64,000 nucleotides of DNA from an uncultured Latescibacterota bacterium (GTDB taxonomy: Bacteria; Latescibacterota; UBA2968). Numbering within the stretch: position 1 is the stretch's first letter; each line of letters opens with the position of its first letter. The position numbers were made by a program, and so were the translations under genes. The DNA is taken from NCBI GenBank assembly GCA_958295785.1, contig OY282377.1, positions 3,418,052 through 3,482,051 of the forward strand. Reading direction: 5' to 3'. This document shows positions 1 to 64,000 of the stretch, in pieces. The notes beneath the pieces were generated by a model. That model was given only the letters and a program-made list of their open reading frames with translations. It ran no database searches and was not told the origin of the DNA.

Positions 1-358
1 TCTCGCTATCGGCGTATTCCAGCGCGTAATCCGAGACGTGATCGCCCAGTTCATTGCCATCCGTGGCAAAATCGGCCAGTCCCTCTTGATAACGACTCAC
101 GCGATCTTCAACCGCGTGCAAAAACAGGAGATAGGTCGCTTTCGCGCCGCCCATATCCACCTGCACCGCATCGCGGTCGAGCAATACGGCATTCGGTTCG
201 TTTGGCACGCCCAGATCAAACGGCATGCCCAAAACGGACTGCCTCCCGTACATCGCGTCCCAATCCTCGCCCCCAAACCCCTCCAACTGCCCGCGGTCCA
301 CATTGTAATGCTTCGCCAGCGAAATCGGCGTAACATGTTCAGACGGAGGAATATTCAT
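1..358 (-). CDS. 5' part of a hypothetical protein that runs off the window (MNIPPSEHVTPISLAKHYNV...)
   Basis: Manual translation of the minus strand is open from ATG 358 to the window edge, with a GAGGTG RBS upstream. Not in the ORF track because no stop lies in the window. Confidence 0.7.
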   Translation of the reverse strand, partial: MNIPPSEHVTPISLAKHYNVDRGQLEGFGGEDWDAMYGRQSVLGMPFDLGVPNEPNAVLLDRDAVQVDMGGAKATYLLFLHAVEDRVSRYQEGLADFATDGNELGDHVSDYALEYADSE

Positions 359-384
359 CGCGCACCTCGCCGAGTAAATTGTCA

Positions 385-855
385 TACCAAATTGATTTTT
401 ATTTTTCCGTATCCTGCCTCCCATCAGGGAGGAATGAGGAGTGGGGAACAGACGTTCCTCAGAGATCATGCGTTGCTTGTCTCAAGCGTTTGGTTCTGCC
501 TCCGCGTGGGGTGCCTTCGATGCGTTGGCTACGCCTGTGCCTACGGCGTGCGGCGACTTCCTTTTTTTTAACAGCAAAAAAAAGGAAGCAAAAAATGCCG
601 CTCTCAAACGCCGAGGGGCTTGCAACAGCGCAAATCGCTTTTGTAATAGGACGACATGCGTTGGCCTGCAAGGTGGGTTGCAAGAGGGAGGTTGGTTGCG
701 AGACGGACTTGCGCGCTGTGCGCGATGGCTTTGTCTGATGGTCTTTTGGGATGGCCTGGTTGCCATGGCTTATTTGACGTACTGCGTAACGTCAAGGGAA
801 TCATTTGCGGGTCGCATATCGCATCACATCAGGGCAACAGAAAATCAATTTAGTA
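385..855. mobile_element. ~470-bp non-coding MITE-like element with 15-bp terminal inverted repeats (copy 1)
   Basis: Ends are TACCAAATTGATTTT and AAAATCAATTTAGTA (14/15 inverted match). Colinear with a diverged inverted copy at 47204-47694. Confidence 0.75.
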
Positions 856-882
856 CAAAGGGGATCGGTGATGGGCATATCG

Positions 883-2451
883 TCACATCCCCCACACATC
901 GATCTCGGCGCCGTTGCTCGCCACCCGCCGCTCGTGGAACACCTTGTCGTCCCAACGCCGCCCTTCGCGCCGGTCAAAGATCACCAAATGACCCGACTCT
1001 GTAGCGCAACGATCCATATACTCGGCGGTCTGATCCAAGCCATCGGCGATGGTTTGCGCCAAGCTTCTGTGGAGAATTTTGCACTCGATCACAACCTCGT
1101 GCGTCTGATCCCCCTGCGGCCAGACGATGAGCAGATCCGTACACATCCGCCCCAAACCGTACTCTCGCTCAATGCGCCCACCGCTGTTCACAATGCGCTG
1201 GAGGAATGCTTGAAGCAACAACTGAGGCCCGGCCTCCTGATACTCGAATCGCTTCACCCAATGCTCCGAGTGTTCGCGGAAGAACGTTTGGAACGCGGTC
1301 AGCAGTTTGACCACGTTTAGGCCGCCATTGGCATCGACGTACCAAGCCGCATCCTGATTAAACTCTTCTTGTACCACCCACGTCATTTCGCACGGGATCA
1401 CCTCGGCGTAGATCGGATTGGCGATACGCAAGGGACGATCTTGAGCTACGAGACCGAGATCGCGCACATACTCCAAATCCCGATTGATGAAGTCGCGTTT
1501 CTCGCCACCGCTCAACAAAGGCTCAACGACGCGTCGCACGCGGTCCTCTTGAAGTTTGTCTGTCAGTTGGTCGAGATGCGTCTCTCGGCGCAGGATGAGT
1601 TGCTCGCGGGCGTCGAGGATGGCGGCGGTGGTGATCGCCCGATCTTCTGCGGCGGCGCCATAGAAGCAGGCTTCTTCCGCCAAGGCGTTGACCAGCCAGG
1701 GCTGACCTTGGGTCTGGTTGCATATCGTCTCTAGCGCGTCTGGGGTGAACGCCTGCCCTGTCTCTTCGGTGTGTTGCGCCAGCAAGGCGACCACCTCATC
1801 ACGCGAGAAGTCGCCCAAGCGCAGGGATCGCGCTTTGATGTTGAACGCACTGCCGCCGGTGATGATATCGTTGGTCGAACCAGAACGGATGCGGTAGTCG
1901 CGCACATCGCGCACGCCGCACAGTATCACACTCTGCGGAAAACCCGCCGGACGGAGGTCATAGCCAGCGCGCAATTGCCGCAACACCGACAGCAACGCGT
2001 CGCCGATCAGCGCGTCTATTTCGTCGATGAGCAACACCAAAGGCTTCGGGGTTGCTTCAGCCCAGCGCGTCAGGGATTCGCGCAGGGCCGCGTGAGGACC
2101 GTACTTGGTCAAGATGTCGAACCAAACCGCGTCTAAAAACGCGTCGCCTATTGAACGCGCTCGAGATGCCAACTCGCCTAAAATGGTGCGAATGACCTGT
2201 TCCACATCTTCGCGCCCGGCCTGCCCGCCTTCGACATTGACGTACACGCAAGCGTAGGCGGCTTCGGCATTGAGCAGATCGCGCAGAGTTAGCAATGCAG
2301 AAGTCTTGCCCGTTTGCCGAGGCGCGTGCAGGACAAAGTAGCGTTTGTTGCGGATAAGCCGCCGCACCTCGGCGAGATCCAGCCGTTCCAACGGCGGGAT
2401 GCAGTAGTGATCCGCGGCCACCACAGGGCCACTCGTGTTAAAAAAGCGCAT
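883..2451 (-). CDS. AAA ATPase fused to a C-terminal PD-(D/E)XK nuclease-like domain
   Basis: Walker A APRQTGKT, Walker B LLIDEID, C-terminal D...VVIECK motif. GGAGG RBS before MRFFNTSGP. Confidence 0.8.
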   Translation of the reverse strand: MRFFNTSGPVVAADHYCIPPLERLDLAEVRRLIRNKRYFVLHAPRQTGKTSALLTLRDLLNAEAAYACVYVNVEGGQAGREDVEQVIRTILGELASRARSIGDAFLDAVWFDILTKYGPHAALRESLTRWAEATPKPLVLLIDEIDALIGDALLSVLRQLRAGYDLRPAGFPQSVILCGVRDVRDYRIRSGSTNDIITGGSAFNIKARSLRLGDFSRDEVVALLAQHTEETGQAFTPDALETICNQTQGQPWLVNALAEEACFYGAAAEDRAITTAAILDAREQLILRRETHLDQLTDKLQEDRVRRVVEPLLSGGEKRDFINRDLEYVRDLGLVAQDRPLRIANPIYAEVIPCEMTWVVQEEFNQDAAWYVDANGGLNVVKLLTAFQTFFREHSEHWVKRFEYQEAGPQLLLQAFLQRIVNSGGRIEREYGLGRMCTDLLIVWPQGDQTHEVVIECKILHRSLAQTIADGLDQTAEYMDRCATESGHLVIFDRREGRRWDDKVFHERRVASNGAEIDVWGM

Positions 2452-2474
2452 GATACAAGTCGCCTCCAAGTCAA

Positions 2475-4343
2475 TCACAAAAAATACCGCTCTTGCTTCA
2501 CCATCGCCTCAAACTCGGCTCTCGCATGTTGCACCTCTTCCACAGTCGAAACTTCCGCGACCGGCACATCCCACCAACTTTCATAACTCGGCACGCGCAC
2601 CTCGCGGTCCACCTCCACCGCGATCACGGTCGTGTGATCCACGCGCCGCGCTTCGGCTATCGCCCGCATCAACCCCTCCTTGCCCTCGGGCCGCAACACG
2701 TACGCGCCCAAACTCTCGGCATTTGCGGCCAAATCCGTCGGCACATGCTCCCCATCCAACTGCCCGGTTTGGGCATCGCGCATCTTGTAGCGCGTCCCAA
2801 ACTCGTGCGCGCCCACCGCGTCCGACAATCCCCCAATGCTCGCAAACCCGTGATTATCCAGCAAAACGATATTCAACTTCATCCCCTCCTGCACCGACGT
2901 GGCGATCTCCTGCGCCATCATCAAATACGACCCATCGCCCACCATCACATACACCTCGCGGTCGGGATCGGCCATCTTAATGCCCAACCCCCCGGCGATC
3001 TCGTAGCCCATGCAAGAATAGCCGTACTCGAGGTGATAGCCCTTGGGATTGCGCGTGCGCCACAGCTTGTGCAAATCCCCCGGCAGGCTGCCCGCGGCGC
3101 AAACCATCACATCCTCGGGCGCGGACCCTTCATTCACCGCGCCGATCACCTCCCCTTGGCTCAAAACGGGGCGATGTCCCAAATTGTAAATGCGATTGAC
3201 CTCGGTCTCCCACGCCTCCCGAAACGCCGCAATTCGCCGCGTCAAATCCTCTGGCACGCGATACCCCTGCACGGCTTCGGCGAGTTCCTCGAGCACCACC
3301 CGCGCATCGCCCACCAATGGCAGCGCGCCGTGTTTGCCCGCGTCAAATTCCGCCACATTCACCGCGATGAATTTCACATTCGGATTTTGAAACGCCGTCT
3401 TGGACGCGGTCGTAAAATCGCTCAAGCGCGTGCCAATCGCGATCACCAAATCCGCCTCGCGTGCGATGGTATTCGCGCCCGGCGTGCCCGTCACCCCCAC
3501 CGCGCCCAAATTGTTGGCGTGGTCGCAATTCAGCGATCCCTTGCCCGCTTGCGTCTCGCCTATTGGAATACCCGTTCGCGCCACAAATGCCGCCAGCGCG
3601 TCGCTCGCCTCGCTGTACAGCACCCCGCCGCCCGCTATTGCCATCGGGCACTTGCTCGCCCGAATCCACGATGCGGCTTTTGCCACCAAATCGCGATCCG
3701 GGCGATTGCGCGGCACCACCCAAACGCGCTTTTCAAACAACTGTTCGGGATAGTCAAACGCCTCGGTCTGCACGTCTTGCGGACAACACAATGTCACCGC
3801 GCCCGTCTCGACCGGCGACGTCAAAACCCGCATCACCTCGGGCAACGCGACAATGGCCTGATCCGCCCGATTCAACCGATCCCAGTACCGGGACACGGGC
3901 TTAAAACAATCGTTCACGGAAATATCCTGAGACGCATTGGATTCTAATTGTTGCAATACCGGCGCGACATTGCGCCGCGCAAAAATATCGCCCGGCAACA
4001 GCAACACCGGCAAGCGGTTGATCGTCGCGGTCGCCGCGCCCGTCACCATATTGGTCGCGCCCGGGCCAATCGACGCGGTACACGCCAAGGTGCTCAAGCG
4101 GTTTTTCATCTTCGCATACGCCGCCGCCGTATGCACCATCGCCTGTTCATTGCGCGTTTGATAATACCGAAACTCGTCGCGGTATTGGTGCAATGCCTGC
4201 CCGATCCCGGCCACATTGCCGTGCCCAAAAATGCCCGACATCCCCGCAAAAAAGGGTTGTTCAACCCCATCGCGCGAGACGTGTTGCGCCTTCAAAAACT
4301 GCACTATCGCCTGCGCCATCGTCAATCGCCGCGTCTTTGCCAT
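2475..4343 (-). CDS. iolD: 3D-(3,5/4)-trihydroxycyclohexane-1,2-dione acylhydrolase (ThDP-dependent, inositol catabolism)
   Basis: GIFGHGNVAG, RNEQAMVH, EYGYSCMGYE and GDGSYLM motifs. Confidence 0.95.
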   Translation of the reverse strand: MAKTRRLTMAQAIVQFLKAQHVSRDGVEQPFFAGMSGIFGHGNVAGIGQALHQYRDEFRYYQTRNEQAMVHTAAAYAKMKNRLSTLACTASIGPGATNMVTGAATATINRLPVLLLPGDIFARRNVAPVLQQLESNASQDISVNDCFKPVSRYWDRLNRADQAIVALPEVMRVLTSPVETGAVTLCCPQDVQTEAFDYPEQLFEKRVWVVPRNRPDRDLVAKAASWIRASKCPMAIAGGGVLYSEASDALAAFVARTGIPIGETQAGKGSLNCDHANNLGAVGVTGTPGANTIAREADLVIAIGTRLSDFTTASKTAFQNPNVKFIAVNVAEFDAGKHGALPLVGDARVVLEELAEAVQGYRVPEDLTRRIAAFREAWETEVNRIYNLGHRPVLSQGEVIGAVNEGSAPEDVMVCAAGSLPGDLHKLWRTRNPKGYHLEYGYSCMGYEIAGGLGIKMADPDREVYVMVGDGSYLMMAQEIATSVQEGMKLNIVLLDNHGFASIGGLSDAVGAHEFGTRYKMRDAQTGQLDGEHVPTDLAANAESLGAYVLRPEGKEGLMRAIAEARRVDHTTVIAVEVDREVRVPSYESWWDVPVAEVSTVEEVQHARAEFEAMVKQERYFL

Positions 4344-4361
4344 ATCGACCTCTCAGTGGTC

Positions 4362-4506
4362 AGTCCGCTGATTCGCTGATTCGGACAGGCACGGGGGCAC
4401 TACGTTTTTATTTTTGCATCTTTCATCTGTGTCGTGAACTGCATGACGTAGTTGTACCCTGTCCGCTGATTCGTTGACTTGGACAGGCACGGGGGCTTGT
4501 CCCTAC
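4362..4506. repeat. Pair of REP-like GTAG-family palindromic units
   Basis: GTCCGCTGATTCG...GGACAGGCACGGGGGC occurs twice. The second reads GTAGGGACAAGCCCCCGTGCCTGTCC on the minus strand. Confidence 0.65.
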
Positions 4507-4582
4507 AATTCATAGGCGTTGATTCGCCTATGAATTGGCTTGAGAACCGGATAGTTGTACCCCGCGCCGTGTCGCCCTTGGA

Positions 4583-5353
4583 TCACCCCAACACATCCGT
4601 CCGGTCGTGTACGCCAGGCGGCAAGAGAACGCGCTTTTGTCGTTCGGTCAGCCCTTCATAAGCCGAACTGTCGTAGCCCTTCGGCGCGGAAATCAAATGC
4701 CCCGGACCGTACTTGTAAAGCAACACTTTGCGCTCGTGATCCGCCCGCCAGGGCAAGGTGCCGTGTATCAGGGCTTCCGTAAAAAAGATCGCATCGCCCG
4801 CTTTTGCCGGCGGCTGGACAACATAGTGCGGAACCCGCTCAAACCGCTGCACATCGCGCGGCAAATCCATCCTGAAATTGCTCTTGTGGCTGCCCCGCAC
4901 ACAGGCAAACCCGCCATCGCCCGCATTTGCATCCGACAACAAATAGGTCAAAACCGACAAGCCACACTGCATGGTGCCATCTCGATATTTGTAATAGTGG
5001 TGGAACAAATCCGGCTTGCCCCCGTGCAAACTCCCGCGCTTACCATTTTTTGTCATAAAAATGGCGTAATCGTGATCCAAGCGGAACTTCGGGCCGAGCA
5101 ATTCCACGAGATAGGGCAACACCTTCGGATGATCGATCAAATTCCGACACGCCACATCCCAATCCACAACACTCGGCGCACGGCGCACTCCATGGGCATT
5201 GCCAAAGGCCCCATCTGCTTCCGCATCCGCGTAATCCCTGGGAAACGCTCGGTCCGCCACCGCGTTGAGAACATCCAATTCCTCTCGGCTCAACACATCT
5301 TTGATCACCAAATAGCCATCGAGGTCAAACATGAATTTTTCTTCTGCGGTCAT
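4583..5353 (-). CDS. Phytanoyl-CoA dioxygenase (PhyH) family Fe(II)/2OG oxygenase
   Basis: FDLDGYLVIKDVL, GGFACVRGSHK and AKAGDAIFFTEALIHGT motifs; GGAGG RBS. Confidence 0.85.
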   Translation of the reverse strand: MTAEEKFMFDLDGYLVIKDVLSREELDVLNAVADRAFPRDYADAEADGAFGNAHGVRRAPSVVDWDVACRNLIDHPKVLPYLVELLGPKFRLDHDYAIFMTKNGKRGSLHGGKPDLFHHYYKYRDGTMQCGLSVLTYLLSDANAGDGGFACVRGSHKSNFRMDLPRDVQRFERVPHYVVQPPAKAGDAIFFTEALIHGTLPWRADHERKVLLYKYGPGHLISAPKGYDSSAYEGLTERQKRVLLPPGVHDRTDVLG

Positions 5354-5434
5354 CGCACCTCCTAGCAATTGCGTAAATATTGCCCATTATATCCTCCTTG
5401 AATTACACGTTATAGAATTTGTTATTATATTTAT

Positions 5435-6119
5435 TACTCTGTAAATTAAGTTATTCTAAGTTTTGAATTGTCTGGATAAACGCGTTGATAATGGGTATTC
5501 ATCTTGTCTCTCGCCTTGGGCAAAGTGAACTGCCAATTCAAGGGGATACCCTTGGCCTCTCGCTCCTGAAAAAAGGCCAAAACTTCCCGGCGCAGTTCCG
5601 CCTGCGTCGCGATGCGCCTATTCAAACATCCTCGCGCCAGAGCCGAAAACTCAATCTCGATCATGTTCAACCAACTCGCCGACTTGGGAGTAAAGAAGAA
5701 CTCAAACTTCTGCGCGAGGGCAAACGCCTCATCGGCCGGCAAGTAACGATAGAAGGCATGGCGGGTATGCGTGTTGAGATTGTCTTGCACCAAGCGGATT
5801 TTCTCCGCTTGTGGCCAATGCTGTGTCAGGGCCTGACAAAAGTGGGTGTCTTCCTTCATCGTGCGCCGAGGATAGATTTCGGCAAGCCGTTTGCCGCTTA
5901 AAGGCTCAATGGCGACCAACAGCGCACGCGAGCCGTGTTTGGTATAGGCATCATGTTCTTTGGTCACTTGGCCTGTTGTTAGGGGCAAGGGATCCAGGAC
6001 TTGTCCGATGAGAAAACAAGGACGTTCATCAAAGCAGACCCCAGGAACATTGGGATCATTGGGCATGCGAACGCCTCCTTGAAATAATTGAAATTCCAAA
6101 GTATTTAATTTACAGAGTA
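5435..6119 (-). mobile_element. Internally deleted IS630-family element carrying only the DDE half of the transposase
   Basis: Perfect 15-bp TIRs TACTCTGTAAATTAA beginning with TA. ORF has VCFDE, VQDNLNTH and TPKSASWLNMIE motifs but no N-terminal HTH. Confidence 0.9.
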
Positions 6120-6717
6120 CTTAGAAAATCTTGGATATATTGTAGAATCTCAAATTTTACAAGCCGTCCATTTTGGAGTTCCACAAAAAAGAGAAAGACT
6201 TTTTGTCATTGCACATCGGGGAAATTGGCATTTTCCAAGAGGTAAGTTCTTTCATCCCGTTACTGCTGGGGAAGCACTGGCGGAACTCGCTTATAGTATT
6301 CCAGAGAACGCCAAATTTCTGACACCGAGCATGGACAAATACGTCGCAAATTACGAACGCGCATCTCAATGTATTCGCCCTCGAGATCTTCATCTCAACC
6401 AACCCGCAAGAACGATAACATGTCGAAATTTACATGGGGCTACGGGCGACATGATGCGTATTAAACTAAAAGATGGAAGACGCAGGCGGCTCAGTGTAAG
6501 AGAAAGTGCCCGATTGCAAAGTTTTCCCGACTGGTTTCAGTTTTGTGGGAGTGAAGGTAGCCAATTTAACCAAGTGGGCAATGCTGTACCGCCTTTGCTC
6601 GCAAAGGTATTGGCAATAGAAATTCAAAAGTGCTACGACGGCCCTGAACTTTCCCAAGATGATGTTAACCACGTCAAGCGAAAATACCCAAAATCCTCTC
6701 AACTCGAGATATTTTGA
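6120..6717 (+). pseudogene. 5'-truncated DNA (cytosine-5)-methyltransferase
   Basis: Frame contains AVHFGVPQKRERLF (motif VIII), RRLSVRESARLQSFPD (IX) and QVGNAVPP (X). Motifs I-VI are absent and replaced by the IS630 end. Confidence 0.85.
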
Positions 6718-6732
6718 TCTCAAAAAATTACC

Positions 6733-7726
6733 ATGACCTCCATTCAAGTCAAAATATCAGAAGCCCGCACAATTCTCCGAGCAATAGGTATCCCACTCGG
6801 AGAGGGTGAGCTAAAAACCGAACTGCGGCAAGACCGACTCGCGCTTACATTGCTTGCAGTATCAGATATAAAACCTTCGTCAAAATGGGAGGAAGCAAAA
6901 ATACATGGGGATGGAAATGACTACGCACTACGAACGCGAGATATCATAGAATTTTGGAATAAATTTTACGGATTGAATCTTTCGCCGGGGTCCTATGACG
7001 ACGTCAGGCGAAAAAATCTCGTTTATTTGCTTGAAGCAGGATTGGTTTTACGCAGTGCCCACGATCCAAACGCCAATACAAATAATCCAACGCGTCGATA
7101 TGCCGTATCACAGATTGGCTTGGATCTCTTACACCAATTTGGAAAATCTGGATGGGAAGAATGCGTCAATCGGTTTAAGTCTGAATGTGGAGATTTGCGT
7201 AAAAGACTACAAAGAGATCGCCAAAGAGCAATGATACCGGTAAAATTTCCAACTGGACACGAGCTATCTTTAACCCCGGGGCACCACAATGTTCTCCAAA
7301 AGGCCATTGTCGAAGAATTTCTACCTCGTTTCGCGCCAGGTGCTGAGATTTTATATTTGGGCGATACAACGAAAAACAACTCTTTAAGCATGAAGAACGC
7401 TTGCAAACGTTGGGATTTTTTGACCTAAATCAGGACCTACTGCCAGATGTCGTAGCCTACGACCGAAAGAACAACTGGATTCTTTTGATTGAAGCAGTCC
7501 ATTCTTCCAATCCGATCAGCAAATTAAGACATTTGGACTTGGAACGCTTAACGGCGAGGTGTCGGGCAGGCAGGGTATTCGTAAGTGTTTTTCAGAACCG
7601 TGAGGAATTTAGAAATGGGTCGTAGAGATAAGTTGGGAAACAGAAGTATGGCTCGTTGACGAACCTTCTCATCTGATTCATTTCGATGGCGAGAAATTCC
7701 TTGGCCCTCACCGAGTTGATGGTTGA
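6733..7726 (+). pseudogene. BsuBI/PstI-family type II restriction endonuclease with two single-base frameshifts
   Basis: SPGSYDDVRRK, TNNPTRRY, PGHHNVLQKAIVEEFLPRF, LPDVV..LIEAVHS and ISWETEVW are spread over three frames. Shifts fall in A-runs near 7375 and 7615, so they may be sequencing errors. Confidence 0.8.
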
Positions 7727-7808
7727 TCATTTCCAATCGCTACACTTTCTTGAACGCGCCGAAACTATCCGTGTCCCCGCCATCTCCCGCAATTGCAATC
7801 CCATCCTC

Positions 7809-8945
7809 CTATCTGTAGGGCAATGGCTTGGGGGCGAGCCATTCGACGATTCGGTCTTTAATCGCCCAAGCAAAAAAGAAATTCCCGCGCGGCGTGTGGT
7901 GGCCGATATAATACGGCGCCAAAAACGCCTGTACATCCCCCCGATACGTTGTGTATGCCTCCCGGAATGCCTCGCGCAAATCGATCACCGGCACATCCTT
8001 TGTCGCCAACCAATCCAAAAACGTCTGGTCAAAAAGGGGCTTGCCTTCCAATGCTTGGGCCATATTGCGCGCGCCAAACGACAAAATCACCAGCAACTTT
8101 TTTTCATTGGCCTTTGTAAATGCCTCGGCCTTTTCAATGACAAACCGAGTCGCAAACAAGGCCGCTTCGGTATGCAACCCGTAAACCTCGGCATCCGAGC
8201 CTGCGTTCTCGCGTTCTCCGCCCAGACTTCGCGCCATTGCCGCTACATCTTCCACACTGCCTTTGCGCGCCATCACTGCGTGCAAAATCGGATCGTTGCC
8301 AAACGTCTCCCACACCCAGTCCGTGTCGCACAGCCGATAGAGTTCTTCCGGCGTTTTGCAGAGGTTTTCGCGCTCTTCAACGCTGCCGCGTTCCAAGTTG
8401 ACGCGCAAATGCGGCAGTGTGAACCGCCCCTGTCTGCCCATGCGAATGGACCGCCACGCATCCAAATTGCGAAAGTGATCGTCGTCCCACACATTCAAAA
8501 TTACGTACTCGGCGGGGTGTTCCCGCTCCACGATCAACATGCGCCGATACGCCTGATACACGCTGTGCCCGCCAATGCCGTAATTGCGGACCGGCTCCAA
8601 CAGATGGGCGGCCAAATACTCCTGCCACGTCTCGCCATTGCTGACCTGATCGCAATGCGTAAAGCTGTTTCCATACGTGTGGATGCGGCAGGCGCGATCC
8701 GCATAATTGACCCCCTGCCGCGCACCGTCCTTTTGGTATGCGTAAAACCCGCGCGAACCATCCACGCCACCGCCGCGAAATCCGTCGCAAACCACCCATC
8801 CAATTTCGGGATCAAACGCCGACTTCGCATTGTTGCACATCGCCCTCGCCAACTCGCGTGGCACCTCCGCCTTCGCAGGCGTCACAAAGTGATCCACCAT
8901 CTCGCGCGTCGGCATAATCGACGCCAAATATTCGCGTCTCGTCAT
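7809..8945 (-). CDS. Hypothetical protein, SGNH/GDSL-like
   Basis: YGNSFT, NYGIGGHSVYQA and C-terminal GHHTPRGN motifs resemble SGNH blocks. Start overlaps the res stop. Confidence 0.55.
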   Translation of the reverse strand: MTRREYLASIMPTREMVDHFVTPAKAEVPRELARAMCNNAKSAFDPEIGWVVCDGFRGGGVDGSRGFYAYQKDGARQGVNYADRACRIHTYGNSFTHCDQVSNGETWQEYLAAHLLEPVRNYGIGGHSVYQAYRRMLIVEREHPAEYVILNVWDDDHFRNLDAWRSIRMGRQGRFTLPHLRVNLERGSVEERENLCKTPEELYRLCDTDWVWETFGNDPILHAVMARKGSVEDVAAMARSLGGERENAGSDAEVYGLHTEAALFATRFVIEKAEAFTKANEKKLLVILSFGARNMAQALEGKPLFDQTFLDWLATKDVPVIDLREAFREAYTTYRGDVQAFLAPYYIGHHTPRGNFFFAWAIKDRIVEWLAPKPLPYR

Positions 8946-11524
8946 CGCCCTCTCCTCGCCGTTTTCGCGCCCAACGCCTCAAACAGGCTGTCTCTAAATT
9001 GGTTCTCGTCTTCGTTGTTGTAGAACGGCACGCCGATCAAACGGTATTTTTTATTTTTAAATGTCAAGAGTTTGCCGGCAGGCTCGGCGGTAATCGCTTT
9101 CAAAAAGGCTTCCTTCCAGCGATCGCGATCGCCCAGATGCTTGCCTTTGGGTTCGACAAAAAGTTGATACGTCAACAAGTCGCCAGCCCTGTCGCGCAGG
9201 AACAGGACAAAATCCGGTTGGAAGGCTCGCCCGTCGTCAAAATTGTAAATCTCGAAATGCCTTTCGTTGCGAAGCAAATAGATCGCGTCGTAATCTCGTT
9301 GTAATTTCTGCATTTGCCTGTCCAGCATCCGCACAAACGCCTTTTCTTCGCTGGTACCGTAAATTGTGTTGCAGGCAAACCAGTCTTTGGCAGAGACGAA
9401 ATGTTCAAATTGCGCGTCTTTCTTAGCGCGGGGATTTTTGGCGTCAAATTTCAACACCTTATCCCCAAAGACTCCATGCACCCTATCGCACCTAAACGCT
9501 CGTGAGCCTTCGTATTCGGTCACTCGCTGGCGAATTTCGGCTTCGACTTGACGCAACAACCCCGACACAGCAGCGCGTTTTTCAACGCGGTTCTCGTCCA
9601 ATCTATAAATATTGCCCTGATAAGTGATTTCCAGCCCGCCGAGATAATTCTCAGAAACCACAAAATCGCGCATGGATGCGAGATTGGGAAAATAGCGTTT
9701 GAGCGACGCAAAGGCAAAGAACGGATTGCACGCAACAGCAGATTGAACGATGTTGCGCTCATGGGCGCGGACCTTCACGTCCTGCCGGGTTTCGTCTTGC
9801 GCCACATGTTGCCCAGTTGCCAAAACGGATTGCGCGCCGCCGCGCCCCGTGGCAATGACGTGGACGTAATTCCGTTTCTGCACGCCCAAATCGGCAAACG
9901 ATTGCACGCGCTGGTAATTTTTCGGGCGGCGGTCATTGAACCAAACCACCCCGCGTTTGTAGAAATCGGTTTGCTTAAACGAGTCTTTGAGCGCGAGTTT
10001 GCGCGTCACTTCGCGCTCGTCCATCATGCCTTCTTTGATCAGCGCGGCGCGAATTTCGGAAATATAGCGCGAATCATTGATGCTGTGATAGTGCAATTCT
10101 TCCAGCACGCGCAACTCGTTGTCGAGATCGCCGTCGAACTTGCGGCGAAAACGGTCCGCGTTGTGCGGCAAAACGTATGGAAAATACCGCGCTCCGCGCC
10201 CAATGAGTTGCGCCTCGGACATGGTCGTTCGCCCGATTTTATTTTTCCCGGAATCGCGCGCTTCATAACAGCGGACAATGTCGAACAGATTGAGCACATC
10301 CCACCCTTCGTTGAGCTTTTGCACGGCAAAGACAGCGCGAATGCGGTTGTGGCGGTCTTCGAGGGTATTGACCAAAATCTGATGATTTTCCTTTTCTTTT
10401 TCCTCGTTGACCGAGAGGCAAAAGTCTTCCCGAAATTCTCGCTTCAGGCGTTCTGCCAACTGCGCGTCCCCAATGTCGTGATCGTGAAAAAAGCGAAACG
10501 CCCGCTGAACGAGCGGGATGTTTGAGTTGCGAATTTGGGCGATGTTCGCAGCCGAGAGGCCATTGACGAGGTCGTGAAAGTTGGCTTTGTTCTCCCGCGA
10601 TTGGGCTATGGTGCGTTGCGCTTTGAACAGAACCACGGGCTTGAGATCGATGTGGTATTTCGCCGCCACTTCCCGTTTGTACTGGCTGAGAATCAGAGCT
10701 TGGAGGACGCGCGCGTTCAAGTCAAAATCCGATTGCACAATGACCACATCCTTTGAAAACAGATCGTTGCGGAATTGGAGCAAGTCATAGCGATACAACA
10801 CCTTGTTGCGGTATTTCTCCACCATTGCGGGGGTTTCGTAATCGTGTGTGGCGGTGAACTCCAACAAGAGATTGTCCTCATTCTGCTTGAAAATGCGCTC
10901 GACAGTATTCTCCCAACTCTCGAACATCTTCTGCTGAGACTTGGTCGCGACGTTCATGTGATGCGCTTCATCGGCGATCAGCGCCACTTTGTGCTTGCGA
11001 AAGTCTTCAAACGTAATGGCATTTTCCTTTTCGGTCATCAGGTCAGAATGGAGTTTTTGAATGGTGGTAAAGGAAAGGTTGATGTCGTTGGGATTAACCG
11101 CCTCGAAATTGTCCACAGGCGAGATTCGCACCCGGCTGTCGGCAATGTGGATGTCCCCATTGAACAGATATTTGATGCTAACGGGGTTGAGAAAATTGTC
11201 CCGCGTCTTTTCGATGATGTTGGTCGAGTTGACGAAAAACAAAAAATTGCGATACCCCTTCTCATACAGATAGAGAATCAGCCCGGCCATCATCAACGTC
11301 TTGCCACTGCCCGTCGCCATGTTGAACAGAAAATGCAGCGGGCGTTCCTTGTCCGGAAAATCATTGGCAAAACAGTAAAAAAAACGGGCAAACCCCTCTT
11401 CCTGATAGGGCCGCAACTCAAACTTGGGATTCAGATTATCCCTGAGATAAGCGGGAATCTCTTTGGGCAAACGTCCCATTTGAGAAACAGAATCGAGCGT
11501 CTCATACAAAAACTTATCCGCCAT
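8942..11524 (-). CDS. res: Type III restriction enzyme Res subunit
   Basis: MATGSGKT, DEAHH, EFTAT, EGWDV, QLIGRGAR and C-terminal PDF...EPKG nuclease motif. Confidence 0.92.
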   Translation of the reverse strand: MADKFLYETLDSVSQMGRLPKEIPAYLRDNLNPKFELRPYQEEGFARFFYCFANDFPDKERPLHFLFNMATGSGKTLMMAGLILYLYEKGYRNFLFFVNSTNIIEKTRDNFLNPVSIKYLFNGDIHIADSRVRISPVDNFEAVNPNDINLSFTTIQKLHSDLMTEKENAITFEDFRKHKVALIADEAHHMNVATKSQQKMFESWENTVERIFKQNEDNLLLEFTATHDYETPAMVEKYRNKVLYRYDLLQFRNDLFSKDVVIVQSDFDLNARVLQALILSQYKREVAAKYHIDLKPVVLFKAQRTIAQSRENKANFHDLVNGLSAANIAQIRNSNIPLVQRAFRFFHDHDIGDAQLAERLKREFREDFCLSVNEEKEKENHQILVNTLEDRHNRIRAVFAVQKLNEGWDVLNLFDIVRCYEARDSGKNKIGRTTMSEAQLIGRGARYFPYVLPHNADRFRRKFDGDLDNELRVLEELHYHSINDSRYISEIRAALIKEGMMDEREVTRKLALKDSFKQTDFYKRGVVWFNDRRPKNYQRVQSFADLGVQKRNYVHVIATGRGGAQSVLATGQHVAQDETRQDVKVRAHERNIVQSAVACNPFFAFASLKRYFPNLASMRDFVVSENYLGGLEITYQGNIYRLDENRVEKRAAVSGLLRQVEAEIRQRVTEYEGSRAFRCDRVHGVFGDKVLKFDAKNPRAKKDAQFEHFVSAKDWFACNTIYGTSEEKAFVRMLDRQMQKLQRDYDAIYLLRNERHFEIYNFDDGRAFQPDFVLFLRDRAGDLLTYQLFVEPKGKHLGDRDRWKEAFLKAITAEPAGKLLTFKNKKYRLIGVPFYNNEDENQFRDSLFEALGAKTARRGR

Positions 11525-13478
11525 CACGCGCCTCGTTGTAAAACGATTGATTCAACGCCTTGTCTTCATCGCTGACCTCGAAATCTTCATCCTCAATCTC
11601 CGAAAGGTGGACGTAGAGTTGGTTTTTGTCCAGCAATTCCATCAGCAACTTCTTTTGCTTGTCCAGCCCATCTTCACCACGCCCAATCGCAATAAAATCA
11701 TCGACCGCATCTTCCGGTGCTTTGGGGTTGACATACCAGTTCAAAAATGAGTTTTCGGCTATGTCCCGCCAGAGTGCCACCAGTTTCTCGGATGATTCGG
11801 CGGCCTGGATCGCGTCCATAAAGACTTCGTTGTACTGCATCAGTTCGCAAAAGATGAAATCGCCGCCACCCTGATAGTTGACGGCTTTGGAGACGCCGCC
11901 TTGTTCGCCGGCGAGCACCTTTTCCAAACGAGGAAACGTCACCGTCTCTATGTAGTCCATCTGCTCAACCCCAATCCATTGGCGGTTCATCTTGTGTGCG
12001 ACAGCCGCGGTTGTGCCACTCCCCAAGTGGTAATCCAAAACAATATCGCCTTCTTGGGTCGTGTATTCGAGAATGCGTTGAATGAGTAGTTCAGGTTTGG
12101 GATAAAGAAACACCTTGCTCCCGAATAATGCCACAATTTCGTCCGTACCTTTCTTGTTGAACATGCTTTTCAGCAACTCATCCATCGCTCGATTGAGAAA
12201 ATCCGACGACACGTATGCTTTATCAAAGTCATCCCCTTTTCTCGCAATCTCTTCCGACTTGAAGACACGCATTGCAGGCTGTTTCATGTTCAAAAAATCG
12301 TAATCACCGGGGACAATCTTCCCTTGTTTGAAGTAGTCATGAAATGTGTCTTTAGTAACTGCCCAACCCCGATTCGGATTGACGGGAAATTCTTGCCCAT
12401 TTCGCGGATTGATGAGAGTGAAATTTGAATTTGGGCGTTCCTCAATTGTACGTTGCGTCGTTAGTGGGCTAAGTCGCCATTCATCATCAGGGAAATCGGG
12501 CGTCTTGTAATACTTTCTTGCAACGGCACGCCTGAAAAGCTGATCTTTTTTTGTCGCGCCTTTTGTGTACATCAGCATCCAGTCAAAATCTTGCGACAGC
12601 TTGTAAGGCACATCGCTTTTTCCGCTCCGCGTCTTTCTCGGCACAGTTGCGATGAAATTGTCTTTGCCAAATATTTCATCCGCCACGAGTTTCAAGTAGT
12701 GCATTTCTCGGTCGTCAACCTGAATGAAGATCAGGCCGTCAGCCCGCAACAGTTCCCGCGCCACTTCCAGCCTATTCTTCATGAACGTCAGCCAACTCGA
12801 ATGGTTGAAGTTGTCATTGTACCCAAAACTATCACTGCCGTTGTTATACGGCGGATCGATGTAGATCAACTTCACCTTGCTGTGGAACTGTTTCTTCAGC
12901 GTGTGCAACGCCAGCAGGTTGTTGCCCTTGATGAGCAGGTTTTCTCGAATCGTCCCGTCCTCGTCTCGTGCGATCTCCGCGACCTTTTGTTCGCCGTCAA
13001 CCGCGTGGCGTTTCCAGTGGGTCAGCACCTTCGGGGCAAACATGCGGTTAATCTCGTCCTGCGCCAGCACTTCGTTGAAGAAAATCTCCTCGCGCTTCTC
13101 CTCCTCTTTGGTCTGCCCGCCTTCCAGCACGCAATCCTTGTACGGCCAAACCAAGGACACCTCGCCCCGCTCTCGCATGGATTTGTCTCCAATGTCCAAG
13201 CCAATTCTGTTGCGAAACCGGGTGTAGGAATTGGCGAGAAAGTCCTTGGCGGAAACGTAGTCGATAAAGGTGTTGTAATTAAAAATATAGTGCCTTTCAA
13301 TCTCGTCAAAAAACTTGGCCTTGATATCGGCATCCCCGATCAGCAACCGCACGAGATCATGGTCAATTTTCCACGCCCGATCAATCACCGCCGCCTTGAT
13401 CAACTCGCCCTCTTCATCTATAAAACGGGCATCTGTCTCGAGCAATGCAATCAACTTTTCGTCAAAGCCTTTTGGCAT
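11514..13478 (-). CDS. mod: Type III R-M Mod subunit (N6-adenine MTase)
   Basis: NLLIKGNNL, IYIDPPYN, YPKPE and DYHLGSGTT motifs; overlaps the res start. Confidence 0.93.
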   Translation of the reverse strand: MPKGFDEKLIALLETDARFIDEEGELIKAAVIDRAWKIDHDLVRLLIGDADIKAKFFDEIERHYIFNYNTFIDYVSAKDFLANSYTRFRNRIGLDIGDKSMRERGEVSLVWPYKDCVLEGGQTKEEEKREEIFFNEVLAQDEINRMFAPKVLTHWKRHAVDGEQKVAEIARDEDGTIRENLLIKGNNLLALHTLKKQFHSKVKLIYIDPPYNNGSDSFGYNDNFNHSSWLTFMKNRLEVARELLRADGLIFIQVDDREMHYLKLVADEIFGKDNFIATVPRKTRSGKSDVPYKLSQDFDWMLMYTKGATKKDQLFRRAVARKYYKTPDFPDDEWRLSPLTTQRTIEERPNSNFTLINPRNGQEFPVNPNRGWAVTKDTFHDYFKQGKIVPGDYDFLNMKQPAMRVFKSEEIARKGDDFDKAYVSSDFLNRAMDELLKSMFNKKGTDEIVALFGSKVFLYPKPELLIQRILEYTTQEGDIVLDYHLGSGTTAAVAHKMNRQWIGVEQMDYIETVTFPRLEKVLAGEQGGVSKAVNYQGGGDFIFCELMQYNEVFMDAIQAAESSEKLVALWRDIAENSFLNWYVNPKAPEDAVDDFIAIGRGEDGLDKQKKLLMELLDKNQLYVHLSEIEDEDFEVSDEDKALNQSFYNEARDGG

Positions 13479-13526
13479 GTTGACCTTCTTTAACGTTTAT
13501 TTTGTTGATTGACGATCACATCCTTA

Positions 13527-13765
13527 TCAAGCATCTCGATAAGCACGCAAAAAATCATCACGCGAAATTCCCGATTGCGTGCAAATCGTTCGCAACGTCG
13601 ATGACTTGAGTCGCAAATGATTGGGCATGGTCAAGGGCGTTCTGGTGCATCTACATTTTCCCTAAGCATTGCAATGTGTGTGGCTTCACGCACGACCCTG
13701 AATCCCAAAAATTCAAAAGTGCGAATCACCCTTCGCTCGGGGGCGTCAACGGGAAACTTCGCCAT
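13527..13765 (-). pseudogene. hicA: HicA-family toxin with a 1-bp frameshift
   Basis: MAKFPVDAP..GFRVVREATHIAM continues in another frame as TPLTMPNHLRLKSSTLRTICTQSGISRDDFL. Span is 239 nt, one short of an intact frame. Confidence 0.75.
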
Positions 13766-13990
13766 TTATACCGCCATTGCTTCATCAACCAGAAAAGCTT
13801 CCAAAACAGGGAAATCTTCATCCCATGCTTCTGCGCCAAATGTCTCGATATGAAATTGCACAGCAGATTTTACGTCCGCCAATGCTGTTTCATACGTCTC
13901 TCCCTGTCCAACGACGACGCCCTTCAGTCCGAGGGGATAGCCCACATAACCATCGGGATATCTTTCAACAACAATCTTAAAACACCTCAA
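13766..13990 (-). CDS. hicB: HicB-family antitoxin
   Basis: IVVERYPDGYV...VVGQGETYETALADVKSA; GGAGG RBS. Confidence 0.8.
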   Translation of the reverse strand: MRCFKIVVERYPDGYVGYPLGLKGVVVGQGETYETALADVKSAVQFHIETFGAEAWDEDFPVLEAFLVDEAMAV

Positions 13991-14068
13991 AATATCCTCC
14001 TTGTATCTTCCCTCCGCGTTTTTGTGGGGTTGCTTTTCGCCTCTTGCCTTTCATCCGCGCAATCCGTT

Positions 14069-14482
14069 TCATCCGCGATCCGTCTTCCCTTCCTTTATTC
14101 CCCGATTTGCCAACTGATCGGCTTTTTTGTTTTCCTCTCGTCGTACGTGTTTGATTTGGAATTTGTCAAAAGTTTTGCTCTGCATTTGCGCGGTTTGATA
14201 GAGCGACCACAGCGCGCTGCTTTTGACCTTGTAGTGCCCGTTCATCTGGCGCACCACGAGTTCGCTGTCCGAAAAAACGGTCACGCGATTCGCGCCGAAC
14301 TGCGCGGCGAGTTCGAGGCCCTTGATCAAGGCGCGATATTCTGCCACATTGTTGGTGGCCTGCCCGATGTACTCGCAATGCTCAGTCAAGAGTTTGCCTT
14401 CTCCTTCTATGCGAATGCCAATGCCCGCGTGCCCGGGATTGCCCTTGGATGCGCCGTCGATAAATAGGATGAGTTCGTTCAA
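14069..14482 (-). CDS. rnhA: Ribonuclease HI
   Basis: IDGASKGNPG, TNNVAEY, SDSELVVRQ and HVRREENKKADQLAN motifs. TTG start overlaps the upstream stop. Confidence 0.9.
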   Translation of the reverse strand: MNELILFIDGASKGNPGHAGIGIRIEGEGKLLTEHCEYIGQATNNVAEYRALIKGLELAAQFGANRVTVFSDSELVVRQMNGHYKVKSSALWSLYQTAQMQSKTFDKFQIKHVRREENKKADQLANRGIKEGKTDRG

Positions 14483-15201
14483 ACCGCGCCTTCGTCTTCT
14501 CGCCACGCCAAAATACGCCTGCAACCGTCGCAGCGCAAGATGCTGTCGGCACGCCGGACTTCGACCAAACGCTGCGGTGATAATTGCCGGTAACAGCCGC
14601 CGCAGGCCCCTTTGTGAACCGGCACAACGGCAACCCCGCCCTTGACGACCTCGCGGATGCGGTTGTACACGTTCAAAAGCCCGGGTTCCACATGGGGTTC
14701 AATGGCTGATCGCTTCCGTTCCCATGCGCGCACATTTTTTTCAATGGAATTGAGTTTGGCCGTCAACTCGTCAATGCGTTTTTGCCGGTCTTTTTCAATT
14801 TCTCGATAGTACTTTTTGTCTTCGCCGAGTTGTGCCTCAATCTCCTCAATCATTTCAATATTTTCCAAAATCGCGGTTTCGTGGTCGTCCTTGCGATCTT
14901 GAAGGCCCGCGATTTCGATTTGCAACGCGTCGTATTCCTTATTCGTTTTGACCTCGTAGAGCCGGTCTTGGTGTTTTTTCAGATCGGCTTCAATCGCTTC
15001 GAGGTCTCTTTCGAAGGTGCGCCGGTTTTTTTCGAGTTCTTCGCTGCGTTGCTGTTGCGCGTCGAGTTGATCGCGTGCGTTTTTCAGTTCGACTTCCAAG
15101 GTGTCGATTTCGAGGGGAAAATCGACTTGCGATTGGTGCAGCGCGTTGATTTCTTTGTCGATTTCCTGAATTTTCAGCAAATTGTGCAAACTCTCTCGCA
15201 T
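14479..15201 (-). CDS. Coiled-coil protein with C-terminal C4 zinc ribbon (DUF164/HP0958-like)
   Basis: LQEID-type start, long coiled coil, CGGC and CDGC pairs; AAGGAG RBS. Confidence 0.85.
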   Translation of the reverse strand: MRESLHNLLKIQEIDKEINALHQSQVDFPLEIDTLEVELKNARDQLDAQQQRSEELEKNRRTFERDLEAIEADLKKHQDRLYEVKTNKEYDALQIEIAGLQDRKDDHETAILENIEMIEEIEAQLGEDKKYYREIEKDRQKRIDELTAKLNSIEKNVRAWERKRSAIEPHVEPGLLNVYNRIREVVKGGVAVVPVHKGACGGCYRQLSPQRLVEVRRADSILRCDGCRRILAWREDEGAV

Positions 15202-15230
15202 GCGTGGGTCTCCTTGTGAAGTGTGCAAAA

Positions 15231-15265
15231 AGAAAAGGTGCGACCCTGAGCAGGTGCACCTTTCT
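15231..15265 (-). terminator. Probable intrinsic terminator downstream of tRNA-Val(CAC)
   Basis: AAAGGTGC/GCACCTTT stem followed by a T-rich tract on the minus strand. Confidence 0.5.
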
Positions 15266-15321
15266 ATGGCTGTTTTTACTGCGCGTTGAACCTCTTGATC
15301 TGCTGGGAAGAGGTGGGTAAA

Positions 15322-15398
15322 TGGTGGGCGATACTGGATTTGAACCAGTGACCTCCGGTATGTGAAACCGGCACTCTAACCAACTGAGCTAATCGCCC
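15322..15398 (-). tRNA. tRNA-Val (anticodon CAC)
   Basis: GGGCGATTAGCTCAGTTGGTTAGAG...CCGGT-TTCACAT-ACCGG...GGTTCAAATCC...TCGCCCACCA, a 77-nt cloverleaf with CCA. Confidence 0.97.
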
Positions 15399-15480
15399 AA
15401 TTTCGTGAGGATACCGCACGGGGCGGTCGCTGTTTTTTTTCATAATCAAAAGAGTGGCTTGAAGTTTGGCGAGGGGTTGT

Positions 15481-15509
15481 AATTAACAAAAGATATTTTG
15501 GGATGTCAA
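15481..15509 (-). promoter_or_regulatory. Candidate sigma70 promoter for tRNA-Val(CAC)
   Basis: TTGACA-N17-TTAATT on the minus strand. Confidence 0.45.
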
Positions 15510-15746
15510 GCCCGATGTGTGTGAATTTTCCCATTGCCCGCGCCTGTGCAGGGGCTTCCTGCACGGTGTCTGGCCGCCGACCAATTGACGGAGAGGCCAT
15601 GAGGCGCGCCTGTTGTTCGGTCAAATTTGTTCCTTGCATCTGGCGACAAACCGAGGTATTTTCAAATGAGAAAACGAGGTCGTTCATCTTCCACACGCTG
15701 CTGATAAAAGAAGTGTGATAACGCGAGTAATTTGAGCGTTTGGCAG

Positions 15747-15786
15747 CGCACGCCGTAGGCATCAACGCATCAAAGGCAACAAACGA
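15747..15786. repeat. Short remnant related to the MITE-like element
   Basis: CGCACGCCGTAGGCA...CAACGCATCA.AGGCAACAAACGA matches 47527-47575. Confidence 0.55.
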
Positions 15787-15901
15787 GGGATTATCGACAT
15801 CAGCTTTTGAAAAGCATCGCAAAACGGCTTAAAGGCGCGTAACTTCAGGTCGTAAATCGAGGAGTAGGGATGGGCGACGGCTGATTGCCTCTTGTATCTT
15901 T

Positions 15902-15928
15902 GGGCGAGCACGGGGGCATCGCCCCTAC
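15902..15928 (-). repeat. REP-like palindrome GTAGGGGCGATGCCCCCGTGCTCGCCC
   Basis: Identical to the copies at 21559 and 21667. Confidence 0.8.
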
Positions 15929-16033
15929 ACACGGCTCGCCTTTTGTGCCTTTGAACGGGCTGTCGCTCGTTGTACCCCGCTCGTGTTTTTTGTGGCTAAA
16001 AACTGACATCTTACCTCTCGCGGAGAATCCCCC

Positions 16034-17044
16034 TTGTACATCTACATCCTCAAAAGATTACTGGCACTGATTCCCACGCTGTTGGGCATTACGGTGCTGG
16101 TTTTTTTTATGGTACATCTCGTACCTGGGGACCCGGCGCAGGTGATGCTGGGCGAGCGGGCGAGTGCCGAAAGTTTGGCCGCGCTGCGGCGCGATTTGGG
16201 GCTGGATCAGCCCTTGCATGTGCAATTTGGACGCTATCTCTCCGACCTGATGCAAGGCGATTTGGGGCGGTCGATCAAATCGCACGAGCGCGTGTCTGTC
16301 GAATTGATGGCGCGTTTTCCCGCGACGATGGAATTGACGCTGGTGAGCATGGTCTTTGCATGTGTACTTGGCCTTGGCGCGGGGATTGTGTCCGCAATTC
16401 GCCGCGGCACATGGTGGGATTATATCGGGATGACGGCATCGCTGGCCGGGGTTTCGGTGCCGATTTTCTGGTTGGGATTGTTGCTCATTCTGGGCTTTGC
16501 CGTTTCGCTGCCGCTGTTTCCGGTTTCCGGGCGCCTCGGTTCGCATGTGTTTATCCGCGCTGTCACGGGTTTGTATCTCATCGACAGCCTGATTGCAGGA
16601 GATTTGCCCGCGTTTGCCAACGCGCTCTGGCATCTGATTTTGCCCGGTGTGACCCTGGGCACAGTGCCCGCGGCGGTGATTGCGCGCATGACCCGGTCAA
16701 GTTTGCTGGAGGTGTTGCGCGAGGATTACGTGCGTACCGCGTGGGCCAAAGGGCTGTCTGAACGGGTGGTGATTGCGCGCCATGCATTGAAAAATGCGTT
16801 CATTCCCGTGTTGACTGTGATCAGCTTGCAATTTGGCTATTTGCTGGGCGGCGCGGTTTTGACCGAGAGTATTTTTGCCTGGCCTGGGGTGGGACGCTGG
16901 TTGCTTTTGTCTGTGTACGCGCGCGATTTCCGGGCGATTCAGGCGGGCGTTTTGATCGTATCCACGACCTTTGTGGCGATCAATTTGATCGCAGATTTGT
17001 TGTACGCCTATCTGGATCCGCGCATCAAATACGGCAGGGAATAG
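16034..17044 (+). CDS. dppB: Peptide/nickel ABC transporter permease (DppB family)
   Basis: VPGDPA, GDLGRS, ARMTRSSLLEVLREDYVRTAWAKGL (EAA region) and FAWPGVG. Confidence 0.9.
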   Translation: MYIYILKRLLALIPTLLGITVLVFFMVHLVPGDPAQVMLGERASAESLAALRRDLGLDQPLHVQFGRYLSDLMQGDLGRSIKSHERVSVELMARFPATMELTLVSMVFACVLGLGAGIVSAIRRGTWWDYIGMTASLAGVSVPIFWLGLLLILGFAVSLPLFPVSGRLGSHVFIRAVTGLYLIDSLIAGDLPAFANALWHLILPGVTLGTVPAAVIARMTRSSLLEVLREDYVRTAWAKGLSERVVIARHALKNAFIPVLTVISLQFGYLLGGAVLTESIFAWPGVGRWLLLSVYARDFRAIQAGVLIVSTTFVAINLIADLLYAYLDPRIKYGRE

Positions 17045-17052
17045 GCGGCGAC

Positions 17053-17925
17053 ATGTCACCTCCTCGAGACACGCTCCAAACACCGCCCGAGACCGCTTGG
17101 CTTTGGCATCGCTTGCGTCAAAACCGTCTCTCTGTTGTGGGCATGGTGTTGATCGGCGGCTTTTTGTTGCTGGCGTTCGCGGCGCCTTTGATCGCCCCTG
17201 CGGATCCGATGAAGCAAGCCCTGTACAACCGATTGTCGCCCCCAACGCTGGAACATCCGTTTGGCACTGATGATTTTGGTCGAGATATTTTGAGCCGCAT
17301 GATCTACGGCGCGCGCATTTCCCTGCGCGTGGGCGTGTTTGCCGTGCTGATCGCCCTCGTGCTGGGCACGTGTATCGGGCTGGTCGCCGGCTATTGGGGC
17401 GGATGGATCGATCAAGTGCTGATGCGCGTGATGGATCTCCTCTTGGCCTTTCCGAGTATTTTGCTCGCCATTGGCATTGTGGCGATTTTAGGGCCTGGCT
17501 TGGAAAATGCAATGCTGGCCGTGGGCATTGTGGCTGTGCCGCAATACGCGCGCTTGATTCGCGCGTCGGTCTTGACCGTGCGAGAAACCGATTACGTGCT
17601 GGCCGCGCGCGCGATGGGGGCATCCGATGCACGCATTTTGGCTATCGCCATTTTGCCCAATTGCCTCGCCCCCTTGATCGTACAGGCGACCCTGGGTTTG
17701 GCAACCGCGATCTTGGACGCGGCTGGCTTGAGTTTTCTCGGCTTGGGCGCGCAACCCCCCACGCCCGAATGGGGCGCGATGCTGAGCCAAGGCCGCGAAT
17801 TGATCGTGCGCGCGCCATGGGTGCTCGCCTTTCCCGGCGGGGCGATTTTTTTTACGGTCCTCGCGTTTAATCTGGTCGGCGACGGTTTGAGAGACGCGCT
17901 GGATCCAAAAGCGATCCGCAGATGA
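17053..17925 (+). CDS. dppC: Peptide/nickel ABC transporter permease (DppC family)
   Basis: HPFGTDDFGRDILSR, LSFLGLGAQPPTPEWG and GDGLRDALDP. Confidence 0.9.
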   Translation: MSPPRDTLQTPPETAWLWHRLRQNRLSVVGMVLIGGFLLLAFAAPLIAPADPMKQALYNRLSPPTLEHPFGTDDFGRDILSRMIYGARISLRVGVFAVLIALVLGTCIGLVAGYWGGWIDQVLMRVMDLLLAFPSILLAIGIVAILGPGLENAMLAVGIVAVPQYARLIRASVLTVRETDYVLAARAMGASDARILAIAILPNCLAPLIVQATLGLATAILDAAGLSFLGLGAQPPTPEWGAMLSQGRELIVRAPWVLAFPGGAIFFTVLAFNLVGDGLRDALDPKAIRR

Positions 17926-18075
17926 ACGCCATTTTTTTATTTCAGAAATTTGCGACAGGCATGTTATATTGCTTTTCGTCAAGGCCCTCTCCCGCCTGCG
18001 AGAGACGACGAGATTAGGTCTCCCATTGCGGAACTTCGGAAGGGATCATCTAAATACCCAAGAACAGGAGAAAAC

Positions 18076-20217
18076 ATGTGGAAATGGACAAAAAATAAAA
18101 GCACTGCGGCACATGCGCTGTCAACGCTGATCGCGTTGATAGTGCTGGTCTTTGCGGGGCAGGCATCTGCCGGTCCCAATGCCAATGCGATGCTGTCGCT
18201 CGACCTGATTGCCAATGGCGGTGCGGGCAATCAGAGAAATAATGGCGTCACAACGGGCACGGTTTCTGGACGGGGCACGACCATTGCCATCGAAGTTTTC
18301 GCAACGGGCGTGACGACGTCTTTGCGCGGGATGCAGATCATATTCGATTTTGATGCGTCTCTGTTGACCTTTGTCAAGGCCGAGAACCGCGCGTTTTCCC
18401 TCACCATTCCAGAAAGGCAAAGGCCGGGCACGAACTTCGCATCGACGTCCCCAGTCACATTGGGGGCGTCGGGTTTTTTGGCACGCGCGGAGTTCACCAC
18501 GGCTGCGGATGTCACGGGCAGAGAATTTTCCATTGGCATAGCGACGGTGACTCTTTCTGAAAACGCGGCATTGACCGACACATTTATGCCGACAAACCGA
18601 ATCGCGTTTAATGCGACTTCCACCCGTTTTTCCCTTTCGCTGGATGCAGATGACGCGCCGGGCGATCAAGCAGTCGCCTCTGTGGAAGTCCGTCCCGAGA
18701 GCGTTGTTGCCATTCAGGTCTTCGGCGCAGAGATTCAAAATGCCACGGGCATTACCATTCGCTTTGAATACGACGCGACTCAAGTTGCCTACGAGAGGTT
18801 CGATAGCGGCGGCAGTGTGTTGCCCAATACCCGAGACATTCTGACCAGAGGTGCGAATCCGACCTCTGTCGAAATTGGCATTGCGTCTTTCGGCGGTCGC
18901 GCCACGGCCAACAGCGGGCTGTTTGGCGCGTTTCGCTTCCGCGCGACAGCGGCGTTTTCCGGCACGACCATTCGGTTGGTGAGGGCGGATCTTTGGCAAG
19001 GGGGGGTTCAAACGCAGACTGCGACGCCAGATGAGCGCGTTGAGTTGTTGCCTCCCGCGGCGCCCTCGCCCGACTTTGATGGCGATGGCACGGTTGGCTT
19101 TTCCGACTTTTTGGCATTTGCGGGCCTGTTCGGGGCACTTCAGGGCGATGGCACGTACCAGGCGCGGTACGATCTGGACAGCAATGGCGAGATTGGGTTT
19201 TCCGATTTTCTGATCTTCAGCAGCAGCTTTGGCACCCCCCCCGGCAGCGGTGGCGACACGGGGCGTCCCGACCTGATTGTCGAATCCCCTTCGGTCAGCG
19301 ATAGCACCTTGACGCCCGGGCAATCCTTCGCGCTGAACGCCACGGTTCGCAACGCGGGCACGGGTTCTTCTGCCGCGACGACCTCGCGCTATTACCGCTC
19401 GTCAGACGCGACGATCTCCACGAGTGACGCGCCAGTTGGTTCAGACAGAGTAGAGAGTCTTTCGGCTTCTGCCACCCGTGGCGTGTCGATCAGGCTGACA
19501 GCCCCACGGCGTGCAGACACGTATTATTACGGCGCGTGTGTGGTGCGCGTCAGCGGAGAGAGCGATACCGACAACAACTGCTCGGATGGGGTTCGAGTGA
19601 GAGTGCAAAGCGGCGGCGGCACAACACCGCCCCCGCCTAATAATGCGCGGTATTGGAGTTCTGATTCTAAATATCAAATCGCGTGGTCTCCTTCCCCGAG
19701 CGCGACTTTTTACCGGGTCTATTTCGACAGAGCGACTTTTTTTAACGTGAGTTGCCCAGGGGGCTGTAACCTCATCGCCACGGTGACGGACACGAGCGCG
19801 AGTCACGATGGCAGTGGATCTCGCATCGGATACTGGGTGCGGGCTTGCAATGATGCGGGCTGTTCGAATTATGTTCGCGCCGAGCGCGGCACTGCGAGCA
19901 GCGGCGGCACGGGTGGCGGGTCAGCCACCTATGCCCCGATATCGGGACTTCGCGTGTCAAACGGCCGGATTCAGTTGGCGTCTTTCTCAGTGGAGGACTG
20001 CACTGGATTGAATGGACTCGGTGGATACGAGGTACACACTTCAAAATGGCAGAGAAAATCCGGGACATCGTGGGTCGATATTCCCGGCACGGCACGCACG
20101 GGCGAAGTGTGTGCCTATTCAACCACCACCCCTGGCGAATACCGATTGGTGGGCGACGTGAGCATTAACGGCGTTAGAGGACTGCATTCCAGCGAGAATA
20201 CCTTCACTGTGAACTAA
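18076..20217 (+). CDS. Secreted multidomain protein: two cohesin-like domains, paired EF-hand/dockerin-like motif, CARDB-like Ig domain and Cys-containing C-terminal modules
   Basis: Signal peptide ending ASA; two related LSLD..GNQ/DQ domains; DFDGDGTVGFSDF and DLDSNGEIGFSDF; PDLIV...VRNAGTG...ESDTDNNC; AGGAG RBS. Confidence 0.75.
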   Translation: MWKWTKNKSTAAHALSTLIALIVLVFAGQASAGPNANAMLSLDLIANGGAGNQRNNGVTTGTVSGRGTTIAIEVFATGVTTSLRGMQIIFDFDASLLTFVKAENRAFSLTIPERQRPGTNFASTSPVTLGASGFLARAEFTTAADVTGREFSIGIATVTLSENAALTDTFMPTNRIAFNATSTRFSLSLDADDAPGDQAVASVEVRPESVVAIQVFGAEIQNATGITIRFEYDATQVAYERFDSGGSVLPNTRDILTRGANPTSVEIGIASFGGRATANSGLFGAFRFRATAAFSGTTIRLVRADLWQGGVQTQTATPDERVELLPPAAPSPDFDGDGTVGFSDFLAFAGLFGALQGDGTYQARYDLDSNGEIGFSDFLIFSSSFGTPPGSGGDTGRPDLIVESPSVSDSTLTPGQSFALNATVRNAGTGSSAATTSRYYRSSDATISTSDAPVGSDRVESLSASATRGVSIRLTAPRRADTYYYGACVVRVSGESDTDNNCSDGVRVRVQSGGGTTPPPPNNARYWSSDSKYQIAWSPSPSATFYRVYFDRATFFNVSCPGGCNLIATVTDTSASHDGSGSRIGYWVRACNDAGCSNYVRAERGTASSGGTGGGSATYAPISGLRVSNGRIQLASFSVEDCTGLNGLGGYEVHTSKWQRKSGTSWVDIPGTARTGEVCAYSTTTPGEYRLVGDVSINGVRGLHSSENTFTVN

Positions 20218-20221
20218 ACCC

Positions 20222-21508
20222 ATGCAACCCCTCGAAATCCAGCCCACGACAACGCCGATAGACGCAGAGGTCGCGATTCCGGGATCGAAAAGCATCACCA
20301 ACCGCGTGTTGCTGATCGCCGCGCTCGCAGATGGCGTCAGTCAGCTCGACAACGCGCTGATGAGCGACGACACGCGGTATATGGCCAATGCCTTGCGCGA
20401 CTTGGGCATTCGCATAGACGAAAACGCATCGGAGGCGACATTTCGCGTTTTTGGCACGGGCGGGCGCATCCCCGCTGAGAATGCGGAACTCCACATTGGC
20501 AACTCGGGCACGTCGGCGCGCTTTCTCACGGCCTATCTCGGCTTGGGCCATGGGACATATCTGATCGATGGCGTTGCGCGCATGCGCGAGCGGCCCATTC
20601 AAGACCTCCTCGACGGCCTTTCGCCCCTCGGCGCAACCGCGCGCTGCGAAGGCAAAGACGGGTTGTGTCCCCCCGTGCTCATGGTCGCTTCCGGCCTTCG
20701 GGGTGGGCAAACGACGATGAAGGGCAACAAGAGCAGCCAGTATTTCACGGCTTTGCTCCAAGTCGCGCCCTATGCCCAAACCGATGTTGAAATCTGCGTT
20801 GAGGGCGATTTGGTGTCCAAACCGTATATCGACCTCACCATCGCGGTGATGCGCGATTTTGGCGTTGAAGTCGTCTATCGCAATTACCGCTCTTTCACCG
20901 TACACGCGGGGCAGCGTTATCGGGCACGCTCCTATCAAATTGAACCCGATGCGTCCAATGCCTCGTATTTTTTTGCCGCCGCCGCGCTGACGGGTGGGCG
21001 CGTGCGCGTGCCCCATTTGACCGCGCAGTCGGTTCAGGGCGATGTGGGTTTTGTCGATATTTTGTCCAAAATGGGCTGTGAGGTCCGCAAAGACGCCGAT
21101 GGCATTGAGGTGCGCGGCACGGGACGCCTGTTGGGCATGGACATCGACATGAACGCCACGCCCGACGTGGTGCCCACGCTTTGCGCGCTGGCGCCCTTTG
21201 CTTCCGGGCCGGTCAACATCCGCAACGTAGCTGTTTTGCGCCTGCACGAAACCGACCGCATCGCCGCACTAAAGACCGAGTTGAACAAGCTCGGCATCCG
21301 CGTTGAGACCCGCGCCGACGGGCTTATGGTCTATCCATCAGATCGCATGCAACCCGCAGCGCTCGATACGTATGACGACCACCGCATGGCGATGAGCCTG
21401 TCGCTGATCGGCCTGAAAATTCCGGGCATTGTCATCAACGACCCCGATTGCGTCGCCAAAACATTTCCGACTTATTTTGATGTCTTGGAAAAGGCGATCA
21501 CGGATTAA
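20222..21508 (+). CDS. aroA: 3-phosphoshikimate 1-carboxyvinyltransferase
   Basis: PGSKSITNR, GNSGTSARF, SSQY, ETDRI, DDHRMAM and KTFP motifs. Confidence 0.97.
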   Translation: MQPLEIQPTTTPIDAEVAIPGSKSITNRVLLIAALADGVSQLDNALMSDDTRYMANALRDLGIRIDENASEATFRVFGTGGRIPAENAELHIGNSGTSARFLTAYLGLGHGTYLIDGVARMRERPIQDLLDGLSPLGATARCEGKDGLCPPVLMVASGLRGGQTTMKGNKSSQYFTALLQVAPYAQTDVEICVEGDLVSKPYIDLTIAVMRDFGVEVVYRNYRSFTVHAGQRYRARSYQIEPDASNASYFFAAAALTGGRVRVPHLTAQSVQGDVGFVDILSKMGCEVRKDADGIEVRGTGRLLGMDIDMNATPDVVPTLCALAPFASGPVNIRNVAVLRLHETDRIAALKTELNKLGIRVETRADGLMVYPSDRMQPAALDTYDDHRMAMSLSLIGLKIPGIVINDPDCVAKTFPTYFDVLEKAITD

Positions 21509-21828
21509 ACGGATTGCGCCGATGACGCGGAGGAAAGGCGAAAAGGCGAGCGGTGTGTGTAGGGGCGATGCCCCCGTGCTCGCCCAAAGATACAAGGCGG
21601 ATCACGGATTAAACGGATTGCGCCGATGACGCGAAGGAAAGATACAAGACGGGAGAGGTGAGAAACGTAGGGGCGATGCCCCCGTGCTCGCCCGAAACGA
21701 GAAACGACCACAGATAAACACAGATGAACGCAGATTGGGATCGCAGGTGGGGTTAATCCGCGCAATCCTTAAATCCGCGACAATCCGCGATCCAAACAAA
21801 GGTAGAGGCGTGGCCCCCGTGCCCGCCT
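21496..21828. repeat. Composite intergenic repeat cluster (34-bp direct repeat x2 plus three GTAG-REP palindromes)
   Basis: GATCACGGATTAAACGGATTGCGCCGATGACGCG at 21496 and 21600; REPs at 21559, 21667 and 21802. Confidence 0.8.
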
Positions 21829-21889
21829 TGTTTTTTTGGCGTGATGCAATGACAAACCATTCAAATGCCCATGCCGAAGATTATCCCAG

Positions 21890-22507
21890 GGAACTCAACC
21901 CGAGAGTGCGTTTGATCGTCTATGGGCAGGAACTCAACGACGAGACGTATGCGATCTGCAAGTCGGATATGATGATCAAGGGGCAAAACGCCAAAAACAT
22001 CCATCCCGGCAACAGCTTCACCGAAGGCGGCCTGCCCGAAGAACAACAACAGCGCGTTCTCGCGGTTCTCGCCGTGCAGGACAACACGCAGACATACAAA
22101 AACCGCGACGTGTTCGCGGGCTCACAGACGCTTTTACAAAGACGCGGGTGAACGTCACGACAGCCCAACTGAAGAATCTATCAAGCCTTGGGCGAACACA
22201 CGACGAAACCGCCGATGTTTACACCAATCGCAAGGGCGAGGCCGAAGCCGATTCGGAATTGCGTGACTATGAGAATGTGCCGTTGCGAGAAGATGTCGAC
22301 GCGTACTTTGAGCGCGAGGTGTTGCCGCATGTGCCCGACGCGTGGATCGACCACCGCAAGACCAAAGTGGGCTACGAAATCCCCTTCAATCGCCATTTCT
22401 ACATGTTCACACCGCCGCGTGCATTGACCGACATTGACGCGGATTTGAGAGGCGTGACCGCACGCATTGTCGAGATGATCGGAGGGCTTTCACATGGTAT
22501 GAAGTAG
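21890..22507 (+). pseudogene. hsdM: Internally deleted type I R-M HsdM remnants
   Basis: VYGQELNDETYAICKSDMMIKG..GNS is joined to the C-terminal DSELRDYENVPL...YFEREVLPHVPDAWID...VGYEIPFNRHFY. The catalytic NPPF region is missing. Confidence 0.8.
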
Positions 22508-22517
22508 ATGGGGCCGA

Positions 22518-25500
22518 CTATCCGTTAACCTCCTCCTCGATTTGCTCGCGGATATCTGCGGCCACCTCGAGCACTTCTGCCGGCGCACGAACCGCCTCGC
22601 CTGTTCGCTGGCGCAAGGCGATAATGAGCGGCACTAAAGTAGCGGCTTTCTCTGTGTCCTCCGCCAGAATCTCGACGAGATTGCGCTCCGAAGTTCCGCT
22701 TGCGATCAAGTTGATCACGCGCCCCATCATCTCGCGCATCATCGTTTCATTGCCCGGGGCGAACGCGGCATACATCGAGCGGAACGCATCCATGGCGGCA
22801 GGGCGTTTCTCTTGAACGAGCAGTGCCTTCGTTCTCATCCACCGCGCCCGCCATTTGAAAGCAACTTCATCGTCGCCAATCAAACCACCGAACCTGCGTT
22901 CGAGTTCGTCGCTCATATTCAGAGCCTCTTCGCCGAGACCGAGTTGGATTTGTGTCTCACCCTTGAAAGACAATGCGCTAGCGATCACTTCTTGAAGTTC
23001 TGGCGCGGTGCTATTTCCAAAACGCTTGAGCACTTCGTCGTAGAGGGCAACCGCCGCCTCGAAATCCCCCCGTTCCCCGCACTCAATTCCCTTGTTGAAC
23101 AATGCAGAGGCGACCTGTTCTTGAAGTTCTGGCCTGTCGCTATCGCCAAAACGCTTGACCACTTCGTCGTAGAGCGCGATTTCTGTCTCGAAATCCCCGC
23201 GTTGCCAGCATGCAATTCCCTTGTTGAACAATGCAGAGGCGACCCATTCTTGAAGTTCTGGCCTGTCGCTATCGCCAAAACGCTTGATCACCTCATCCCA
23301 AAGCGTGACCGCCGCCTCGAAATCCCCTTGTTTCCCGCACGCAATTCCCTTGACAAACAACGCCTTGGCGACCCGTTCTTGAAGTTCTGGCCTGTCGCTA
23401 TCGCCAAAGCGTTTGACCACCTCATCGTAGAGGGCAACCGCCGCCTCGAAATCCCCTCGTTCTCCGCACGCAAGTCCCTTGTTGAACAATGCAGAGGCGA
23501 CCCATTCTTGAAGTTCTGGCCTGTCGCTATCGCCAAAACGCTTGACCACCTCATCGTAGAGGGCAACCGCCGCCTCGAAATCCCCTCGTTCTCCGCACGC
23601 AAGTCCCTTGACAAACAACGCCTTGGCGACCCGTTCTTGAAGTTCTGGCCTGTCGCTATCGCCAAAGCGTTTGACCACCTCATCGTAGAGGGCAACCGCC
23701 GCCTCGAAATCCCCTCGTTCTCCGCACGCAAGTCCCTTGACAAACAACGCCTTGGCGACCCGTTCTTGAAGTTCTGGCGCGGTGCTATCGCCAAAGCGTT
23801 TGACCAACTCATCGTAGAGCGCGATTTCTGCCTCAAAATCCCCTCGTTCTCCGCACGCAAGTCCCTTGACAAACAACGCCTGGGCGACCTGTTCTTGAAG
23901 TTCTGGCCTGTCGCTATCGCCAAAACGCTTGACCAACTCATCGTAGAGCGCGATTTCTGTCTCAAAATCCCCTCGTTCCCCGCACACAATTCCCTTGTTG
24001 ACCAACGCCTTGGCGACCCGTTCTTGAAGTTCTGGCCTGTCGCTATCGCCAAAACGCTTGACCAACTCGTCGTAGAGCGCGATTTCTGTCTCAAAATCCC
24101 CTCGTTCCCCGCACACAATTCCCTTGTTGACCAACGCCTTGGCGACCCGTTCTTGAAGTTCTGGCCTGTCGCTATCGCCAAAACGCTTGACCAACTCGTC
24201 GTAGAGCGCGATTTCTGTCTCGAAATCCCCTTGTTCCCCGCATACAATTCCCTTGTTGACCAACGCCTTGGCGACCCATTCTTGAAGTTCTGGCGTGGTG
24301 CTATCGTCAAAACGCTTGACCAACTCGTCGTAGAGCGCGATTTCTGTCTCAAAATCCCCTCGTTCCCCGCACACAATTCCCTTGTTGAACAATGCATGGG
24401 CGACCCATTCTTGAAGTTCTGGCGTGGTGCTATCGTCAAAACGCTTGACCAACTCGTCGTAGAGCGCGATTTCTGTCTCAAAATCCCCTCGTTCCCCGCA
24501 CACAATTCCCTTGTTGACCAACGCCTTGGCGACCCGTTCTTGAAGTTCTGGCGCGGTGCTATTTCCAAAACGCTTGATCACCTCATCCCAAAGCGCGACC
24601 GCACTCTGAGAAGCGAAAGAATCGTTTGCGCCCTCGATAACTTTCTCGAAATCCCCCTCGTCGAATGCTATCGCGATCTCATCGGCAAGTCGTTGGGCCT
24701 CCCCGTCGTCGAGCGTCGCAGCCCGTTTGGATTCCAGCTCAATACCTGCCCGTCTCATGCCGAAAAAGAAATGCTCAATTTGCGGCAGTTCGACTATGGC
24801 CCGTTCAATTCCCTCGCGAATGGCTGGCGACTGCGCCGCCTCTGCAATCAACTTGCCGGACATCTCCGCCAGTTCGTCGCTGGTGTAGAACACGGCCATA
24901 AAGTGAATCAAGTCTCGCACGACAGCCGCTTCGTCGCGTTCGCGCCGCAACTTGTAGTAGATGCTGTAGAGGCGTTCTGCCGCAGAGTACTGCCGCTTCC
25001 GGCTGTTGCCTTCCACGATGACCGCGCCCCGGTTGACGAGCCTTCCGAGCAGGGTCGATACCTTTCGGATCTCCATGCGGGATCGCGCTGCAATTTCGCT
25101 GGTGCTCGACGGTTGCCACAGGTCGATCACAGCGAGATAGACGCGGCGCTCGGTCTTTGCGAAACCTTGCAGATGGGCGCGGAAATACTCGGTGTGATCG
25201 TCGATCAGCGTTACCAACTCTTCCATCAACTGGCGCAGGGAACGGTGCCGGGCGAACTCGGCGACAATGACCAAGAGGCGGGGATTGCCGCCGGTCAGGA
25301 TCTGAAGCGGCCTAATCGTGCGCGTGCTCACCGCGTCGCCGCTGACCATTTGCCACAGGCATTGGCACTCCTCGGTATCCAAGCGTTCCAACCCGACTAT
25401 TCGGAATAATTCGAAGAACGGCTGTTCCACATCGTCCAGCCCTTCAAAACGACTGGTGGCCGTGGCGAGCAACACGATTTGGGGTTCTGTCTGCAATACC

Positions 25501-26051
25501 TTGCGGAGCTTCCAGCCGAAATGGCTGTCCACATCAGAGCACAGATCTTGCAGGTTCTCGACCATGAGGACGAGTTGCTTTTCCAGCCGATCCGCCGTTT
25601 CCAAGACCGCGACGAGGGCGCGTTCTTCGAATTCCCTGCCGCGCCATTGGCTGGCTAAGTCGGCGTGCGTGGTTCGCAAGTCCCGGGCAATATCGGGATG
25701 GCTGTTGGCGATCTCCCCGGCGAGATAGAACAGCGCCTCGAGCCAGAAGTCGGCGGCATCAAATATCTCATGGCTCTCTTCCATGAACCGCACGGGCAAC
25801 AGCCGCCGGGCGAGCGCGTCATCGGTGCGTATCTCCGCAGCGGCACGCGCCAACAGCATGGTCTTCCCCCGGCCGCGAGGGCCGACGAGCAAGACGTGTT
25901 GGCACGATGGCGCACCGATGTTTTCTCGGAGAACCTCCATCGCGATGCCGAACTCGCGTTTCCTGACGACGAACTGTCTTATTACTTCTTCATCGGTCTG
26001 AAACGTCCCCGGATTGAACTTGCGGATCGTCCGCTCAAGCGGTTTGTTCAT
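22518..26051 (-). CDS. STAND-like P-loop ATPase with wHTH and 13 tandem 43-aa TPR-like repeats
   Basis: GPRGRGKT, VLMVENL, LTGGNPR, an HTH-like segment (STSEIAARSRMEIRKVSTLLGRLVNRG), then the repeat array; GAGGAG RBS. Confidence 0.85.
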   Translation of the reverse strand: MNKPLERTIRKFNPGTFQTDEEVIRQFVVRKREFGIAMEVLRENIGAPSCQHVLLVGPRGRGKTMLLARAAAEIRTDDALARRLLPVRFMEESHEIFDAADFWLEALFYLAGEIANSHPDIARDLRTTHADLASQWRGREFEERALVAVLETADRLEKQLVLMVENLQDLCSDVDSHFGWKLRKVLQTEPQIVLLATATSRFEGLDDVEQPFFELFRIVGLERLDTEECQCLWQMVSGDAVSTRTIRPLQILTGGNPRLLVIVAEFARHRSLRQLMEELVTLIDDHTEYFRAHLQGFAKTERRVYLAVIDLWQPSSTSEIAARSRMEIRKVSTLLGRLVNRGAVIVEGNSRKRQYSAAERLYSIYYKLRRERDEAAVVRDLIHFMAVFYTSDELAEMSGKLIAEAAQSPAIREGIERAIVELPQIEHFFFGMRRAGIELESKRAATLDDGEAQRLADEIAIAFDEGDFEKVIEGANDSFASQSAVALWDEVIKRFGNSTAPELQERVAKALVNKGIVCGERGDFETEIALYDELVKRFDDSTTPELQEWVAHALFNKGIVCGERGDFETEIALYDELVKRFDDSTTPELQEWVAKALVNKGIVCGEQGDFETEIALYDELVKRFGDSDRPELQERVAKALVNKGIVCGERGDFETEIALYDELVKRFGDSDRPELQERVAKALVNKGIVCGERGDFETEIALYDELVKRFGDSDRPELQEQVAQALFVKGLACGERGDFEAEIALYDELVKRFGDSTAPELQERVAKALFVKGLACGERGDFEAAVALYDEVVKRFGDSDRPELQERVAKALFVKGLACGERGDFEAAVALYDEVVKRFGDSDRPELQEWVASALFNKGLACGERGDFEAAVALYDEVVKRFGDSDRPELQERVAKALFVKGIACGKQGDFEAAVTLWDEVIKRFGDSDRPELQEWVASALFNKGIACWQRGDFETEIALYDEVVKRFGDSDRPELQEQVASALFNKGIECGERGDFEAAVALYDEVLKRFGNSTAPELQEVIASALSFKGETQIQLGLGEEALNMSDELERRFGGLIGDDEVAFKWRARWMRTKALLVQEKRPAAMDAFRSMYAAFAPGNETMMREMMGRVINLIASGTSERNLVEILAEDTEKAATLVPLIIALRQRTGEAVRAPAEVLEVAADIREQIEEEVNG
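22923..24599 (-). repeat. Coding tandem array, 13 x 129 bp
   Basis: TTCTTGAAGTTCTGG recurs every 129 bp (e.g. 22989, 23118). Confidence 0.95.
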
Positions 26052-26069
26052 TGGGTATCTCCTCAATTC

Positions 26070-27323
26070 TCAACGCTCGTCAGAAAAGCGACTTTCGAGA
26101 GGTTTGTAGTGATCGCGGAAACGCGCCGACCACCAGTCCTTCAGTAGCCGCGACGGGAAGCGATAGCCGTCGTCGCCGGCTTCGAGGTAGCCATCGTGCG
26201 CCAAGATGTCGAGTGCCTCGACGATGCAACCGGGGGCGTCGTCGAGCTTTGTGGAGTACTGCCGTTCGAGGCTCTGCCGTGCGTCGCTAGTGAACACATC
26301 TTGAGTGGCGGCCTCGGCGAGAATCTCCATGGCGACGGGGTAACTCTCGTCGTCCAGCCCCTCCTTGAGGCGCGTCTCGTAGTGGACGAGGACATTCTGC
26401 CCCGCAGGCCCGAGCAGTTGGGTGCGATAGACCTCGTCCACATCCTCCACCGTCACCCGCTCCCGATTCTGCATGATGGCAAAATCCCGCAGGCCTGCGA
26501 AAAAGAACTGGACATAGTGCGGAATACCGATGCCGAGTTTTTCGTACACGGCGTTTGCCACACCGTCGTCGATCCGCAACTCATGGCTCTCGGCGAGGCG
26601 TTCGAAACACTCGACACTAACTTCGCGGCACCACGGCCCCAAGCGAAAGGAGTAGAGATAGTTGATGCGGTCGGGTATGCCGAGACGTTGCACGAGCGGT
26701 GCGAGCCCGATACTGCCGGATACGATGAGAACCGGAGAGCCGCCTTTGAGTCCCTGAAACGCGCCGCGCAACCAACTGAGGAACTCATCGACCCGTCGTG
26801 CGCCATCGCTATCGCTATCGCTGAGCATCCGTTTGAGGAATATCGGCAGTTCGTCAATGACCAGGAGAATCGGTTTGTCGTGCTTGGCGCAAGCGCGAAT
26901 GAGCTGTTCCCCGCGGTGCCGCCAGTTTCCGGCGTCCAGCCCAGCGCGGATTTTCACGCCAAAGTCAAGGGCATTGACCTCCTTAATACTCTTCATGACC
27001 CGCCCTATGGTACTCTTCATTGCCCGCCCCATGGTACCGACGAGACGCGCTGCGAGGGAGCGAACTGGGTGCGCCGCCTTTGCGATAGCGGCGATTACAT
27101 CCTCTGGACAGGTCGCGCCTTCGACATCTGTAAAAAGGAAAACCCATCCTTGGGCCTCCAACTGTCGGCCGAGTTCCCGGACGACGCTGGTCTTGCCCAT
27201 GCGCCGCTGGCCGGTCAGCAGTACGTGGTTGCCGTCGCGAACTTGCGATTCCAGTATTTGCAACTCGGATTCACGGTCGAAAAAGTCGTCGCCATCCACC
27301 CAGCGACCAGTGGATACTTTCAT
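26070..27323 (-). CDS. P-loop ATP-binding protein (archaeal-ATPase/STAND-like), partner of the TPR-ATPase
   Basis: FFDRE, GQRRMGKTS, LVIDELP, SGSIGL and GIPHYVQ; GAGGAGG RBS before MKVSTG. Confidence 0.85.
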   Translation of the reverse strand: MKVSTGRWVDGDDFFDRESELQILESQVRDGNHVLLTGQRRMGKTSVVRELGRQLEAQGWVFLFTDVEGATCPEDVIAAIAKAAHPVRSLAARLVGTMGRAMKSTIGRVMKSIKEVNALDFGVKIRAGLDAGNWRHRGEQLIRACAKHDKPILLVIDELPIFLKRMLSDSDSDGARRVDEFLSWLRGAFQGLKGGSPVLIVSGSIGLAPLVQRLGIPDRINYLYSFRLGPWCREVSVECFERLAESHELRIDDGVANAVYEKLGIGIPHYVQFFFAGLRDFAIMQNRERVTVEDVDEVYRTQLLGPAGQNVLVHYETRLKEGLDDESYPVAMEILAEAATQDVFTSDARQSLERQYSTKLDDAPGCIVEALDILAHDGYLEAGDDGYRFPSRLLKDWWSARFRDHYKPLESRFSDER

Positions 27324-27360
27324 GAGAGCACCTCCTCGTTTGTCCATTTCATCAAAATTC

Positions 27361-27456
27361 AATACTCAACGGATATGTTGTCAACAGATAGGTTGACAAT
27401 GATTTTTCAACAAATTTAATACTCAACGGATATGTTGTCAACAGATAAGTTGACAA
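27361..27456. promoter_or_regulatory. Duplicated 39-bp unit (57-bp period), each containing the palindrome TTGTCAAC-N6-GTTGACAA
   Basis: Palindromes at 27378-27399 and 27435-27456, directly upstream of the ATPase pair. Confidence 0.7.
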
Positions 27457-27517
27457 AATGCCATGTCAACGATATTTTCTTGAATGCCCATCAAAAAGGG
27501 TGGATGCGGGCGTGCAG

Positions 27518-28213
27518 ATGGACACACTCAACCTCATCATCCTATCGCAGGACAAAACCTCGGCAGCGCGTGCGTTTTACCTGAAAATGGCGATTCGCAA
27601 AAGATGGAGTAAGCGGAAACTTGAACGCCCGTTTCGCGGGGCCTTATTCGAGCGGGTCGTGCTCAGTCCGCCAAAAATGTCAGCACTGCCGACACATATC
27701 CATTGGCGAGGCGTGGATACTTCAGATGTCAAACGCATGTGGTTCACGGCTTGGGAAAAGCAAAAACTGAAACTTTGTAAGGATGATCTGTTGGTCTGCG
27801 AAGGAGGGGATGTCGGTCGCAGTGCGCTTTGGAACGACGAGATTGAAGGTTGCTATATTCAAAACCCGCTCAATCGCGTTAGAGCACGAGAGAACGCAGA
27901 CACGCGGTTTCTTTTTTATTGGCTGTATTTCATCAAGCAGATAGGCTACATAGATATGATTTGTAACAAAGCGACCATTGCCCACTTTACTGTTGAGAAG
28001 GTTGAGGCGACCCCGTGAGTGCATCCTCTCCTCGACGAACAACAAAAAATCGCCGCATTCCTCGACAGGGAAACGGCGAAGATTGACGCTCTCATTGTGG
28101 AATGCGAAACCGCGATTGGGTTGCTCAAGGAACGCCGAACCGCGCTTATTTCGGCGGCGGTGACGGGCGAGATTGATGTGCGAGATGTCGAGCACGCGGA
28201 ACGCTACGGCTAA
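27518..28213 (+). pseudogene. hsdS: Chimeric remnant: YhcG/DUF1016 fragment fused to the last TRD and C-terminus of an HsdS
   Basis: ARAFYLKMAIRKRWSKRKLER..LFER (YhcG-like), then DDLLVCEGGDVGR (TRD), then a frameshift, then EQQKIAAFLDRETAKID...LKERRTALISAAVTG. Confidence 0.75.
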
Positions 28214-28276
28214 GCCGAGTGAAGGGATGCGAGAAACTTGCGTGTGGTGGCATGTTTGGCTACCTTGTTCAACAAG
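28112..28276 (+). repeat. hsdS 3'-end repeat, copy A
   Basis: First 76 bp are identical to 29031-29106; similarity continues into the downstream non-coding sequence. Confidence 0.9.
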
Positions 28277-28334
28277 TGCCTGGTAAAAAAAATGATCGAG
28301 GTGGAAACGACAACATTCAATGGAGGCGACCTGC

Positions 28335-28556
28335 ATGAGCCATATCAAATTCAGAGTTCGCATTGAACAAGATGAGGATGGCGTTTTTGTGGCCGAAGTA
28401 CCCGCATTACCAGGGTGCATTTCGCAAGGGCAGACTCGGGATGACGCCTTGGCAAATGCCGAAGAAGCGATTGCCCTGTACATAGAAAGTCTGGAAGCCC
28501 ATGGCGATCCCACTCCTCCATCAATTACAGAAGAAATTGTCGAGGTAGAGATTTGA
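28335..28556 (+). CDS. hicB: HicB-family antitoxin
   Basis: EQDEDGVFVAEVPALPGCISQGQTRDDALANAEEAI. Confidence 0.9.
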   Translation: MSHIKFRVRIEQDEDGVFVAEVPALPGCISQGQTRDDALANAEEAIALYIESLEAHGDPTPPSITEEIVEVEI

Positions 28557-28777
28557 TGCCACTTCCAGTTGTTGCAGGCCGCGATGTTGTTAAGGCGTTG
28601 GGGAAAATTGGTTATGTTTTTGACCGACAACGCGGAAGTCATATCATCCTGCGACTGAATCGAGAACCCCATCGTCGCATTGTCGTGCCGAGACATAAGG
28701 AAGTTGCCAAAGGGACTTTACGAGCGATTATTCGAGAGGCAGGTCTGACTGTTCAAGCGTTCAGAATCCTCTTGTAA
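28556..28777 (+). CDS. hicA: HicA-family mRNase toxin
   Basis: RQRGSHIIL...VVPRHKEVAKGTLRAIIREAGL. Confidence 0.9.
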   Translation: MPLPVVAGRDVVKALGKIGYVFDRQRGSHIILRLNREPHRRIVVPRHKEVAKGTLRAIIREAGLTVQAFRILL

Positions 28778-28789
28778 GTTCGGCGAGAT

Positions 28790-29026
28790 ATGACAATGAC
28801 CACCAAACCCACCTCGGAAAGAGATTTTGAGAACGCGATTGAAGCGTGGTTGTTGGAGCAGGCCGGCTACACCCGCGTTGACAATCGCCAATTCGACCCG
28901 GCACTCGCCCTCGACAAACACACCCTGCTCGCCTTTCTCAACGAGACACAGCCCGGTGCTTTGGACGCCCTCAAGCGCAGCGGCGGCAGCAATGTCGAGC
29001 AGGCCGTCGTCCATGAGGAAATTTGA
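28790..29026 (+). pseudogene. hsdR: N-terminal fragment of a type I HsdR
   Basis: SERDFENAIEAWLL..GY...FDPALALD..LLAFLNETQP is cut off at the second hsdS-end repeat. Confidence 0.7.
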
Positions 29027-29030
29027 GATG

Positions 29031-29210
29031 GCGATTGGGTTGCTCAAGGAACGCCGAACCGCGCTTATTTCGGCGGCGGTGACGGGCGAGATTGATGTGC
29101 GAGATGCAGAACACACGAAACGCTACGGCGAACAGGCTTATGGAGAATCCGAGTGAAGGGATGCGAGCAACTTGCGGGCGGTGGCATGTTTGGCTACCTT
29201 GTTCAATAAG
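29031..29210 (+). repeat. hsdS 3'-end repeat, copy B
   Basis: Direct repeat of 28112-28276 with a short insertion. Confidence 0.9.
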
Positions 29211-29215
29211 AAGCC

Positions 29216-29350
29216 CTAAGATAAAAAAATCAAGCGTCTGAAACAGATGAGTAAACAGCCGATGGAGAGGAACGCCTCATGGATGTCCGCTCTGTGCTCG
29301 TAGCGCACCCGCAGTCTGCGGAACTGGCGGAGCCAGGCCAGAGTCCGCAA
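29216..29350 (-). mobile_element. IS5-family transposase C-terminal remnant
   Basis: Minus strand reads RTLAWLRQFRRLRVRYEHRADIHEAFLSIGCLLICFRRL, a typical IS5 C-terminus. Confidence 0.75.
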
Positions 29351-29420
29351 TCCATGGCAACGCTTTTTGTTAGGGCTTCTTATTGTTTCGCGTCATCTAA
29401 CCAACAGGAGGTATGAGAAC

Positions 29421-30200
29421 ATGGACTACAAATTGCCCGAAGACTTTCACGCGGTGCTCCAAATCGCCAATGCGTATGAACGCCTTGACGAAGCCCTGCA
29501 AGTCGCCGAAAAGATCGTTGCTGCCGGCGTCAAATTGCACCCCAACATGGATCACGCGGCGATCTTTACGGACCCGCCGCACCTCGTTGCGGGACCTTTG
29601 AAAACTGTGGGGTACATCGCGGGTTGGGATACCAAATGCTATCCCTCGCCCGTCGATGAACGGGATTATATCAATGTGCCCTCGGGGTTGCCCGATGGCC
29701 ATCCTGCCCTTGCGCGCGGTTGGTTTCGCTACGTCGCCGTGGTTCACCCGGTTGACATGGCCGCGCTCAATCAGATGATTCGGCAGGGCTACGGCAATCC
29801 CTTTATCCACCATCTCACCTGGGGCATTGTGCCGCCCGAGCGAAAGAGCGGGGATGATTTCGGCTATGCCTGCGAGGTGATTTCTCACATGGTCAATGTG
29901 TGGCAACGCATTGGCGATCATCTCAAGGCAGAACCGGGTACGTTGATCATGGCCTTGCCGCCCGAGGTCACGCAACACCCGCAATTTGAAGCCACCTTGC
30001 CCGAATTGTTCGACGGGCTGGATTCGGCATCGCATCAGGTTGAAACCATGCAAGGCGGGGGATTTTTGATTCAGTTTTTCGTTCTGACGGGCGGGCGCAT
30101 TGAAGTCGCGCTTCGCATTGACACACAGCAGACCTTCAACCCGAAAAGCGTACACAAAATCTCGGAAGACGAAATCAGCACGCAACAGACGGATTCATGA
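29421..30200 (+). CDS. Hypothetical protein, possibly a VOC-fold metalloenzyme
   Basis: AGGAGG upstream; DHAAI, IHHLTW and RIEV could form a His/His/Glu triad. Confidence 0.65.
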   Translation: MDYKLPEDFHAVLQIANAYERLDEALQVAEKIVAAGVKLHPNMDHAAIFTDPPHLVAGPLKTVGYIAGWDTKCYPSPVDERDYINVPSGLPDGHPALARGWFRYVAVVHPVDMAALNQMIRQGYGNPFIHHLTWGIVPPERKSGDDFGYACEVISHMVNVWQRIGDHLKAEPGTLIMALPPEVTQHPQFEATLPELFDGLDSASHQVETMQGGGFLIQFFVLTGGRIEVALRIDTQQTFNPKSVHKISEDEISTQQTDS

Positions 30201-30331
30201 AAGCTACACCCTTCCGCCATTCGGTCACTGATCTCCAGAGCTACGGTAAGCCCGCTGTGGCATTGGAGGCGGTTTTCAAGATGAAGGCAGGGGACATAGC
30301 GGTGGCGGAAATTGAGTTGGACAGCTCGCAC

Positions 30332-30368
30332 AAAAAATCCCATCCTGAGTTCAGGGTGGGATTTTTTT
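30332..30368. terminator. Bidirectional intrinsic terminator
   Basis: AAAAAATCCCATCCTGA-GT-TCAGGGTGGGATTTTTT between convergent genes. Confidence 0.8.
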
Positions 30369-30420
30369 ATTGTGCGGCCTAACGCCAAGGCTCGGCTTTT
30401 TTTATTCTGTCGCGCTTAAT

Positions 30421-31935
30421 TTAGAACCGACTAAAAAAGTCCCATACGATCTGATTTCCGTCCACTCCTGCACTGTTGTCTGCATAGGGCCATTCGTGCC
30501 CGAAGTTCGTGATTTTGTAATACCAAATCTCAACGTTGGCGTTACAGTCCCGGTGCTTATAAAGCGTGTTGTCGGAATTTATATCGATGGTTTCGGTAGT
30601 CAGACATGAATTTTGATCGCTCCAATAATCTATAATTATGTCCATGCCTGGCGCGCCACCCCAGCCACCCTCGATCTTGAGGCCTCCATCAATTGGAACA
30701 ATTTCATCATTGACGCCAGAAAGCTGAAGCAGGGGAAACGGCGTGGGAATGCGGTTTTGCCAAGCACCTCCACTCATCGTGCCAATAATTGATGCAACCC
30801 CTTTGAATACATTTGGGGCCTCCATTCCCAACACGTATGCCATCATACCTCCATTTGATACACCGGCAACAAAGGTTTTCTCAGAATTTAAATGATGTTC
30901 AACCTGTAAAAACCGGGCCAAAGAACTCAAGAACCCAATGTCATCCGTATTGCTGACATTCAACCGAGCATTCCAATGCCGCGTGCCTTCGTAATCTTCG
31001 CTTCCCAAGGGATATACAACCGCAAATCCATTTGAATCGGCAGTAAAATTCAAATTTGAGTACTCTCGTAAATATTCGGGATTACCCCCATGACCATGCA
31101 ACATGAATATCAATGGTGCATTTTCGGGCAGATCTCGTGGTTTATGGAACAAATAATATCTGGCGATACCATTGTAAGAAAATTCTGAATATTCGCTGAG
31201 ATCCAGATGCTCTGATTTACCGTCCTTAGAGTCATCCCTTGATTTATCACTTTTCCCTACGCCTACAATCGCAAAATTAGTTCCGTCATAGGTGCAGTTA
31301 ATGACATATCCTCCAACATCGACATCGACATTCTGCCCGCTTTGAAGATAGCTCCCGTTTTTCGCAACATTGTCGCTGGTTGTCAAAACAACGCTTTTAT
31401 CCATTCCGAAATCAAAGGTATAACCGAGGTTTTTATAGGTTGCGGTTAGGGTTAAACCATTGACCGCACCCGATTTATCGCCCATGGGCATTTTCGATGA
31501 TTCGGTCGCGCGCGCCTTTTCGCCGATAGGCAAATTGAGCATCACCTCGTACCCGCTGTTGACCGGGATACTCGACCACGAACCGACCTCGCTTCCGTCT
31601 TGCCATGCGCGGGCGCGATAATAGCCCGTCACATTGTCCGACGCGATCTCCACACGCGCCTGCCCCATCTCATCGGTCATGCCCGACCATTGATACGACG
31701 CTGCCCGGCCGGCAATGGCGCGCGAAAATTCCACCCTTGCACCGCTTACGGGCGCGCCATCCCGCGACAGATTGACCACCACCACGGCTTGGGAAGCGCG
31801 ATCGCGCGCAGTCAATTTGCCCAGCGGGGGGCCGGTCGTCTCGGTCAGTGATTGGGTCACGCGCTCGCCGCCGCAACACCACATCAGGCCCGCGGCGAGG
31901 GCGATCACAGCGATAATGCGAATATTTTCCAACAT
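30421..31935 (-). CDS. Exported/lipoprotein with C-terminal PHB-depolymerase/LpqC-like alpha/beta hydrolase
   Basis: Hydrophobic N-terminus ending in Cys; LHGHGG, DDIGF, GVSNGG, GVNDEIVP, GHEWP and VWDFF. Confidence 0.8.
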   Translation of the reverse strand: MLENIRIIAVIALAAGLMWCCGGERVTQSLTETTGPPLGKLTARDRASQAVVVVNLSRDGAPVSGARVEFSRAIAGRAASYQWSGMTDEMGQARVEIASDNVTGYYRARAWQDGSEVGSWSSIPVNSGYEVMLNLPIGEKARATESSKMPMGDKSGAVNGLTLTATYKNLGYTFDFGMDKSVVLTTSDNVAKNGSYLQSGQNVDVDVGGYVINCTYDGTNFAIVGVGKSDKSRDDSKDGKSEHLDLSEYSEFSYNGIARYYLFHKPRDLPENAPLIFMLHGHGGNPEYLREYSNLNFTADSNGFAVVYPLGSEDYEGTRHWNARLNVSNTDDIGFLSSLARFLQVEHHLNSEKTFVAGVSNGGMMAYVLGMEAPNVFKGVASIIGTMSGGAWQNRIPTPFPLLQLSGVNDEIVPIDGGLKIEGGWGGAPGMDIIIDYWSDQNSCLTTETIDINSDNTLYKHRDCNANVEIWYYKITNFGHEWPYADNSAGVDGNQIVWDFFSRF

Positions 31936-32046
31936 GACAATCTCCTTTGAAAAAAAATCCCAGAATGGACGATCTCTCGTTTTATTTTTGCAAAACGCCT
32001 TTCCAGTCTTTGTTGAAGTTTCGATGTATCCACCACGCCATTTGGA

Positions 32047-32089
32047 TTAGACCGACTAAAAAAGCCCCATACGATCTGATTTTCGTTCA
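32047..32089 (-). repeat. Diverged copy of the esterase gene's 3' end, located upstream of the same gene
   Basis: ACCGACTAAAAAAG.CCCATACGATCTGATTT.CGT.CA matches 30421-30464. Confidence 0.75.
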
Positions 32090-32129
32090 TGCTTTCATGG
32101 AATTTTCTCCTTTAATAACTGGGAGTATG

Positions 32130-33326
32130 TCACATCTCCGTGATTTCAACCCTTTGCCGGAATGTGTCGAAGTCAATTTTTTTGCTGGCGTACGCGTCGA
32201 GGTCGCGTTTGGTCACGCGGAAAATGAGGCGGTCGGGGTGCTTAATCACCTCGGGGGTTTTGTCTTTTTTCGCACGCACAATACGCACAATTTTGTGGTC
32301 GGCGTCTTTGATGAGATCGGCGTGGACGACGATGGATTCCTCGGCCGGAAGGTCGCGCAGGGTTGGGCCGTAGTCGGCGAGGGTTTCGATGACTGCGGTT
32401 TTGAGGGCTTCGAGTCTATCGGGGGCATCGGTTTTGTTTTTTCGGTACCAATCGTACCAAAACAGATCGCTCTGTTGCGAGACGAGAAAGATCGCGCCTA
32501 TGCCTTTTTGGTATAAACCCGCGCTTTTGGCACCACTCAAGAAGTGGAAATCCGCATCCCCTTCCCGTTTGATGACGCCGGACAAAATATCGGTCATGAT
32601 GTCGATTTTTTTGTCACGCGAAGGCTGTGGCTCGCGCTCGCGGAAGGCGATCCGATTCCGGAAGGTTTGTCCGTCAATTTTGCCCCGATTGTACGCGTCA
32701 ATGTCGCGTTTGGTCGCAGTGGCTTCATAGAAGATCCCCTCGTGATCACCCTGAAATATTTTTGCGAATTGGTGCCCGGCGCCGTGCATGGCTACTGCCA
32801 TCTTTTTGTGCATTTCCACCCTCTTTTTTTTCCACTCCATTGCTGTTTCCCTGTCAATGTCGCCTTTCCCCGCGTACAGGCTGTTGATTTTGCCTATCAT
32901 GAGACTGTCGATTTCGCCTATCATGAGACTGTCGATTTCGCCCATCTTTGAGTCGGCGTCGGGCATATTGATTTTTGATGCGTACAGCAAAACGGTTACG
33001 CGATCACCGTCTTTCAGTTGCCCAATGGCATTTGCATAAGTGCCCAGAAATTCGGCGATGCGTTTTTTGTTGAAGACTTCGTCTTTTTCAAGGTCAAAGG
33101 AGTATGTTTGGGGCCAACCTCGGTCAACGAGCAAGACGCCGTAATTTTCGATATAAAGACCGGTTGTCGCCCCTTTTTTTGTCTCCAAGAATCGGTCGAG
33201 AATGCTTTCCTGAATGGCGAGGTCGCGCTTCATGCGTTGCCAGTCCAGGTCGGCAGAGGCCGATGTGCAAAGTGCGAGAAAGCCGATCCCCGCAAAAAGG
33301 ATGGTTCGAATCATTTTTTGTCCCAT
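32130..33326 (-). CDS. Secreted hypothetical protein with an internally duplicated domain, in the ECF sigma operon
   Basis: Signal peptide; GLY..YG and TKRD.DAY..KID..TFR.R each occur twice; short GEIDSLM repeat. Confidence 0.7.
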   Translation of the reverse strand: MGQKMIRTILFAGIGFLALCTSASADLDWQRMKRDLAIQESILDRFLETKKGATTGLYIENYGVLLVDRGWPQTYSFDLEKDEVFNKKRIAEFLGTYANAIGQLKDGDRVTVLLYASKINMPDADSKMGEIDSLMIGEIDSLMIGKINSLYAGKGDIDRETAMEWKKKRVEMHKKMAVAMHGAGHQFAKIFQGDHEGIFYEATATKRDIDAYNRGKIDGQTFRNRIAFREREPQPSRDKKIDIMTDILSGVIKREGDADFHFLSGAKSAGLYQKGIGAIFLVSQQSDLFWYDWYRKNKTDAPDRLEALKTAVIETLADYGPTLRDLPAEESIVVHADLIKDADHKIVRIVRAKKDKTPEVIKHPDRLIFRVTKRDLDAYASKKIDFDTFRQRVEITEM

Positions 33327-33342
33327 TTTGATTTCTCCTTTT

Positions 33343-34062
33343 TTATTGTTTTTTTCTAACTGTGGGAATGATGCGGGTGGGTTGATTTTTTTCAGCGGGC
33401 ACTAAGGGCATTTGTTGCAATGTATTGTCATAGCGGGTTCCCCGAGTGTTGTGGAGAATCCACAGGCCGCGGTCAATGCGTTGTAGGTCTTGTTGACGTT
33501 GGGTTTCGAGTTCGCGCATCAAGTGGATGAGGGTGCTGTTGACCTCGTCGCGCTGTCGGTTTTGAGATGCGCGAACGAGGCGATTGGCGTAGTCGATCAG
33601 GTTTTGCTGGTGGACGATCAATTCGCCGAGGGTGATGGGCGCGTCCAACGGATGGGTTTCAGACGTGTCATCAACGGCGATCTGTTCAGACGAATCGCTG
33701 GATCGCAGGCCAATAGAGGCGTGGAACGCGCCCTCTCGAAGGGCAAATTCGACATTGAGAAAGGTTATGACCAGGATCGCGGCAATGGCAAAAGCGGCCG
33801 CGGCCGCCCATCGCTTGGGAAATCGCGCGGGCCACAGGTTTTGCCAGAAGGAGGGGCGTTCTGCCGCAAACGCGAGGTCCAAATCGGGCGTTTCATCGCG
33901 CCAAGTGCTGAGAATGCGGGATGCGTAGCCCAGTTCCTCGAGGGTTTTGCTGCACGAGGGGCAGGTCTCGATGTGAACGCCGAGGCGTTCGCGCTCGTCT
34001 TTGTGGAGGTCCTCGCCGTAGAAATAGGCGATTAATTGTTCGCGGGTAATGTCACAATTCAT
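33343..34062 (-). CDS. Membrane anti-sigma factor with zf-HC2 motif
   Basis: HIETCPSC (HxxxCxxC) plus one TM helix; overlaps the sigma stop. Confidence 0.85.
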   Translation of the reverse strand: MNCDITREQLIAYFYGEDLHKDERERLGVHIETCPSCSKTLEELGYASRILSTWRDETPDLDLAFAAERPSFWQNLWPARFPKRWAAAAAFAIAAILVITFLNVEFALREGAFHASIGLRSSDSSEQIAVDDTSETHPLDAPITLGELIVHQQNLIDYANRLVRASQNRQRDEVNSTLIHLMRELETQRQQDLQRIDRGLWILHNTRGTRYDNTLQQMPLVPAEKNQPTRIIPTVRKKQ

Positions 34063-34618
34063 AGCGCACCATGTCCTCGCAGATGTGCCAGCGGTCAAAA
34101 ATTTTTTTGAGGGCTGAAAGGCCGTAATACATTCTGGATTTGACCGTGTTGATCGGCGCGTTGAGCGTTTCGGCAATTTCGGTGAATTTTAGGCCCTGGT
34201 ATTCTTTCATGACGATGACCAAGCGCTGTTCTTCGGGCAAATTTTGCAGGGCGCGGTTGATCAAATCCCGCACGCTTTGTTCGTGAACCCGAGCATCCGG
34301 GCGCGCTCCGGTGTCTGCTATCGGGGTGGATTCCAAAAGCGCGTCGAGGGAGATGAACTTGCGACTGCGCGCCGCGTCTCGGCACGCATTGAGCGCGATT
34401 TGGTAGATCCACGAGGTGAATTTGTCCGGGTCGCGCAACCGCCGAAGGCTTTTGTACGCGCGAATAAAAGTTTGCTGGCACAGGTCGTGTGCATCGTCTC
34501 GATTGCCCGCATAACGCAGGACAAAGTTGTAGATTGGACACTCCCAACGCTTGACCAAGGTGTTAAAGGCCGCGATGTGCCCGGCTTGGAACTGCGCGAT
34601 CAGCGCCGCATCATTCAT
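34052..34618 (-). CDS. ECF RNA polymerase sigma-70 factor
   Basis: DAHDLCQQTFIRAY, FTSWIYQIALN and EIAETL..PINTVKSR. Confidence 0.92.
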   Translation of the reverse strand: MNDAALIAQFQAGHIAAFNTLVKRWECPIYNFVLRYAGNRDDAHDLCQQTFIRAYKSLRRLRDPDKFTSWIYQIALNACRDAARSRKFISLDALLESTPIADTGARPDARVHEQSVRDLINRALQNLPEEQRLVIVMKEYQGLKFTEIAETLNAPINTVKSRMYYGLSALKKIFDRWHICEDMVRYEL

Positions 34619-34779
34619 CGAGAGAAGCCCCGCGTTTGGCGTTCAACAGTGTGTCATCACCCTTCAAGACGTTAGGTTGGGCCAAAAAGTTTTAACGCCT
34701 GTCAAAAAATTTCATATTTTTTCAAAACAAAAAAAGCGACCCTTTTGGGTCGCCAACTATTCCTTACTGCGAGTGCGCG

Positions 34780-35658
34780 ATGCAAGAACCCGAATTTACA
34801 CAACACCCCACTGAGGTATTTGGGCATTCCTTTGTTGACGATTCTCCCCTGGCACAAAGCAATCGACAAAACCAGTTTTGCCCATTTCTGGACAGCGAAT
34901 GCAAAAAGCCGAGAAAAAGTGAACCCCATATCAAAGTGGGCGTATGCACAGTCGGTTACAGAGGCAATTTTTTAAATAAAAGGAATCCCGTTATTGTTTG
35001 CCCGCATCGCCTCAAAGAAAAAATCGTCTATGAAACCATTGAAAAATTTTACTTCAATAATCTTTCCAGTAGCCACACCATAAAATGGACATCTGAAGTC
35101 TCTTGCGGGGTCGCGGGACATATTGACTTTGTTGCGGTAAAAATGAAACGCAACACAATAGAGGATTTCCTGTGCGTCGAATTTCAAGCCGCGGGCACGA
35201 CAGGGACTCCGTGGCAAGCAGTTGTCGATTTTAAGAAAACTGGCAAATTCTCCCAGAGAACCTACAAATATGGGATAAATTGGGCAAATGAATTTGCGAA
35301 AACAATGATGCAACAAGTGTACAAAAAGGGACTGGTCATGGAATATTGGGGAAAGAAAATCGTCTTTGTGCTTCAGGATGTTGGGCTTCATTACATCCAA
35401 TACGCCACGGATGCCAGTGATTTGCGCGAAGCGTCAGATGATGATTCGATTCATTTTTGTACATTCAAAACGGTTTGGAATAACGGGTTGAATACTTGGC
35501 GATTGGAATTTGACAAAAGAATGAGCACCAACACAGAAGGCATAAGAAAAATTCTAGGAGGTGCTCACAGAGAAACATTTTTGACTGTCGACGAGTTCAG
35601 AGACAATATTAATGCCAGACTTGCGTCAAATTTGGAGGGCGAGTTGGGTCTCGTTTAA
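34780..35658 (+). CDS. NotI-family restriction endonuclease with Fe-S-type Cys cluster
   Basis: CPF..ECKK...GVC...VCPHR Cys pattern, IDFV..VEFQ and GINW. Confidence 0.75.
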   Translation: MQEPEFTQHPTEVFGHSFVDDSPLAQSNRQNQFCPFLDSECKKPRKSEPHIKVGVCTVGYRGNFLNKRNPVIVCPHRLKEKIVYETIEKFYFNNLSSSHTIKWTSEVSCGVAGHIDFVAVKMKRNTIEDFLCVEFQAAGTTGTPWQAVVDFKKTGKFSQRTYKYGINWANEFAKTMMQQVYKKGLVMEYWGKKIVFVLQDVGLHYIQYATDASDLREASDDDSIHFCTFKTVWNNGLNTWRLEFDKRMSTNTEGIRKILGGAHRETFLTVDEFRDNINARLASNLEGELGLV

Positions 35659-36705
35659 TCTCTCCTGTGCAATTTCGAGATACTGATCACTCAACTCAAT
35701 TCCAAGTCCAGCCCGACCAAACTCGTTGGCCGTAACGATTGCACTACCTGTCCCCATAAAGGGATCCAACACAATGCCGCCGATTTTGCTCGTTGCCAAA
35801 ATGGGTATTTTTAGTAGCTCAGTGGGAAAAACAGCATAGTGTGCGTCTTTCCGCCATTGATCTTCGGGAACGATGTCCCAGATGTCTGATGGCAAAAATC
35901 CCTTCGCTTTACTCGTCAAAATAAAAAAGCCTTTTGTTTTCAATTCTTTTGCCCGCCCACTTACGCTTGCGTTATCGCTGTGGTAGGTGCGCTGTGTGCC
36001 TCGAATTGTCATCCGAAAATCGACCAACTCGCCATTTCGCATCTTTTCCAAGGTTTCATCGAGAGCCTTGAGCGCGTCATCGCGTTCCCTGTCGTTTAGA
36101 TTTTCCGATTCCAAAATTTGCTTTCTGTATTTTTTTCCGCTTACGCCCGTGGCAGAAATAGTCTGTTTGCCGTTAATTGTGGGGAACTTGATCGGCTTAA
36201 TCCGAATGCTGTCACCATCGTAGTAGTACTTTCTATTTTTGACAAAGTGGAATACATGCTCATACATATCTCTCAGTCTGTCCTTCGCGCTTTGCGTTCC
36301 CTTTCTTTGGTTCCAGATGACATCATTTCTCAAAATCCACCCGTCGTCCTGCATGGCCAATGCCACGCGCCAGGGCATGCCCATCAGGTTCTTATTGTGA
36401 TATTTATCTCCGAGGTTTAACCAAACCGAACCATCGTTTTTTAGTACTCGCTTGATCTTGTGAAAAATCGAAGTTAGTTTTTCCACGTATTCTCCAGGCT
36501 CTTTTTCTCTGCCGATCAACAGATCCAAATATTCCTCCTTGACGTGATACGCTCTCATCTTCCAATATGGAGGAGAAGTGACGACACAATCAATGCTTTC
36601 ATTGGGAATTTCGTCTAAAATTTCGCTGCAATTGCCCCGCAATAGAACAAAAGGTGCAATCCCATGAGTAAGTGCTTCGATCTGTTTTTTATAGAGAAAT
36701 GCCAA
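35626..36705 (-). CDS. Site-specific DNA amino-methyltransferase (N4C/N6A, beta class)
   Basis: VTSPPYW precedes HYAVFP and VLDPFMGTGS; AAGGAG RBS with TTG start; convergent with and overlapping the REase. Confidence 0.9.
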   Translation of the reverse strand: MAFLYKKQIEALTHGIAPFVLLRGNCSEILDEIPNESIDCVVTSPPYWKMRAYHVKEEYLDLLIGREKEPGEYVEKLTSIFHKIKRVLKNDGSVWLNLGDKYHNKNLMGMPWRVALAMQDDGWILRNDVIWNQRKGTQSAKDRLRDMYEHVFHFVKNRKYYYDGDSIRIKPIKFPTINGKQTISATGVSGKKYRKQILESENLNDRERDDALKALDETLEKMRNGELVDFRMTIRGTQRTYHSDNASVSGRAKELKTKGFFILTSKAKGFLPSDIWDIVPEDQWRKDAHYAVFPTELLKIPILATSKIGGIVLDPFMGTGSAIVTANEFGRAGLGIELSDQYLEIAQERLNETQLALQI

Positions 36706-36719
36706 CTTAAAACTCCTTT

Positions 36720-36968
36720 TTATTTTTTCGGCGTATTGATGGTCTCTCCCAAATTGTACACAGGCGTTAATTCTCGAATGACAGTGCTGATTTTCTTTCT
36801 TTCAGTTGCATCCGAAAGCAATTGCTCAAAATCTTCTAAACTCATGATGATCGCTTGAGATACATTGCGCCGCTTCACGATGTAGCGCGTTTGCCCGTGA
36901 ACCACGGCATCGATGATTTGTCCGAAATTGTTCTGAACTTCCGTCGAATTGATTGTTCGTATTTTCAT
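36720..36968 (-). CDS. Phd/YefM-family antitoxin, orphan
   Basis: TINSTEVQNNFGQIIDAV...IVKRRN..AIIMSLEDFEQL. Confidence 0.85.
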   Translation of the reverse strand: MKIRTINSTEVQNNFGQIIDAVVHGQTRYIVKRRNVSQAIIMSLEDFEQLLSDATERKKISTVIRELTPVYNLGETINTPKK

Positions 36969-36986
36969 ATCGCCTCCTATATTCCC

Positions 36987-37032
36987 ATAATAGCTAACAT
37001 AGCTATTATAGCCAGATTTGCACCTTCGTCAA
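36987..37032 (-). promoter_or_regulatory. sigma70 promoter overlapped by a perfect palindromic operator
   Basis: TTGACG-N16-TATAAT on the minus strand; ATAATAGCTA-ACA-TAGCTATTAT at 36987-37009. Confidence 0.75.
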
Positions 37033-37043
37033 GGAAAATTTCG

Positions 37044-37919
37044 ATGATTATTGACGCGCACAACCACGTTTATTATCACGGCCTGAACGCAGAGGGCGTG
37101 TTGGCTGAGATGGATCAATTTGGCTATGATGTGGCGTGGTTGCTCACATGGTATTTGCCGCCGAGTGAGCATATCGCGAGCAGCCATCGCGTGTTTAATC
37201 CCGCCAATGCGCGGCCCGATGGCACGCACGCGGGCGCGACATTGCCCGATCTTTCGCGGGCGTGTGAGAAATATCCCGACCGGTTTGTCGCGGGGTATTG
37301 CCCATGTCCCGCAGAGGGCGATGCCGCAGCACTTTTTGAAGCCGCGTATCACACGCACGGGGTTCGGGTGTGCGGCGAGTGGAGCTATCGGATGTTGTTG
37401 AATGATCCCCGTGCGATTCTGTTGTTCCGCAAAGCGGGTGAATTGGGCGCGCCGGTGGTTTTGCATATCGACACGCCGTTTTTGAATGGGGTGTATCAAG
37501 CGGATTGGTATGGCGGTGAAATCGGCGCGTTGGCGCAGACCTTAGAGGCGTGTGCCGAGACGACATTTATCGGCCATGCCCCCGGGTTTTGGCGGCATGT
37601 GAGTGGGGATGAAGCGACCGATCCAAAAAAATATCCTGCGAGTCCCATTGCGCCGGGGGGCCGTTTGTTCGATCTGTTTGCCCAATACCCGAATCTCTGC
37701 GCCGACCTGTCGGCGGGTTCTGGCCTGAACGCCCTGAAGCGGATGGCAGATGGGGGATCGAATTTTTTGATCGCATATCAGGACCGGTTGTTGTTCGGCC
37801 GCGATGCCCCGGGAAATGCGTTGCAGGTCCATCTGGATGGGTTGGCTTTGCCCGCGGATATCAGAAAAAAAATTTATGGCGAGAATGCGTTGCGCTTGGT
37901 ACCTTTGGACAGTTCGTGA
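37044..37919 (+). CDS. Amidohydrolase-2 family protein
   Basis: IIDAHNH, PVVLH, FIGH, DRLLFGRD and KIYGENA. Confidence 0.85.
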   Translation: MIIDAHNHVYYHGLNAEGVLAEMDQFGYDVAWLLTWYLPPSEHIASSHRVFNPANARPDGTHAGATLPDLSRACEKYPDRFVAGYCPCPAEGDAAALFEAAYHTHGVRVCGEWSYRMLLNDPRAILLFRKAGELGAPVVLHIDTPFLNGVYQADWYGGEIGALAQTLEACAETTFIGHAPGFWRHVSGDEATDPKKYPASPIAPGGRLFDLFAQYPNLCADLSAGSGLNALKRMADGGSNFLIAYQDRLLFGRDAPGNALQVHLDGLALPADIRKKIYGENALRLVPLDSS

Positions 37920-38017
37920 CGTCAGGCGGTATCAAGGCCAAGGGAATGGGTATCAAACCTATTGGTTTCAGGCATTCAAATTCAGTACCACCTTAACCAG
38001 GTTAGAAAGAAGGACGT

Positions 38018-38608
38018 ATGGTTGCAATTAATCCTAGACAAATTCTCGGTGCGTGGCGTCAGGGTTACGTACTAGACAATCACACACTGCGAAGTGAATT
38101 TTTAGGCTACGATCAGTTTGGAAACCCGAGATTCGACACCCAAAGGACTGAAGTAGGTGAACTCCTCTACAGGCTAAAGTATAGAGGAAAGTCGGAAGCC
38201 CTAGCCCCATTGGTCGAGACTACCCTCGCGTTTGTAAGGAACTGGCAGGTTGCTTTCGATGCTATTATTCCCGTTCCTCCGACCCGAACTCGTCGCTTTC
38301 AACCAGTCTTCGAAATTGCGACCCGTCTTGCTAAGCCCCTGGGTTTACCGCTGCTCAAAGACTTTGTTCAGAAAGTCAAGAATAATAGGGAACTCAAGAA
38401 CGTGTTTGATTACGCCGAACGGCTCCAGTTACTCGAGAATGCTCATAGAGTTCACGATCAATCCTGCCGCGGCAAGGCCGTTCTGCTATTCGATGATCTA
38501 TACCGGTCTGGTGCAACCCTGAATGCAGTCACTCGGGCACTTTATGAGCAGGCACGATGCTCGGAGGTGTACGTGCTGGCTCTCACCCGTACAAAGGCAA
38601 TATCATGA
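38018..38608 (+). CDS. ComF-like phosphoribosyltransferase
   Basis: GELLYRLKY, IIPVPPT and the PRPP loop VLLFDDLYRSGATL. Confidence 0.85.
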   Translation: MVAINPRQILGAWRQGYVLDNHTLRSEFLGYDQFGNPRFDTQRTEVGELLYRLKYRGKSEALAPLVETTLAFVRNWQVAFDAIIPVPPTRTRRFQPVFEIATRLAKPLGLPLLKDFVQKVKNNRELKNVFDYAERLQLLENAHRVHDQSCRGKAVLLFDDLYRSGATLNAVTRALYEQARCSEVYVLALTRTKAIS

Positions 38609-39174
38609 CGACGGTTTTCATTGGCGGCTCTCGTAGAATCACGCGCTTGAACGACACTATTCGTTCCAGAGCGGATAACATTATGCGTCAGCGTTTCGCT
38701 GTCGTCATCGGCGATGCAAATGGGGCTGATAAGGCCATACAGACCTATTTAGCATCTAAAGGATATCGGAATGTTGTCGTCTATTTTATGGACAATCACT
38801 GTCGGAATAATGTGGGAAGTTGGCCTGTAGAACAGGTATCTGCAAATCATCAGCGAAAAAACTTTGCATACTACGCAACTAAGGATAAGAAGATGGCTCA
38901 GGTAGCCTCCTATGGATTCATGATTTGGGATGGAAAAAGTAAGGGGACCCTGAATAATATTCTCAACCTGTTGCAACAACAGAAGAATATCTCGGTTTAC
39001 TTTTCTCCCGATAAGTCTTGTTATAAGCTCAAATCACTCAAAAATCTTACGACACTGTTACACAAGTGTGGTGGCGATATAAAAAGAAAGTTCGAAAAGG
39101 AGTTCACACTACAGGTCCCAGCGCGTTCAGAAGTGTCAAATTTTGAGCTTTTCGCAGTTGATAAAGGCGGTTGA
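38605..39174 (+). CDS. SLOG-superfamily (DprA/YspA-like) protein
   Basis: VFIGGSR, IGDANGAD, KDKKMA and IWDGKSKGT; ATGA overlap with the PRTase. Confidence 0.75.
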   Translation: MTTVFIGGSRRITRLNDTIRSRADNIMRQRFAVVIGDANGADKAIQTYLASKGYRNVVVYFMDNHCRNNVGSWPVEQVSANHQRKNFAYYATKDKKMAQVASYGFMIWDGKSKGTLNNILNLLQQQKNISVYFSPDKSCYKLKSLKNLTTLLHKCGGDIKRKFEKEFTLQVPARSEVSNFELFAVDKGG

Positions 39175-39253
39175 TGGTAATGACCGAAGTTAATTACTCG
39201 CTTCCCGCGTTGTAGGTTGCGCTCGTGCGCCAAGTCCTAGAGGAATTTTCACA

Positions 39254-40033
39254 ATGGCACTATCCGACCACATGCACTGGTCGTTTCAATACGACGGGAG
39301 AAGCCAGAGGCCGCATTTTTGCAGACAGTTGATGGATGTTTTGCGCCAACAGGATCGATCTCAAGATGGCGATAGGTACGCGATTTTGCCGAATTATTGG
39401 AAGGGATACAAACGCGCAGACGAAATGGCGGAGGGGGTTGATCTGGCTATCGGCGAGGCCGCGATAGACAAAAGGCGCGAGGCGTCGGGGAACTGGCGTT
39501 ACGACGTTCGGGTTTTGAATACGACGAGCGGTGAAAATTTGCACTTTGACTTCTGTTGTGCAGACGATGACTTTCGCACCTTGTTGGACACCTGGCGCGT
39601 AAGGGCGATCAATGGCGCGGGGGATGGATATCGCACCTTCACCTGCGAGGGGCGTATTGCAGATCGACAACAGGTCGCGCTCGTGGTCAATGGCGTCACA
39701 TTGCCAGTCGGGCGTTTTGATCAATCGCCCGACGCGACCTGTAACTGGGCGCTGTTCGACGTGATCCCCCGTCTGGCCCCTCGCCTAAAAGCGTCTGGCG
39801 AACGGGTTTCTCTGGGGATTTTGGAAGATTTGGAAAAAGTGCGTGCGCCCGCGTGCATCGGCTTTTTGGAAGACTGGGTTATGCCACTCGATGGCGGGGC
39901 GTTGGAACTCTCTGGATTTTTCGTCTATGGCGCGGGCATGCCGCCTTCGTATTGGTGGTTGGATCAACGCCCGCGGGTGGTGATCGCATCCACGACATTC
40001 CAAACCTTTGTGCTGGAAGGAGGCGCGGCATGA
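39254..40033 (+). CDS. Hypothetical protein
   Basis: GAGGA RBS; 259 aa; ATGA-coupled to the sulfatase. Confidence 0.7.
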   Translation: MALSDHMHWSFQYDGRSQRPHFCRQLMDVLRQQDRSQDGDRYAILPNYWKGYKRADEMAEGVDLAIGEAAIDKRREASGNWRYDVRVLNTTSGENLHFDFCCADDDFRTLLDTWRVRAINGAGDGYRTFTCEGRIADRQQVALVVNGVTLPVGRFDQSPDATCNWALFDVIPRLAPRLKASGERVSLGILEDLEKVRAPACIGFLEDWVMPLDGGALELSGFFVYGAGMPPSYWWLDQRPRVVIASTTFQTFVLEGGAA

Positions 40034-41478
40034 GTGGTCGCCCGAACATCCTGTTTATCAACACCGACCAACACACATGGGACGCGATATCGGCTTATGG
40101 CAACGCGCATGTGCAAACGCCAAATATCGACCGCCTGCACGCCAATGGCATGTCCTTTATGCGATCTTATTGCAGCGATCCGGTCTGCGCGCCGGCCCGT
40201 GCGAGTTGGATGACGGGGCGTTTTACGTCAGAAGCGGGCACGCCGTTCAACGGGGGCTATTTGCACGAAGACATGCCCGATTTGGGACCCATTTTGACGG
40301 CCGGCGGGTATCGGGCGATTCACTGCGGCAAATGGCATGTGGATGGCCGCGATGTACACAGCAGCTTTGACGTGCTGTATTGCGGCCAAAGGCGCATCGG
40401 CGCGGGGGGTGGCGAATATTACGATGCGGCGATGACCCACGCCGTGGTGGATTTTTTGACCAGCCGTGAAGACGCCGATCCGTTTTACCTGCAAGTCGGG
40501 TATGTCAATCCCCACGATATCTGCGAGTATGGGCACAACTTTGAAACAAAAGTGATGCCCGATGCCATCCGCAGGGGGATGCTCAGGGAAGCGGATTTGC
40601 CGCCCCTGCCCAAAAATTTTGAGTACGATGAACGCGAGACGGTTTTGCACCAGGTGTGCAGGCGCGTGGATGAGTGCTTGATCCACTGGCCCATTTTGCG
40701 CGCGACGAGAACGTGGTCCGAGCGCCAATGGCGAACCTTTATTTGGCATCACCACCGGTTTGTGGAAAAGGTGGATGGCGAGATCGGCCTGATTTTGACC
40801 GCGCTTGAACAGAGTGGGCACGCAGATAATACGCTGATTATTTTCAGCGTGGATCACGGCGAAGCCTTTGGGCAACATCGTACATTCCAAAAATTTTCCC
40901 TGTACGAAGCCAGCATTCGCGTGCCGTTTATCGTATCCACACTCGGGCGCGGGTTGAATATTCCAAAAGGCGCGTTTGATCAAACGCATTTCGTGTCCGG
41001 GGTCGATCTGCTACCCACGGTTTGCGACTATGCTGGAATCGATCCGCCCGATCAGGTGCGGGGGATGAGCGTGCGACCGCTCGTCGAAGGACGCAATGTG
41101 GCATGGCGCGATTTTGCCTTTGTCGAGAGCAATTACTGGGGCCGCGCCCTGATTTTTGATCGGTATAAATACGTTGGTGAGTATATTCCGCATGGAAACG
41201 AAAAAGACCTGTTGCCGCCTGGCCCGGATCCCCAACGTATCGGCCTTGAACAACTTTTCGATTTGCAGGCAGACCCCGCCGAGACGCGCAATCTCGCTTA
41301 TGACAAACCGGATGTGTTGATGCAATGCCGCCAGACCTTGCTGAATTTTGAAGCGGAGTTGGAACGGCGGCGCGTCACCCAGGCGCGGCCCGCGCAACGA
41401 ATTGGCGAATGGGCACAGCGGATTCGGGCGCACTGGGACGCACATCCCGCATTGGACGCGATGCGGATTCGGAGTTGA
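40030..41478 (+). CDS. Sulfatase (formylglycine-dependent, Cys type)
   Basis: PNILFINTDQ, CAPARAS, GKWH and DHGE. Confidence 0.92.
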   Translation: MSGRPNILFINTDQHTWDAISAYGNAHVQTPNIDRLHANGMSFMRSYCSDPVCAPARASWMTGRFTSEAGTPFNGGYLHEDMPDLGPILTAGGYRAIHCGKWHVDGRDVHSSFDVLYCGQRRIGAGGGEYYDAAMTHAVVDFLTSREDADPFYLQVGYVNPHDICEYGHNFETKVMPDAIRRGMLREADLPPLPKNFEYDERETVLHQVCRRVDECLIHWPILRATRTWSERQWRTFIWHHHRFVEKVDGEIGLILTALEQSGHADNTLIIFSVDHGEAFGQHRTFQKFSLYEASIRVPFIVSTLGRGLNIPKGAFDQTHFVSGVDLLPTVCDYAGIDPPDQVRGMSVRPLVEGRNVAWRDFAFVESNYWGRALIFDRYKYVGEYIPHGNEKDLLPPGPDPQRIGLEQLFDLQADPAETRNLAYDKPDVLMQCRQTLLNFEAELERRRVTQARPAQRIGEWAQRIRAHWDAHPALDAMRIRS

Positions 41479-41528
41479 GAAGGGAAACAGAGCAATTTCA
41501 CACGTATTCTTTTTCAAAGGACAACGCA

Positions 41529-43082
41529 ATGGACACACCGGACTACACGTCACTCGTGCCGCACTACACATTTCCAACCGCGCTGGAGGAACAGCGCGAG
41601 GCACTGGCGACCAATCCGCTGTTGCAGCGGATGAAGGATGCGCGGAAGGGATATGCGGGCGATCCGCACAGGCCGATCTATCACTACGTGAACCCGGAAC
41701 ACACGCTCAACGATCCCAATGGGCTTTGTTTTTGGCAGGGGCGATGGCATTTGTTTTATCAGGCGTATCCCCCAGAAGACCCGCGCCAGCACTGGGGCCA
41801 TGCGGTCAGCCGCGATTTGATCCACTGGGAAGATTTGCCCTACGCGATTTATCCCCATCCCGAACGCTGCTGTTTTTCGGGAGCAACGCTCGTGGAAGAA
41901 GATCGCGTCATCGCCATGTATCACGGCACAGAAGTCGGCAATATGGTGGCTATATCGCGCGACCCCCTCTTGTTGAATTGGGAGAAAGTGACCGGACGCG
42001 CCGTGATTCCGATGAAGAATCCCGATGGCTCTGTGCCGCCCTATCGGGTATTTGATCCGTGTATATGGAAAAAAGGCGATTTTTATTATTCGCTTTCGGG
42101 CGGCACTCTGCCCGGGCCGGGTGGCAAACGCACGCGCGCAAATTTTTTGCTCCGCTCGCCCGATTTGGCAAATTGGACGTATTTGCATCCGTTTGTGGAA
42201 GATGACCGCTTTACACTGGTCGGCGACGATGGCGCGTGTCCCTATTTCTGGCCCATTGGCGACCGCCATATCTTGCTCTTTTACAGCCACATGAGCGGCG
42301 GGCAATATCTGTTGGGCGATTGCGATACCGAGCGCGACAAGTTTGTCGTGACCGCGCATGACAAATGCAATTTTGGCCCCTCCGGGCCATGCGGGGTCCA
42401 CGCGCCTTCGGCAACGCCCGACGGCGAGGGCAATATCATCGTGATTTTCAATATGAATCCGGGAAAGCCGACAGAGAATTGGAATCAGATTATGACCTTG
42501 CCCCGCAAGTTGACGCTTGTGGGCGAAGAGGAGTTGCGGGTCGAGCCGGCAGGGGATGTGGCGTCGCTGAGACGCGATCGCCAGCATGTGGAGGGCATGA
42601 CGCTTGCGGCCAATCGAGAGGTGGTGCTCGACAATATTCGGGGCAATGCGATGGAGATCGCGGCCGAGATCGATCCCAAAAACGCGCAGATGGTCGAGAT
42701 GGATGTGTTGCGGTCGCCAAATGCAGAGGAGGTGACGCGCATCGTATTTTTCAAAGACCGCGGGTTTAGAAATCGGGAGTTGAACACGCAGAAGAGTTTG
42801 ATCACCATCGATTCCTCGCGTTCTTCCATTTTGCCCGATGTGCGTACCCGCGCACCCGAGACCGCGTCTGTTTATATCGCGCCGGATGAGACCCTGAAGT
42901 TGCGCGTGTTTGTCGATAAGAGCGTGGTGGAAGTGTTTGTCAATGGCAAACAGTGCGTGGCCTTGCGCGTGTATCCCGGGCGCGAAGATAGCGTCGGCGT
43001 TTCCCTGCGGTCACAAGGCCAAGACTGCGAACTCATTTCGCTCGATGCGTGGCAGATGGCGGATATTTACGCGAGTCAGTGA
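41529..43082 (+). CDS. Glycoside hydrolase family 32-like protein with non-canonical motifs
   Basis: LNDPNG, WGHAVSRDLIHW, CFSGA and VFVDKSVVEVF are present, but FDP replaces RDP and ACP replaces ECP. Confidence 0.85.
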   Translation: MDTPDYTSLVPHYTFPTALEEQREALATNPLLQRMKDARKGYAGDPHRPIYHYVNPEHTLNDPNGLCFWQGRWHLFYQAYPPEDPRQHWGHAVSRDLIHWEDLPYAIYPHPERCCFSGATLVEEDRVIAMYHGTEVGNMVAISRDPLLLNWEKVTGRAVIPMKNPDGSVPPYRVFDPCIWKKGDFYYSLSGGTLPGPGGKRTRANFLLRSPDLANWTYLHPFVEDDRFTLVGDDGACPYFWPIGDRHILLFYSHMSGGQYLLGDCDTERDKFVVTAHDKCNFGPSGPCGVHAPSATPDGEGNIIVIFNMNPGKPTENWNQIMTLPRKLTLVGEEELRVEPAGDVASLRRDRQHVEGMTLAANREVVLDNIRGNAMEIAAEIDPKNAQMVEMDVLRSPNAEEVTRIVFFKDRGFRNRELNTQKSLITIDSSRSSILPDVRTRAPETASVYIAPDETLKLRVFVDKSVVEVFVNGKQCVALRVYPGREDSVGVSLRSQGQDCELISLDAWQMADIYASQ

Positions 43083-44249
43083 TCAGTGGTCACCGGCCAC
43101 CGGTGCCTCGCCTGCTGCTCGGCGTTCCAATTCGCCGCGCCAACCGATAACTTTTCCGGCTTTGATGTGCCGGATGTCAAACCCCGGGTAGCGGTCTTCG
43201 AGCGCGTCCCCCAACTTTTGCGTTTCGGCCCAGCGGTCCCATGCGGTCTGCATCCACTCGTGTGGCAAAGCATCGCGCACGGCGGGATCGAGTTGCCACG
43301 CATGGCGCACGTCTGCCACGGACGGTTCTCCGGTGAACGGGCCTGACCACTTTGACCAACCGATAGACAAGGTGTTGCGCTCGCGGTCGGGGACCGTGTG
43401 TCCCGTGTGGATGGTGGTCCCATTGCGGATGAGGGCTTCCCCGGCTTTGAGGCGGATTGCAACTTGGTTTGGCAAGGGGTCTTCCCCGTTCCAACTGGGG
43501 GTATGCGGCACCCCTTGTTCTTTCATCGCTTTTGGCAAGAGCACGTCGTGCTCATAAGGTGTGCGCCATCGGTTGTGGCTGCCGGGGATGAGCTCGTGGC
43601 ATTCGTCATCGGTCAATGCCAAGAACATGCTCACGCCGTTCCGCTGTGTGAGGGCCTTCGCGTTGTTTGCGCGGATTTCTTGCCAGCGGCGTTTTTCCAC
43701 CTCCTCGGAATAAGCCTCTGGGCCTTCCCCGCGCACTTCCCGCTGTGCAAAGTAGGGTTTTCCCGTGCCCCACCACGTCACGTCCCTGTGCCAACTGAGT
43801 TTGTTCTCGCGCTGCCGGGGGTTGCACCACAGCAACAGGCCACTCAACGTCATATCCTCTGGCTGAAGCCCGTGACACCACGAGGAGACGAAGGTGAGAA
43901 AATCGGGCGAGCCGTGGAACTCGGCAAAGCAAGGCTCTCCAAAAGCGGGATGGATGAGGCCCCGGATCGCCCAGGGCTCGTCGTTGCCCGTGCGATGCAC
44001 ATAGCCTTTCGAGCAGTCGATGGTGTCGTAGCCACTTTCGGGCGCGCACGCCTCGGTCACGCGGCGACCCGCCTCTCTGAGAACGGGGATCCACGGATTA
44101 TCGACAAAGTCGGTGATGATGACAAACCCGTGTTCCTTCAAGTGGGCCAACCGCTCTGGCGTGGCCCCATGCGCCGCGAGTTCCGGCTTGGCGTCTGCAA
44201 AGGCCGTGGCGCGGTAAGACTCAGACGTAGGTGCTTGAACCTTGTCCAT
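43083..44249 (-). CDS. PhyH-like Fe(II)/2OG dioxygenase
   Basis: HGFVII, WHRD, LIPGSH and LKAGEAL...IHTG; AAGGAG RBS. Confidence 0.75.
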   Translation of the reverse strand: MDKVQAPTSESYRATAFADAKPELAAHGATPERLAHLKEHGFVIITDFVDNPWIPVLREAGRRVTEACAPESGYDTIDCSKGYVHRTGNDEPWAIRGLIHPAFGEPCFAEFHGSPDFLTFVSSWCHGLQPEDMTLSGLLLWCNPRQRENKLSWHRDVTWWGTGKPYFAQREVRGEGPEAYSEEVEKRRWQEIRANNAKALTQRNGVSMFLALTDDECHELIPGSHNRWRTPYEHDVLLPKAMKEQGVPHTPSWNGEDPLPNQVAIRLKAGEALIRNGTTIHTGHTVPDRERNTLSIGWSKWSGPFTGEPSVADVRHAWQLDPAVRDALPHEWMQTAWDRWAETQKLGDALEDRYPGFDIRHIKAGKVIGWRGELERRAAGEAPVAGDH

Positions 44250-44545
44250 TGTGACTCCTTTCGCCCCATGCACTGCGGGGCCAAAATACACGACAAAAAT
44301 GCGAATAGGCGTAGCCTACAACGCAGCTCAGCGAGTCATCCCCCCCCACCTAACACATTGTAGCCCCTGTGCCCGACCAACCCCAAAACCCCACGCACTT
44401 CGTAGGCTGTGTCTGTCCGTAGTGTAATAGGTCTTATTTTTTTGTCAATGATTTACGGACCCCATCGTTGTTGCGCGTCATGCCTCTATCGGAGAGATTG
44501 ACAAAATATGACAATCCGCTATGTTATTGTAATGGAGACAGACTG

Positions 44546-44830
44546 ATGATGAAACACAAAGAGTTGATCGCAACAATGCGGTCACAACCCGGCTACAAAG
44601 AAAAGTATGATGCCGTAGCATCTGAGTTTGAATTGCTGCGTAAGATGCTTGAAGCGCGCAAACGCGCTGGCCTGACGCAAGAGCAGGTCGCCGAGAAAAT
44701 GGGTACAAAGGCAACGGCGATTACCCGCTTAGAATCTGCCAATAGCCAACACTCCCCGAAAATCGAGACCCTGCGAAAATATGCAGAGGCTGTCGGATGT
44801 CGGCTCAATATTGAGTTGATTCCCGATTGA
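44546..44830 (+). CDS. XRE/HigA-type HTH antitoxin, orphan
   Basis: ARKRAGLTQEQVAEKMGTKATAITRLES...PKIETLRKYAEA; no toxin ORF adjacent. Confidence 0.85.
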   Translation: MMKHKELIATMRSQPGYKEKYDAVASEFELLRKMLEARKRAGLTQEQVAEKMGTKATAITRLESANSQHSPKIETLRKYAEAVGCRLNIELIPD

Positions 44831-44885
44831 CCGAGGGCTATCATTTTGACTCGGGAAATTGTCCAATTACAACATGGAGGTCATC

Positions 44886-45662
44886 GTGGAATTAAGCGAG
44901 CGTCAGAAGCGATTTTTTTACAAAGAGGGCTATCTCAAAGTTGCGGGCGCGGTGCCTCGCGTGATGGTGGATGCGGCGCGGCAAGTGATCAACGCCGAAA
45001 TGGGCAAGGGGAATACCAATCCGTTCTCCGAGATTAACACCGCGCCGGTCATTGCGGATTTGTTCAACGAAACGCCCGTGTTTTCCCTGCTCGAATCCGC
45101 ATTGGGAAAAGGCAATTTGCAGCGTTGTCAAGCGGGCGGCATTAAGCTCAATTTTCCGCGCGCGCCCGGCAGTTCGGCAGATGCGTTGACAAAGAAAATT
45201 GGATGGGGCAGAAGCGGTGGGCATCTCGATGGGATCAAGGCCGTGGGCGACCGCCTGCGCGGGTTGCGCGAAGACGGGACGTATAACCGCAATTTTACGT
45301 CGTTTGCCACGGTGTATTTGGACGACGTGCCCGTGCCCAATGGCGGCAATTTTACCGTGTGGCCCAAGTCGCATCACTTTTTTGAGAATTATTTCAGAAA
45401 ACACGGGCACCAAATTTTGGACGACCACATGCCCCATGTCACATTGCCCGAAGATCCGGTATTTGTGACTGCCAAAGCGGGTGACGTGATTTTTGCCCAT
45501 CATGCAATGGTGCATACGGGAGGCCCCAACACCTCGCCAAATATCCGGTACGCGGTGATTTTCAGGGCCAAACACGCACGGATCAACGACATTGGATTCG
45601 ATGCGTTCACGGATATATGGCGCGAGTGGGATGGCGTGCGCGAAGCCGTGGGCATTGCGTGA
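44886..45662 (+). CDS. PhyH-family dioxygenase
   Basis: FFYKEGYL, HLD, GNFTVWPKSH and AKAGDVIFAHHAMVH. Confidence 0.85.
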   Translation: MELSERQKRFFYKEGYLKVAGAVPRVMVDAARQVINAEMGKGNTNPFSEINTAPVIADLFNETPVFSLLESALGKGNLQRCQAGGIKLNFPRAPGSSADALTKKIGWGRSGGHLDGIKAVGDRLRGLREDGTYNRNFTSFATVYLDDVPVPNGGNFTVWPKSHHFFENYFRKHGHQILDDHMPHVTLPEDPVFVTAKAGDVIFAHHAMVHTGGPNTSPNIRYAVIFRAKHARINDIGFDAFTDIWREWDGVREAVGIA

Positions 45663-45716
45663 AAGATCACAAGTGTGGACTTGTGTTTTGAGGGTCAATT
45701 AAAGGACAGATCGAAA

Positions 45717-45953
45717 ATGACTGGAAGTGCTCAGTACATCAAAATCGTCGAATGGTCGGACGAAGACCAATGTTTCATTGGTTATTGTCCGGGCATTATC
45801 GGTCCGTGTTGCCACGGAGATAATGAAATCGAAGTCTATCGGGCGTTATGCCAGATTGTCGATGAATGGTTGGAAATCGCCCGTCGGGAAAACACGGCAT
45901 TGCCGCCCCCAACGATTGGTAGAAACGTCGCCAAATTGTTGATGCCTACCTAA
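45717..45953 (+). CDS. HicB-like antitoxin, orphan
   Basis: [15 protein letters not shown]...CHGD...LPPP. Confidence 0.7.
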
Positions 45954-46023
45954 CCCCAAAGCCGTTGGGATTGATGGCGCGAGTGGGCATGGGATGAGAC
46001 GAACCACAACAAAGGAGATCGAT

Positions 46024-46911
46024 ATGAAATCGGCGTCTAAATACGATCGGGAACTCCTCGATCTTTACGACGAGTATGTACACGGGCAAACGGATCGGCG
46101 TGGCTTTTTGAATCGCGCTGCGAAATTTGCCGTTGGCGGCGCGACAGCGGCCTCGCTTTTGGACAGCCTGAAACCCAATTACGCGCTCGCACAGCAAATC
46201 GCCACAGATGATGCGCGTATCAGTGCTGCGTATCAAACCTATCCATCGCCCGAAGGCCACGATACCACGCGCGGTTATCTCGTCGCGCCGGCAGGGGCCG
46301 AGGGAAAAGTGCCCGGCGTGGTCGTCCTGCACGAAAATCGGGGCTTGAACCCCTATATCGAAGATGTTGCGCGCCGCGTGGCAACGGCCGGTTTTTTGGC
46401 CTTTGCCCCGGACGCGCTGGCACCGTTGGGCGGGTATCCCGGCACGGATGACGAGGGGCGGCTCATGCAGCGGCAAGTGGATCGCGATAAGATGATGGCA
46501 GATTTTATCGCTGCTGCGCGTTTTGTGCATTCGCATCCCCAATGCACGGGCAAAGTCGGCGCGGTGGGGTTCTGCTTTGGCGGCGGCGTGTCCAACGCGC
46601 TCGCGGTGAGTATCCCGGATATTATTTCCGCTGCGGTCCCCTTTTACGGGCGGCAACCCGCAACTGAGGATGTGCCGAAAATCAAAGCCGCTTTGCTCAT
46701 TCACTATGCGGAATTGGATAGGCGCATCAACCGGGGCTGGCCCGCGTATGAGGCCGCCCTCAAAGAAGCGGGCGTGAATTATACGGCACACATCTACGAA
46801 GGCGTCAACCACGGATTTCACAACAATACAACGCCGCGCTATGACGAGGCGGCAGCAAAATTGGCGTGGCAACGCACGATTGATTTTTTTGACGCGACAC
46901 TGCGGGAATAG
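46024..46911 (+). CDS. Dienelactone hydrolase family protein (YghX-like)
   Basis: [28 protein letters not shown] and HGFHN. Confidence 0.92.
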
Positions 46912-46937
46912 GGAAAAAAAGATGCGAGGATAGAAAC

Positions 46938-46964
46938 GTAGGGGCGGTGCCCCCGTGCCCGCCC
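46938..46964 (+). repeat. REP-like palindrome GTAGGGGCGGTGCCCCCGTGCCCGCCC
   Basis: Variant of the 21559 REP with a compensatory stem change. Confidence 0.8.
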
Positions 46965-47005
46965 GAAAAGGATAGATACAAGAGGCAATGGATCTGAAAA
47001 TCCGC

Positions 47006-47034
47006 TTGACAACATCCTTGGATTCGCATAGCTT
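47006..47034 (+). promoter_or_regulatory. Candidate sigma70 promoter for tRNA-Val(GAC)
   Basis: TTGACA-N17-TAGCTT, 25 bp upstream of the tRNA. Confidence 0.6.
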
Positions 47035-47059
47035 GTCCGCTCAAACACAGCGCGAGGGT

Positions 47060-47136
47060 GGGCGATTAGCTCAGGTGGTTAGAGTGCTTGCTTGACATGC
47101 AAGAGGTCACTGGTTCAAGTCCAGTATCGCCCACCA
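47060..47136 (+). tRNA. tRNA-Val (anticodon GAC)
   Basis: GGGCGATTAGCTCAGGTGGTTAGAG...CTTGC-TTGACAT-GCAAG...GGTTCAAGTCC...TCGCCCACCA. Confidence 0.97.
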
Positions 47137-47147
47137 TTCAAAACGAC

Positions 47148-47185
47148 AAAATGGGTTACGCTAATTTCAGCGTGACCCATTTTTT
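47148..47185 (+). terminator. Intrinsic terminator after tRNA-Val(GAC)
   Basis: AAAATGGGTTACGCT-loop-AGCGTGACCCATTTTTT. Confidence 0.85.
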
Positions 47186-47203
47186 GATTGCGGATTGGTA
47201 TAA

Positions 47204-47694
47204 TACTAAATTGATTTTCTGTTGCCCTGATGCGATATGTCACCCGCAAATGATCCCTTTGACGTTACCCAATCATTCAGAGAAGCCATGGCAACAAGCC
47301 CATCCCAAAAGACCATCAGACAAAACCATCACGCACAGCGCGCAAGGCCGCTCGCAACCCACAGCCATGATGCAACCCACCTTGCAGGCCAGCGCATGTC
47401 GTAGTGCGACAAAAGCGATTTGCGCTGTGCCAGCCTCTCGGCGCATGAGAGCGGCATTTTTGAACTGCTAAGGCAGTTGTACCCCGCTCGCCTACTTTTT
47501 TTTGCTGTTGAAAAAAAGTAGGGCGCCGCACGCCGTAGGCACAGGCGTAGCCAACGCATCACAGGCAACAAACGATGCTGTAGGGCCAAACGCTTTAGAC
47601 AAGCAACGCCTGAGTGCTACGGAGCGTCTGTTCCCCATTTCTCATTCATCCCTGATGGGAGGCAGGATACGGACAAATAAAAGTCAAATTGGTT
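47204..47694. mobile_element. ~490-bp MITE-like element (copy 2, inverted relative to copy 1)
   Basis: Starts TACTAAATTGATTTT and ends with the degenerate AAAGTCAAATTGGTT; colinear with 385-855. Confidence 0.75.
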
Positions 47695-47700
47695 AAGATG

Positions 47701-48711
47701 CTATTCCCACGGGTGAAGCACGATCTTTGCGGCTTTGCCGGCGGCCAAAAGACCGAATGCTTCTTGGATGTTGCTCATCGGCATGACGTGGCTGATCAAT
47801 TTGTCGATGAGGGGGGATTCGGCGATCACTTGCATCACGCCTTCGTAGTCGCGGATGTTGTAGAGCCATGTTCCGCACACTTGCAACCCCTTGCGGATCA
47901 GGTCGTTGCTCACTGTGATCGGCAGTTCATGGGCACACTCGCCGACGAACGCCACGCGGCCGCGTCGCCGCACCGCGTCTATGCACAGCCGCTCGCCGGG
48001 CACAGAGCCAGAGCAATCGACCGCGCAATCAACGCCGCGACCGCCGGTCAGTTCGCGGATGTGCGCGAGCGGATCATCTGACGGATGTAGCACCACTTCT
48101 GCACCCAATTCGCGCCCGAGCGCGGCGCGCCACGGCGCCGGTTCCACGGCCAGCACGCGCGCGCCTCGGAACCGGGCGTTGATGATGCCGCCGAGGCCCA
48201 CCGGCCCAAGCCCTGTGATCAGCACCGTATCAAAAGCCCCTATGCCTATCGCCTGCATGCCGCCAAAGGACGCGCCGATGCCGTCAATTGCCATCGTCGC
48301 CTGTTCGTAGGTGACGCGCTCTGGAATCGGCAACAACAGCCATGAGGGTTTGACGACGTAGTGGGCAAACGCGCCGCTGCCCTCGCGGGTGCCGGTAAAC
48401 GCGGCGAAGTCATAACTGTTTTCGCAGTAGATATAGTCGCCCGCGCGGCACAGGGCGCAAGTCCCGCACGAGTATTGGGGCATCACCGTGACCCGGTCGC
48501 CCACCTTCACGCGCCCCGGTTGCGCCATTGCCACCACTTCGCCGGCGCCCTCGTGCCCGATCACGTTTCGGCGGTCACCAGCCAGCCACGCCTTGTATTC
48601 GGTACACATCGCCGAGGCGTGTACCTTCACCACGGCCCAGTCCTCTTTTGGCTCTGGCACGGGCGCAGGCACCACATCTGCCTGCCGCTTGCCAATGATC
48701 CTCGCTTTCAT
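47701..48711 (-). CDS. Zinc-dependent alcohol/polyol dehydrogenase (MDR)
   Basis: GHEGAGEV, CGTCALC..C and GLGPVG. Confidence 0.92.
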   Translation of the reverse strand: MKARIIGKRQADVVPAPVPEPKEDWAVVKVHASAMCTEYKAWLAGDRRNVIGHEGAGEVVAMAQPGRVKVGDRVTVMPQYSCGTCALCRAGDYIYCENSYDFAAFTGTREGSGAFAHYVVKPSWLLLPIPERVTYEQATMAIDGIGASFGGMQAIGIGAFDTVLITGLGPVGLGGIINARFRGARVLAVEPAPWRAALGRELGAEVVLHPSDDPLAHIRELTGGRGVDCAVDCSGSVPGERLCIDAVRRRGRVAFVGECAHELPITVSNDLIRKGLQVCGTWLYNIRDYEGVMQVIAESPLIDKLISHVMPMSNIQEAFGLLAAGKAAKIVLHPWE

Positions 48712-48740
48712 ACCTTTCTTCCTCGGGCGCAATGGGTGAC

Positions 48741-49469
48741 TCAATATCGCCAATTTTCATGGGCGAGCGGCGCGCGATTGAGTTCGTCTCTGTATAAATG
48801 CCATTGGGGCATCAGGGCATCCATCAGCGCACGGAAACGCGCATTGTGGTGTCGTTCCAAGAAATGGACCATCTCGTGGACGAGAATGTACGCCAAGCAC
48901 GAGGGCGGCTTCTTGACCAGTTCGAGATTCAGCCAAACGCGCCCGGCACGCGCGTTGCAGGATCCCCAGCGGGTCTTCATCCTTTTGATACGCACGTCAT
49001 TGACAATCACGCCAACCCTCGCTTCCCACTTGGCGACGAGTGCGGGCAACGCGCCGCGGAGTTGGCCGCGATACCAGCCATACAGTACGGCCTCTCGCGT
49101 ATCTCGGTCGTTGCCCCGGCGAACGCGCAATTCCATGGTGGCGTTATTGGGCAAACGCACCGCCGGCGGGCCATTGTGTTCAATAATGTCGATCCGATAG
49201 CGTCGGCCCCAAAAATAATGGCTTTCGCCGGTTATGAACTCCCGTTGAGACTGGCGATCCTGTTGCGCGAACTCGGCCTGCTGCCGGCGAATCCACCCCA
49301 AGCGCGAAATGATGGCCAGGCGCACGGCGTCATCGTCGAGGCGCAGCGGCGAGGCCACCCGCACGCGACCGGTTGGCGGATAAACGCCCACATGCAAATT
49401 CTTAATGTCTTTGCGAACGATCTCCACAGAGATGCCACGCACATCGATATATCGCCGATCAGTAGTCAT
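48741..49469 (-). CDS. M48/YgjP (DUF45) zinc metallopeptidase typically downstream of hsdR
   Basis: MKTRWGSC and HEMVH..H (HExxH). Confidence 0.9.
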   Translation of the reverse strand: MTTDRRYIDVRGISVEIVRKDIKNLHVGVYPPTGRVRVASPLRLDDDAVRLAIISRLGWIRRQQAEFAQQDRQSQREFITGESHYFWGRRYRIDIIEHNGPPAVRLPNNATMELRVRRGNDRDTREAVLYGWYRGQLRGALPALVAKWEARVGVIVNDVRIKRMKTRWGSCNARAGRVWLNLELVKKPPSCLAYILVHEMVHFLERHHNARFRALMDALMPQWHLYRDELNRAPLAHENWRY

Positions 49470-52400
49470 CTCGCGCCTTTACAATCTTGAATATCGCCTT
49501 TGCGAGACACTCGTCTCCCCCGAGCTCCGACTTGATGGCTTTGCAGATGCGCCGTTCCTTGAACGTGTTTCCCCTCCAGTCCGCCATCATGGTGCCACGA
49601 ACCGCAATGTCGATAGCCAAGGCCGTTGTTTCGGCCGTACTGGCGGCGGTATCGGCGACCCGCTCTCGGCGCACGAGTTGGTCTAAGCCCTCGACGTCCT
49701 TCAAGTTGTCGTACAGGGCGCGATGGGCGCGGGTCCGCAGGGCAATCGGGTATGCCCCGTGCTCCGGCTGGCTCACCTGTTTCGCCAACGCGACGATCCG
49801 CGCCAGATAGGCTTTGTAATCTATGGCCGCCTGCTTGCGTTGACAGATCAGGGCGTCGAGCAAGGCCGACATTTTCTCGTAGTACTTTGGGTTGACGGCC
49901 GTCTCGTCGATGATGATTCGCCGCACATTGTTCTCGATAGTCTCGGCCATTGCTTCTCGATTCTCGCGAATGCCCGCGGGCAAGGACGCCAGCGCGTTCT
50001 CCCCGCGCTTGGCGATCAGTTGCACGAGCGTCTGATTGTCGAATGTGGAGATCTGCGCGGTCTCCTCGGCCCGGATGTACATGTCGAGCAAATCCCTCAT
50101 CGCCGGTTCGTACATCTTCAGGTCGATATAGTCGCCGCTGGCGAGCTTGACCTCTGCACGCACCTTTTCGCAGTGGGCCACCTCGTCTTTGATCGCCCGC
50201 GCCTCGGCGTCGGCATAGCCTGCCTCTCGCATCTCGTTGGCCAAATTGGCGTAGGCGCGCAGGAACGATCCGACGAGTTTGTAGAGCGTCACGCGCTTGC
50301 GCTCGTTGTCCTTGCGTTGCTCGCCACTTTCCGCAACGCAGAAGAAGCGCAGATAGGCCGCCGTATCGCGCGGGGGCGCGACCGGCTCGCACAGCGCCGC
50401 GATCTCCTCGCGGACTTCCTCGAGTCGCTCCCGCCCCTTTTGCAATCGATCCTCGAGCAATCCCCTGACGTCTTCCGCGTCATAGCCATCAAACGCCTCG
50501 CCGGTATAATCGCCGATAGCCTGCTCGAGCGACCGGAACAGATCCTTGTAGTCGATGACGTAGCCGTATTCCTTGTCTTCGCCATGCAGGCGGTTGACCC
50601 GGCAGATCGCTTGGAACAAGCCGTGGTCGCGCATTTGCTTGTCGATGTAGAGATAGGTCGCGGGCGGGGCGTCAAAGCCGGTCAGCAACTTATCCACCAC
50701 GATCAGGAGTTTCATCAGCCTCGGCTCTTCGACGAATCGCTTTTTCACCTCCCGCTCGAATTGCTCCACCCTGTACATCGCCGCGTCTTCCGACGCGTTG
50801 AAGTGCGCCGCGAGCATCTTCCGGTAGATGTCGTATTGGCGCAATTTCTCGGTGAGGCCCTCGCCGGACTCTTCGCCCTTGATGTCCGACACTGCCGGTT
50901 TGTAAGACGTAACGATGGCGCACTTGCCCGCCAAGTCGGTTTGCTGAAACAACTCGAAGAGGCGACAGGCCGAATAGATGCTGTTTGAGACGAGCAGGGC
51001 GTTGCCGCGACCGCTCTTGAGCCGATCTCGCGTTTCCATGTCGAACAGGATGTCGGCGACGATCTTCTCCAGTCGCCCCCGCGAACTCATCACCTTTTGC
51101 ATCGTGCCCCAGCGTTGCTTGAGTTGGGCCTTTGCGATATCGGTCAATCCTCGGGTCTTGCTCTCGAACCACTGATCGATCTTGGCCTGCGACGCGATGT
51201 TCTGATCGATGTCGCGCGCCTCGTAGCGCAGGTCGAGGACGACGCGATCATGCACGGCCTCGTCGTATTTGTAGGTGTGGATGTACGGCCCGAAGGTCTC
51301 GATGCTGCGCTGCTTGTCGTCCTTGAGCAACGGCGTCCCGGTGAAGCCGATCAGCGTCGCCGCAGGCAACAGTTCTTTCATCGCCGCGTGGAGCTTGCCC
51401 GACTGGGTGCGATGGCATTCATCCACAAAGACGAACAACTCGCCTTTGGCGCGAAATCCCGCCGGCAAATTGTTGCGAATTTCTTTGAGGAATGCGTCGA
51501 GGTCGCCATCTTCCGACGCGCCAAACTTGTGGATCAACGAGCAGATCAGCCATTCGTCGCCCACGTTGAGCACGCGCGCCAGATCGGCACCGCTCGTCGT
51601 GCGATAGATGTTCTCGCTGACGCCCTTGAAGACCCTTTCGATCTGCTCGTCCAGTTCAGTGCGGTCCGTGACGATCAGCACCCTGCCATCGGTTACGCGC
51701 TCGCGGATCCACTTTGCCAGCCAGACCATCGTCAGGCTTTTGCCGCTGCCTTGGGTGTGCCAGATGATGCCGCCCTCGCGATGCTGAACGCGCTGTTGTG
51801 CGGCCCACACCCCGAAATACTGATTGTGGCGGCAGGTCTTTTTGCCGCCTGAATCAAAGACCGTGAAGTCGTGCGCGATCTCCAGCAACCGCTCCTTGCT
51901 GCAAAGTTGACTCAGTTCCCGCAACAACGGGTTGTCGCCTGCGTCTAAGTGGGCGTCTGTTTCTTTCCAGCGCAGATAGTATTTCTCCTGTGTCTTGATC
52001 ACGCCATAGCGCAACCCTTCGGTTTCGTTGCCGGCCAGCACGAGTTGAACCGTGGTGTAGAACGGGCGGATGAATTCTTTTTTCTGGCTGTCGAGGTGTT
52101 GCCGAATGCCCTCGGCCACCGATACTGTGGACCGCTTCAACTCCAGCACGCCCAAGGCGATGCCGTTGACGTAGAGCACGAGGTCGGGCCGTCTGGCGTT
52201 CTCTCCGGCAATGGTAACCTCCTCGGCGATAGCAAAGGCGTTGTTGCCCGGGTTTGACCAGTCGATCAGATAGACGGTCTGGGTTTGCCCGCCGACGTTT
52301 GGACGCACCTTGACGCCGTATCGGAGCAGGCCATACACCTCGCGGTTGGCGTCGTAGAGCGTTTTGTTGATGCCGAGTGCCGCGTCCAATTTGTGCAATG

Positions 52401-52584
52401 CCTTGTCAATGGCTTTGTCGCCATGCCCTTGGCGCTTCAGCCAGTCGGTGAGCAACGCCTTCTCGACATTGGCGTTGTCGCGCCGACCCTTCCAGTTGCC
52501 GAGGTAGGCATAGCCGAGCGCGTCTTGAAAGAACGCGACCACGCGCCGTTGTGTAAAAATTTCTTTTTGACCAACTGTGCTCAT
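49459..52584 (-). CDS. hsdR: Type I restriction enzyme R subunit
   Basis: RPD.VLYVNG...ELK, WHTQGSGKS, DECHR, GFTGTP, LLTGFD and QAICRVNR. Confidence 0.95.
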   Translation of the reverse strand: MSTVGQKEIFTQRRVVAFFQDALGYAYLGNWKGRRDNANVEKALLTDWLKRQGHGDKAIDKALHKLDAALGINKTLYDANREVYGLLRYGVKVRPNVGGQTQTVYLIDWSNPGNNAFAIAEEVTIAGENARRPDLVLYVNGIALGVLELKRSTVSVAEGIRQHLDSQKKEFIRPFYTTVQLVLAGNETEGLRYGVIKTQEKYYLRWKETDAHLDAGDNPLLRELSQLCSKERLLEIAHDFTVFDSGGKKTCRHNQYFGVWAAQQRVQHREGGIIWHTQGSGKSLTMVWLAKWIRERVTDGRVLIVTDRTELDEQIERVFKGVSENIYRTTSGADLARVLNVGDEWLICSLIHKFGASEDGDLDAFLKEIRNNLPAGFRAKGELFVFVDECHRTQSGKLHAAMKELLPAATLIGFTGTPLLKDDKQRSIETFGPYIHTYKYDEAVHDRVVLDLRYEARDIDQNIASQAKIDQWFESKTRGLTDIAKAQLKQRWGTMQKVMSSRGRLEKIVADILFDMETRDRLKSGRGNALLVSNSIYSACRLFELFQQTDLAGKCAIVTSYKPAVSDIKGEESGEGLTEKLRQYDIYRKMLAAHFNASEDAAMYRVEQFEREVKKRFVEEPRLMKLLIVVDKLLTGFDAPPATYLYIDKQMRDHGLFQAICRVNRLHGEDKEYGYVIDYKDLFRSLEQAIGDYTGEAFDGYDAEDVRGLLEDRLQKGRERLEEVREEIAALCEPVAPPRDTAAYLRFFCVAESGEQRKDNERKRVTLYKLVGSFLRAYANLANEMREAGYADAEARAIKDEVAHCEKVRAEVKLASGDYIDLKMYEPAMRDLLDMYIRAEETAQISTFDNQTLVQLIAKRGENALASLPAGIRENREAMAETIENNVRRIIIDETAVNPKYYEKMSALLDALICQRKQAAIDYKAYLARIVALAKQVSQPEHGAYPIALRTRAHRALYDNLKDVEGLDQLVRRERVADTAASTAETTALAIDIAVRGTMMADWRGNTFKERRICKAIKSELGGDECLAKAIFKIVKARDDY

Positions 52585-54263
52585 TGCTCTGCCTTTCCCA
52601 TTTTCAAGGTCGCCAACGCGGCCTTTCCCCCGTCCGTCAGGCGGTACTTCTGCAAGGGGCTTCTCGGCTTGTCGGGGATTGTCTTTTCCAGTAATCCTTC
52701 ATGTAGGAGGCGTGCAAGCCGCTGTTCGAAAGTACGCGTTCGGCCAGAATAGCCCGCGGCGACTTGCAACTCCTTGCTCGTAGCCGGTGTTTCAATACAC
52801 GCTTGTAACATGGCTGAATCTCTAGGTTCCAATTCAGCTTGCACCCCTGCTTGCACCCTATCTTGACCTTCTTGCACCCCTGCTTGCACCCTATCTTGAC
52901 CTTCTTGCACCCCTGCTTGGCCCCTGCTTGGCCCATTGGCCCCTGCTTGGCCTCTATCTTGACCAGCTTGCCCTTCAGCTTGCCCCCCAACTTGCCCCCC
53001 ATCTTGCACCCTCGCATGTCCCGAATTCGGCTCCTCCATAACCCGCCCTGCGAGTGCCTTTCGCCGAATCGTTGTGACGAACCCATCGGTAACGGCAAAT
53101 TCAGGTTCTGATAAACCGGCCCCGACACAGCGGCGGATCATGTCCAGCGTTCCGGTTCCCATTCCTTCAATGTATTCGGCGAGATACAGAGACTCGGCCA
53201 GCAAGGGGTTGCCCGGTAAAGAATTGTGCGGCTCGCGTAGCTTTTCGAGGGTCAACGGGGGCGACAGCCTGCCGGGGTTGCGGACCTCTAAGCGGTCGGC
53301 GAACAGCATCACCTGTACGCTGCCGTTGCTCGTGTAGTCGCGGTGCGCCACCGCGTTGACAATGGCCTCGGTCACAACTTCCTTGGGCATCTCGTAGGTT
53401 ACGGGTGCGCGGACGCTCTCGGCACGGGTGCCGACGTGCAACGCGATCTTGCTCAACACGAAATCCACCGCGTGATCGACCAACTCGAACGCCGTGCCCT
53501 TATAGACTTGGTAGGACGGAATCGGCTTGGCGACCTCGGTTCCATGGAAGTGGGCGCATTTGACCTCGGAGGAGATCAAAAACCGCTGCGGCGATTTTCC
53601 GAACAACAACACCGCAGCATGGGTCAGCCGCCCGTCGTTCAGCAGGTTCAGATGGGCCAGCAACTCCTCGGGCGATGCTTCTTCGGCCAAGGGGAACTGC
53701 CGGACACTACGCGCTCGGCGAATGAACCAACGCATTCGCTCACTATCGAGATCGTCCAGTGTCGCTCTCGGGCAGGCAACCGCGTCGAATGGCCCCCTGC
53801 GGATCAATTCCGCGTTCTCCAGATACTCCACCAACGCGGCGTAGAGTTCGGTTTTCAGGTCTTCGGGGGTGTTGAACCGCTTTCGTATCAGCCCGGCTTG
53901 GGCCTTGCCGATCAGTGCCCGCATTTTGGGATGCCGGGCGCCGTCATCCGCCCCCTTGACGAAGATCAAGCGGTGGATGCCGAGGGCACTCGCATGGTCG
54001 AACTCCCGTTCTGTCGGCGCAACGCCGGCTTCATCCTCGCCGCCATAGCCCCAGCCGAACAATCCCACATAGACATCGCACCGCTCGACTTCGTCCAGAT
54101 AAAGCGCGTCGGGCCGTTGGTTAGAGGCCGGGGCGTCCTCGAACAGGAACACGTCGAAAAATCGCCGCAAAAGCGCATCGCCGCGAACATAGTCGCGCAA
54201 CGCCGCTCGCTCTTGGGCGAACTCGCTCTGTACGCTGCTGATGAATAGACGGAGGGGGGGCAT
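52581..54263 (-). CDS. DUF4062 domain + RecG-C/HATPase_c_4-like domain + C-terminal wHTH
   Basis: LFISSVQSEFAQER..PTEREF; EAIVNAVAHRDY..NPG..GTG; Q/G-rich linker with a 33-bp tandem repeat (52838-52918); PDKPRSPLQKYRLT. Confidence 0.8.
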   Translation of the reverse strand: MPPLRLFISSVQSEFAQERAALRDYVRGDALLRRFFDVFLFEDAPASNQRPDALYLDEVERCDVYVGLFGWGYGGEDEAGVAPTEREFDHASALGIHRLIFVKGADDGARHPKMRALIGKAQAGLIRKRFNTPEDLKTELYAALVEYLENAELIRRGPFDAVACPRATLDDLDSERMRWFIRRARSVRQFPLAEEASPEELLAHLNLLNDGRLTHAAVLLFGKSPQRFLISSEVKCAHFHGTEVAKPIPSYQVYKGTAFELVDHAVDFVLSKIALHVGTRAESVRAPVTYEMPKEVVTEAIVNAVAHRDYTSNGSVQVMLFADRLEVRNPGRLSPPLTLEKLREPHNSLPGNPLLAESLYLAEYIEGMGTGTLDMIRRCVGAGLSEPEFAVTDGFVTTIRRKALAGRVMEEPNSGHARVQDGGQVGGQAEGQAGQDRGQAGANGPSRGQAGVQEGQDRVQAGVQEGQDRVQAGVQAELEPRDSAMLQACIETPATSKELQVAAGYSGRTRTFEQRLARLLHEGLLEKTIPDKPRSPLQKYRLTDGGKAALATLKMGKAEQ

Positions 54264-54275
54264 GCTTTGAGCCTT

Positions 54276-55052
54276 TCATTCGGCAATGCTCTCTCGCAGA
54301 AATTGCGCGATTCTGTCTTGGTTCGCGGTTATGCTGGAAAACTGCTTTTCGCCTAAGTTGCTGAAGCGTGCCAGCACTTTTCGACTGATGGACTCCTGAT
54401 CCTCAAAAATGGCTAGGGAGCGGAACGGGATGCCCCACTTCTCGAACTGAAGTAGCGCAATCGTGGCATCGCGGGTCCTGCCGTCGCCCGTAAGGGCATG
54501 GACGAAAAGGGGTCGGGGCATACCATTGATTCGGCAATCCACCGTGTACATCTTTTGGGGGTCGCGTTTGGGATCGTTCCAGTCAAAAACCCTGCGCTTT
54601 TCCGGGATGACTTCACACAACAGTGCCCGAAAGTCATCCATGAAAGTGGATCGAACCCGTTCTCTCGACAGATACGACACGTCGGAGACCTTGAGAAGTG
54701 CTTGCACAAAAGAATACAGCGCGTCGCCGTAACGCCCGTCCGGCACATCGAGCAACAACTCTCCGTCTCGGTCCTCGACCTGAAACGTGGACAGCGCATT
54801 GGAGATGATCTTCTGACGTGTGCCGCTGTGAAGATCTCTCTCGTCAATGTCGTAGGTGAGGTGCATGTAGGTGTGCGCCTCGTCGGACAGCACCCATCGC
54901 ATCCCTTTCTTCTTCAAGACGATAGACAGGTGGTCGCCATCTTCAAACAGGAAGGGCGTGAACACGCGAAAGCGTTCCATTCCCTCGCCTGCGAGCCGAA
55001 TCTTTGCCGAAATTTTTTTGCGAAATTCTCGCTCTATGGTCTCGATAGACAT
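54276..55052 (-). CDS. DUF1828-like protein
   Basis: TPFLFEDGDHLSIV...LSDEAHT N-terminal pattern. Confidence 0.7.
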   Translation of the reverse strand: MSIETIEREFRKKISAKIRLAGEGMERFRVFTPFLFEDGDHLSIVLKKKGMRWVLSDEAHTYMHLTYDIDERDLHSGTRQKIISNALSTFQVEDRDGELLLDVPDGRYGDALYSFVQALLKVSDVSYLSRERVRSTFMDDFRALLCEVIPEKRRVFDWNDPKRDPQKMYTVDCRINGMPRPLFVHALTGDGRTRDATIALLQFEKWGIPFRSLAIFEDQESISRKVLARFSNLGEKQFSSITANQDRIAQFLRESIAE

Positions 55053-55055
55053 AAC

Positions 55056-55538
55056 CTACCACTCCTTAAAAAGATTGCCTTGCGATTCGGGCGGCACCTC
55101 AAAATTCGCGTCGTCAATCAGACAGTCAAGGGCACCGTTATAGTCGGCGTAGCGGTCAGTTGATTTAGCGTAGGTATCTTCCCGCGCTCCTCTTTGCTGA
55201 TACCGTTCCGTTGCAAAGTGTATGTGAAAATCATAGAACGTCTCATTTTCGATACGGTTGGTATGCTCGTGGCTCTTGCCATTGTAGCGGCGAAGGCGAA
55301 ATAGTTGGTTGGATTGGGGAACTTGAACAGCCAAGATGACGGAAAAGTCAAGTTGATTGATGCTGTTTTGCCTGAGAATGAGGCGAAATTCGTTCCCTGT
55401 CGCACCAACCAGATCTAGGTGTCTTTCCTTGTGGCCGCGCTTAGTTCTTAGAGATATCCGGTTGCGCCAGTCGGTCGGCAAAGGCTTGCGTTCCTGTAAC
55501 AACGACGCAATGTCTCGGTCTGAGTACGTAACTGCCAT
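55056..55538 (-). CDS. His-rich hypothetical protein (DUF6978-like)
   Basis: LRRYNG..HEHTN...FHIH; stop 3 bp from the DUF1828-like start. Confidence 0.65.
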   Translation of the reverse strand: MAVTYSDRDIASLLQERKPLPTDWRNRISLRTKRGHKERHLDLVGATGNEFRLILRQNSINQLDFSVILAVQVPQSNQLFRLRRYNGKSHEHTNRIENETFYDFHIHFATERYQQRGAREDTYAKSTDRYADYNGALDCLIDDANFEVPPESQGNLFKEW

Positions 55539-55541
55539 GGG

Positions 55542-56810
55542 TTACTCCGATTTGACCAGCCGAATCCGTCCCGTGAGAAGTTGTTGCATCATCCCCTGCT
55601 TGACAGCGCGGGTCTTATCTCGGCGTCGCTCCAGCGCGGCGATCTCGGCGTCCATGTCGGAGAGGATGGCGGCGATGGCGGCCTGCTCATTTTCGTCGCT
55701 AGGAACACGGAGACGGAACTGTTCTACTTGTTCCGAGTTCGCTGCAGTAAATGTACTACCCTGCTCGAGAATCTGCCAACGCCCCTCGGCATGGACCAGA
55801 GCATGGAATAGAAACGCACAGTCCCCGACCGGCTTCAATCCACAAACTCCACGTCCAAGACATGCTTCCTTTTTCGCAATCGCAATAGTTCCGACAGGAG
55901 CCCGAACCGTAAGAATCAGGTCGTCCGCATCACAGTGCTTGCTTGCCTGTGTTGTCCACACGCGGTCAATCGTCTTTCTGTCCTCAATGTCTGCATTTCC
56001 TTGAATCAATGGAAGACCCAAGCCTCGTAGGTTGTAGAACTTAGAAGGCGGTGATTGTCCCATAGTAAGAGCCGCAAGATCAACGAGCGGCTTCTCAGCC
56101 CACGCCCCACTGAACCCCGGCAGGCGCGTCTTGCCGGTGAGAAGTTGCTGCATGGCGGCCTGCTTAATGGCCTGCTTCTTGGCGATCAGTGCCTCCAATG
56201 ACCGGAGCAGGCCGTCCACATCCGACAACGCCTCGGCGATGGCGCGTTGTTCTCTGATAGGCGGCAGTGGTATGCAAACATCCCTAAGTGCTCGCTTCGA
56301 TATGCCAAAGACTTTTAGACCGGTGGCAAGCCGACGCAACTGCATCTTCACGGGTGCTTTTTCGAGAAGATAGCCGCGATAGCCGTCACGAGTTTTCTTG
56401 TTCTTTGCCCTCAAAAGGAGCGTGTGCAGTCCTGAAACTGCTTCAGTCGCTCCAAGATTGCGAACTTCCACGCTTTTTCCGACACCGGCCTCGTCTTCGG
56501 AAGCATCCGCGACAATTAGATCGCCATCACGAAGGCGAGTAGCTGTGACACTTTTGTTAGCCAAAAGATGCGGCACTTCGTCACGAAAAAAATCTATGAA
56601 GTGATGAAAGCGGGTATGAATGTCACCGTAATGCACATACAACACAGTGCCAGTATGGCCTAGGTCGGCTCTTGAATTGGAGGCGGTATGCAGATAGTCG
56701 AAAAGCTCGCCAATGGAAAACACAGACCAATCATTGGGGATTACGCCTACTGTTGTCTGTTTGTAGCCCACTGGCGGCCTTTGCTGAACAGAAAATTCTT
56801 TCATTTTCAT
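55542..56810 (-). CDS. hsdS: Type I R-M specificity subunit
   Basis: GVIPNDW; two TRDs; repeated EQ.AIA..LSD.D...KQ..MQQLLTG conserved regions. Confidence 0.93.
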   Translation of the reverse strand: MKMKEFSVQQRPPVGYKQTTVGVIPNDWSVFSIGELFDYLHTASNSRADLGHTGTVLYVHYGDIHTRFHHFIDFFRDEVPHLLANKSVTATRLRDGDLIVADASEDEAGVGKSVEVRNLGATEAVSGLHTLLLRAKNKKTRDGYRGYLLEKAPVKMQLRRLATGLKVFGISKRALRDVCIPLPPIREQRAIAEALSDVDGLLRSLEALIAKKQAIKQAAMQQLLTGKTRLPGFSGAWAEKPLVDLAALTMGQSPPSKFYNLRGLGLPLIQGNADIEDRKTIDRVWTTQASKHCDADDLILTVRAPVGTIAIAKKEACLGRGVCGLKPVGDCAFLFHALVHAEGRWQILEQGSTFTAANSEQVEQFRLRVPSDENEQAAIAAILSDMDAEIAALERRRDKTRAVKQGMMQQLLTGRIRLVKSE

Positions 56811-56833
56811 GTCACCCCATCTTCTCTAAGTGC
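56811..56833 (-). repeat. hsdM 3'-end repeat, short copy 3, abutting the hsdS start
   Basis: GTCACCCCATCTTCTCTAAGTG versus GTCACCCCCATCTTCTCCAAGTG at 58060. Confidence 0.7.
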
Positions 56834-56891
56834 CGGTATATCACATTTATAGCTTCCAGCAGATTGATACCGCGTCCACTTTCACCCAGTA

Positions 56892-57113
56892 TCAATCTCT
56901 TTCCCGCGACGCGCTGACGGCATCCAGAATGTCCCCCGTGGTGGCCCGTGTGTTGACACCCGGTACGTCAAACGGCGATTCGGTTGCACTTTCCTTGGCC
57001 TTGACAGAAAAAACGCTCCCGTCTTTAGTGCGAATTTCCACTTCTTCTTTCTGTGCAAGAGTGAGCAGACGGGCCAGATTTTGGCGTGCTTCCAAATAGG
57101 TAAATGTCTTCAT
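56892..57113 (-). CDS. Phd/YefM-like antitoxin
   Basis: MKTFTYLEARQNLARLL...EVEIRTKDG. Confidence 0.8.
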   Translation of the reverse strand: MKTFTYLEARQNLARLLTLAQKEEVEIRTKDGSVFSVKAKESATESPFDVPGVNTRATTGDILDAVSASRERD

Positions 57114-57119
57114 GGGCGA

Positions 57120-57509
57120 TCACTCCACTATGTTAATCCCCAAATCACGAGCGATTTGTTTCATTCTTTTGTCAAGTGACATGAGGGGTTGGGCCAAGGA
57201 TTTGGCACAGATCAGAAAATACGCATCGTAGGCGTAAATGTTGTGTTCAATAGCCAACTCGAGTGCCTTTTGGATGTCGATGCTGACCAGCCTGACCGGA
57301 ATTAGGTTTGCGGCCTTTTCAGCAACCAAGGCTTCGGCCTTGGAAATTTGTCTGCGCTTGATCATCGCGGAGAGCGCGTTGCCAATTTCATAAGGCAATA
57401 TTTCTGGAGCAATCAACACAGCATCCGATGTGACTTCTATGATGTGTGCTCTTTCCGGCTCGTTCAATACGACCGCGAGGAAGATGTTTGTGTCAGCGAC
57501 CAAATTCAT
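57120..57509 (-). CDS. vapC: PIN-domain (VapC) toxin
   Basis: VADTN, YEIGNA, YDAYFL and SLDK. Confidence 0.9.
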   Translation of the reverse strand: MNLVADTNIFLAVVLNEPERAHIIEVTSDAVLIAPEILPYEIGNALSAMIKRRQISKAEALVAEKAANLIPVRLVSIDIQKALELAIEHNIYAYDAYFLICAKSLAQPLMSLDKRMKQIARDLGINIVE

Positions 57510-57561
57510 ATAAATATACGATCAAAAAGTGGCATAAATAAGACCGGATACAGACGCCAAG

Positions 57562-57616
57562 CTCACAGCGTCACCCCCCATTTTCTCCAAGTGTCCCGCG
57601 ACCTTGTCGCCAAACG
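57562..57616 (-). repeat. hsdM 3'-end repeat, copy 2
   Basis: ~55-bp near-identical copy of 58052-58105. Confidence 0.9.
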
Positions 57617-57619
57617 CCG

Positions 57620-58056
57620 GTCAGTACACTTGGGCGGCAGTTTCACGATGGATTCAACAGACAGCGTCTGCACAATTCCCGACATTTCCGGATCTGCTAG
57701 CTGGGGGGCGGAGGCTCCCTGATGTTACTCAATGTCTCTTCTTGAGGGGCCGTCATCAATTTTGCAGACACCGTCTGCAAAATCTCCGAGTAGCACCTAT
57801 AGAACTTGCACGATAACGCCAAGCTCCGGCTGGAGCAACCTCGTATCGCCAGTTTGGCCGCCAGTCTTTTGATCAGTGCCACGCCATATTCCGCCCTATC
57901 CGCGCCATGCTGTTCATACTCGACGATATACCAGCCGAACAGCCAGTTCCGCACAACGAGTGAGCGATCAATAGCGCGTACCGCCGAGTGTCGTGTTTCC
58001 TCGTGGGTTCGCCGACACAACTCCACGAGATCCTCGAAATCGAATGCTTGACTCAC
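57620..58056 (-). pseudogene. Truncated YhcG/DUF1016 (N-terminal part only)
   Basis: RNWLFGWYIVEYEQHGADRAEYG and ILQTVSAKL; GTG start overlaps the hsdM stop; no nuclease domain. Confidence 0.8.
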
Positions 58057-60472
58057 AGCGTCACCCCCATCTTCTCCAAGTGTCCCGCGACCTTCTCGCC
58101 AAACGTTGCCACCTCTTGCTCCAACGCCGGCAGCGTTTGCGCGTATCGCTCCTCCAATTCCTTCACCCGCCCGGCGAGTTGTTGCGTCAGCCGCTGCACC
58201 TCGCTGTCGATCATGTCCTGGATATTGGCGAACCATTTGTCCTCGATGACCAGCGTCTTGATCTCGTCCTGAGAGAGCGCGGCATAGTGTGCCAACACCT
58301 GCGCGTCCAACTCGGCTTGGGCGTCCCTCACGGCCTTGTCGGATTTGGACTTGGCTTGGAAAAGGGCGAGGCAGTGCTTGAGGGCGGCATGTTCTCGGTC
58401 GCCCTCTAACTCGTCCCGCATGGCCTTGAGCCGGTTGACCACGCCGATTTTGGTGACCGTCCCTTTGTCATTGGCGGCGTCTTCTAACAGACCGCCCTCG
58501 CCGATGTGTTCTTCGATAAATTCCTCCAACGCGCGAGCGGCGTCCTCCTGCTCCATCCGCAACCCCTCGAGGGCGACCTGTTCAGCGGCGAAGTAGCGCG
58601 TCGCGATCAACGCCGGCGGAATCAGATCCATCTTGTACTTCCCGCGCTTGATGGTCAAGTCCGGCGTTTCCTTGATCTTCTTTGCCTTATCCTCGATGAT
58701 CCCGCGAGGCTTGGCCGCCTCGACCCAGCCATCCGCCGCGATGAGATACACATCGTCCTGCATCGTCTCATCCCAATAATTTATCAGACATTGGTACACG
58801 TCGTAGCGGTTGAGCAAGGGGAGATCGGCGAAGCGCGTCAGCAGATCCTCGGACAATTCGTCGATGACCGCCGCGGGACGGGCATTGACCCCAAGTGCCC
58901 AAAGGCGCGGCTCGTGGGCCTCGCGCCAAGCCGTGAAAACAGCCGCAACGCGCGCGCGATAGAACGCGATAGAACTCGAACTCCTCGTGACCGAGAATGA
59001 CGGCCTTCACCCGTGCGGTCTCGACGCGGGCCTCGCTGTAGCCCGCGCAACGCGGGGAAGACCGCCCAGTAATCGCGCAGGGCGTCGAGATCGCGGTCGG
59101 GAATGCCGCCGTTCAAATGCGCGTGGAGATCGTGCCAATCCTCTAACTCGCTGGCGTCGATGTAGCGCGGGATGTTCAAGTTGTAGTCGTTGGCCGGGCT
59201 GGCGACCTCGGCGGCGGACACTATGCGCGCATAGCCCGGCTCCTCGACCTGCCGGTTAAACACATCCACAATCCGGTGAATGTCCTGCGCCCGCAGGCGA
59301 TTCTTGTTGCCATCCTTGAGAAAGCCCCGGCTCGCGTCGATCATAAAAATGCCTTTGCGGGCGTGGGCGTGTTCTTTGTCGATGACCAAAATGCACGCGG
59401 GAATGCCCGTGCCGTAGAACAGATTGGCCGGTAGGCCGATGATGCCCTTGATGAACCCTTGCCCGATGAGATTTTTGCGAATCTCCGCCTCCTTGTTGCC
59501 GCGAAACAACACCCCGTGCGGCAGGATGATCGCCCCCTTGCCCCGGCGCTTGAGCGACTTGACGAGGTGCAGCAGGAAGGCGTAGTCGCCGTTCTTGGCC
59601 GGTGGGATGCCGTACTCAAACCGCCCAAATTCGTCATTTGCCGGATCGAATCCATTGGCCCATGCCTTGGTCGAAAATGGCGGATTGGCGATGGCGAAGT
59701 CAAAGGTCTTGAGGCCGTTGTCCGAGTTCTTGTAATAGGGCGCGGCCAGCGTGTTGCCGCGCCACAACTCGGCGGTCTCGTGCCCGTGCAAGATCATGTT
59801 CATCTGCGCCAAGGCCCAAGTGGCATTGTCCATCTCCTGCCCGTAGATGCTGAGGCCGCGCGGCGCGAGGTCCGCGGCTTTGAGCAACAGGGAGCCGGAA
59901 CCGCACGCGAGGTCGTAAATGGTCTCGTCTTGGCGGGTGTGCGGGCCGATGCCGATCACCTGCGCCATAACGCGCGAGACCTCGGCCGGCGTGTAGAACT
60001 GCCCTTTGGCCTTGCCGGATTCGGTGGCAAAGTGCCGCATCAGGTACTCGTAGGCGTCGCCCAACAGGTCGTCGCCCTCGGCGCGGTTGGCGCGAAAGTC
60101 GAGGCCCTCAAAGATGGCGACCAACTTGGAGAGGCGGTCTTGCATCTCTTTGCCCGCGCCGAGTTTGCTCTCGTCGTTGAAATCGGCCTGATCGATGACG
60201 CCCTTGAGGTCGTTGGCCTCGGCGAGGTGGCCGATGATCTTGTTGATCCGGTCGCCGATCTCCTTGTCGCCCTTGAGCGCGGCCATGTCGGCAAAGCCGC
60301 CGCCAGTGGGCACTTCGATGAGCGAGTCCGGCTTGTCGGCTTTGTCCGAGACGTACTTCATAAACAACAAGGTCAGCACATAGTCCTTGTACTGAGAGGC
60401 GTCCATGCCGCCGCGCAACTCGTCGCAACTTTGCCACAGCGATGCGTAGATTTGGGATTTCTTCAGTGCCAT
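58053..60472 (-). pseudogene. hsdM: Long-form type I HsdM, split after the catalytic domain
   Basis: LWQSCDELRGGMD, GQFYTP, ACGSGSLL, NPPF and YNLNIPRY are intact. The frame breaks near 59043 and at a 10-bp tandem duplication (58956-58975); the C-terminal part is ORF 58053-58856. Confidence 0.85.
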
Positions 60473-60484
60473 TCGCGTCTCACT

Positions 60485-62434
60485 TTATTTTAGCACAAAG
60501 TTAATGTCATCTGCCCATGGATCGATCCGCGTCAGGCGTGCGCTTATGCGATCGCCGGCGCGAACAGGCGATAGCAGGCGCACGTCAATTTGCAGGGCGT
60601 AGTCCAAGACCTCAACCCGAGCGCGTTGATCCCAAACATCTAAAACGAGCCCGTCAAACACTTGTCCTTTGTGTCGTGAGAGATGGTGAAAAATCCAATA
60701 GCGTTCGCGCCGGCGTTCCAAGTTGCCGATCAGGCGGAGCCGCTCTTCGATTTCGGGACACAGTGCGGTCAATGCTTCAAAAGAATAGGGCGGGGCCTCG
60801 TTGCCAATGATCGCGACGAGTTGCCGCTGTGAGACCAGATCGATAAATCGCCGCAGGGGGGAGGTGATCTGGCAATAGGGTTCTACGCCCAACCCGCCGT
60901 GTAAGCCCGGTTTTAATGAAAGGGCCGCAGCGCGCATGCGCGTCAAGACCCGATAGCGGTGCAACAACTCGTTATCCGTGGGTGCTAAATCGGAGAGGTC
61001 AGGCGCGTCTTGGATGCGAAAAATCGCCGGGACATTTTGATCGGCACACAATTTTGCGGCCTCGACATTGGCCTTGATCATCAACTCGCTGACCAGCACA
61101 TCGGCCCTGGAATCGCGCGTTTTGACCGCGATATCCACGCTGCTATCGGGCAAAACCTTCACGCGGCGGGCAACTTGATCAACCGCTATGGCCCCTGATT
61201 CCACGCGCTGGATCAAAAGCGATTCTGCCGCGTCAAACAGGGCGGACAACATCGCGTGCCGCGGGTGTGCCACATCGTCGAGAATCGCGTCTGCATCCTC
61301 ATAACTCAACTTCTCGCAACACCGGATCGCGGAAAGCGTCCATGTTGGGGATTTGACGACGCCATCGCGCCCCACATCCCACAACAGGCTGACGGCCAAC
61401 CGATTTTCATTCGGCAACAGACTGCCCAAATTTCCCGACACCTCCGGCGGCAACATCGGAAAGGTCTTCTCCGGCAAGTACAGACTTGCCCCGCGGCTTC
61501 GGGCGGCTTCGTCCAAGGCAGAACGCGCGGGGATCAGCGCGGCAACATCGGTAATATGCACACCCACTTGAAAGCTGCCATCTTCCCGAAAGCGCGCCGA
61601 TACCGCATCGTCCATATCGGTTGTCGAGGCATCGTCGATGGTCACGGCATCCAAATATGTGAGGTCCGTGCGGCGTGCCAAAAGCGATTCGAGTTGAAGC
61701 GCGCCCGCTTCTTTGATCACCACATCGGGAAAATTGAGATCGAAGTCTTCGCGCATCAACTCGACAAATGCGTGCTGATCCCACACGCCTTCGGCGACGA
61801 TGCGCTCATAAGCCCGCCGCGCAGAGATCGGTTCGCCAGCCATGCGTTCAAGCGTGCGCGCGTACTTGCTCTGTGCGCCGTACAGGGCCACATCCCTCAC
61901 GCGATCAATCCACTCGACCTCTGCACATCCGCCCCGATTGTGAAACCACTTCAAAAACCTCTCGCGCTCGGCCTCTCGCTCTTCGGCGCGGGCAACCATT
62001 TCCAACCTGAGGTCCGCCTCTGCCCGATCAACGGCGCGAAACCCTCGGTCTTCGGCATCGAAATAAACACTTGTTTCCAAAGCGATCAAAAATGCCGACA
62101 TGTGTGCCGATGCGGGCGCGTGGTTGTAATACAATTCGGCCAATTCACTCAAGTGCCAGACCTCATCTTCCTCTGCGACCAGTTCCCAAATTTCACAGAG
62201 GTCGATATCCGCACTCGCGGCCTCGGCGCGAGTGAACCACGCCATGCCGGCGGATTTATCCCGTCCGATATGTCCAGTCGTTTGCAGGATGTTCTCGATG
62301 GGCACATTGAGCGATGTCCGCGCCGATACCGCAAATCTGGCTCGGGTATGCGAGACATTGACACACACGCCCGCTGTCAGTCGATTTCGATAGCGGAACA
62401 AGACAATTTCGTTTTCTTTTGGCACTGTGTTCAT
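60485..62434 (-). CDS. Ribonuclease II/R (RNB domain) exoribonuclease
   Basis: TIDDASTTDMDDA, VHITDV, ELMIKAN and HGGLGVEPYCQITSPLRRFIDL. Confidence 0.9.
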   Translation of the reverse strand: MNTVPKENEIVLFRYRNRLTAGVCVNVSHTRARFAVSARTSLNVPIENILQTTGHIGRDKSAGMAWFTRAEAASADIDLCEIWELVAEEDEVWHLSELAELYYNHAPASAHMSAFLIALETSVYFDAEDRGFRAVDRAEADLRLEMVARAEEREAERERFLKWFHNRGGCAEVEWIDRVRDVALYGAQSKYARTLERMAGEPISARRAYERIVAEGVWDQHAFVELMREDFDLNFPDVVIKEAGALQLESLLARRTDLTYLDAVTIDDASTTDMDDAVSARFREDGSFQVGVHITDVAALIPARSALDEAARSRGASLYLPEKTFPMLPPEVSGNLGSLLPNENRLAVSLLWDVGRDGVVKSPTWTLSAIRCCEKLSYEDADAILDDVAHPRHAMLSALFDAAESLLIQRVESGAIAVDQVARRVKVLPDSSVDIAVKTRDSRADVLVSELMIKANVEAAKLCADQNVPAIFRIQDAPDLSDLAPTDNELLHRYRVLTRMRAAALSLKPGLHGGLGVEPYCQITSPLRRFIDLVSQRQLVAIIGNEAPPYSFEALTALCPEIEERLRLIGNLERRRERYWIFHHLSRHKGQVFDGLVLDVWDQRARVEVLDYALQIDVRLLSPVRAGDRISARLTRIDPWADDINFVLK

Positions 62435-62502
62435 AAGATCATCCGAAAAAACAAAACGGCAGACGAAGTGCAATCCGCCTGCCGCCATGTCGATAGCCAC
62501 CT

Positions 62503-62940
62503 CTAAAGGGTGGATAACAACGCCTCTGGATGCGTGCGGGCATTCACATTGGCGTGTACTCCTGCGATGATACCATCGGGGGCAATGACATAAGTCATGC
62601 GTTTGGCAGCGCGGTCCAATGCCGATTGACACGCGCCATAAGCGAGGCAGATTTCGCGTTCTGTATCGCACAACAGAGGGTAATCAAAATTTTGTGCGTT
62701 GGCAAATTTGGCATTGGCAGCAACACCGTCTGTGCTCACGCCCAGAATTTGCACATTCTCGGCCGCATAGTCGTGGATTCGCGCCTGGAATCCCGCTCCC
62801 TCAGCCGTTCAGCCCCCCGTGCTTGCCCTCGGATAAAACCAGAGCACGACGGTCTTGCCGCGATAATGACTGAGCCTCACCTCATTGCCTGCGTGATCTT
62901 TGACCGAAAAATCAGGCGCAACATCGCCAACAGCGAGCAT
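62503..62940 (-). CDS. bcp: BCP/PrxQ peroxiredoxin, predicted selenoprotein (UGA at codon 44)
   Basis: AGGAGG RBS, MLAVGDVAPDFSVKD...LWFYPRASTGG-UGA-TAEG...ILGVSTD. The frame continues into the 83-aa ORF of the track, giving 145 aa. Confidence 0.85.
62772..62795 (-). promoter_or_regulatory. Candidate bacterial SECIS hairpin
   Basis: CGGGATTC-CAGGCGC-GAATCC(A)CG starts 13 nt after the in-frame UGA at 62809-62811. Confidence 0.6.
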
Positions 62941-63054
62941 AATGCCTCCTCAAAAAAATTGACCTTTCTGCAAACGTTGCCAATATAGGCAAACGGGATG
63001 TGCAAAACCAGTATGAAATCAGCGGTCAGCGGTCAGTCCACCCCGCCAACCCAT

Positions 63055-63096
63055 AAACAATCGCCCTGCCTGCGCTTTCCGGTAGGGCGATTGTTT
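63055..63096. repeat. Intergenic hairpin (terminator or REP-like)
   Basis: AAACAATCGCCCTGCC / GGTAGGGCGATTGTTT inverted repeat. Confidence 0.55.
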
Positions 63097-63146
63097 TGAC
63101 AGACGAAAAGGCGAGCCACCCGTGCGACTGGGGCGTTTTCCGAGAT

Positions 63147-64000
63147 TTAATCCCGAAGGTCCGCGGGGTCGTTGATGCGGGAACCGTTGGGCGCGGGAAC
63201 CCAACCAGATAGGAGGGGATCGTCGGTCGTTTCCATCCATGTTTTGAGGCGATGGCGCATGGCGTTTCGGGCGTGTTGATGGGCCGGGTCAAGGGCGAGG
63301 TTATGCGTTTCAAACGGGTCAAAAATCAGGTCGTAGAGTTGCTCGCGGGGTTGGGTTTTTCGCCGCCATCCCCGTTCGAGAAAATAGGATTTGCTCGGGC
63401 TGCCATCGCAGTTGATGTCGCCCGGGCGCGCTGTGGGGTACCAGTGGCGGATGTATTTCCACTTTTTTGTGCGAACTGCGCGTTGTGGGTCGCAATAGCT
63501 GTGGTAGTTGATTTCCGCAAAAATTTCTTCGTGGATCTCATCCGCTTCGCCGCGCACGAGTGGCAAAATGGATTTGCCTTGCAGCCAGTCGGGATGGTCG
63601 ATGCCTATCGCGTCGCACAAGGTGGGAAAAAGGTCGATTTGCGAAACCATGCCGTCGATCACTTTGCCGCCCGAAAAACCCGGCCCGCGCATAATGAGCA
63701 ACACCCCGATGCCGTGATCCGTGAGATTGCACTTCATCATGGGAAACGCAATGCCGTGATCCGTGGTGCTGATGACGAGGGTATTGTCCGCAAGCCCGGC
63801 CCGGTCTATGGCGTTGAGCACGCGCCCTATTTCGGTATCGAGGATGCGAACGCAGGTCTTGTATGCCGCGGTATCGAAGCGCGTTTCCGGCGTATCGGGC
63901 AACGGCGCGGGGGGCATGCAATAGCGCGGGTCGTCTTCGGGACGCGGTTCGGGAAAACTGCGATGGGTAACGGTGTATCCAACATCGAGAAAAAAGGGCT
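63147..64000 (-). CDS. Sulfatase, 3' part (runs off the window)
   Basis: TTDHG, VSQIDLFPT, QGKS and QLYDLIFDPFETHNLA; frame open to the window edge. Confidence 0.85.
   Translation of the reverse strand, partial: PFFLDVGYTVTHRSFPEPRPEDDPRYCMPPAPLPDTPETRFDTAAYKTCVRILDTEIGRVLNAIDRAGLADNTLVISTTDHGIAFPMMKCNLTDHGIGVLLIMRGPGFSGGKVIDGMVSQIDLFPTLCDAIGIDHPDWLQGKSILPLVRGEADEIHEEIFAEINYHSYCDPQRAVRTKKWKYIRHWYPTARPGDINCDGSPSKSYFLERGWRRKTQPREQLYDLIFDPFETHNLALDPAHQHARNAMRHRLKTWMETTDDPLLSGWVPAPNGSRINDPADLRD

Follow-up and report, generated by a model that had tools for sequence, protein, structure and literature searches.

We describe a pair of adjacent genes, A and B, on the minus strand of a 64,000-nucleotide stretch of an uncultured Latescibacterota genome (in the following, the window). 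Both encode ATPases predicted to fold like ORC/Cdc6 proteins, and the second carries an array of 13 near-identical TPR units. We read them as an autoregulated, mobile pair in which B serves as a receptor with recombining TPR specificity and in which the output is directed at DNA, the role most likely being defence against, or conflict with, phages and mobile elements. This reading is given a probability of roughly one half. Weighing against it are the lack of an effector domain and of a PADLOC match, the weak enrichment of defence genes and the many housekeeping neighbours, the longer arrays with less than 70% internal identity, the B proteins with no recognisable unit, B-type paralogs without A, variable sites outside the concave set, and a capping segment that is missing from B in the window. 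We infer that A and B constitute an undescribed NLR-like sensor pair, for which an immune role and a DNA-directed output are proposed. The first-pass annotation of this DNA had proposed a defence receptor diversified by repeat recombination. Unit turnover and concerted evolution bear out the diversification, whereas the immune role is less certain and the enrichment of defence genes in the neighbourhood is weak.

In the mechanism that we propose, B would be an intracellular receptor, and the concave face of its TPR superhelix would bind a variable, probably proteinaceous ligand. Unequal recombination between the 129-bp units, together with gene conversion, would re-programme its specificity, as in fungal NLRs whose repeats are highly conserved internally. 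A and/or B may occupy the operator and repress the operon, and ligand binding would switch the nucleotide state and lead to the assembly of an A-B hetero-oligomer. The least supported step is the output, which may come from A, as the first-pass annotation had suggested, and would be DNA-directed via the ATPase and the winged helix of A rather than enzymatic. No effector domain is found in A, B or any conserved neighbour. Only tentatively, and with more doubt than belief, we consider a bolder version, a widespread and as yet unnamed immune receptor: two ORC/Cdc6-like ATPases would assemble on DNA, and one of them would read invader proteins by a TPR superhelix whose concave face and length are altered by unequal recombination of near-identical cassettes, as a bacterial counterpart to the diversification of HET-E-type NLRs in fungi. 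The execution step would take place at the DNA, possibly by blocking of, or loading on, replication or transcription templates.

Gene locus and flanking remnants

ORF calling in the window yields a minus-strand pair at 22518..26066 and 26070..27362, and both starts were reassigned by homology. Gene A (26070..27323, minus strand) was assigned the ATG at 27323, because its homologs measure 405-424 aa. An AGGAGG motif is located 7 nt upstream, and the product of 417 aa is predicted to be an AAA+ ATPase of the ORC/Cdc6-like kind, in which a lid and, at the C-terminus, a winged helix follow the base. Gene B (22518..26051, minus strand) starts with the ATG at 26051. Its 1177-aa product, which is identical to the cluster representative P0123, runs from an AAA+ NTPase via a winged helix and a helical arm into the 13 TPR units and a conserved C-terminal domain.

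A two-gene operon in reverse orientation between hsdM and hsdS remnants had been reported before; tblastn confirms this layout and adds an N-terminal HsdR fragment. With the fused HsdM-HsdS protein of a relative, G011, which also carries an ortholog of B, a methyltransferase remnant was found on the plus strand at 21810..22477. It aligns with gaps to residues 36-703, shows internal deletions and matches a fragment of Pfam N6_Mtase. The HsdS-like C-terminal remnant of the same HsdM-HsdS gene follows at 27695..28183 (plus strand, tblastn, 84% identity, residues 774-936), and a 72-aa remnant of the HsdR N-terminus at 28796..29011 (plus strand, tblastn, 68% identity). Only fragments of hsdR, hsdM and hsdS, and no intact copy, were detected by tblastn at the window locus, which therefore does not qualify as a type I restriction-modification system. 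Genes A and B are intact amid these decayed type I-like restriction genes.

Two ATPases of predicted ORC/Cdc6-like fold

The protein encoded by A carries a Walker A motif, GQRRMGKT, and a Walker B motif, LLVIDELP, with a complete DE pair; D157 and E158 are invariant among homologs. Pfam AAA_16 is matched with 41.9 bits, and ATPase_2 with 24.8, under its cut-off of 33.2. The predicted model (pLDDT 80.3) has 2qen (1.2e-9) and 2fna (3.1e-9) as top Foldseek matches, followed by the ORC/Cdc6 entries 2v1u (ORC1-DNA, 1.7e-8), 1w5t (1.4e-7) and 1fnn (2.7e-7). As judged from this model, A has an ORC/Cdc6-like fold of AAA+ base, lid and C-terminal winged helix. A search for longer forms of A returned one fused form, which carries TPR repeats and no effector.

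The NTPase core of B (approximately aa 26-220; 25392..25976, minus strand) matches AAA_16 over aa 26-170. Its Walker A motif reads GPRGRGKT, and the Walker-B strand ends in an invariant E165-N166, without a DE pair. In the predicted model, a five-strand core is followed by a helical lid and a winged helix (approximately aa 299-355), from which a helical arm leads to the TPR array; residues 233-299 have a pLDDT below 50. VIA-align relates the model to Cdc6/Orc1 2qby_B (Z 15.7, 278 residues aligned, rmsd 9.2, model residues 4-372), and also to 1fnn_B (Z 14.8) and 1w5s_A (Z 14.8, 214 aligned, rmsd 4.0). Among the top 50 structural matches of the larger model, those to the N-terminal module are ORC/Cdc6 proteins. 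At the level of the model, this module comprises an ORC/Cdc6-like AAA+ domain, a lid and a winged helix. The latter is a helix-turn-helix of the TrmB/MarR type (aa 296-358; 24978..25166, minus strand), which reaches 27.5 bits for Pfam TrmB at a cut-off of 25.6. TrmB is matched in 32 of the 36 family members, and a profile search finds the MarR structure 2fa5 with 1.7e-4.

Only about 25 residues precede the NTPase of B. The window protein is devoid of a 30-aa N-terminal capping segment present in its five closest orthologs. At the other end, a helical domain of about 139 aa (22521..22937, minus strand) is conserved across the family: it was found by tblastn in 76 of 80 loci, has near-invariant alignment columns, and shows an omega of 0.55 against the G011 ortholog. 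It has no Pfam match, and the Atlas search gave nothing informative.

STAND NTPases are understood here in the definition of Leipe, Koonin and Aravind (2004). In its predicted model, B follows the STAND-type order of NTPase, helical domain, winged helix and C-terminal repeat sensor. When profiles were run against 36 family members, nSTAND_NTPase5 matched 33, all of them below threshold (best 2e-5), while AAA_16 matched all 36, NPHP3_N 7 and NACHT 3. Of the earlier description as paired STAND-like ATPases, the ATPase-wHTH-TPR architecture stands; the STAND label itself is not established, because the folds look ORC/Cdc6-like and the STAND profile matches are sub-threshold. A recognisable effector domain had been noted as missing, and we agree: Pfam, NCBIfam and PADLOC yield no enzymatic domain in A or B. 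PADLOC 2.0 assigns no family to B, and gives only weak P-loop matches for A (mad8 2e-5, PDC-S01 1.6e-3). A and B match no PADLOC system, Avs or other, and their relatives behave alike.

B resembles Avs and other prokaryotic STAND-TPR sensors in its P-loop NTPase, winged helix and C-terminal TPR-like sensor, and some A-B loci are located in defence islands, as Avs systems are. A-B differs from Avs in consisting of two genes, in having neither a PADLOC match nor an effector domain, and in its sub-threshold STAND profiles. Moreover, the Avs sensors described so far, in the part of the literature considered here, are fixed folds for conserved phage proteins and not recombining cassette arrays. Bacterial NLRs with TPR/WD units that are 80-90% identical do exist, according to the portion of the Dyrka 2020 preprint drawn on here.

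The TPR array and its variable face

The array (22938..24614, minus strand) comprises 13 units of 43 aa (129 bp), the final one being a degenerate cap. Tandem Repeats Finder reports a period of 129 bp at 22989..24598, with 12.5 copies, 90% matches and 0% indels. Translation gives 13 in-frame units of exactly 43 aa each, as assembled; public short-read contigs of the probable source sample break within the array. The first-pass annotation had described the repeats with the same unit length, period, number and near-identity. Mean pairwise identity between units is 0.79 for protein and 0.87 for DNA, i.e., an internal conservation of about 80%. Aligned with HMMER to the consensus TPR, each unit turns out to be a canonical 34-aa TPR with a 9-aa insertion, and the array scores 122 bits for Pfam TPR_1 and 130.8 bits for TPR_16. 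The array model has a pLDDT above 90 throughout and matches the consensus-TPR superhelices 9qhb and 8chy in Foldseek (TMt 0.72-0.74). The units of B are TPR repeats, which are predicted to form a superhelix.

Variation between units had been placed at repeat positions 22, 25, 28-29 and 32-33, which correspond to unit positions 27, 30, 33-34 and 37-38 in our numbering. All of these vary indeed (R/W/Q at 27, K/H/Q/S at 30, F/V and N/V at 33-34, I/L and V/A/E at 37-38), as does the loop, which alternates between SDR, STA and STT among units. Absent from the earlier account are a linked short-helix block at positions 4-6 and 12 (T-E-I..L versus A-A-V..V) and further variation at positions 40-42. 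On a helical wheel, the seven variable sites of the long helix fall within an arc of 140 degrees, a clustering that only 0.9% of random 7-of-20 subsets attain. They are equivalent to TPR positions 33, 2, 5, 6, 9, 10 and 13. The concave ligand face of TPRs is made up of positions 2, 5, 9, 12, 13, 33 and 34 in the section of Magliery and Regan used here. Placed by homology to the consensus TPR, the variable sites would mostly lie on this face, and the claim that they share one side of a helix is upheld. The concave set contains 4 of the top 8 pooled variable positions (P = 0.015). Per-position entropy in the window array correlates with that in 16 independent arrays (rho 0.42, p 0.005). Variability in those arrays extends to positions 1-3, 5 and 8 of the short helix, which do not belong to the canonical concave set.

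Array length changes rapidly. Among orthologs with 98% identity in the first 480 aa, arrays of 9, 11 and 8 units occur, compared to 13 in the window, and at 90-98% N-terminal identity the counts are 9, 11, 8, 8 and 6; these orthologs belong to separate assemblies and do not represent alleles within a population. Near-identical orthologs thus differ in the number and content of their cassettes, and the array is not invariant. Among 49 units there are 42 different 7-residue signatures. Across 78 ORFs of B, the unit count ranges from 0 to 27 and the length from 509 to 1745 aa, with 6 of the 78 proteins free of any recognisable unit. An internal identity of at least 70% was found for 22 of 62 longer arrays in one set and 6 of 32 in another. 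The nearest relative of a unit within its own array is 90-99% identical at the DNA level, and the nearest in the G011 array 74-85%. Since identity within the array exceeds that to the ortholog array despite unique flanks that are 88.6% identical, the units evolve in concert. The pN/pS ratio is 1.31 at the 7 sites of the long-helix face, a figure that rests on these few sites and is confounded by recombination, versus 0.32 at 31 other sites; for the whole array it is 0.44, and omega in the flanking domains is 0.25-0.55.

Recent tandem duplication and slippage might also have produced the near-identical array as a neutral by-product, or assembly might account for part of it, and its variation would then be without functional meaning. 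Such an origin would fit with homogeneity rising with array length (Spearman rho 0.62, p 1.7e-7), with arrays that shrink to zero units in some genomes, with the overall pN/pS of 0.44, and with a unit order that is not confirmable from short-read contigs. However, the frame is kept over 13 units with 0% indels, and in 120 homologs, 577 of the 605 intervals between units measure 43 aa. Non-synonymous change is clustered on one helix face at positions common to independent arrays, similar arrays occur in independent assemblies, and the genome is a single 5.66-Mb contig. We therefore regard a neutral array as quite improbable.

Our preferred reading of B as a receptor has a close parallel in fungal NLRs (HET-E; Podospora NB-ARC-TPR), whose repeats behave closely like the array of B. 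For fungal NLRs of the HET-E type, the part of Dyrka 2014 consulted describes near-identical TPR/WD/ANK units, some 42-43 aa long, whose number differs among close relatives and which evolve in concert, with variable residues on the concave TPR face. The fungal '42PR' repeat (PDB 4y6w) is a structural match to the B model (Z 14.2). In contrast to fungal NLRs, A-B is bacterial, its NTPase is ORC/Cdc6-like by predicted fold with no detectable NACHT or NB-ARC domain, and it has no N-terminal effector but an obligate separate ATPase partner and an operator of its own. If the reading is true, the route of fungal NLRs to new specificities via repeat reshuffling also operates in bacteria, in a compact, phylum-crossing module. 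The near-ideal 43-aa TPR units are, moreover, natural scaffolds for binder engineering.

Pairing, distribution and genomic neighbourhood

The association of the two ATPase genes seen at the window locus is strict: in 80 of 80 loci, A is immediately followed by the sequence for the N-terminus of B in the same orientation, at about 60-73% identity. Paired loci occur in Latescibacterota, Acidobacteriota, Gemmatimonadota, Binatia, Proteobacteria, Nitrospirota, Spirochaetia, Chloroflexota and others, and a pair of the same layout, 26% identical, resides on a Clostridium plasmid. The family amounts to about 480 clusters at 50% identity and is almost confined to uncultured environmental genomes. B-type paralogs without A exist in genomes of the same genus. 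No match to the pair was found in 50,697 phage records, and 4 distant ones in 72,556 plasmid records.

Given the long TPR array and the near confinement to uncultured environmental genomes, B could be imagined as a eukaryote-like TPR protein for interaction with a host organism. This is extremely improbable, as B begins with a cytoplasmic NTPase module, shows no evident export signal in its first 25 residues, is tied to a second ATPase in all 80 loci, and has its own operator. In plants, paired sensor/helper NLRs appear to divide sensing and execution between two adjacent NTPase genes. A-B shares this gene arrangement and no homology beyond the P-loop fold; a comparable division of labour may apply by analogy.

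At most loci the two genes stand by themselves in a chromosomal context, the four nearest ORFs including no further mobile-element gene, and some loci adjoin a relaxase, transposases or integrases. In the closest relative, the pair adjoins HsdR, an AbiC-like gene, HsdM-S and GmrSD, and genomes of the same genus have a histidine kinase gene on one side of the locus and a sigma-54 response regulator gene on the other. Across 34 loci the neighbours vary, and many are housekeeping genes. PADLOC-matched ORFs (E<=1e-10) account for 17 of 136 nearest neighbours and 17 of 131 ORFs at the outer ends of these loci, versus 9 of 139 ORFs at arbitrary places in four same-genus genomes, which are other than the genomes of the loci. 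The odds ratio is 2.1 (p 0.10; 0.06 pooled). An enrichment in defence neighbourhoods, as a defence role had led to expect, is thus about 2-fold and not significant against this baseline (p 0.06-0.10).

A-B is a self-contained, accessory and horizontally mobile two-gene module. Its accessory and mobile character follows from the patchy occurrence (30 of 151 sampled Latescibacterota genomes and 7 of 46 genera carry A), the restriction-gene neighbours, and the intact pair amid decay. Should the immune role fail, the pair remains an unusually mobile, probably autoregulated ORC-like module of some 480 clusters.

Promoter and putative operator

The promoter and putative operator region upstream of A (27324..27480, minus strand) contains two 57-bp direct repeats, each of which holds TTGTCAAC-N6-GTTGACAAC, overlapping a TTGACA -35 box. 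A palindrome CAAC-N5-7-GTTG occurs upstream of A in 71 of 80 loci and is 140-fold enriched there. In the 5.66-Mb genome, the predicted operator is found only at the A promoter, with two exact sites; elsewhere there is one site with 2 mismatches, and the control gave one match. The conserved operator points to DNA binding and autoregulation, and the A-B operon is probably autoregulated via this palindrome.

Several of these features would also suit a ligand-responsive transcription switch, ORC/Cdc6-like or MalT-like, which would have no immune role and would use the TPR array to perceive a protein or peptide from the cell or the environment and regulate transcription in response. The TrmB/MarR-type wHTH of B scores above the Pfam cut-off, archaeal relatives of the ORC/Cdc6-like folds bind DNA as heterodimers (2qby_B, 2v1u), the operator upstream of A is conserved, the array matches include domain III of MalT (Z 14.2), and in genomes of the same genus the locus is flanked by a histidine kinase and a sigma-54 response regulator. 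We nevertheless consider such a switch unlikely. The operator sites of the genome are confined to the module's own promoter, and a genome-wide search with the operator motif detected no regulon beyond it. Neighbours are not conserved across the 34 loci, the distribution is patchy and phylum-crossing, and in a fixed regulator, unit number and ligand-face residues would not be expected to differ where orthologs are 98% identical. With MalT-type STAND transcription factors, B shares the NTPase, the winged helix, the helical-repeat sensor and the linkage to DNA sites with repeated boxes; A-B differs in the absence of a LuxR-type DNA-binding domain, in a sensor that diversifies, and in its mobility.

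Archaeal Orc1/Cdc6 proteins and the PF01637 'archaeal ATPase' group (2qen, 2fna) have the AAA+, lid and winged-helix fold predicted for A and the N-terminal module of B. Further parallels are the inverted-repeat element beside the gene, which is similar to origin boxes, and the precedent of a heterodimer on DNA (2qby). Unlike these, A-B is bacterial and without replicon context, B is fused to a TPR array, and the ATPase_2 match of A is below cut-off. The pair could also serve a mobile element for maintenance, as its replication initiator or as an addiction module, with iteron-like repeats next to the gene. This is suggested by the predicted fold of both proteins, by the direct repeats with their inverted repeats in an A+T-rich stretch upstream of A, which are reminiscent of origin boxes, and by the relaxase, transposases or integrases beside some loci. 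Such a role is very improbable in view of the mostly bare chromosomal two-gene units and the phage and plasmid records with their 0 and 4 distant matches. Besides, the repeats are positioned like an operator, overlapping a sigma-70-like -35 box that is closely followed by the ribosome-binding site, and an initiator has no use for a TPR array with diversifying face residues.

The receptor reading raises the questions of how an ATPase pair signals without an enzyme and whether ORC/Cdc6-like proteins have a part in immunity. Since an effector domain is absent and the operator conserved, A-B makes a tractable case for such signalling questions. The operator, which is absent from the first-pass annotation, is accompanied by a third inverted repeat upstream of A at 27449-27470.

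Organization of the gene pair and its repeat array

Genes A and B are co-oriented on the minus strand of the window and lie 18 nt apart. With starts set by homologs, A begins at the ATG at 27323 and encodes an ORC/Cdc6-like AAA+ ATPase of 417 aa (26070..27323), while B begins at the ATG at 26051 and encodes an ATPase-winged helix-TPR array protein of 1177 aa (22518..26051). On the DNA level, Tandem Repeats Finder reports the B array at 22989-24598 with a period of 129 bp, 12.5 copies, 90% matches and no indels. On the protein level it comprises 13 units of exactly 43 aa (residues 480-1038), of which unit 13 is a degenerate cap; count and order come from the assembly alone.

Contigs from the four best read runs, which belong to one sample, probably the source, are short and broken inside the array. 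In four runs labelled 'sponge metagenome' and in one other run, only 6-7% of the sampled words were found. At window positions 23045, 23372, 23509 and 24395, array-ending contigs of runs X2-X4 encode cassette variants absent from the window, and one contig-end variant is of the 'LC' type that also occurs in the orthologs P0124 and P0125. Such foreign variants at contig ends suggest that co-existing strains may carry other arrays. B of the window is also without a 30-aa segment, a degenerate capping helix, which all five closest orthologs have directly before the first full unit. At about 24600-24630 (B residues 475-485), the junction has the look of a deletion within the array.

Turnover of the repeat units

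Unit number turns over rapidly, as would be expected of the array diversified by repeat recombination that the first-pass annotation had proposed. The window has 13 units, but three orthologs that are 98% identical to its B over the N-terminal 480 aa, and near-identical in the C-terminal domain, carry 9, 11 and 8 units, and two orthologs at 90-91% identity carry 8 and 6. Among the 49 units of these six proteins, 42 residue combinations occur at seven positions (27, 30, 33, 34, 37, 38 and 41 of the unit), here called the face positions. Each window unit has a DNA neighbour of 90-99% identity within its own array, whereas its best match in the ortholog array of the closest relative, G011, reaches only 74-85%, which is below the 88.6% of the unique flanks. 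Because of this ranking, the array is, as judged from the aligned sequences, undergoing concerted evolution, and arrays diverge faster than their flanks.

The unit length is kept throughout the family: in 120 B homologs, 577 of 605 unit-to-unit intervals measure 43 aa. The homologs have 1-14 units, and the 78 B ORFs taken from genomic loci have 0-27. An internal identity of at least 70% is found in 22 of 62 arrays in one set and in 6 of 32 in the other, and longer arrays are more homogeneous (rho 0.62). In a gammaproteobacterial locus (L028:10001-21029), B has 1745 aa and 27 recognised units with an internal identity of 0.82. A second, divergent A-B pair (39% and 48% identity) is convergent to this long-array pair, and a PDC-S01 (AAA_14/DUF4143) ATPase is located upstream.

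Position of the variation

In the model of B, a short helix spans positions 2-16 of each unit and a long one positions 22-41. An HMMER alignment to crystal structures of consensus TPRs places one insertion of 9 aa in each unit; unit position 29 then corresponds to TPR position 1, 43 to 15, 1-13 to 16-28 and 27-28 to 33-34. The seven face sites (27, 30, 33, 34, 37, 38, 41) thereby become TPR positions 33, 2, 5, 6, 9, 10 and 13. According to Magliery and Regan (PMC1261162), the most variable TPR positions are 2, 5, 9, 12, 13, 33 and 34, all on the concave face, and HOP binds its peptides through positions 2, 5, 6, 9, 12 and 13. The array model forms a TPR superhelix that matches CTPR superhelices with a TMt of 0.72-0.74. 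The placement of the variable sites on the concave face rests on this match and on homology to canonical TPRs, and is thus a prediction.

The variable positions listed in the first-pass annotation were recovered as unit positions 27, 30, 33-34 and 37-38 and the loop 17-21. That annotation did not list the linked variation at short-helix positions 4-6 and 12 or the variable positions 40-42 of the window array. Its proposal that the variation lies on one helix face holds: the seven sites fall inside a 140-degree arc, equalled by only 0.9% of random subsets. When the 49 units are pooled and their positions ranked by variability, four of the top eight belong to the seven-position concave set (hypergeometric P = 0.015), and TPR positions 5 and 12 are within the top twelve. 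Descriptively, pN/pS in the window array is 1.31 at the seven face sites, 0.32 at the 31 other sites and 0.09 at five short-helix sites. For comparison, omega against G011 is 0.25 for the B N-terminal module, 0.55 for the B C-terminal domain and 0.27 for A. The per-site entropies of the window array and of 16 independent homogeneous arrays are correlated (rho 0.42, p 0.005); in the latter, the short-helix positions 1-3, 5 and 8 vary too. Neutral repeat dynamics or an artefact, to be considered for an array whose unit count comes from the assembly, is set beside the arc, the pN/pS values and this correlation, and we hold it to be improbable.

Anatomy of the two proteins

A matches AAA_16 in Pfam, and a search with its family profile leads to 2qen and 2fna, which are archaeal Walker-type ATPases. 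Its AlphaFold model (pLDDT 80.3) matches over the full length 2qen (1.2e-9) and 2fna (3.1e-9), followed by archaeal ORC1, ORC2 and Cdc6 (Foldseek); because of these matches, A is predicted to combine an AAA+ base with a lid and, at its C-terminus, a winged helix. In 69 sequences, neither the Walker A motif (GQRRMGKT) nor the Walker B pair D157-E158 varies.

The NTPase of B is likewise AAA_16 with an invariant Walker A, and its Walker-B strand ends in an invariant E165-N166. A TrmB/MarR-type winged helix, above the Pfam cut-off and matched by 32 of 36 family members, precedes a helical arm and the TPR array. At the C-terminus of B lies a conserved domain of about 139 aa, for which neither a Pfam match nor anything at >=0.9 in Atlas was found. 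The B model (pLDDT 78.5) exceeds 90 through the array and falls below 50 at residues 233-299. Foldseek with whole B returns TPR proteins only, while in VIA-align the N-terminal 370 residues of the B model align best to Cdc6/Orc1 structures, namely 2qby_B, from a heterodimer on origin DNA (Z 15.7, 278 aligned, rmsd 9.2), 1fnn_B (Z 14.8) and 1w5s_A (Z 14.8, 214 aligned, rmsd 4.0). Both proteins thus contain ORC/Cdc6-like modules; the similarity between A and B is confined to the surroundings of the P-loop.

Both ATPases had been called STAND-like. As a description of the architecture this is fair, but membership in the STAND family is not established: the profile matches in the B family, nSTAND_NTPase5 in 33 and NACHT in 3 of 36 members, are all below threshold. 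STAND structures are absent from the top 50 VIA-align matches of whole B, a query broader than the N-terminal module alone. As already noted in the first pass, no effector domain is recognisable in A or B, and a search for fused or longer forms of A yielded a single A-TPR fusion and no effector fusions.

A conserved operator upstream of A

Our comparison brought up a conserved element upstream of A that had escaped the first-pass annotation. On the minus strand at 27324-27480, two 57-bp direct repeats each carry TTGTCAAC-N6-GTTGACAAC overlapping a TTGACA -35 box, and a third inverted repeat lies directly upstream of them. Of 80 loci, 71 have the palindromic operator-like motif CAAC-N5-7-GTTG in the 200 nt that precede A, and 54 have it there at least twice. 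Its density is 8.96 per kb upstream of A versus 0.064 per kb elsewhere in the loci. Across phyla (loci L024-L103), the motif often appears as GTTGACAAC overlapping the -35 box, and often in two tandem copies. In the window's own 5.66-Mb genome, a pattern of 17 specified bases with up to two mismatches finds the two sites of the window and one two-mismatch site elsewhere; the reversed-pattern control gives one match.

The presence of this cis-element beside the module in different phyla implies that the module itself probably encodes the DNA-binding protein for this candidate operator. Winged helices are found in both A and B, and ORC/Cdc6 relatives bind inverted repeats, which supports a putative autoregulation of the A-B operon. 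A ligand-responsive regulator without an immune role would fit the same promoter architecture, but the near-uniqueness of the operator argues against a wider regulon in this genome, and we consider such a regulator unlikely.

Distribution and transfer of the family

Both A and B have thousands of relatives at about 70% identity. A search of 1.84 billion representatives with the A profile yields 483 clusters (50% identity) if E<=1e-30 is required and 1620 with a limit of E<=1e-10; nearly all full-length A members have 400-425 aa. Pairing is obligate: in 80 of 80 loci from species-representative genomes the N-terminus of B directly follows A on the same strand, and the B C-terminal domain is found in 76. 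All 80 loci stem from metagenome-assembled genomes, titled Latescibacterota, Acidobacteriota, Gemmatimonadota, Binatia, Alpha- and Gammaproteobacteria, Nitrospirota, Nitrospinota, Spirochaetia, Chloroflexota, Thermodesulfobacteriota and Rhodothermales; almost no members occur in collections of cultured organisms. Of 151 genomes sampled from the window's phylum, 30 have A; by genus, it occurs in 7 of 46. This patchy distribution, together with a cross-phylum identity of 60-73%, indicates that the pair probably spreads by horizontal transfer.

A maintenance or initiator module, which the ORC/Cdc6 likeness could bring to mind, has to be seen next to a phage collection with zero A-B matches and a plasmid collection with four matches of 20-26% identity; we give this reading little probability. 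One of these four, a distant pair (26% identity), resides on a Clostridium estertheticum plasmid (L104, NZ_CP086244.1 46465-50515). Its layout is the same: the gene for an ATP-binding protein comes first and that for an AAA-TPR protein second, with DUF3800, GIY-YIG nuclease and integrase genes adjoining. Upstream of it lies a near-copy of the operator core.

A paralogous locus, A-B1-B2, was observed at a syntenic site in same-genus genomes (L014-L022; G017, G006, G016, G004, G019, G015, G008, G010), flanked by a Reg_prop histidine kinase or GH113-like gene and by a sigma-54 response regulator or YdjM. Genes of the B2 type encode 815-825 aa with degenerate repeats and occur without A in some same-genus genomes. 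Between B1 and B2 paralogs, a MazEF pair (L033:13854-14611) and a Fic-domain ORF (L017:11515-11904) are inserted.

Proposed mode of action and known systems

We propose that B acts as a receptor whose concave TPR face would bind a variable protein ligand, and that recombination among the 129-bp units would alter its specificity. A and/or B may repress the operon at the operator; ligand binding would shift the nucleotide state and drive A-B assembly. The E-N Walker B of B suggests a slow switch, and the DE of A an active ATPase. The output would be DNA-directed or regulatory. That B is instead a host-interaction TPR protein appears very improbable beside its obligate partner ATPase and the operator.

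The repeat behaviour agrees with that of fungal NLRs with highly internally conserved repeats, for which Dyrka 2014 describes mostly 42-aa TPR units, a repeat-number polymorphism from 2 to >14 and selected sites on the concave side. In one passage, a 2020 preprint mentions bacterial NLRs whose TPR or WD units are 80-90% identical and which 'might' diversify likewise, so the general idea is already in print. A 2026 survey of prokaryotic STANDs counts 589 clades, most with TPR-like sensors. The diversity that Kaur et al. 2020 describe is driven by retroelements and module acquisition, not by repeat shuffling. Our literature search found no description of the A-B family, its ORC/Cdc6-like partner, the operator or the array turnover; the supplementary tables of the 2026 survey may include the clade.

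Genomic neighbourhood

On the left, B is flanked by pieces of an HsdM-HsdS-type gene that come from its methyltransferase part. The part of this gene for specificity is found to the right of A, together with remnants of an AbiC-like gene and an HsdR N-terminus of 72 aa. As the same restriction and AbiC-like genes are intact around the pair in G011 (about 90% identical), with GmrSD nearby, the restriction system has decayed in the window, with A and B still open and apparently under purifying selection.

We scanned the two nearest ORFs per side in 34 loci (every second of 67 with full flanks). PADLOC matches at E<=1e-10 were obtained for 17 of 136 ORFs in 14 loci, in eleven of which they are specific: type I and IIG RM, DrmD plus AbiEi, AbiEii, SoFic, PDC-S01, PDC-M02, PDC-M03, PDC-S45 and HEC-09. 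Pfam adds toxin-antitoxin pairs, transposases, a relaxase and many housekeeping genes, and no conserved third gene accompanies the pair across the 34 loci. The far-end ORFs of the same loci, intended as a local control, turned out as defence-rich as the near ones (17 of 131), so a genome baseline was added: 9 matches among 139 ORFs picked at arbitrary round-number coordinates of four same-genus genomes (G000, G017, G004, G011), which differ from the genomes of most loci. Against this baseline, the odds ratio comes to about 2.1; p is 0.10 for the near ORFs and 0.06 after pooling. The defence neighbourhood expected by the first-pass annotation is thus visible as an excess of about 2-fold, but at these p values the association is suggestive and not established. 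PADLOC, proposed there as a check, has no model for the A-B pair in its version 2.0.

For a mobile, patchy and diversifying receptor, conflict with phages or other mobile elements would be the most economical setting. From analogy and a weak genomic context, we assign it a probability of roughly 0.5.

The baseline genomes (regions L105-L124) are themselves rich in defence-type genes; the nine matches comprise TmtA, DrmD, HEC-01A/B, PDC-S03, a TnpB/Cas12f-like gene and methyltransferases. Elsewhere in the window, the plus strand at 17950-20217 encodes a 755-aa protein with CARDB and cohesin-like domains, located between oligopeptide-type ABC permeases and aroA (20222-21508).

Follow-up and report, generated by a model that had tools for sequence, protein, structure and literature searches.

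Copies of the hsdM 3′ end bound cargo modules between hsdM and hsdS in a restriction-modification locus of type I from an uncultured Latescibacterota bacterium

The 3′ end of hsdM occurs three times in a type I restriction-modification (R-M) locus of an uncultured Latescibacterota bacterium, and the copies bound what we read as two modules between hsdM and hsdS: a tail with a truncated yhcG, and a tail with a PIN-domain toxin and its putative antitoxin. Tail copies recur beside other cargo in related loci. We consider it probable that recombinational insertion left all three as scars at its junctions, with the tails retained as ribosome sites and reused as short homology for the stacking and swapping of cassettes. 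The analysis covers a stretch of 64,000 nucleotides (the window), and all features of the array lie on its minus strand (Table 1).

Table 1. Features of the hsd locus, with positions in the window
Feature	Position	Strand	Basis and remarks
hsdM, frame-broken (two ORFs)	58053..60472	-	Pfam HsdM_N (E 8e-17) and N6_Mtase (E 4e-100) on the first ORF
hsdM-tail copy 1, the gene’s own 3′ end (...FGEKVAGHLEKMGVTL, stop)	58052-58108	-	repeat search and alignment
yhcG remnant	57619..58056	-	GTG start at 58056 overlaps the stop codon of hsdM; the frame is open as far as 57697, and the rest, up to copy 2, is out of frame
hsdM-tail copy 2, 57 nt, ends at an hsdM-type stop codon	57562-57618	-	repeat search and alignment; one extra G
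PIN-domain toxin (VapC-like), 129 aa	57120..57509	-	Pfam PIN PF01850, E 4e-10, above cut-off
putative antitoxin, 73 aa	56892..57113	-	weak Phd/YefM match, E 9e-4
hairpin, overlaps the stop codon of the antitoxin gene	56861..56898	-	inverted repeat I19; RNA fold -23.3 kcal/mol, z -4.46
hsdM-tail copy 3 (CACTTAGAGAAGATGGGG + TGAC), directly before the hsdS ATG (56810)	56811-56833	-	repeat search
hsdS, 422 aa	55542..56810	-	Pfam Methylase_S, two stretches
160-aa protein, starts 4 nt after the hsdS stop	55056..55538	-	weak DUF6978, Pfam E 7e-6, below cut-off
DUF1828 protein, 258 aa	54276..55052	-	Pfam DUF1828; PADLOC candidate PDC-M24B, E 1e-19
DUF4062 + HATPase_c_4 + Fic-like_C protein, 560 aa	52581..54263	-	Pfam; stop overlaps the hsdR start
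hsdR, 1041 aa	49459..52584	-	Pfam HSDR_N, SWI2_SNF2, T1R_D3-like

Copies 1 and 2 match at 52 of 57 aligned bases, apart from the extra G in copy 2, and the core of copy 3 matches at 18 of 19 bases before running through TGAC into the hsdS start. The repeat search of the window recovered the copies as families D1 (57575-57616 with 58064-58105; 42 nt, 95%), D11 (57562-57578 with 58052-58068; 17 nt, 100%), and D3, an 18-nt repeat found three times (56815-56832, 57576-57593, and 58065-58082; 89-100%). In the whole 5,660,449-base genome, the degenerate 18-mer CACTTRGAGAARATGGGG matches exactly the three tail sites, with two further places at two mismatches, and its reversed control pattern has no match. 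The first-pass annotation, which had described a triplicated hsdM 3′ end delimiting cargo, was thus borne out by repeat search, alignment, and the genome-wide count. Chance, or convergence on a ribosome-site motif, could be argued from copy 3, which is short and G-rich like a Shine-Dalgarno region; such an origin is barely credible for an 18-mer confined to three sites in 5.66 Mb, given that decoy queries gave no match at ≥30 bits and that copies in other loci reach 72 nt at 97% identity.

The copies differ in how they meet the next gene. Copy 1 forms a GTGA stop/start overlap with the truncated yhcG and copy 3 lies 3 nt before the hsdS ATG; the earlier annotation had described the repeat in general as including the overlap that couples the next gene, but only these two copies abut a start codon. 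Copy 2 lies 52 nt upstream of the vapC ATG and, not adjoining a start codon, has no obvious role in expression. From its position, copy 3 is likely the ribosome-binding region of hsdS. At less than 30 nt, copy 3 is also short for a RecA-type crossover. A promoter scan of 56600-58300 returned no sigma-70-like promoter, which is weakly consistent with operon read-through; the terminator scan of the same interval, with three signals, all inside vapC, was uninformative.

The cargo between the tails is of two kinds. The open part of the yhcG remnant (57697-58056) carries DUF1016_N only (Pfam, E 6e-13), YhcG_C not being found, and matches PDC-S02 in PADLOC, in agreement with its initial description as a truncated YhcG between tail copies. 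The second module had been called a VapC-antitoxin pair. The PIN domain and the pairing hold up: of 22 loci fetched, tblastn placed the small putative antitoxin gene beside the PIN gene in 20, always following it. The assignment of the antitoxin is less firm, its Phd/YefM score of 19.4 bits falling below the Pfam cut-off of 29.8. Relative to VapBC modules, the toxin is as expected and an antitoxin of known family upstream of it is missing. The pair has no PADLOC match. Two related loci, L036 and L037, carry the toxin at 95 and 84% amino acid identity, respectively, both copies again between hsdM and hsdS. The module was recovered in relatives only by a protein-based scan; a DNA search of 40 relatives with the 5-kb locus gave no match to this segment. 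The hairpin at its end is kept in L036 with one compensatory change (T:A to C:G) and is not kept in L037.

We compared loci as a family rather than strictly site by site, because in none of 35 other genome loci was hsdM found next to the RNase II gene that adjoins it in the window. The hsd island does not occupy the same chromosomal place in relatives, and no direct-junction locus is an otherwise isogenic empty site. Among 94 loci of this hsdM family, 47 have cargo (≥200 nt) between hsdM and hsdS and 39 pass directly from hsdM to hsdS with a single tail. In many of these 39, the ATG of hsdS falls within the last codons of hsdM, for example in ...ATGGGGGCGGTATGGAAGTGA, which runs on into the conserved HsdS start PGYKQTE. 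Extra hsdM-tail copies at ≥30 bits occur in 18 of the 47 cargo loci, against 0 of 47 with reversed decoy queries; a first set of 36 loci had given 24 tail matches at this threshold and no decoy match. These are not counts of independent events, the loci being kin and partly spread by transfer. In the other 29 cargo-bearing loci, no tail copy reaches 30 bits; the footprint is therefore common without being universal. Tails in these loci may have decayed with age, or their cargo may have arrived by other routes.

Tails and particular cargo genes go together. In 12 of 14 loci, what precedes the yhcG start is either a tail copy or the true hsdM end, and in 10 of 14, a tail copy adjoins an AlbA_2-like gene at its 3′ end; this AlbA_2 module is bounded alike in many loci and may go back to one ancestral insertion that spread afterward. 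All three hsd-embedded instances of the vapC module (the window, L036, and L037) come with a tail copy and share one leader, and inspection by eye of 15 instances outside hsd loci revealed no tail copy upstream of vapC. Tail copies of 52-72 nt, at 96-97% identity, lie directly before hsdS in the unrelated metagenome loci L107, L112, and L140, and in L140, a YhcG-like cargo gene uses the old hsdS start codon of the left tail copy. Remnants homologous to copy 3 precede hsdS in these three loci and in L019, L021, L022, L104, and L143. Stacked arrays with a tail between every module are found in L036/L064, L065, L067, L068, and L071. Across loci, the repeat varies from 19 to 72 nt in length and in its end points. 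The content of the junction varies widely among related loci, in support of the first-pass reading; the cargo includes ThsB-like TIR and SLFN_AlbA_2 genes, and the ORFs listed are of defense type.

Comparison with L036 locates one recombination joint. L036 shares the array at 92-97% identity and has in addition a fourth cassette and one more tail; the array is common to two families whose surrounding hsd genes are only ∼75% identical (hsdM as a whole, 77%). The segment from tail 2 to the hsdS start matches at 758 of 820 positions, and copy 3 is common to both loci. At the other end of the array, the first 147 nt of the yhcG remnant are 97% identical (143/147), and the tail just before it is 71% identical (34/48). 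Because this sharp fall in identity lies inside a tail, recombination did take place at the hsdM terminus, as the first-pass annotation had suggested.

The same comparison bears on how the copies arose. The earlier annotation had offered, as an alternative to its own reading, a single tandem duplication followed by deletion. We considered this as one duplication of the hsdM end in this lineage, with material later inserted and deleted between its products. Copy 1 does resemble copy 2 (52/57) more closely than it resembles its counterpart in L036. However, copy 2 and the vapC leader are present in L036 (copy 2 without 11 nt) and in L037 (a degenerate copy with the same leader), so that copy 2 predates this genome; moreover, no fewer than 17 further loci have tails bordering unrelated cargo, and tail variants travel with the type of cargo. 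A single duplication is contradicted by these data, and we regard it as highly improbable.

Another explanation is that the tails are passive scars, kept as ribosome sites and with no role in exchange, and that cassettes move through the long homology of hsdM and hsdS. Long-homology exchange does occur here: in hsdS, the window and L036 agree at 98% over one conserved segment of 154 nt and at 90% over another of 136 nt, and the target-recognition parts differ. The tails are short, at 19-72 nt, and contigs of four sequencing runs contained no tail-to-tail joint. Against this explanation, the window and L036 go from 97% identity to 71% precisely where tail and yhcG meet, and the stacked arrays are what unequal pairing of tails predicts. 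We consider purely passive tails unlikely, though the most serious of the alternatives.

We therefore favor the reading in which insertion made the copies and exchange reuses them. In a plain operon, the hsdM tail would serve at once as the C terminus of HsdM, a ribosome site, and the start of the next gene. Since hsdS starts inside the last hsdM codons, an insertion here must duplicate the overlap to keep both genes; a gene could splice in without killing its neighbors only if the tail ended up on both of its sides. Insertion would draw on the DNA of other hsd loci, through recombination of the general or the illegitimate kind, with the long hsdM body as the anchor and the other joint falling in or near the tail, a pattern that would correspond to “insertion with long target duplication.” Selection would then retain recombinants with a tail in front of the downstream gene, and we propose that tail copies are kept because they carry that gene’s ribosome site. 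Once present, the copies would act as short direct repeats common to many loci, and cargo could travel with its tail as a module; homologous crossovers within tails could stack such modules, exchange them, or remove them, possibly to this day.

The layout had initially been interpreted as an integron-like array, in which the tails would be attachment sites for site-specific recombination that inserts and excises cassettes. The layout itself stands. As in an integron, there is one repeat per cassette, the cassettes share one orientation and appear to be expressed from an upstream gene context, and their content varies between loci. The machinery, in contrast, was not found. Pfam detected no integrase, transposase, or other recombinase family, IntI included, among the 26 large ORFs scanned (34.8-64 kb of the window), in line with the initial remark that no integrase or transposase is nearby, and the cargo listed in related loci is of defense type. 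Unlike attC sites, the repeats are direct copies of the coding sequence of the neighboring host gene, are not palindromic, and vary by locus in length and end points; the one hairpin follows one cassette only, rather than each. Contigs of four runs from one sample (X7-X10), mapped on 55400-60600, contained neither a tail-to-tail joint nor a circle, a result that says nothing either way, as contigs drop rare variants. Site-specific recombination is, in our view, very improbable here. Recombination between copies 1 and 3 had also been expected to restore a direct hsdM-hsdS junction; formally it does, leaving HsdM ending in ...HLEKMG, although no such joint appeared in the contigs of X7-X10. One joint (57043->58057; X8, depth 2, one contig) was considered as an excision product and set aside as too weak to use.

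Several known phenomena resemble this array in part. Defense genes embedded in type I R-M loci include PrrC in EcoprrI and TgvAB in VPI-2 of Vibrio cholerae, and placement of this kind has been termed “guilt by embedding” (PMC11411939; PMC12707154; bioRxiv 10.1101/2024.01.29.577857). Thousands of defense genes lie inside type I R-M, BREX, DISARM, and Hma operons, and their placement has been used to find immune systems; in the main text of that survey, the word “recombination” does not occur, the mechanism of arrival is left open, and the significance of embedding is “to be explored” (Payne et al. 2024; bioRxiv 10.1101/2024.01.29.577857). The present locus fits this class, with same-strand accessory genes between core hsd genes and matches to known or candidate defense families (PDC-S02 and PDC-M24B). 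Unlike those papers, which in the parts available to us describe which genes are embedded and not how, we find the cassettes bounded by copies of the upstream gene’s end. Our literature search, which did not extend to subscription journals, found no paper on tail duplications at embedded cassettes.

The closest precedent for the footprint is insertion with long target duplication, described for R-M systems of types I-IV as 30-400-bp direct duplications with no mobility gene (Furuta, Abe and Kobayashi 2010; PMC2853133). Here too, an insert is flanked by direct duplications of variable length, and the large ORFs scanned (34.8-64 kb) include no mobility gene. Copies 1 and 2 (57 nt) and those of L107, L112, and L140 (52-72 nt) exceed 30 bp; copy 3 spans ∼23 nt. 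The roles are reversed, however: in that description the whole R-M complex is the insert and ordinary chromosome the target, whereas here the R-M operon is the target and other defense cargo the insert. Here, moreover, one and the same junction of overlapping genes is hit every time, and arrays build up through repeated events.

Two further processes are relevant. In pneumococcal ivr/tvr-type loci, inverted repeats within several hsdS genes, usually accompanied by a recombinase, change target specificity. Such loci share with ours repeat-mediated rearrangement inside a type I R-M locus and, potentially, a toxin-antitoxin pair; here, in contrast, there is one hsdS, it is the hsdM end that is repeated, in direct orientation, and we found neither long inverted repeats between hsdS parts nor a recombinase. 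Homology-facilitated illegitimate recombination, known from naturally transformable bacteria, combines one long homologous anchor with a joint at little or no homology. It would yield a donor hsdM tail, cargo, and a partial recipient tail, and could be the route followed here.

If they are junction scars, tail duplications provide a readable footprint of insertion events, from which cassettes could be delimited with precision and their transfers dated and traced. That insertions land at gene overlaps would also have a simple explanation: both neighbors survive only if the overlap is duplicated. That tails serve as homology arms for cassette exchange is a testable prediction. More tentatively, the hsdM/hsdS overlap might be a general docking site for defense genes, its duplicated tails acting as homology arms that move with the cargo; ordinary recombination could then capture, stack, and shed modules, in different families and phyla and often enough to matter within populations. 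We hold this wider view to be possible rather than probable; if true, it would describe a recombinase-free counterpart of the integron and explain how defense genes become embedded in immune operons.

Cargo is also present between hsdS and hsdR. The 560-aa DUF4062 protein has partial PADLOC matches to pAgo-associated models, and in L017, a homologous pair (a weak-DUF6978 protein and a DUF1828 protein) is flanked by fragments of the hsdS 3′ end. We considered hsdS-tail repeats as a general rule and rejected it, clear fragments of the hsdS 3′ end being found in L016 and L017 only, which is too few.

The core genes identify the locus as a type I R-M system by their Pfam domains (an HsdM with its expected domains, a two-domain HsdS, and an HsdR with nuclease and SF2 motor), with the exception that the three genes are not all intact. 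The hsdM frame is broken, a feature absent from the first-pass annotation. Alignment with four relatives places the lesions at ∼59043, where 29 nt are missing, and at ∼58955, where 10 nt are duplicated in tandem. An intact hsdM allele is present in contigs of runs X9 and X10, and the broken allele of the window is present in X8, from the same sample.

The end of hsdM occurs three times in the window, as the first-pass annotation had it: a degenerate 18-mer of the tail core matched only the three copy sites in the whole 5.66-Mb genome, and the reversed control of this pattern gave 0 matches in the same genome. The proposed coupling of each copy to the next gene fits the position of two of them. 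The yhcG remnant opens with a GTG that overlaps copy 1 (GTGA), and the hsdS ATG follows 3 nt past the end of copy 3, but copy 2 is 52 nt away from the vapC ATG downstream of it, so that not all copies couple their neighbor. The genes on either side of the hsd locus are ordinary ones (RNase II, sulfatases, a dehydrogenase, and a peroxiredoxin fragment), with a YgjP-like metallopeptidase gene next after hsdR. Of the 26 large ORFs scanned at 34.8–64 kb of the window, none matched an integrase, a transposase, or any other family of recombinases, in agreement with the earlier reading.

Type I restriction-modification (R-M) locus: features, in order of transcription
Feature	Position	Strand	Remarks
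hsdM	60472-58053	minus	
Tail copy 1	58052-58108	minus	True hsdM end (...FGEKVAGHLEKMGVTL, stop)
yhcG remnant	58056-57697	minus	DUF1016_N match only
Tail copy 2	57562-57618	minus	52 of 57 aligned bases as in copy 1, one extra G
PIN-domain gene (vapC)	57509-57120	minus	
73-aa gene (antitoxin)	57113-56892	minus	Weak Phd/YefM match
Hairpin	56861-56898		Overlaps stop codon of antitoxin; −23.3 kcal/mol, z −4.46
Tail copy 3	56811-56833	minus	19-nt core plus TGAC, adjoining hsdS ATG
hsdS	56810-55542	minus	
First cargo gene before hsdR		minus	Weak DUF6978 match
Second cargo gene before hsdR		minus	DUF1828 protein
Third cargo gene before hsdR		minus	560-aa protein; DUF4062, HATPase_c_4, Fic-like_C
hsdR	52584-49459	minus	

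A metagenome scan by alignment of the HsdM C-terminal region (A2) yielded 80 loci, with the hsdM stop placed in 77 and at least 1500 nt downstream in 58. Cargo was absent from most of these loci, and in the cargo-free ones, the hsdS start falls within the last hsdM codons; in the example ...AAGATGGGGGCGGTATGGAAGTGA, the HsdS frame (MEVKPGYKQTE...) opens at the inner ATG. The tail, therefore, would be both the end of one gene and, for the gene that follows, its ribosome site and start, so that an insertion sparing both genes must leave a tail on either side. Where cargo is present, a strong tail copy directly precedes hsdS in L107 (72 nt, 97% identical), L112 (52 nt), L140 (56 nt, matching its own hsdM tail at 96% identity), L143, and L104. 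In L140, the inserted YhcG-like gene begins at the codon of the left copy where hsdS formerly began.

We pooled 94 loci, 86 of them with a usable hsdS N-terminal match, and measured the interval from the hsdM stop to the conserved GYK motif of HsdS. It was below 200 nt in 39 loci and at least 200 nt in 47. Within the latter group, 18 of 47 carried one or more additional tail copies (≥30 bits) in the hsdM-hsdS interval, and 11 of 47 had one no more than 150 nt from hsdS; reversed decoy queries gave 0/47. Because the loci are related to one another, the 18 are not 18 independent events. An extra copy at ≥30 bits was absent from 29 of the 47, and the footprint is therefore common, not universal.

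Within the phylum, the hsdM family is present in 35 genomes (DNA search of 40 relatives and protein search of 168 phylum genomes). We took 37 stretches and oriented 36 on the hsdM end (L033, without a match to this end, was left out; L034 and L035 lacked the region). Cassette content at the hsdM-hsdS junction differs among these loci, as had been predicted. The interval is a mosaic that includes full-length YhcG (DUF1016_N plus YhcG_C; PADLOC PDC-S02), a 417-aa SLFN_AlbA_2/HATPase_c_4 gene (AlbA_2-like), a 281-aa gene that falls in no family, a ThsB-like TIR gene, a pentapeptide-repeat gene, small HTH genes, and other PIN toxin pairs. Using all 36 hsdM tails (69 nt) as plus-strand queries with the true tail masked, we found 24 extra tail-like segments at ≥30 bits vs. 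0 with reversed decoys and 28 vs. 1 at ≥28 bits. Downstream of hsdM, there was one extra copy in L019, L021, L022, L024, L058, L059, L062, and L063; two in the window, L065, L067, L068, and L071; and three in L064. L062 also has a 309-aa ORF (oriented 3673-4602) in which a PIN_3 domain is followed by the C-terminal part of the AlbA_2-like gene, with its HATPase_c_4 domain, in one fused frame, another recombination product within the cargo interval.

The true hsdM end or a tail copy precedes the yhcG start in 12 of 14 loci (exceptions L123 and L016), and yhcG internal to an array (L062, L064, and L071) has its own tail copy in 3/3. A tail copy likewise adjoins the 3′ end of close AlbA_2-like homologues in 10 of 14 loci (there is no abutting tail in L073, L028, L016, and L070), and in L018/L004, a complete hsdM has a remnant of AlbA_2, tail included, upstream of it. 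The yhcG module carries the tail variant ...MGISL and stop with an ATGA or GTGA overlap, and the AlbA_2-like module carries ...MGLGAVR and stop with ATGA. Boundaries are unlike among the AlbA_2-like, vapC, and 281-aa gene modules, and these differences point to several separate duplication-forming events rather than one.

A PIN-protein scan of species genomes gave 22 loci, two of which have the toxin pair between hsdM and hsdS. L036, identical in DNA to L064, comes from a genome of the window's class but a different family. Its order is hsdM, AlbA_2-like gene, tail copy, yhcG (first 49 codons, internal deletion, last ∼95 codons), tail copy, vapC and antitoxin, tail copy, hsdS. The yhcG deletions differ between L036 and the window, and both therefore go back to an array in which yhcG was full. 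The two loci are identical at 77% over hsdM overall, 71% (34/48) in the tail before yhcG, 97% (143/147) in the following 147 nt of yhcG, 92% (758/820) from tail 2 to the hsdS start, and 98% in the central conserved segment of hsdS, the specificity parts of which are unrelated. The L036 junction follows the AlbA_2-type tail as far as ...ATTTCGC and is window-like from GTGAGTC on, which places the crossover within the last bases of a tail and upholds the suggestion that cassettes were joined at the hsdM terminus. L037, from a MAG listed under another phylum, reads hsdM, ∼20 nt of the yhcG start, a PIN fragment, and a degenerate tail, followed by the leader found in the window (TGTATCCGGT), vapC-antitoxin, and hsdS.

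No tail was seen upstream of the toxin pair in 15 non-hsd instances with a printed upstream region (inspected by eye). Most non-hsd instances (L038–L054) have a conserved TTGTACAATTGTC motif ∼20 nt upstream of the PIN gene, probably an operator or promoter of the pair. The hsd-embedded pairs of the window and L036 are without this motif, a loss that fits expression from the operon. The stable hairpin is conserved in L036, where a single compensatory change has turned T:A into C:G, and absent from L037; it could be a transcript-end or stabilizing element of the toxin module.

Four sequencing runs of one sample (X7–X10), available as contigs, contain the window stretch (share of sampled words 0.76–0.94). 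Contigs agree with the window sequence (e.g., X8 record 21: 58057-59257, 0 differences), X9 and X10 contigs have 29 additional bases behind 59043, and an X10 contig has 10 bases fewer at 58955. Aligned with four relatives, the window hsdM lacks exactly such a 29-nt stretch (∼59043) and has a 10-nt tandem duplication, GTTCTATCGC (∼58955), both within 58950-59050; hsdM is, therefore, frame-broken in this genome. The intact form occurs in X9 and X10 contigs and the window form in X8, so methylase-on and methylase-off alleles co-exist in the sample. X8 contigs also contain an L036-like joint (57599 to 57910). In 4/4 runs, a contig has a loose end at 56874: its match to the window covers hsdS, copy 3, and ∼40 nt beyond, and the 255 letters that follow are of other sequence. 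Upstream of copy 3 and hsdS, the DNA of another strain in the sample is different. Among the joints listed for the contigs of the four runs, which cannot show rare forms, none linked two tail copies.

Embedding of defense genes in type I operons is already established, as for PrrC (PMC12707154) and TgvAB (PMC11411939), and a survey reported 17,432 non-redundant embedded genes across BREX, DISARM, and type I systems (Payne et al. 2024). The survey leaves the significance of embedding open, and the word "recombination" is absent from its main text. For R-M complexes, a class of rearrangement has been described in which gene sets insert with long target duplications of variable length and without a mobility gene (Furuta, Abe and Kobayashi 2010, PMC2853133). 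Our literature search found no paper that links the two by describing embedded cassettes with copies of the end of the upstream core gene at their borders. The best-supported account of the array combines insertion, retention, and reuse: recombinational insertion at the overlapping gene junction would necessarily duplicate the overlap, the tail copies would be kept as translation-start regions, and they would then be reused as short homology for module exchange. In this account, we infer the recombination pathway, the present-day exchange rate, and the ribosome-site role of the tail. The label "integron-like" suits the layout but not the mechanism.

The hsdS 3′ end is likewise repeated in L016 and L017, and the scar logic may also apply at the hsdS/hsdR side. 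In L017, a DUF6978-DUF1828 pair lies between two C-terminal pieces of hsdS, 47 and 39 codons long (oriented 8550-8690 and 9967-10080); in L016, a short ORF (oriented 6195-6410) is a fusion of the DUF4062 gene's first ∼20 codons with a C-terminal piece of hsdS. Elsewhere in the genome of the window, at G000:C1:1863351-1864087, the central and C-terminal conserved parts of the window hsdS have two short counterparts at 98% and 91% identity, which suggests a second hsdS that might exchange specificity domains. Finally, genes for a NotI-like restriction endonuclease and an N6_N4_Mtase (window 34780-36705), divergent with overlapping 5′ ends, resemble a type II R-M pair; the type I locus is 13 kb away.
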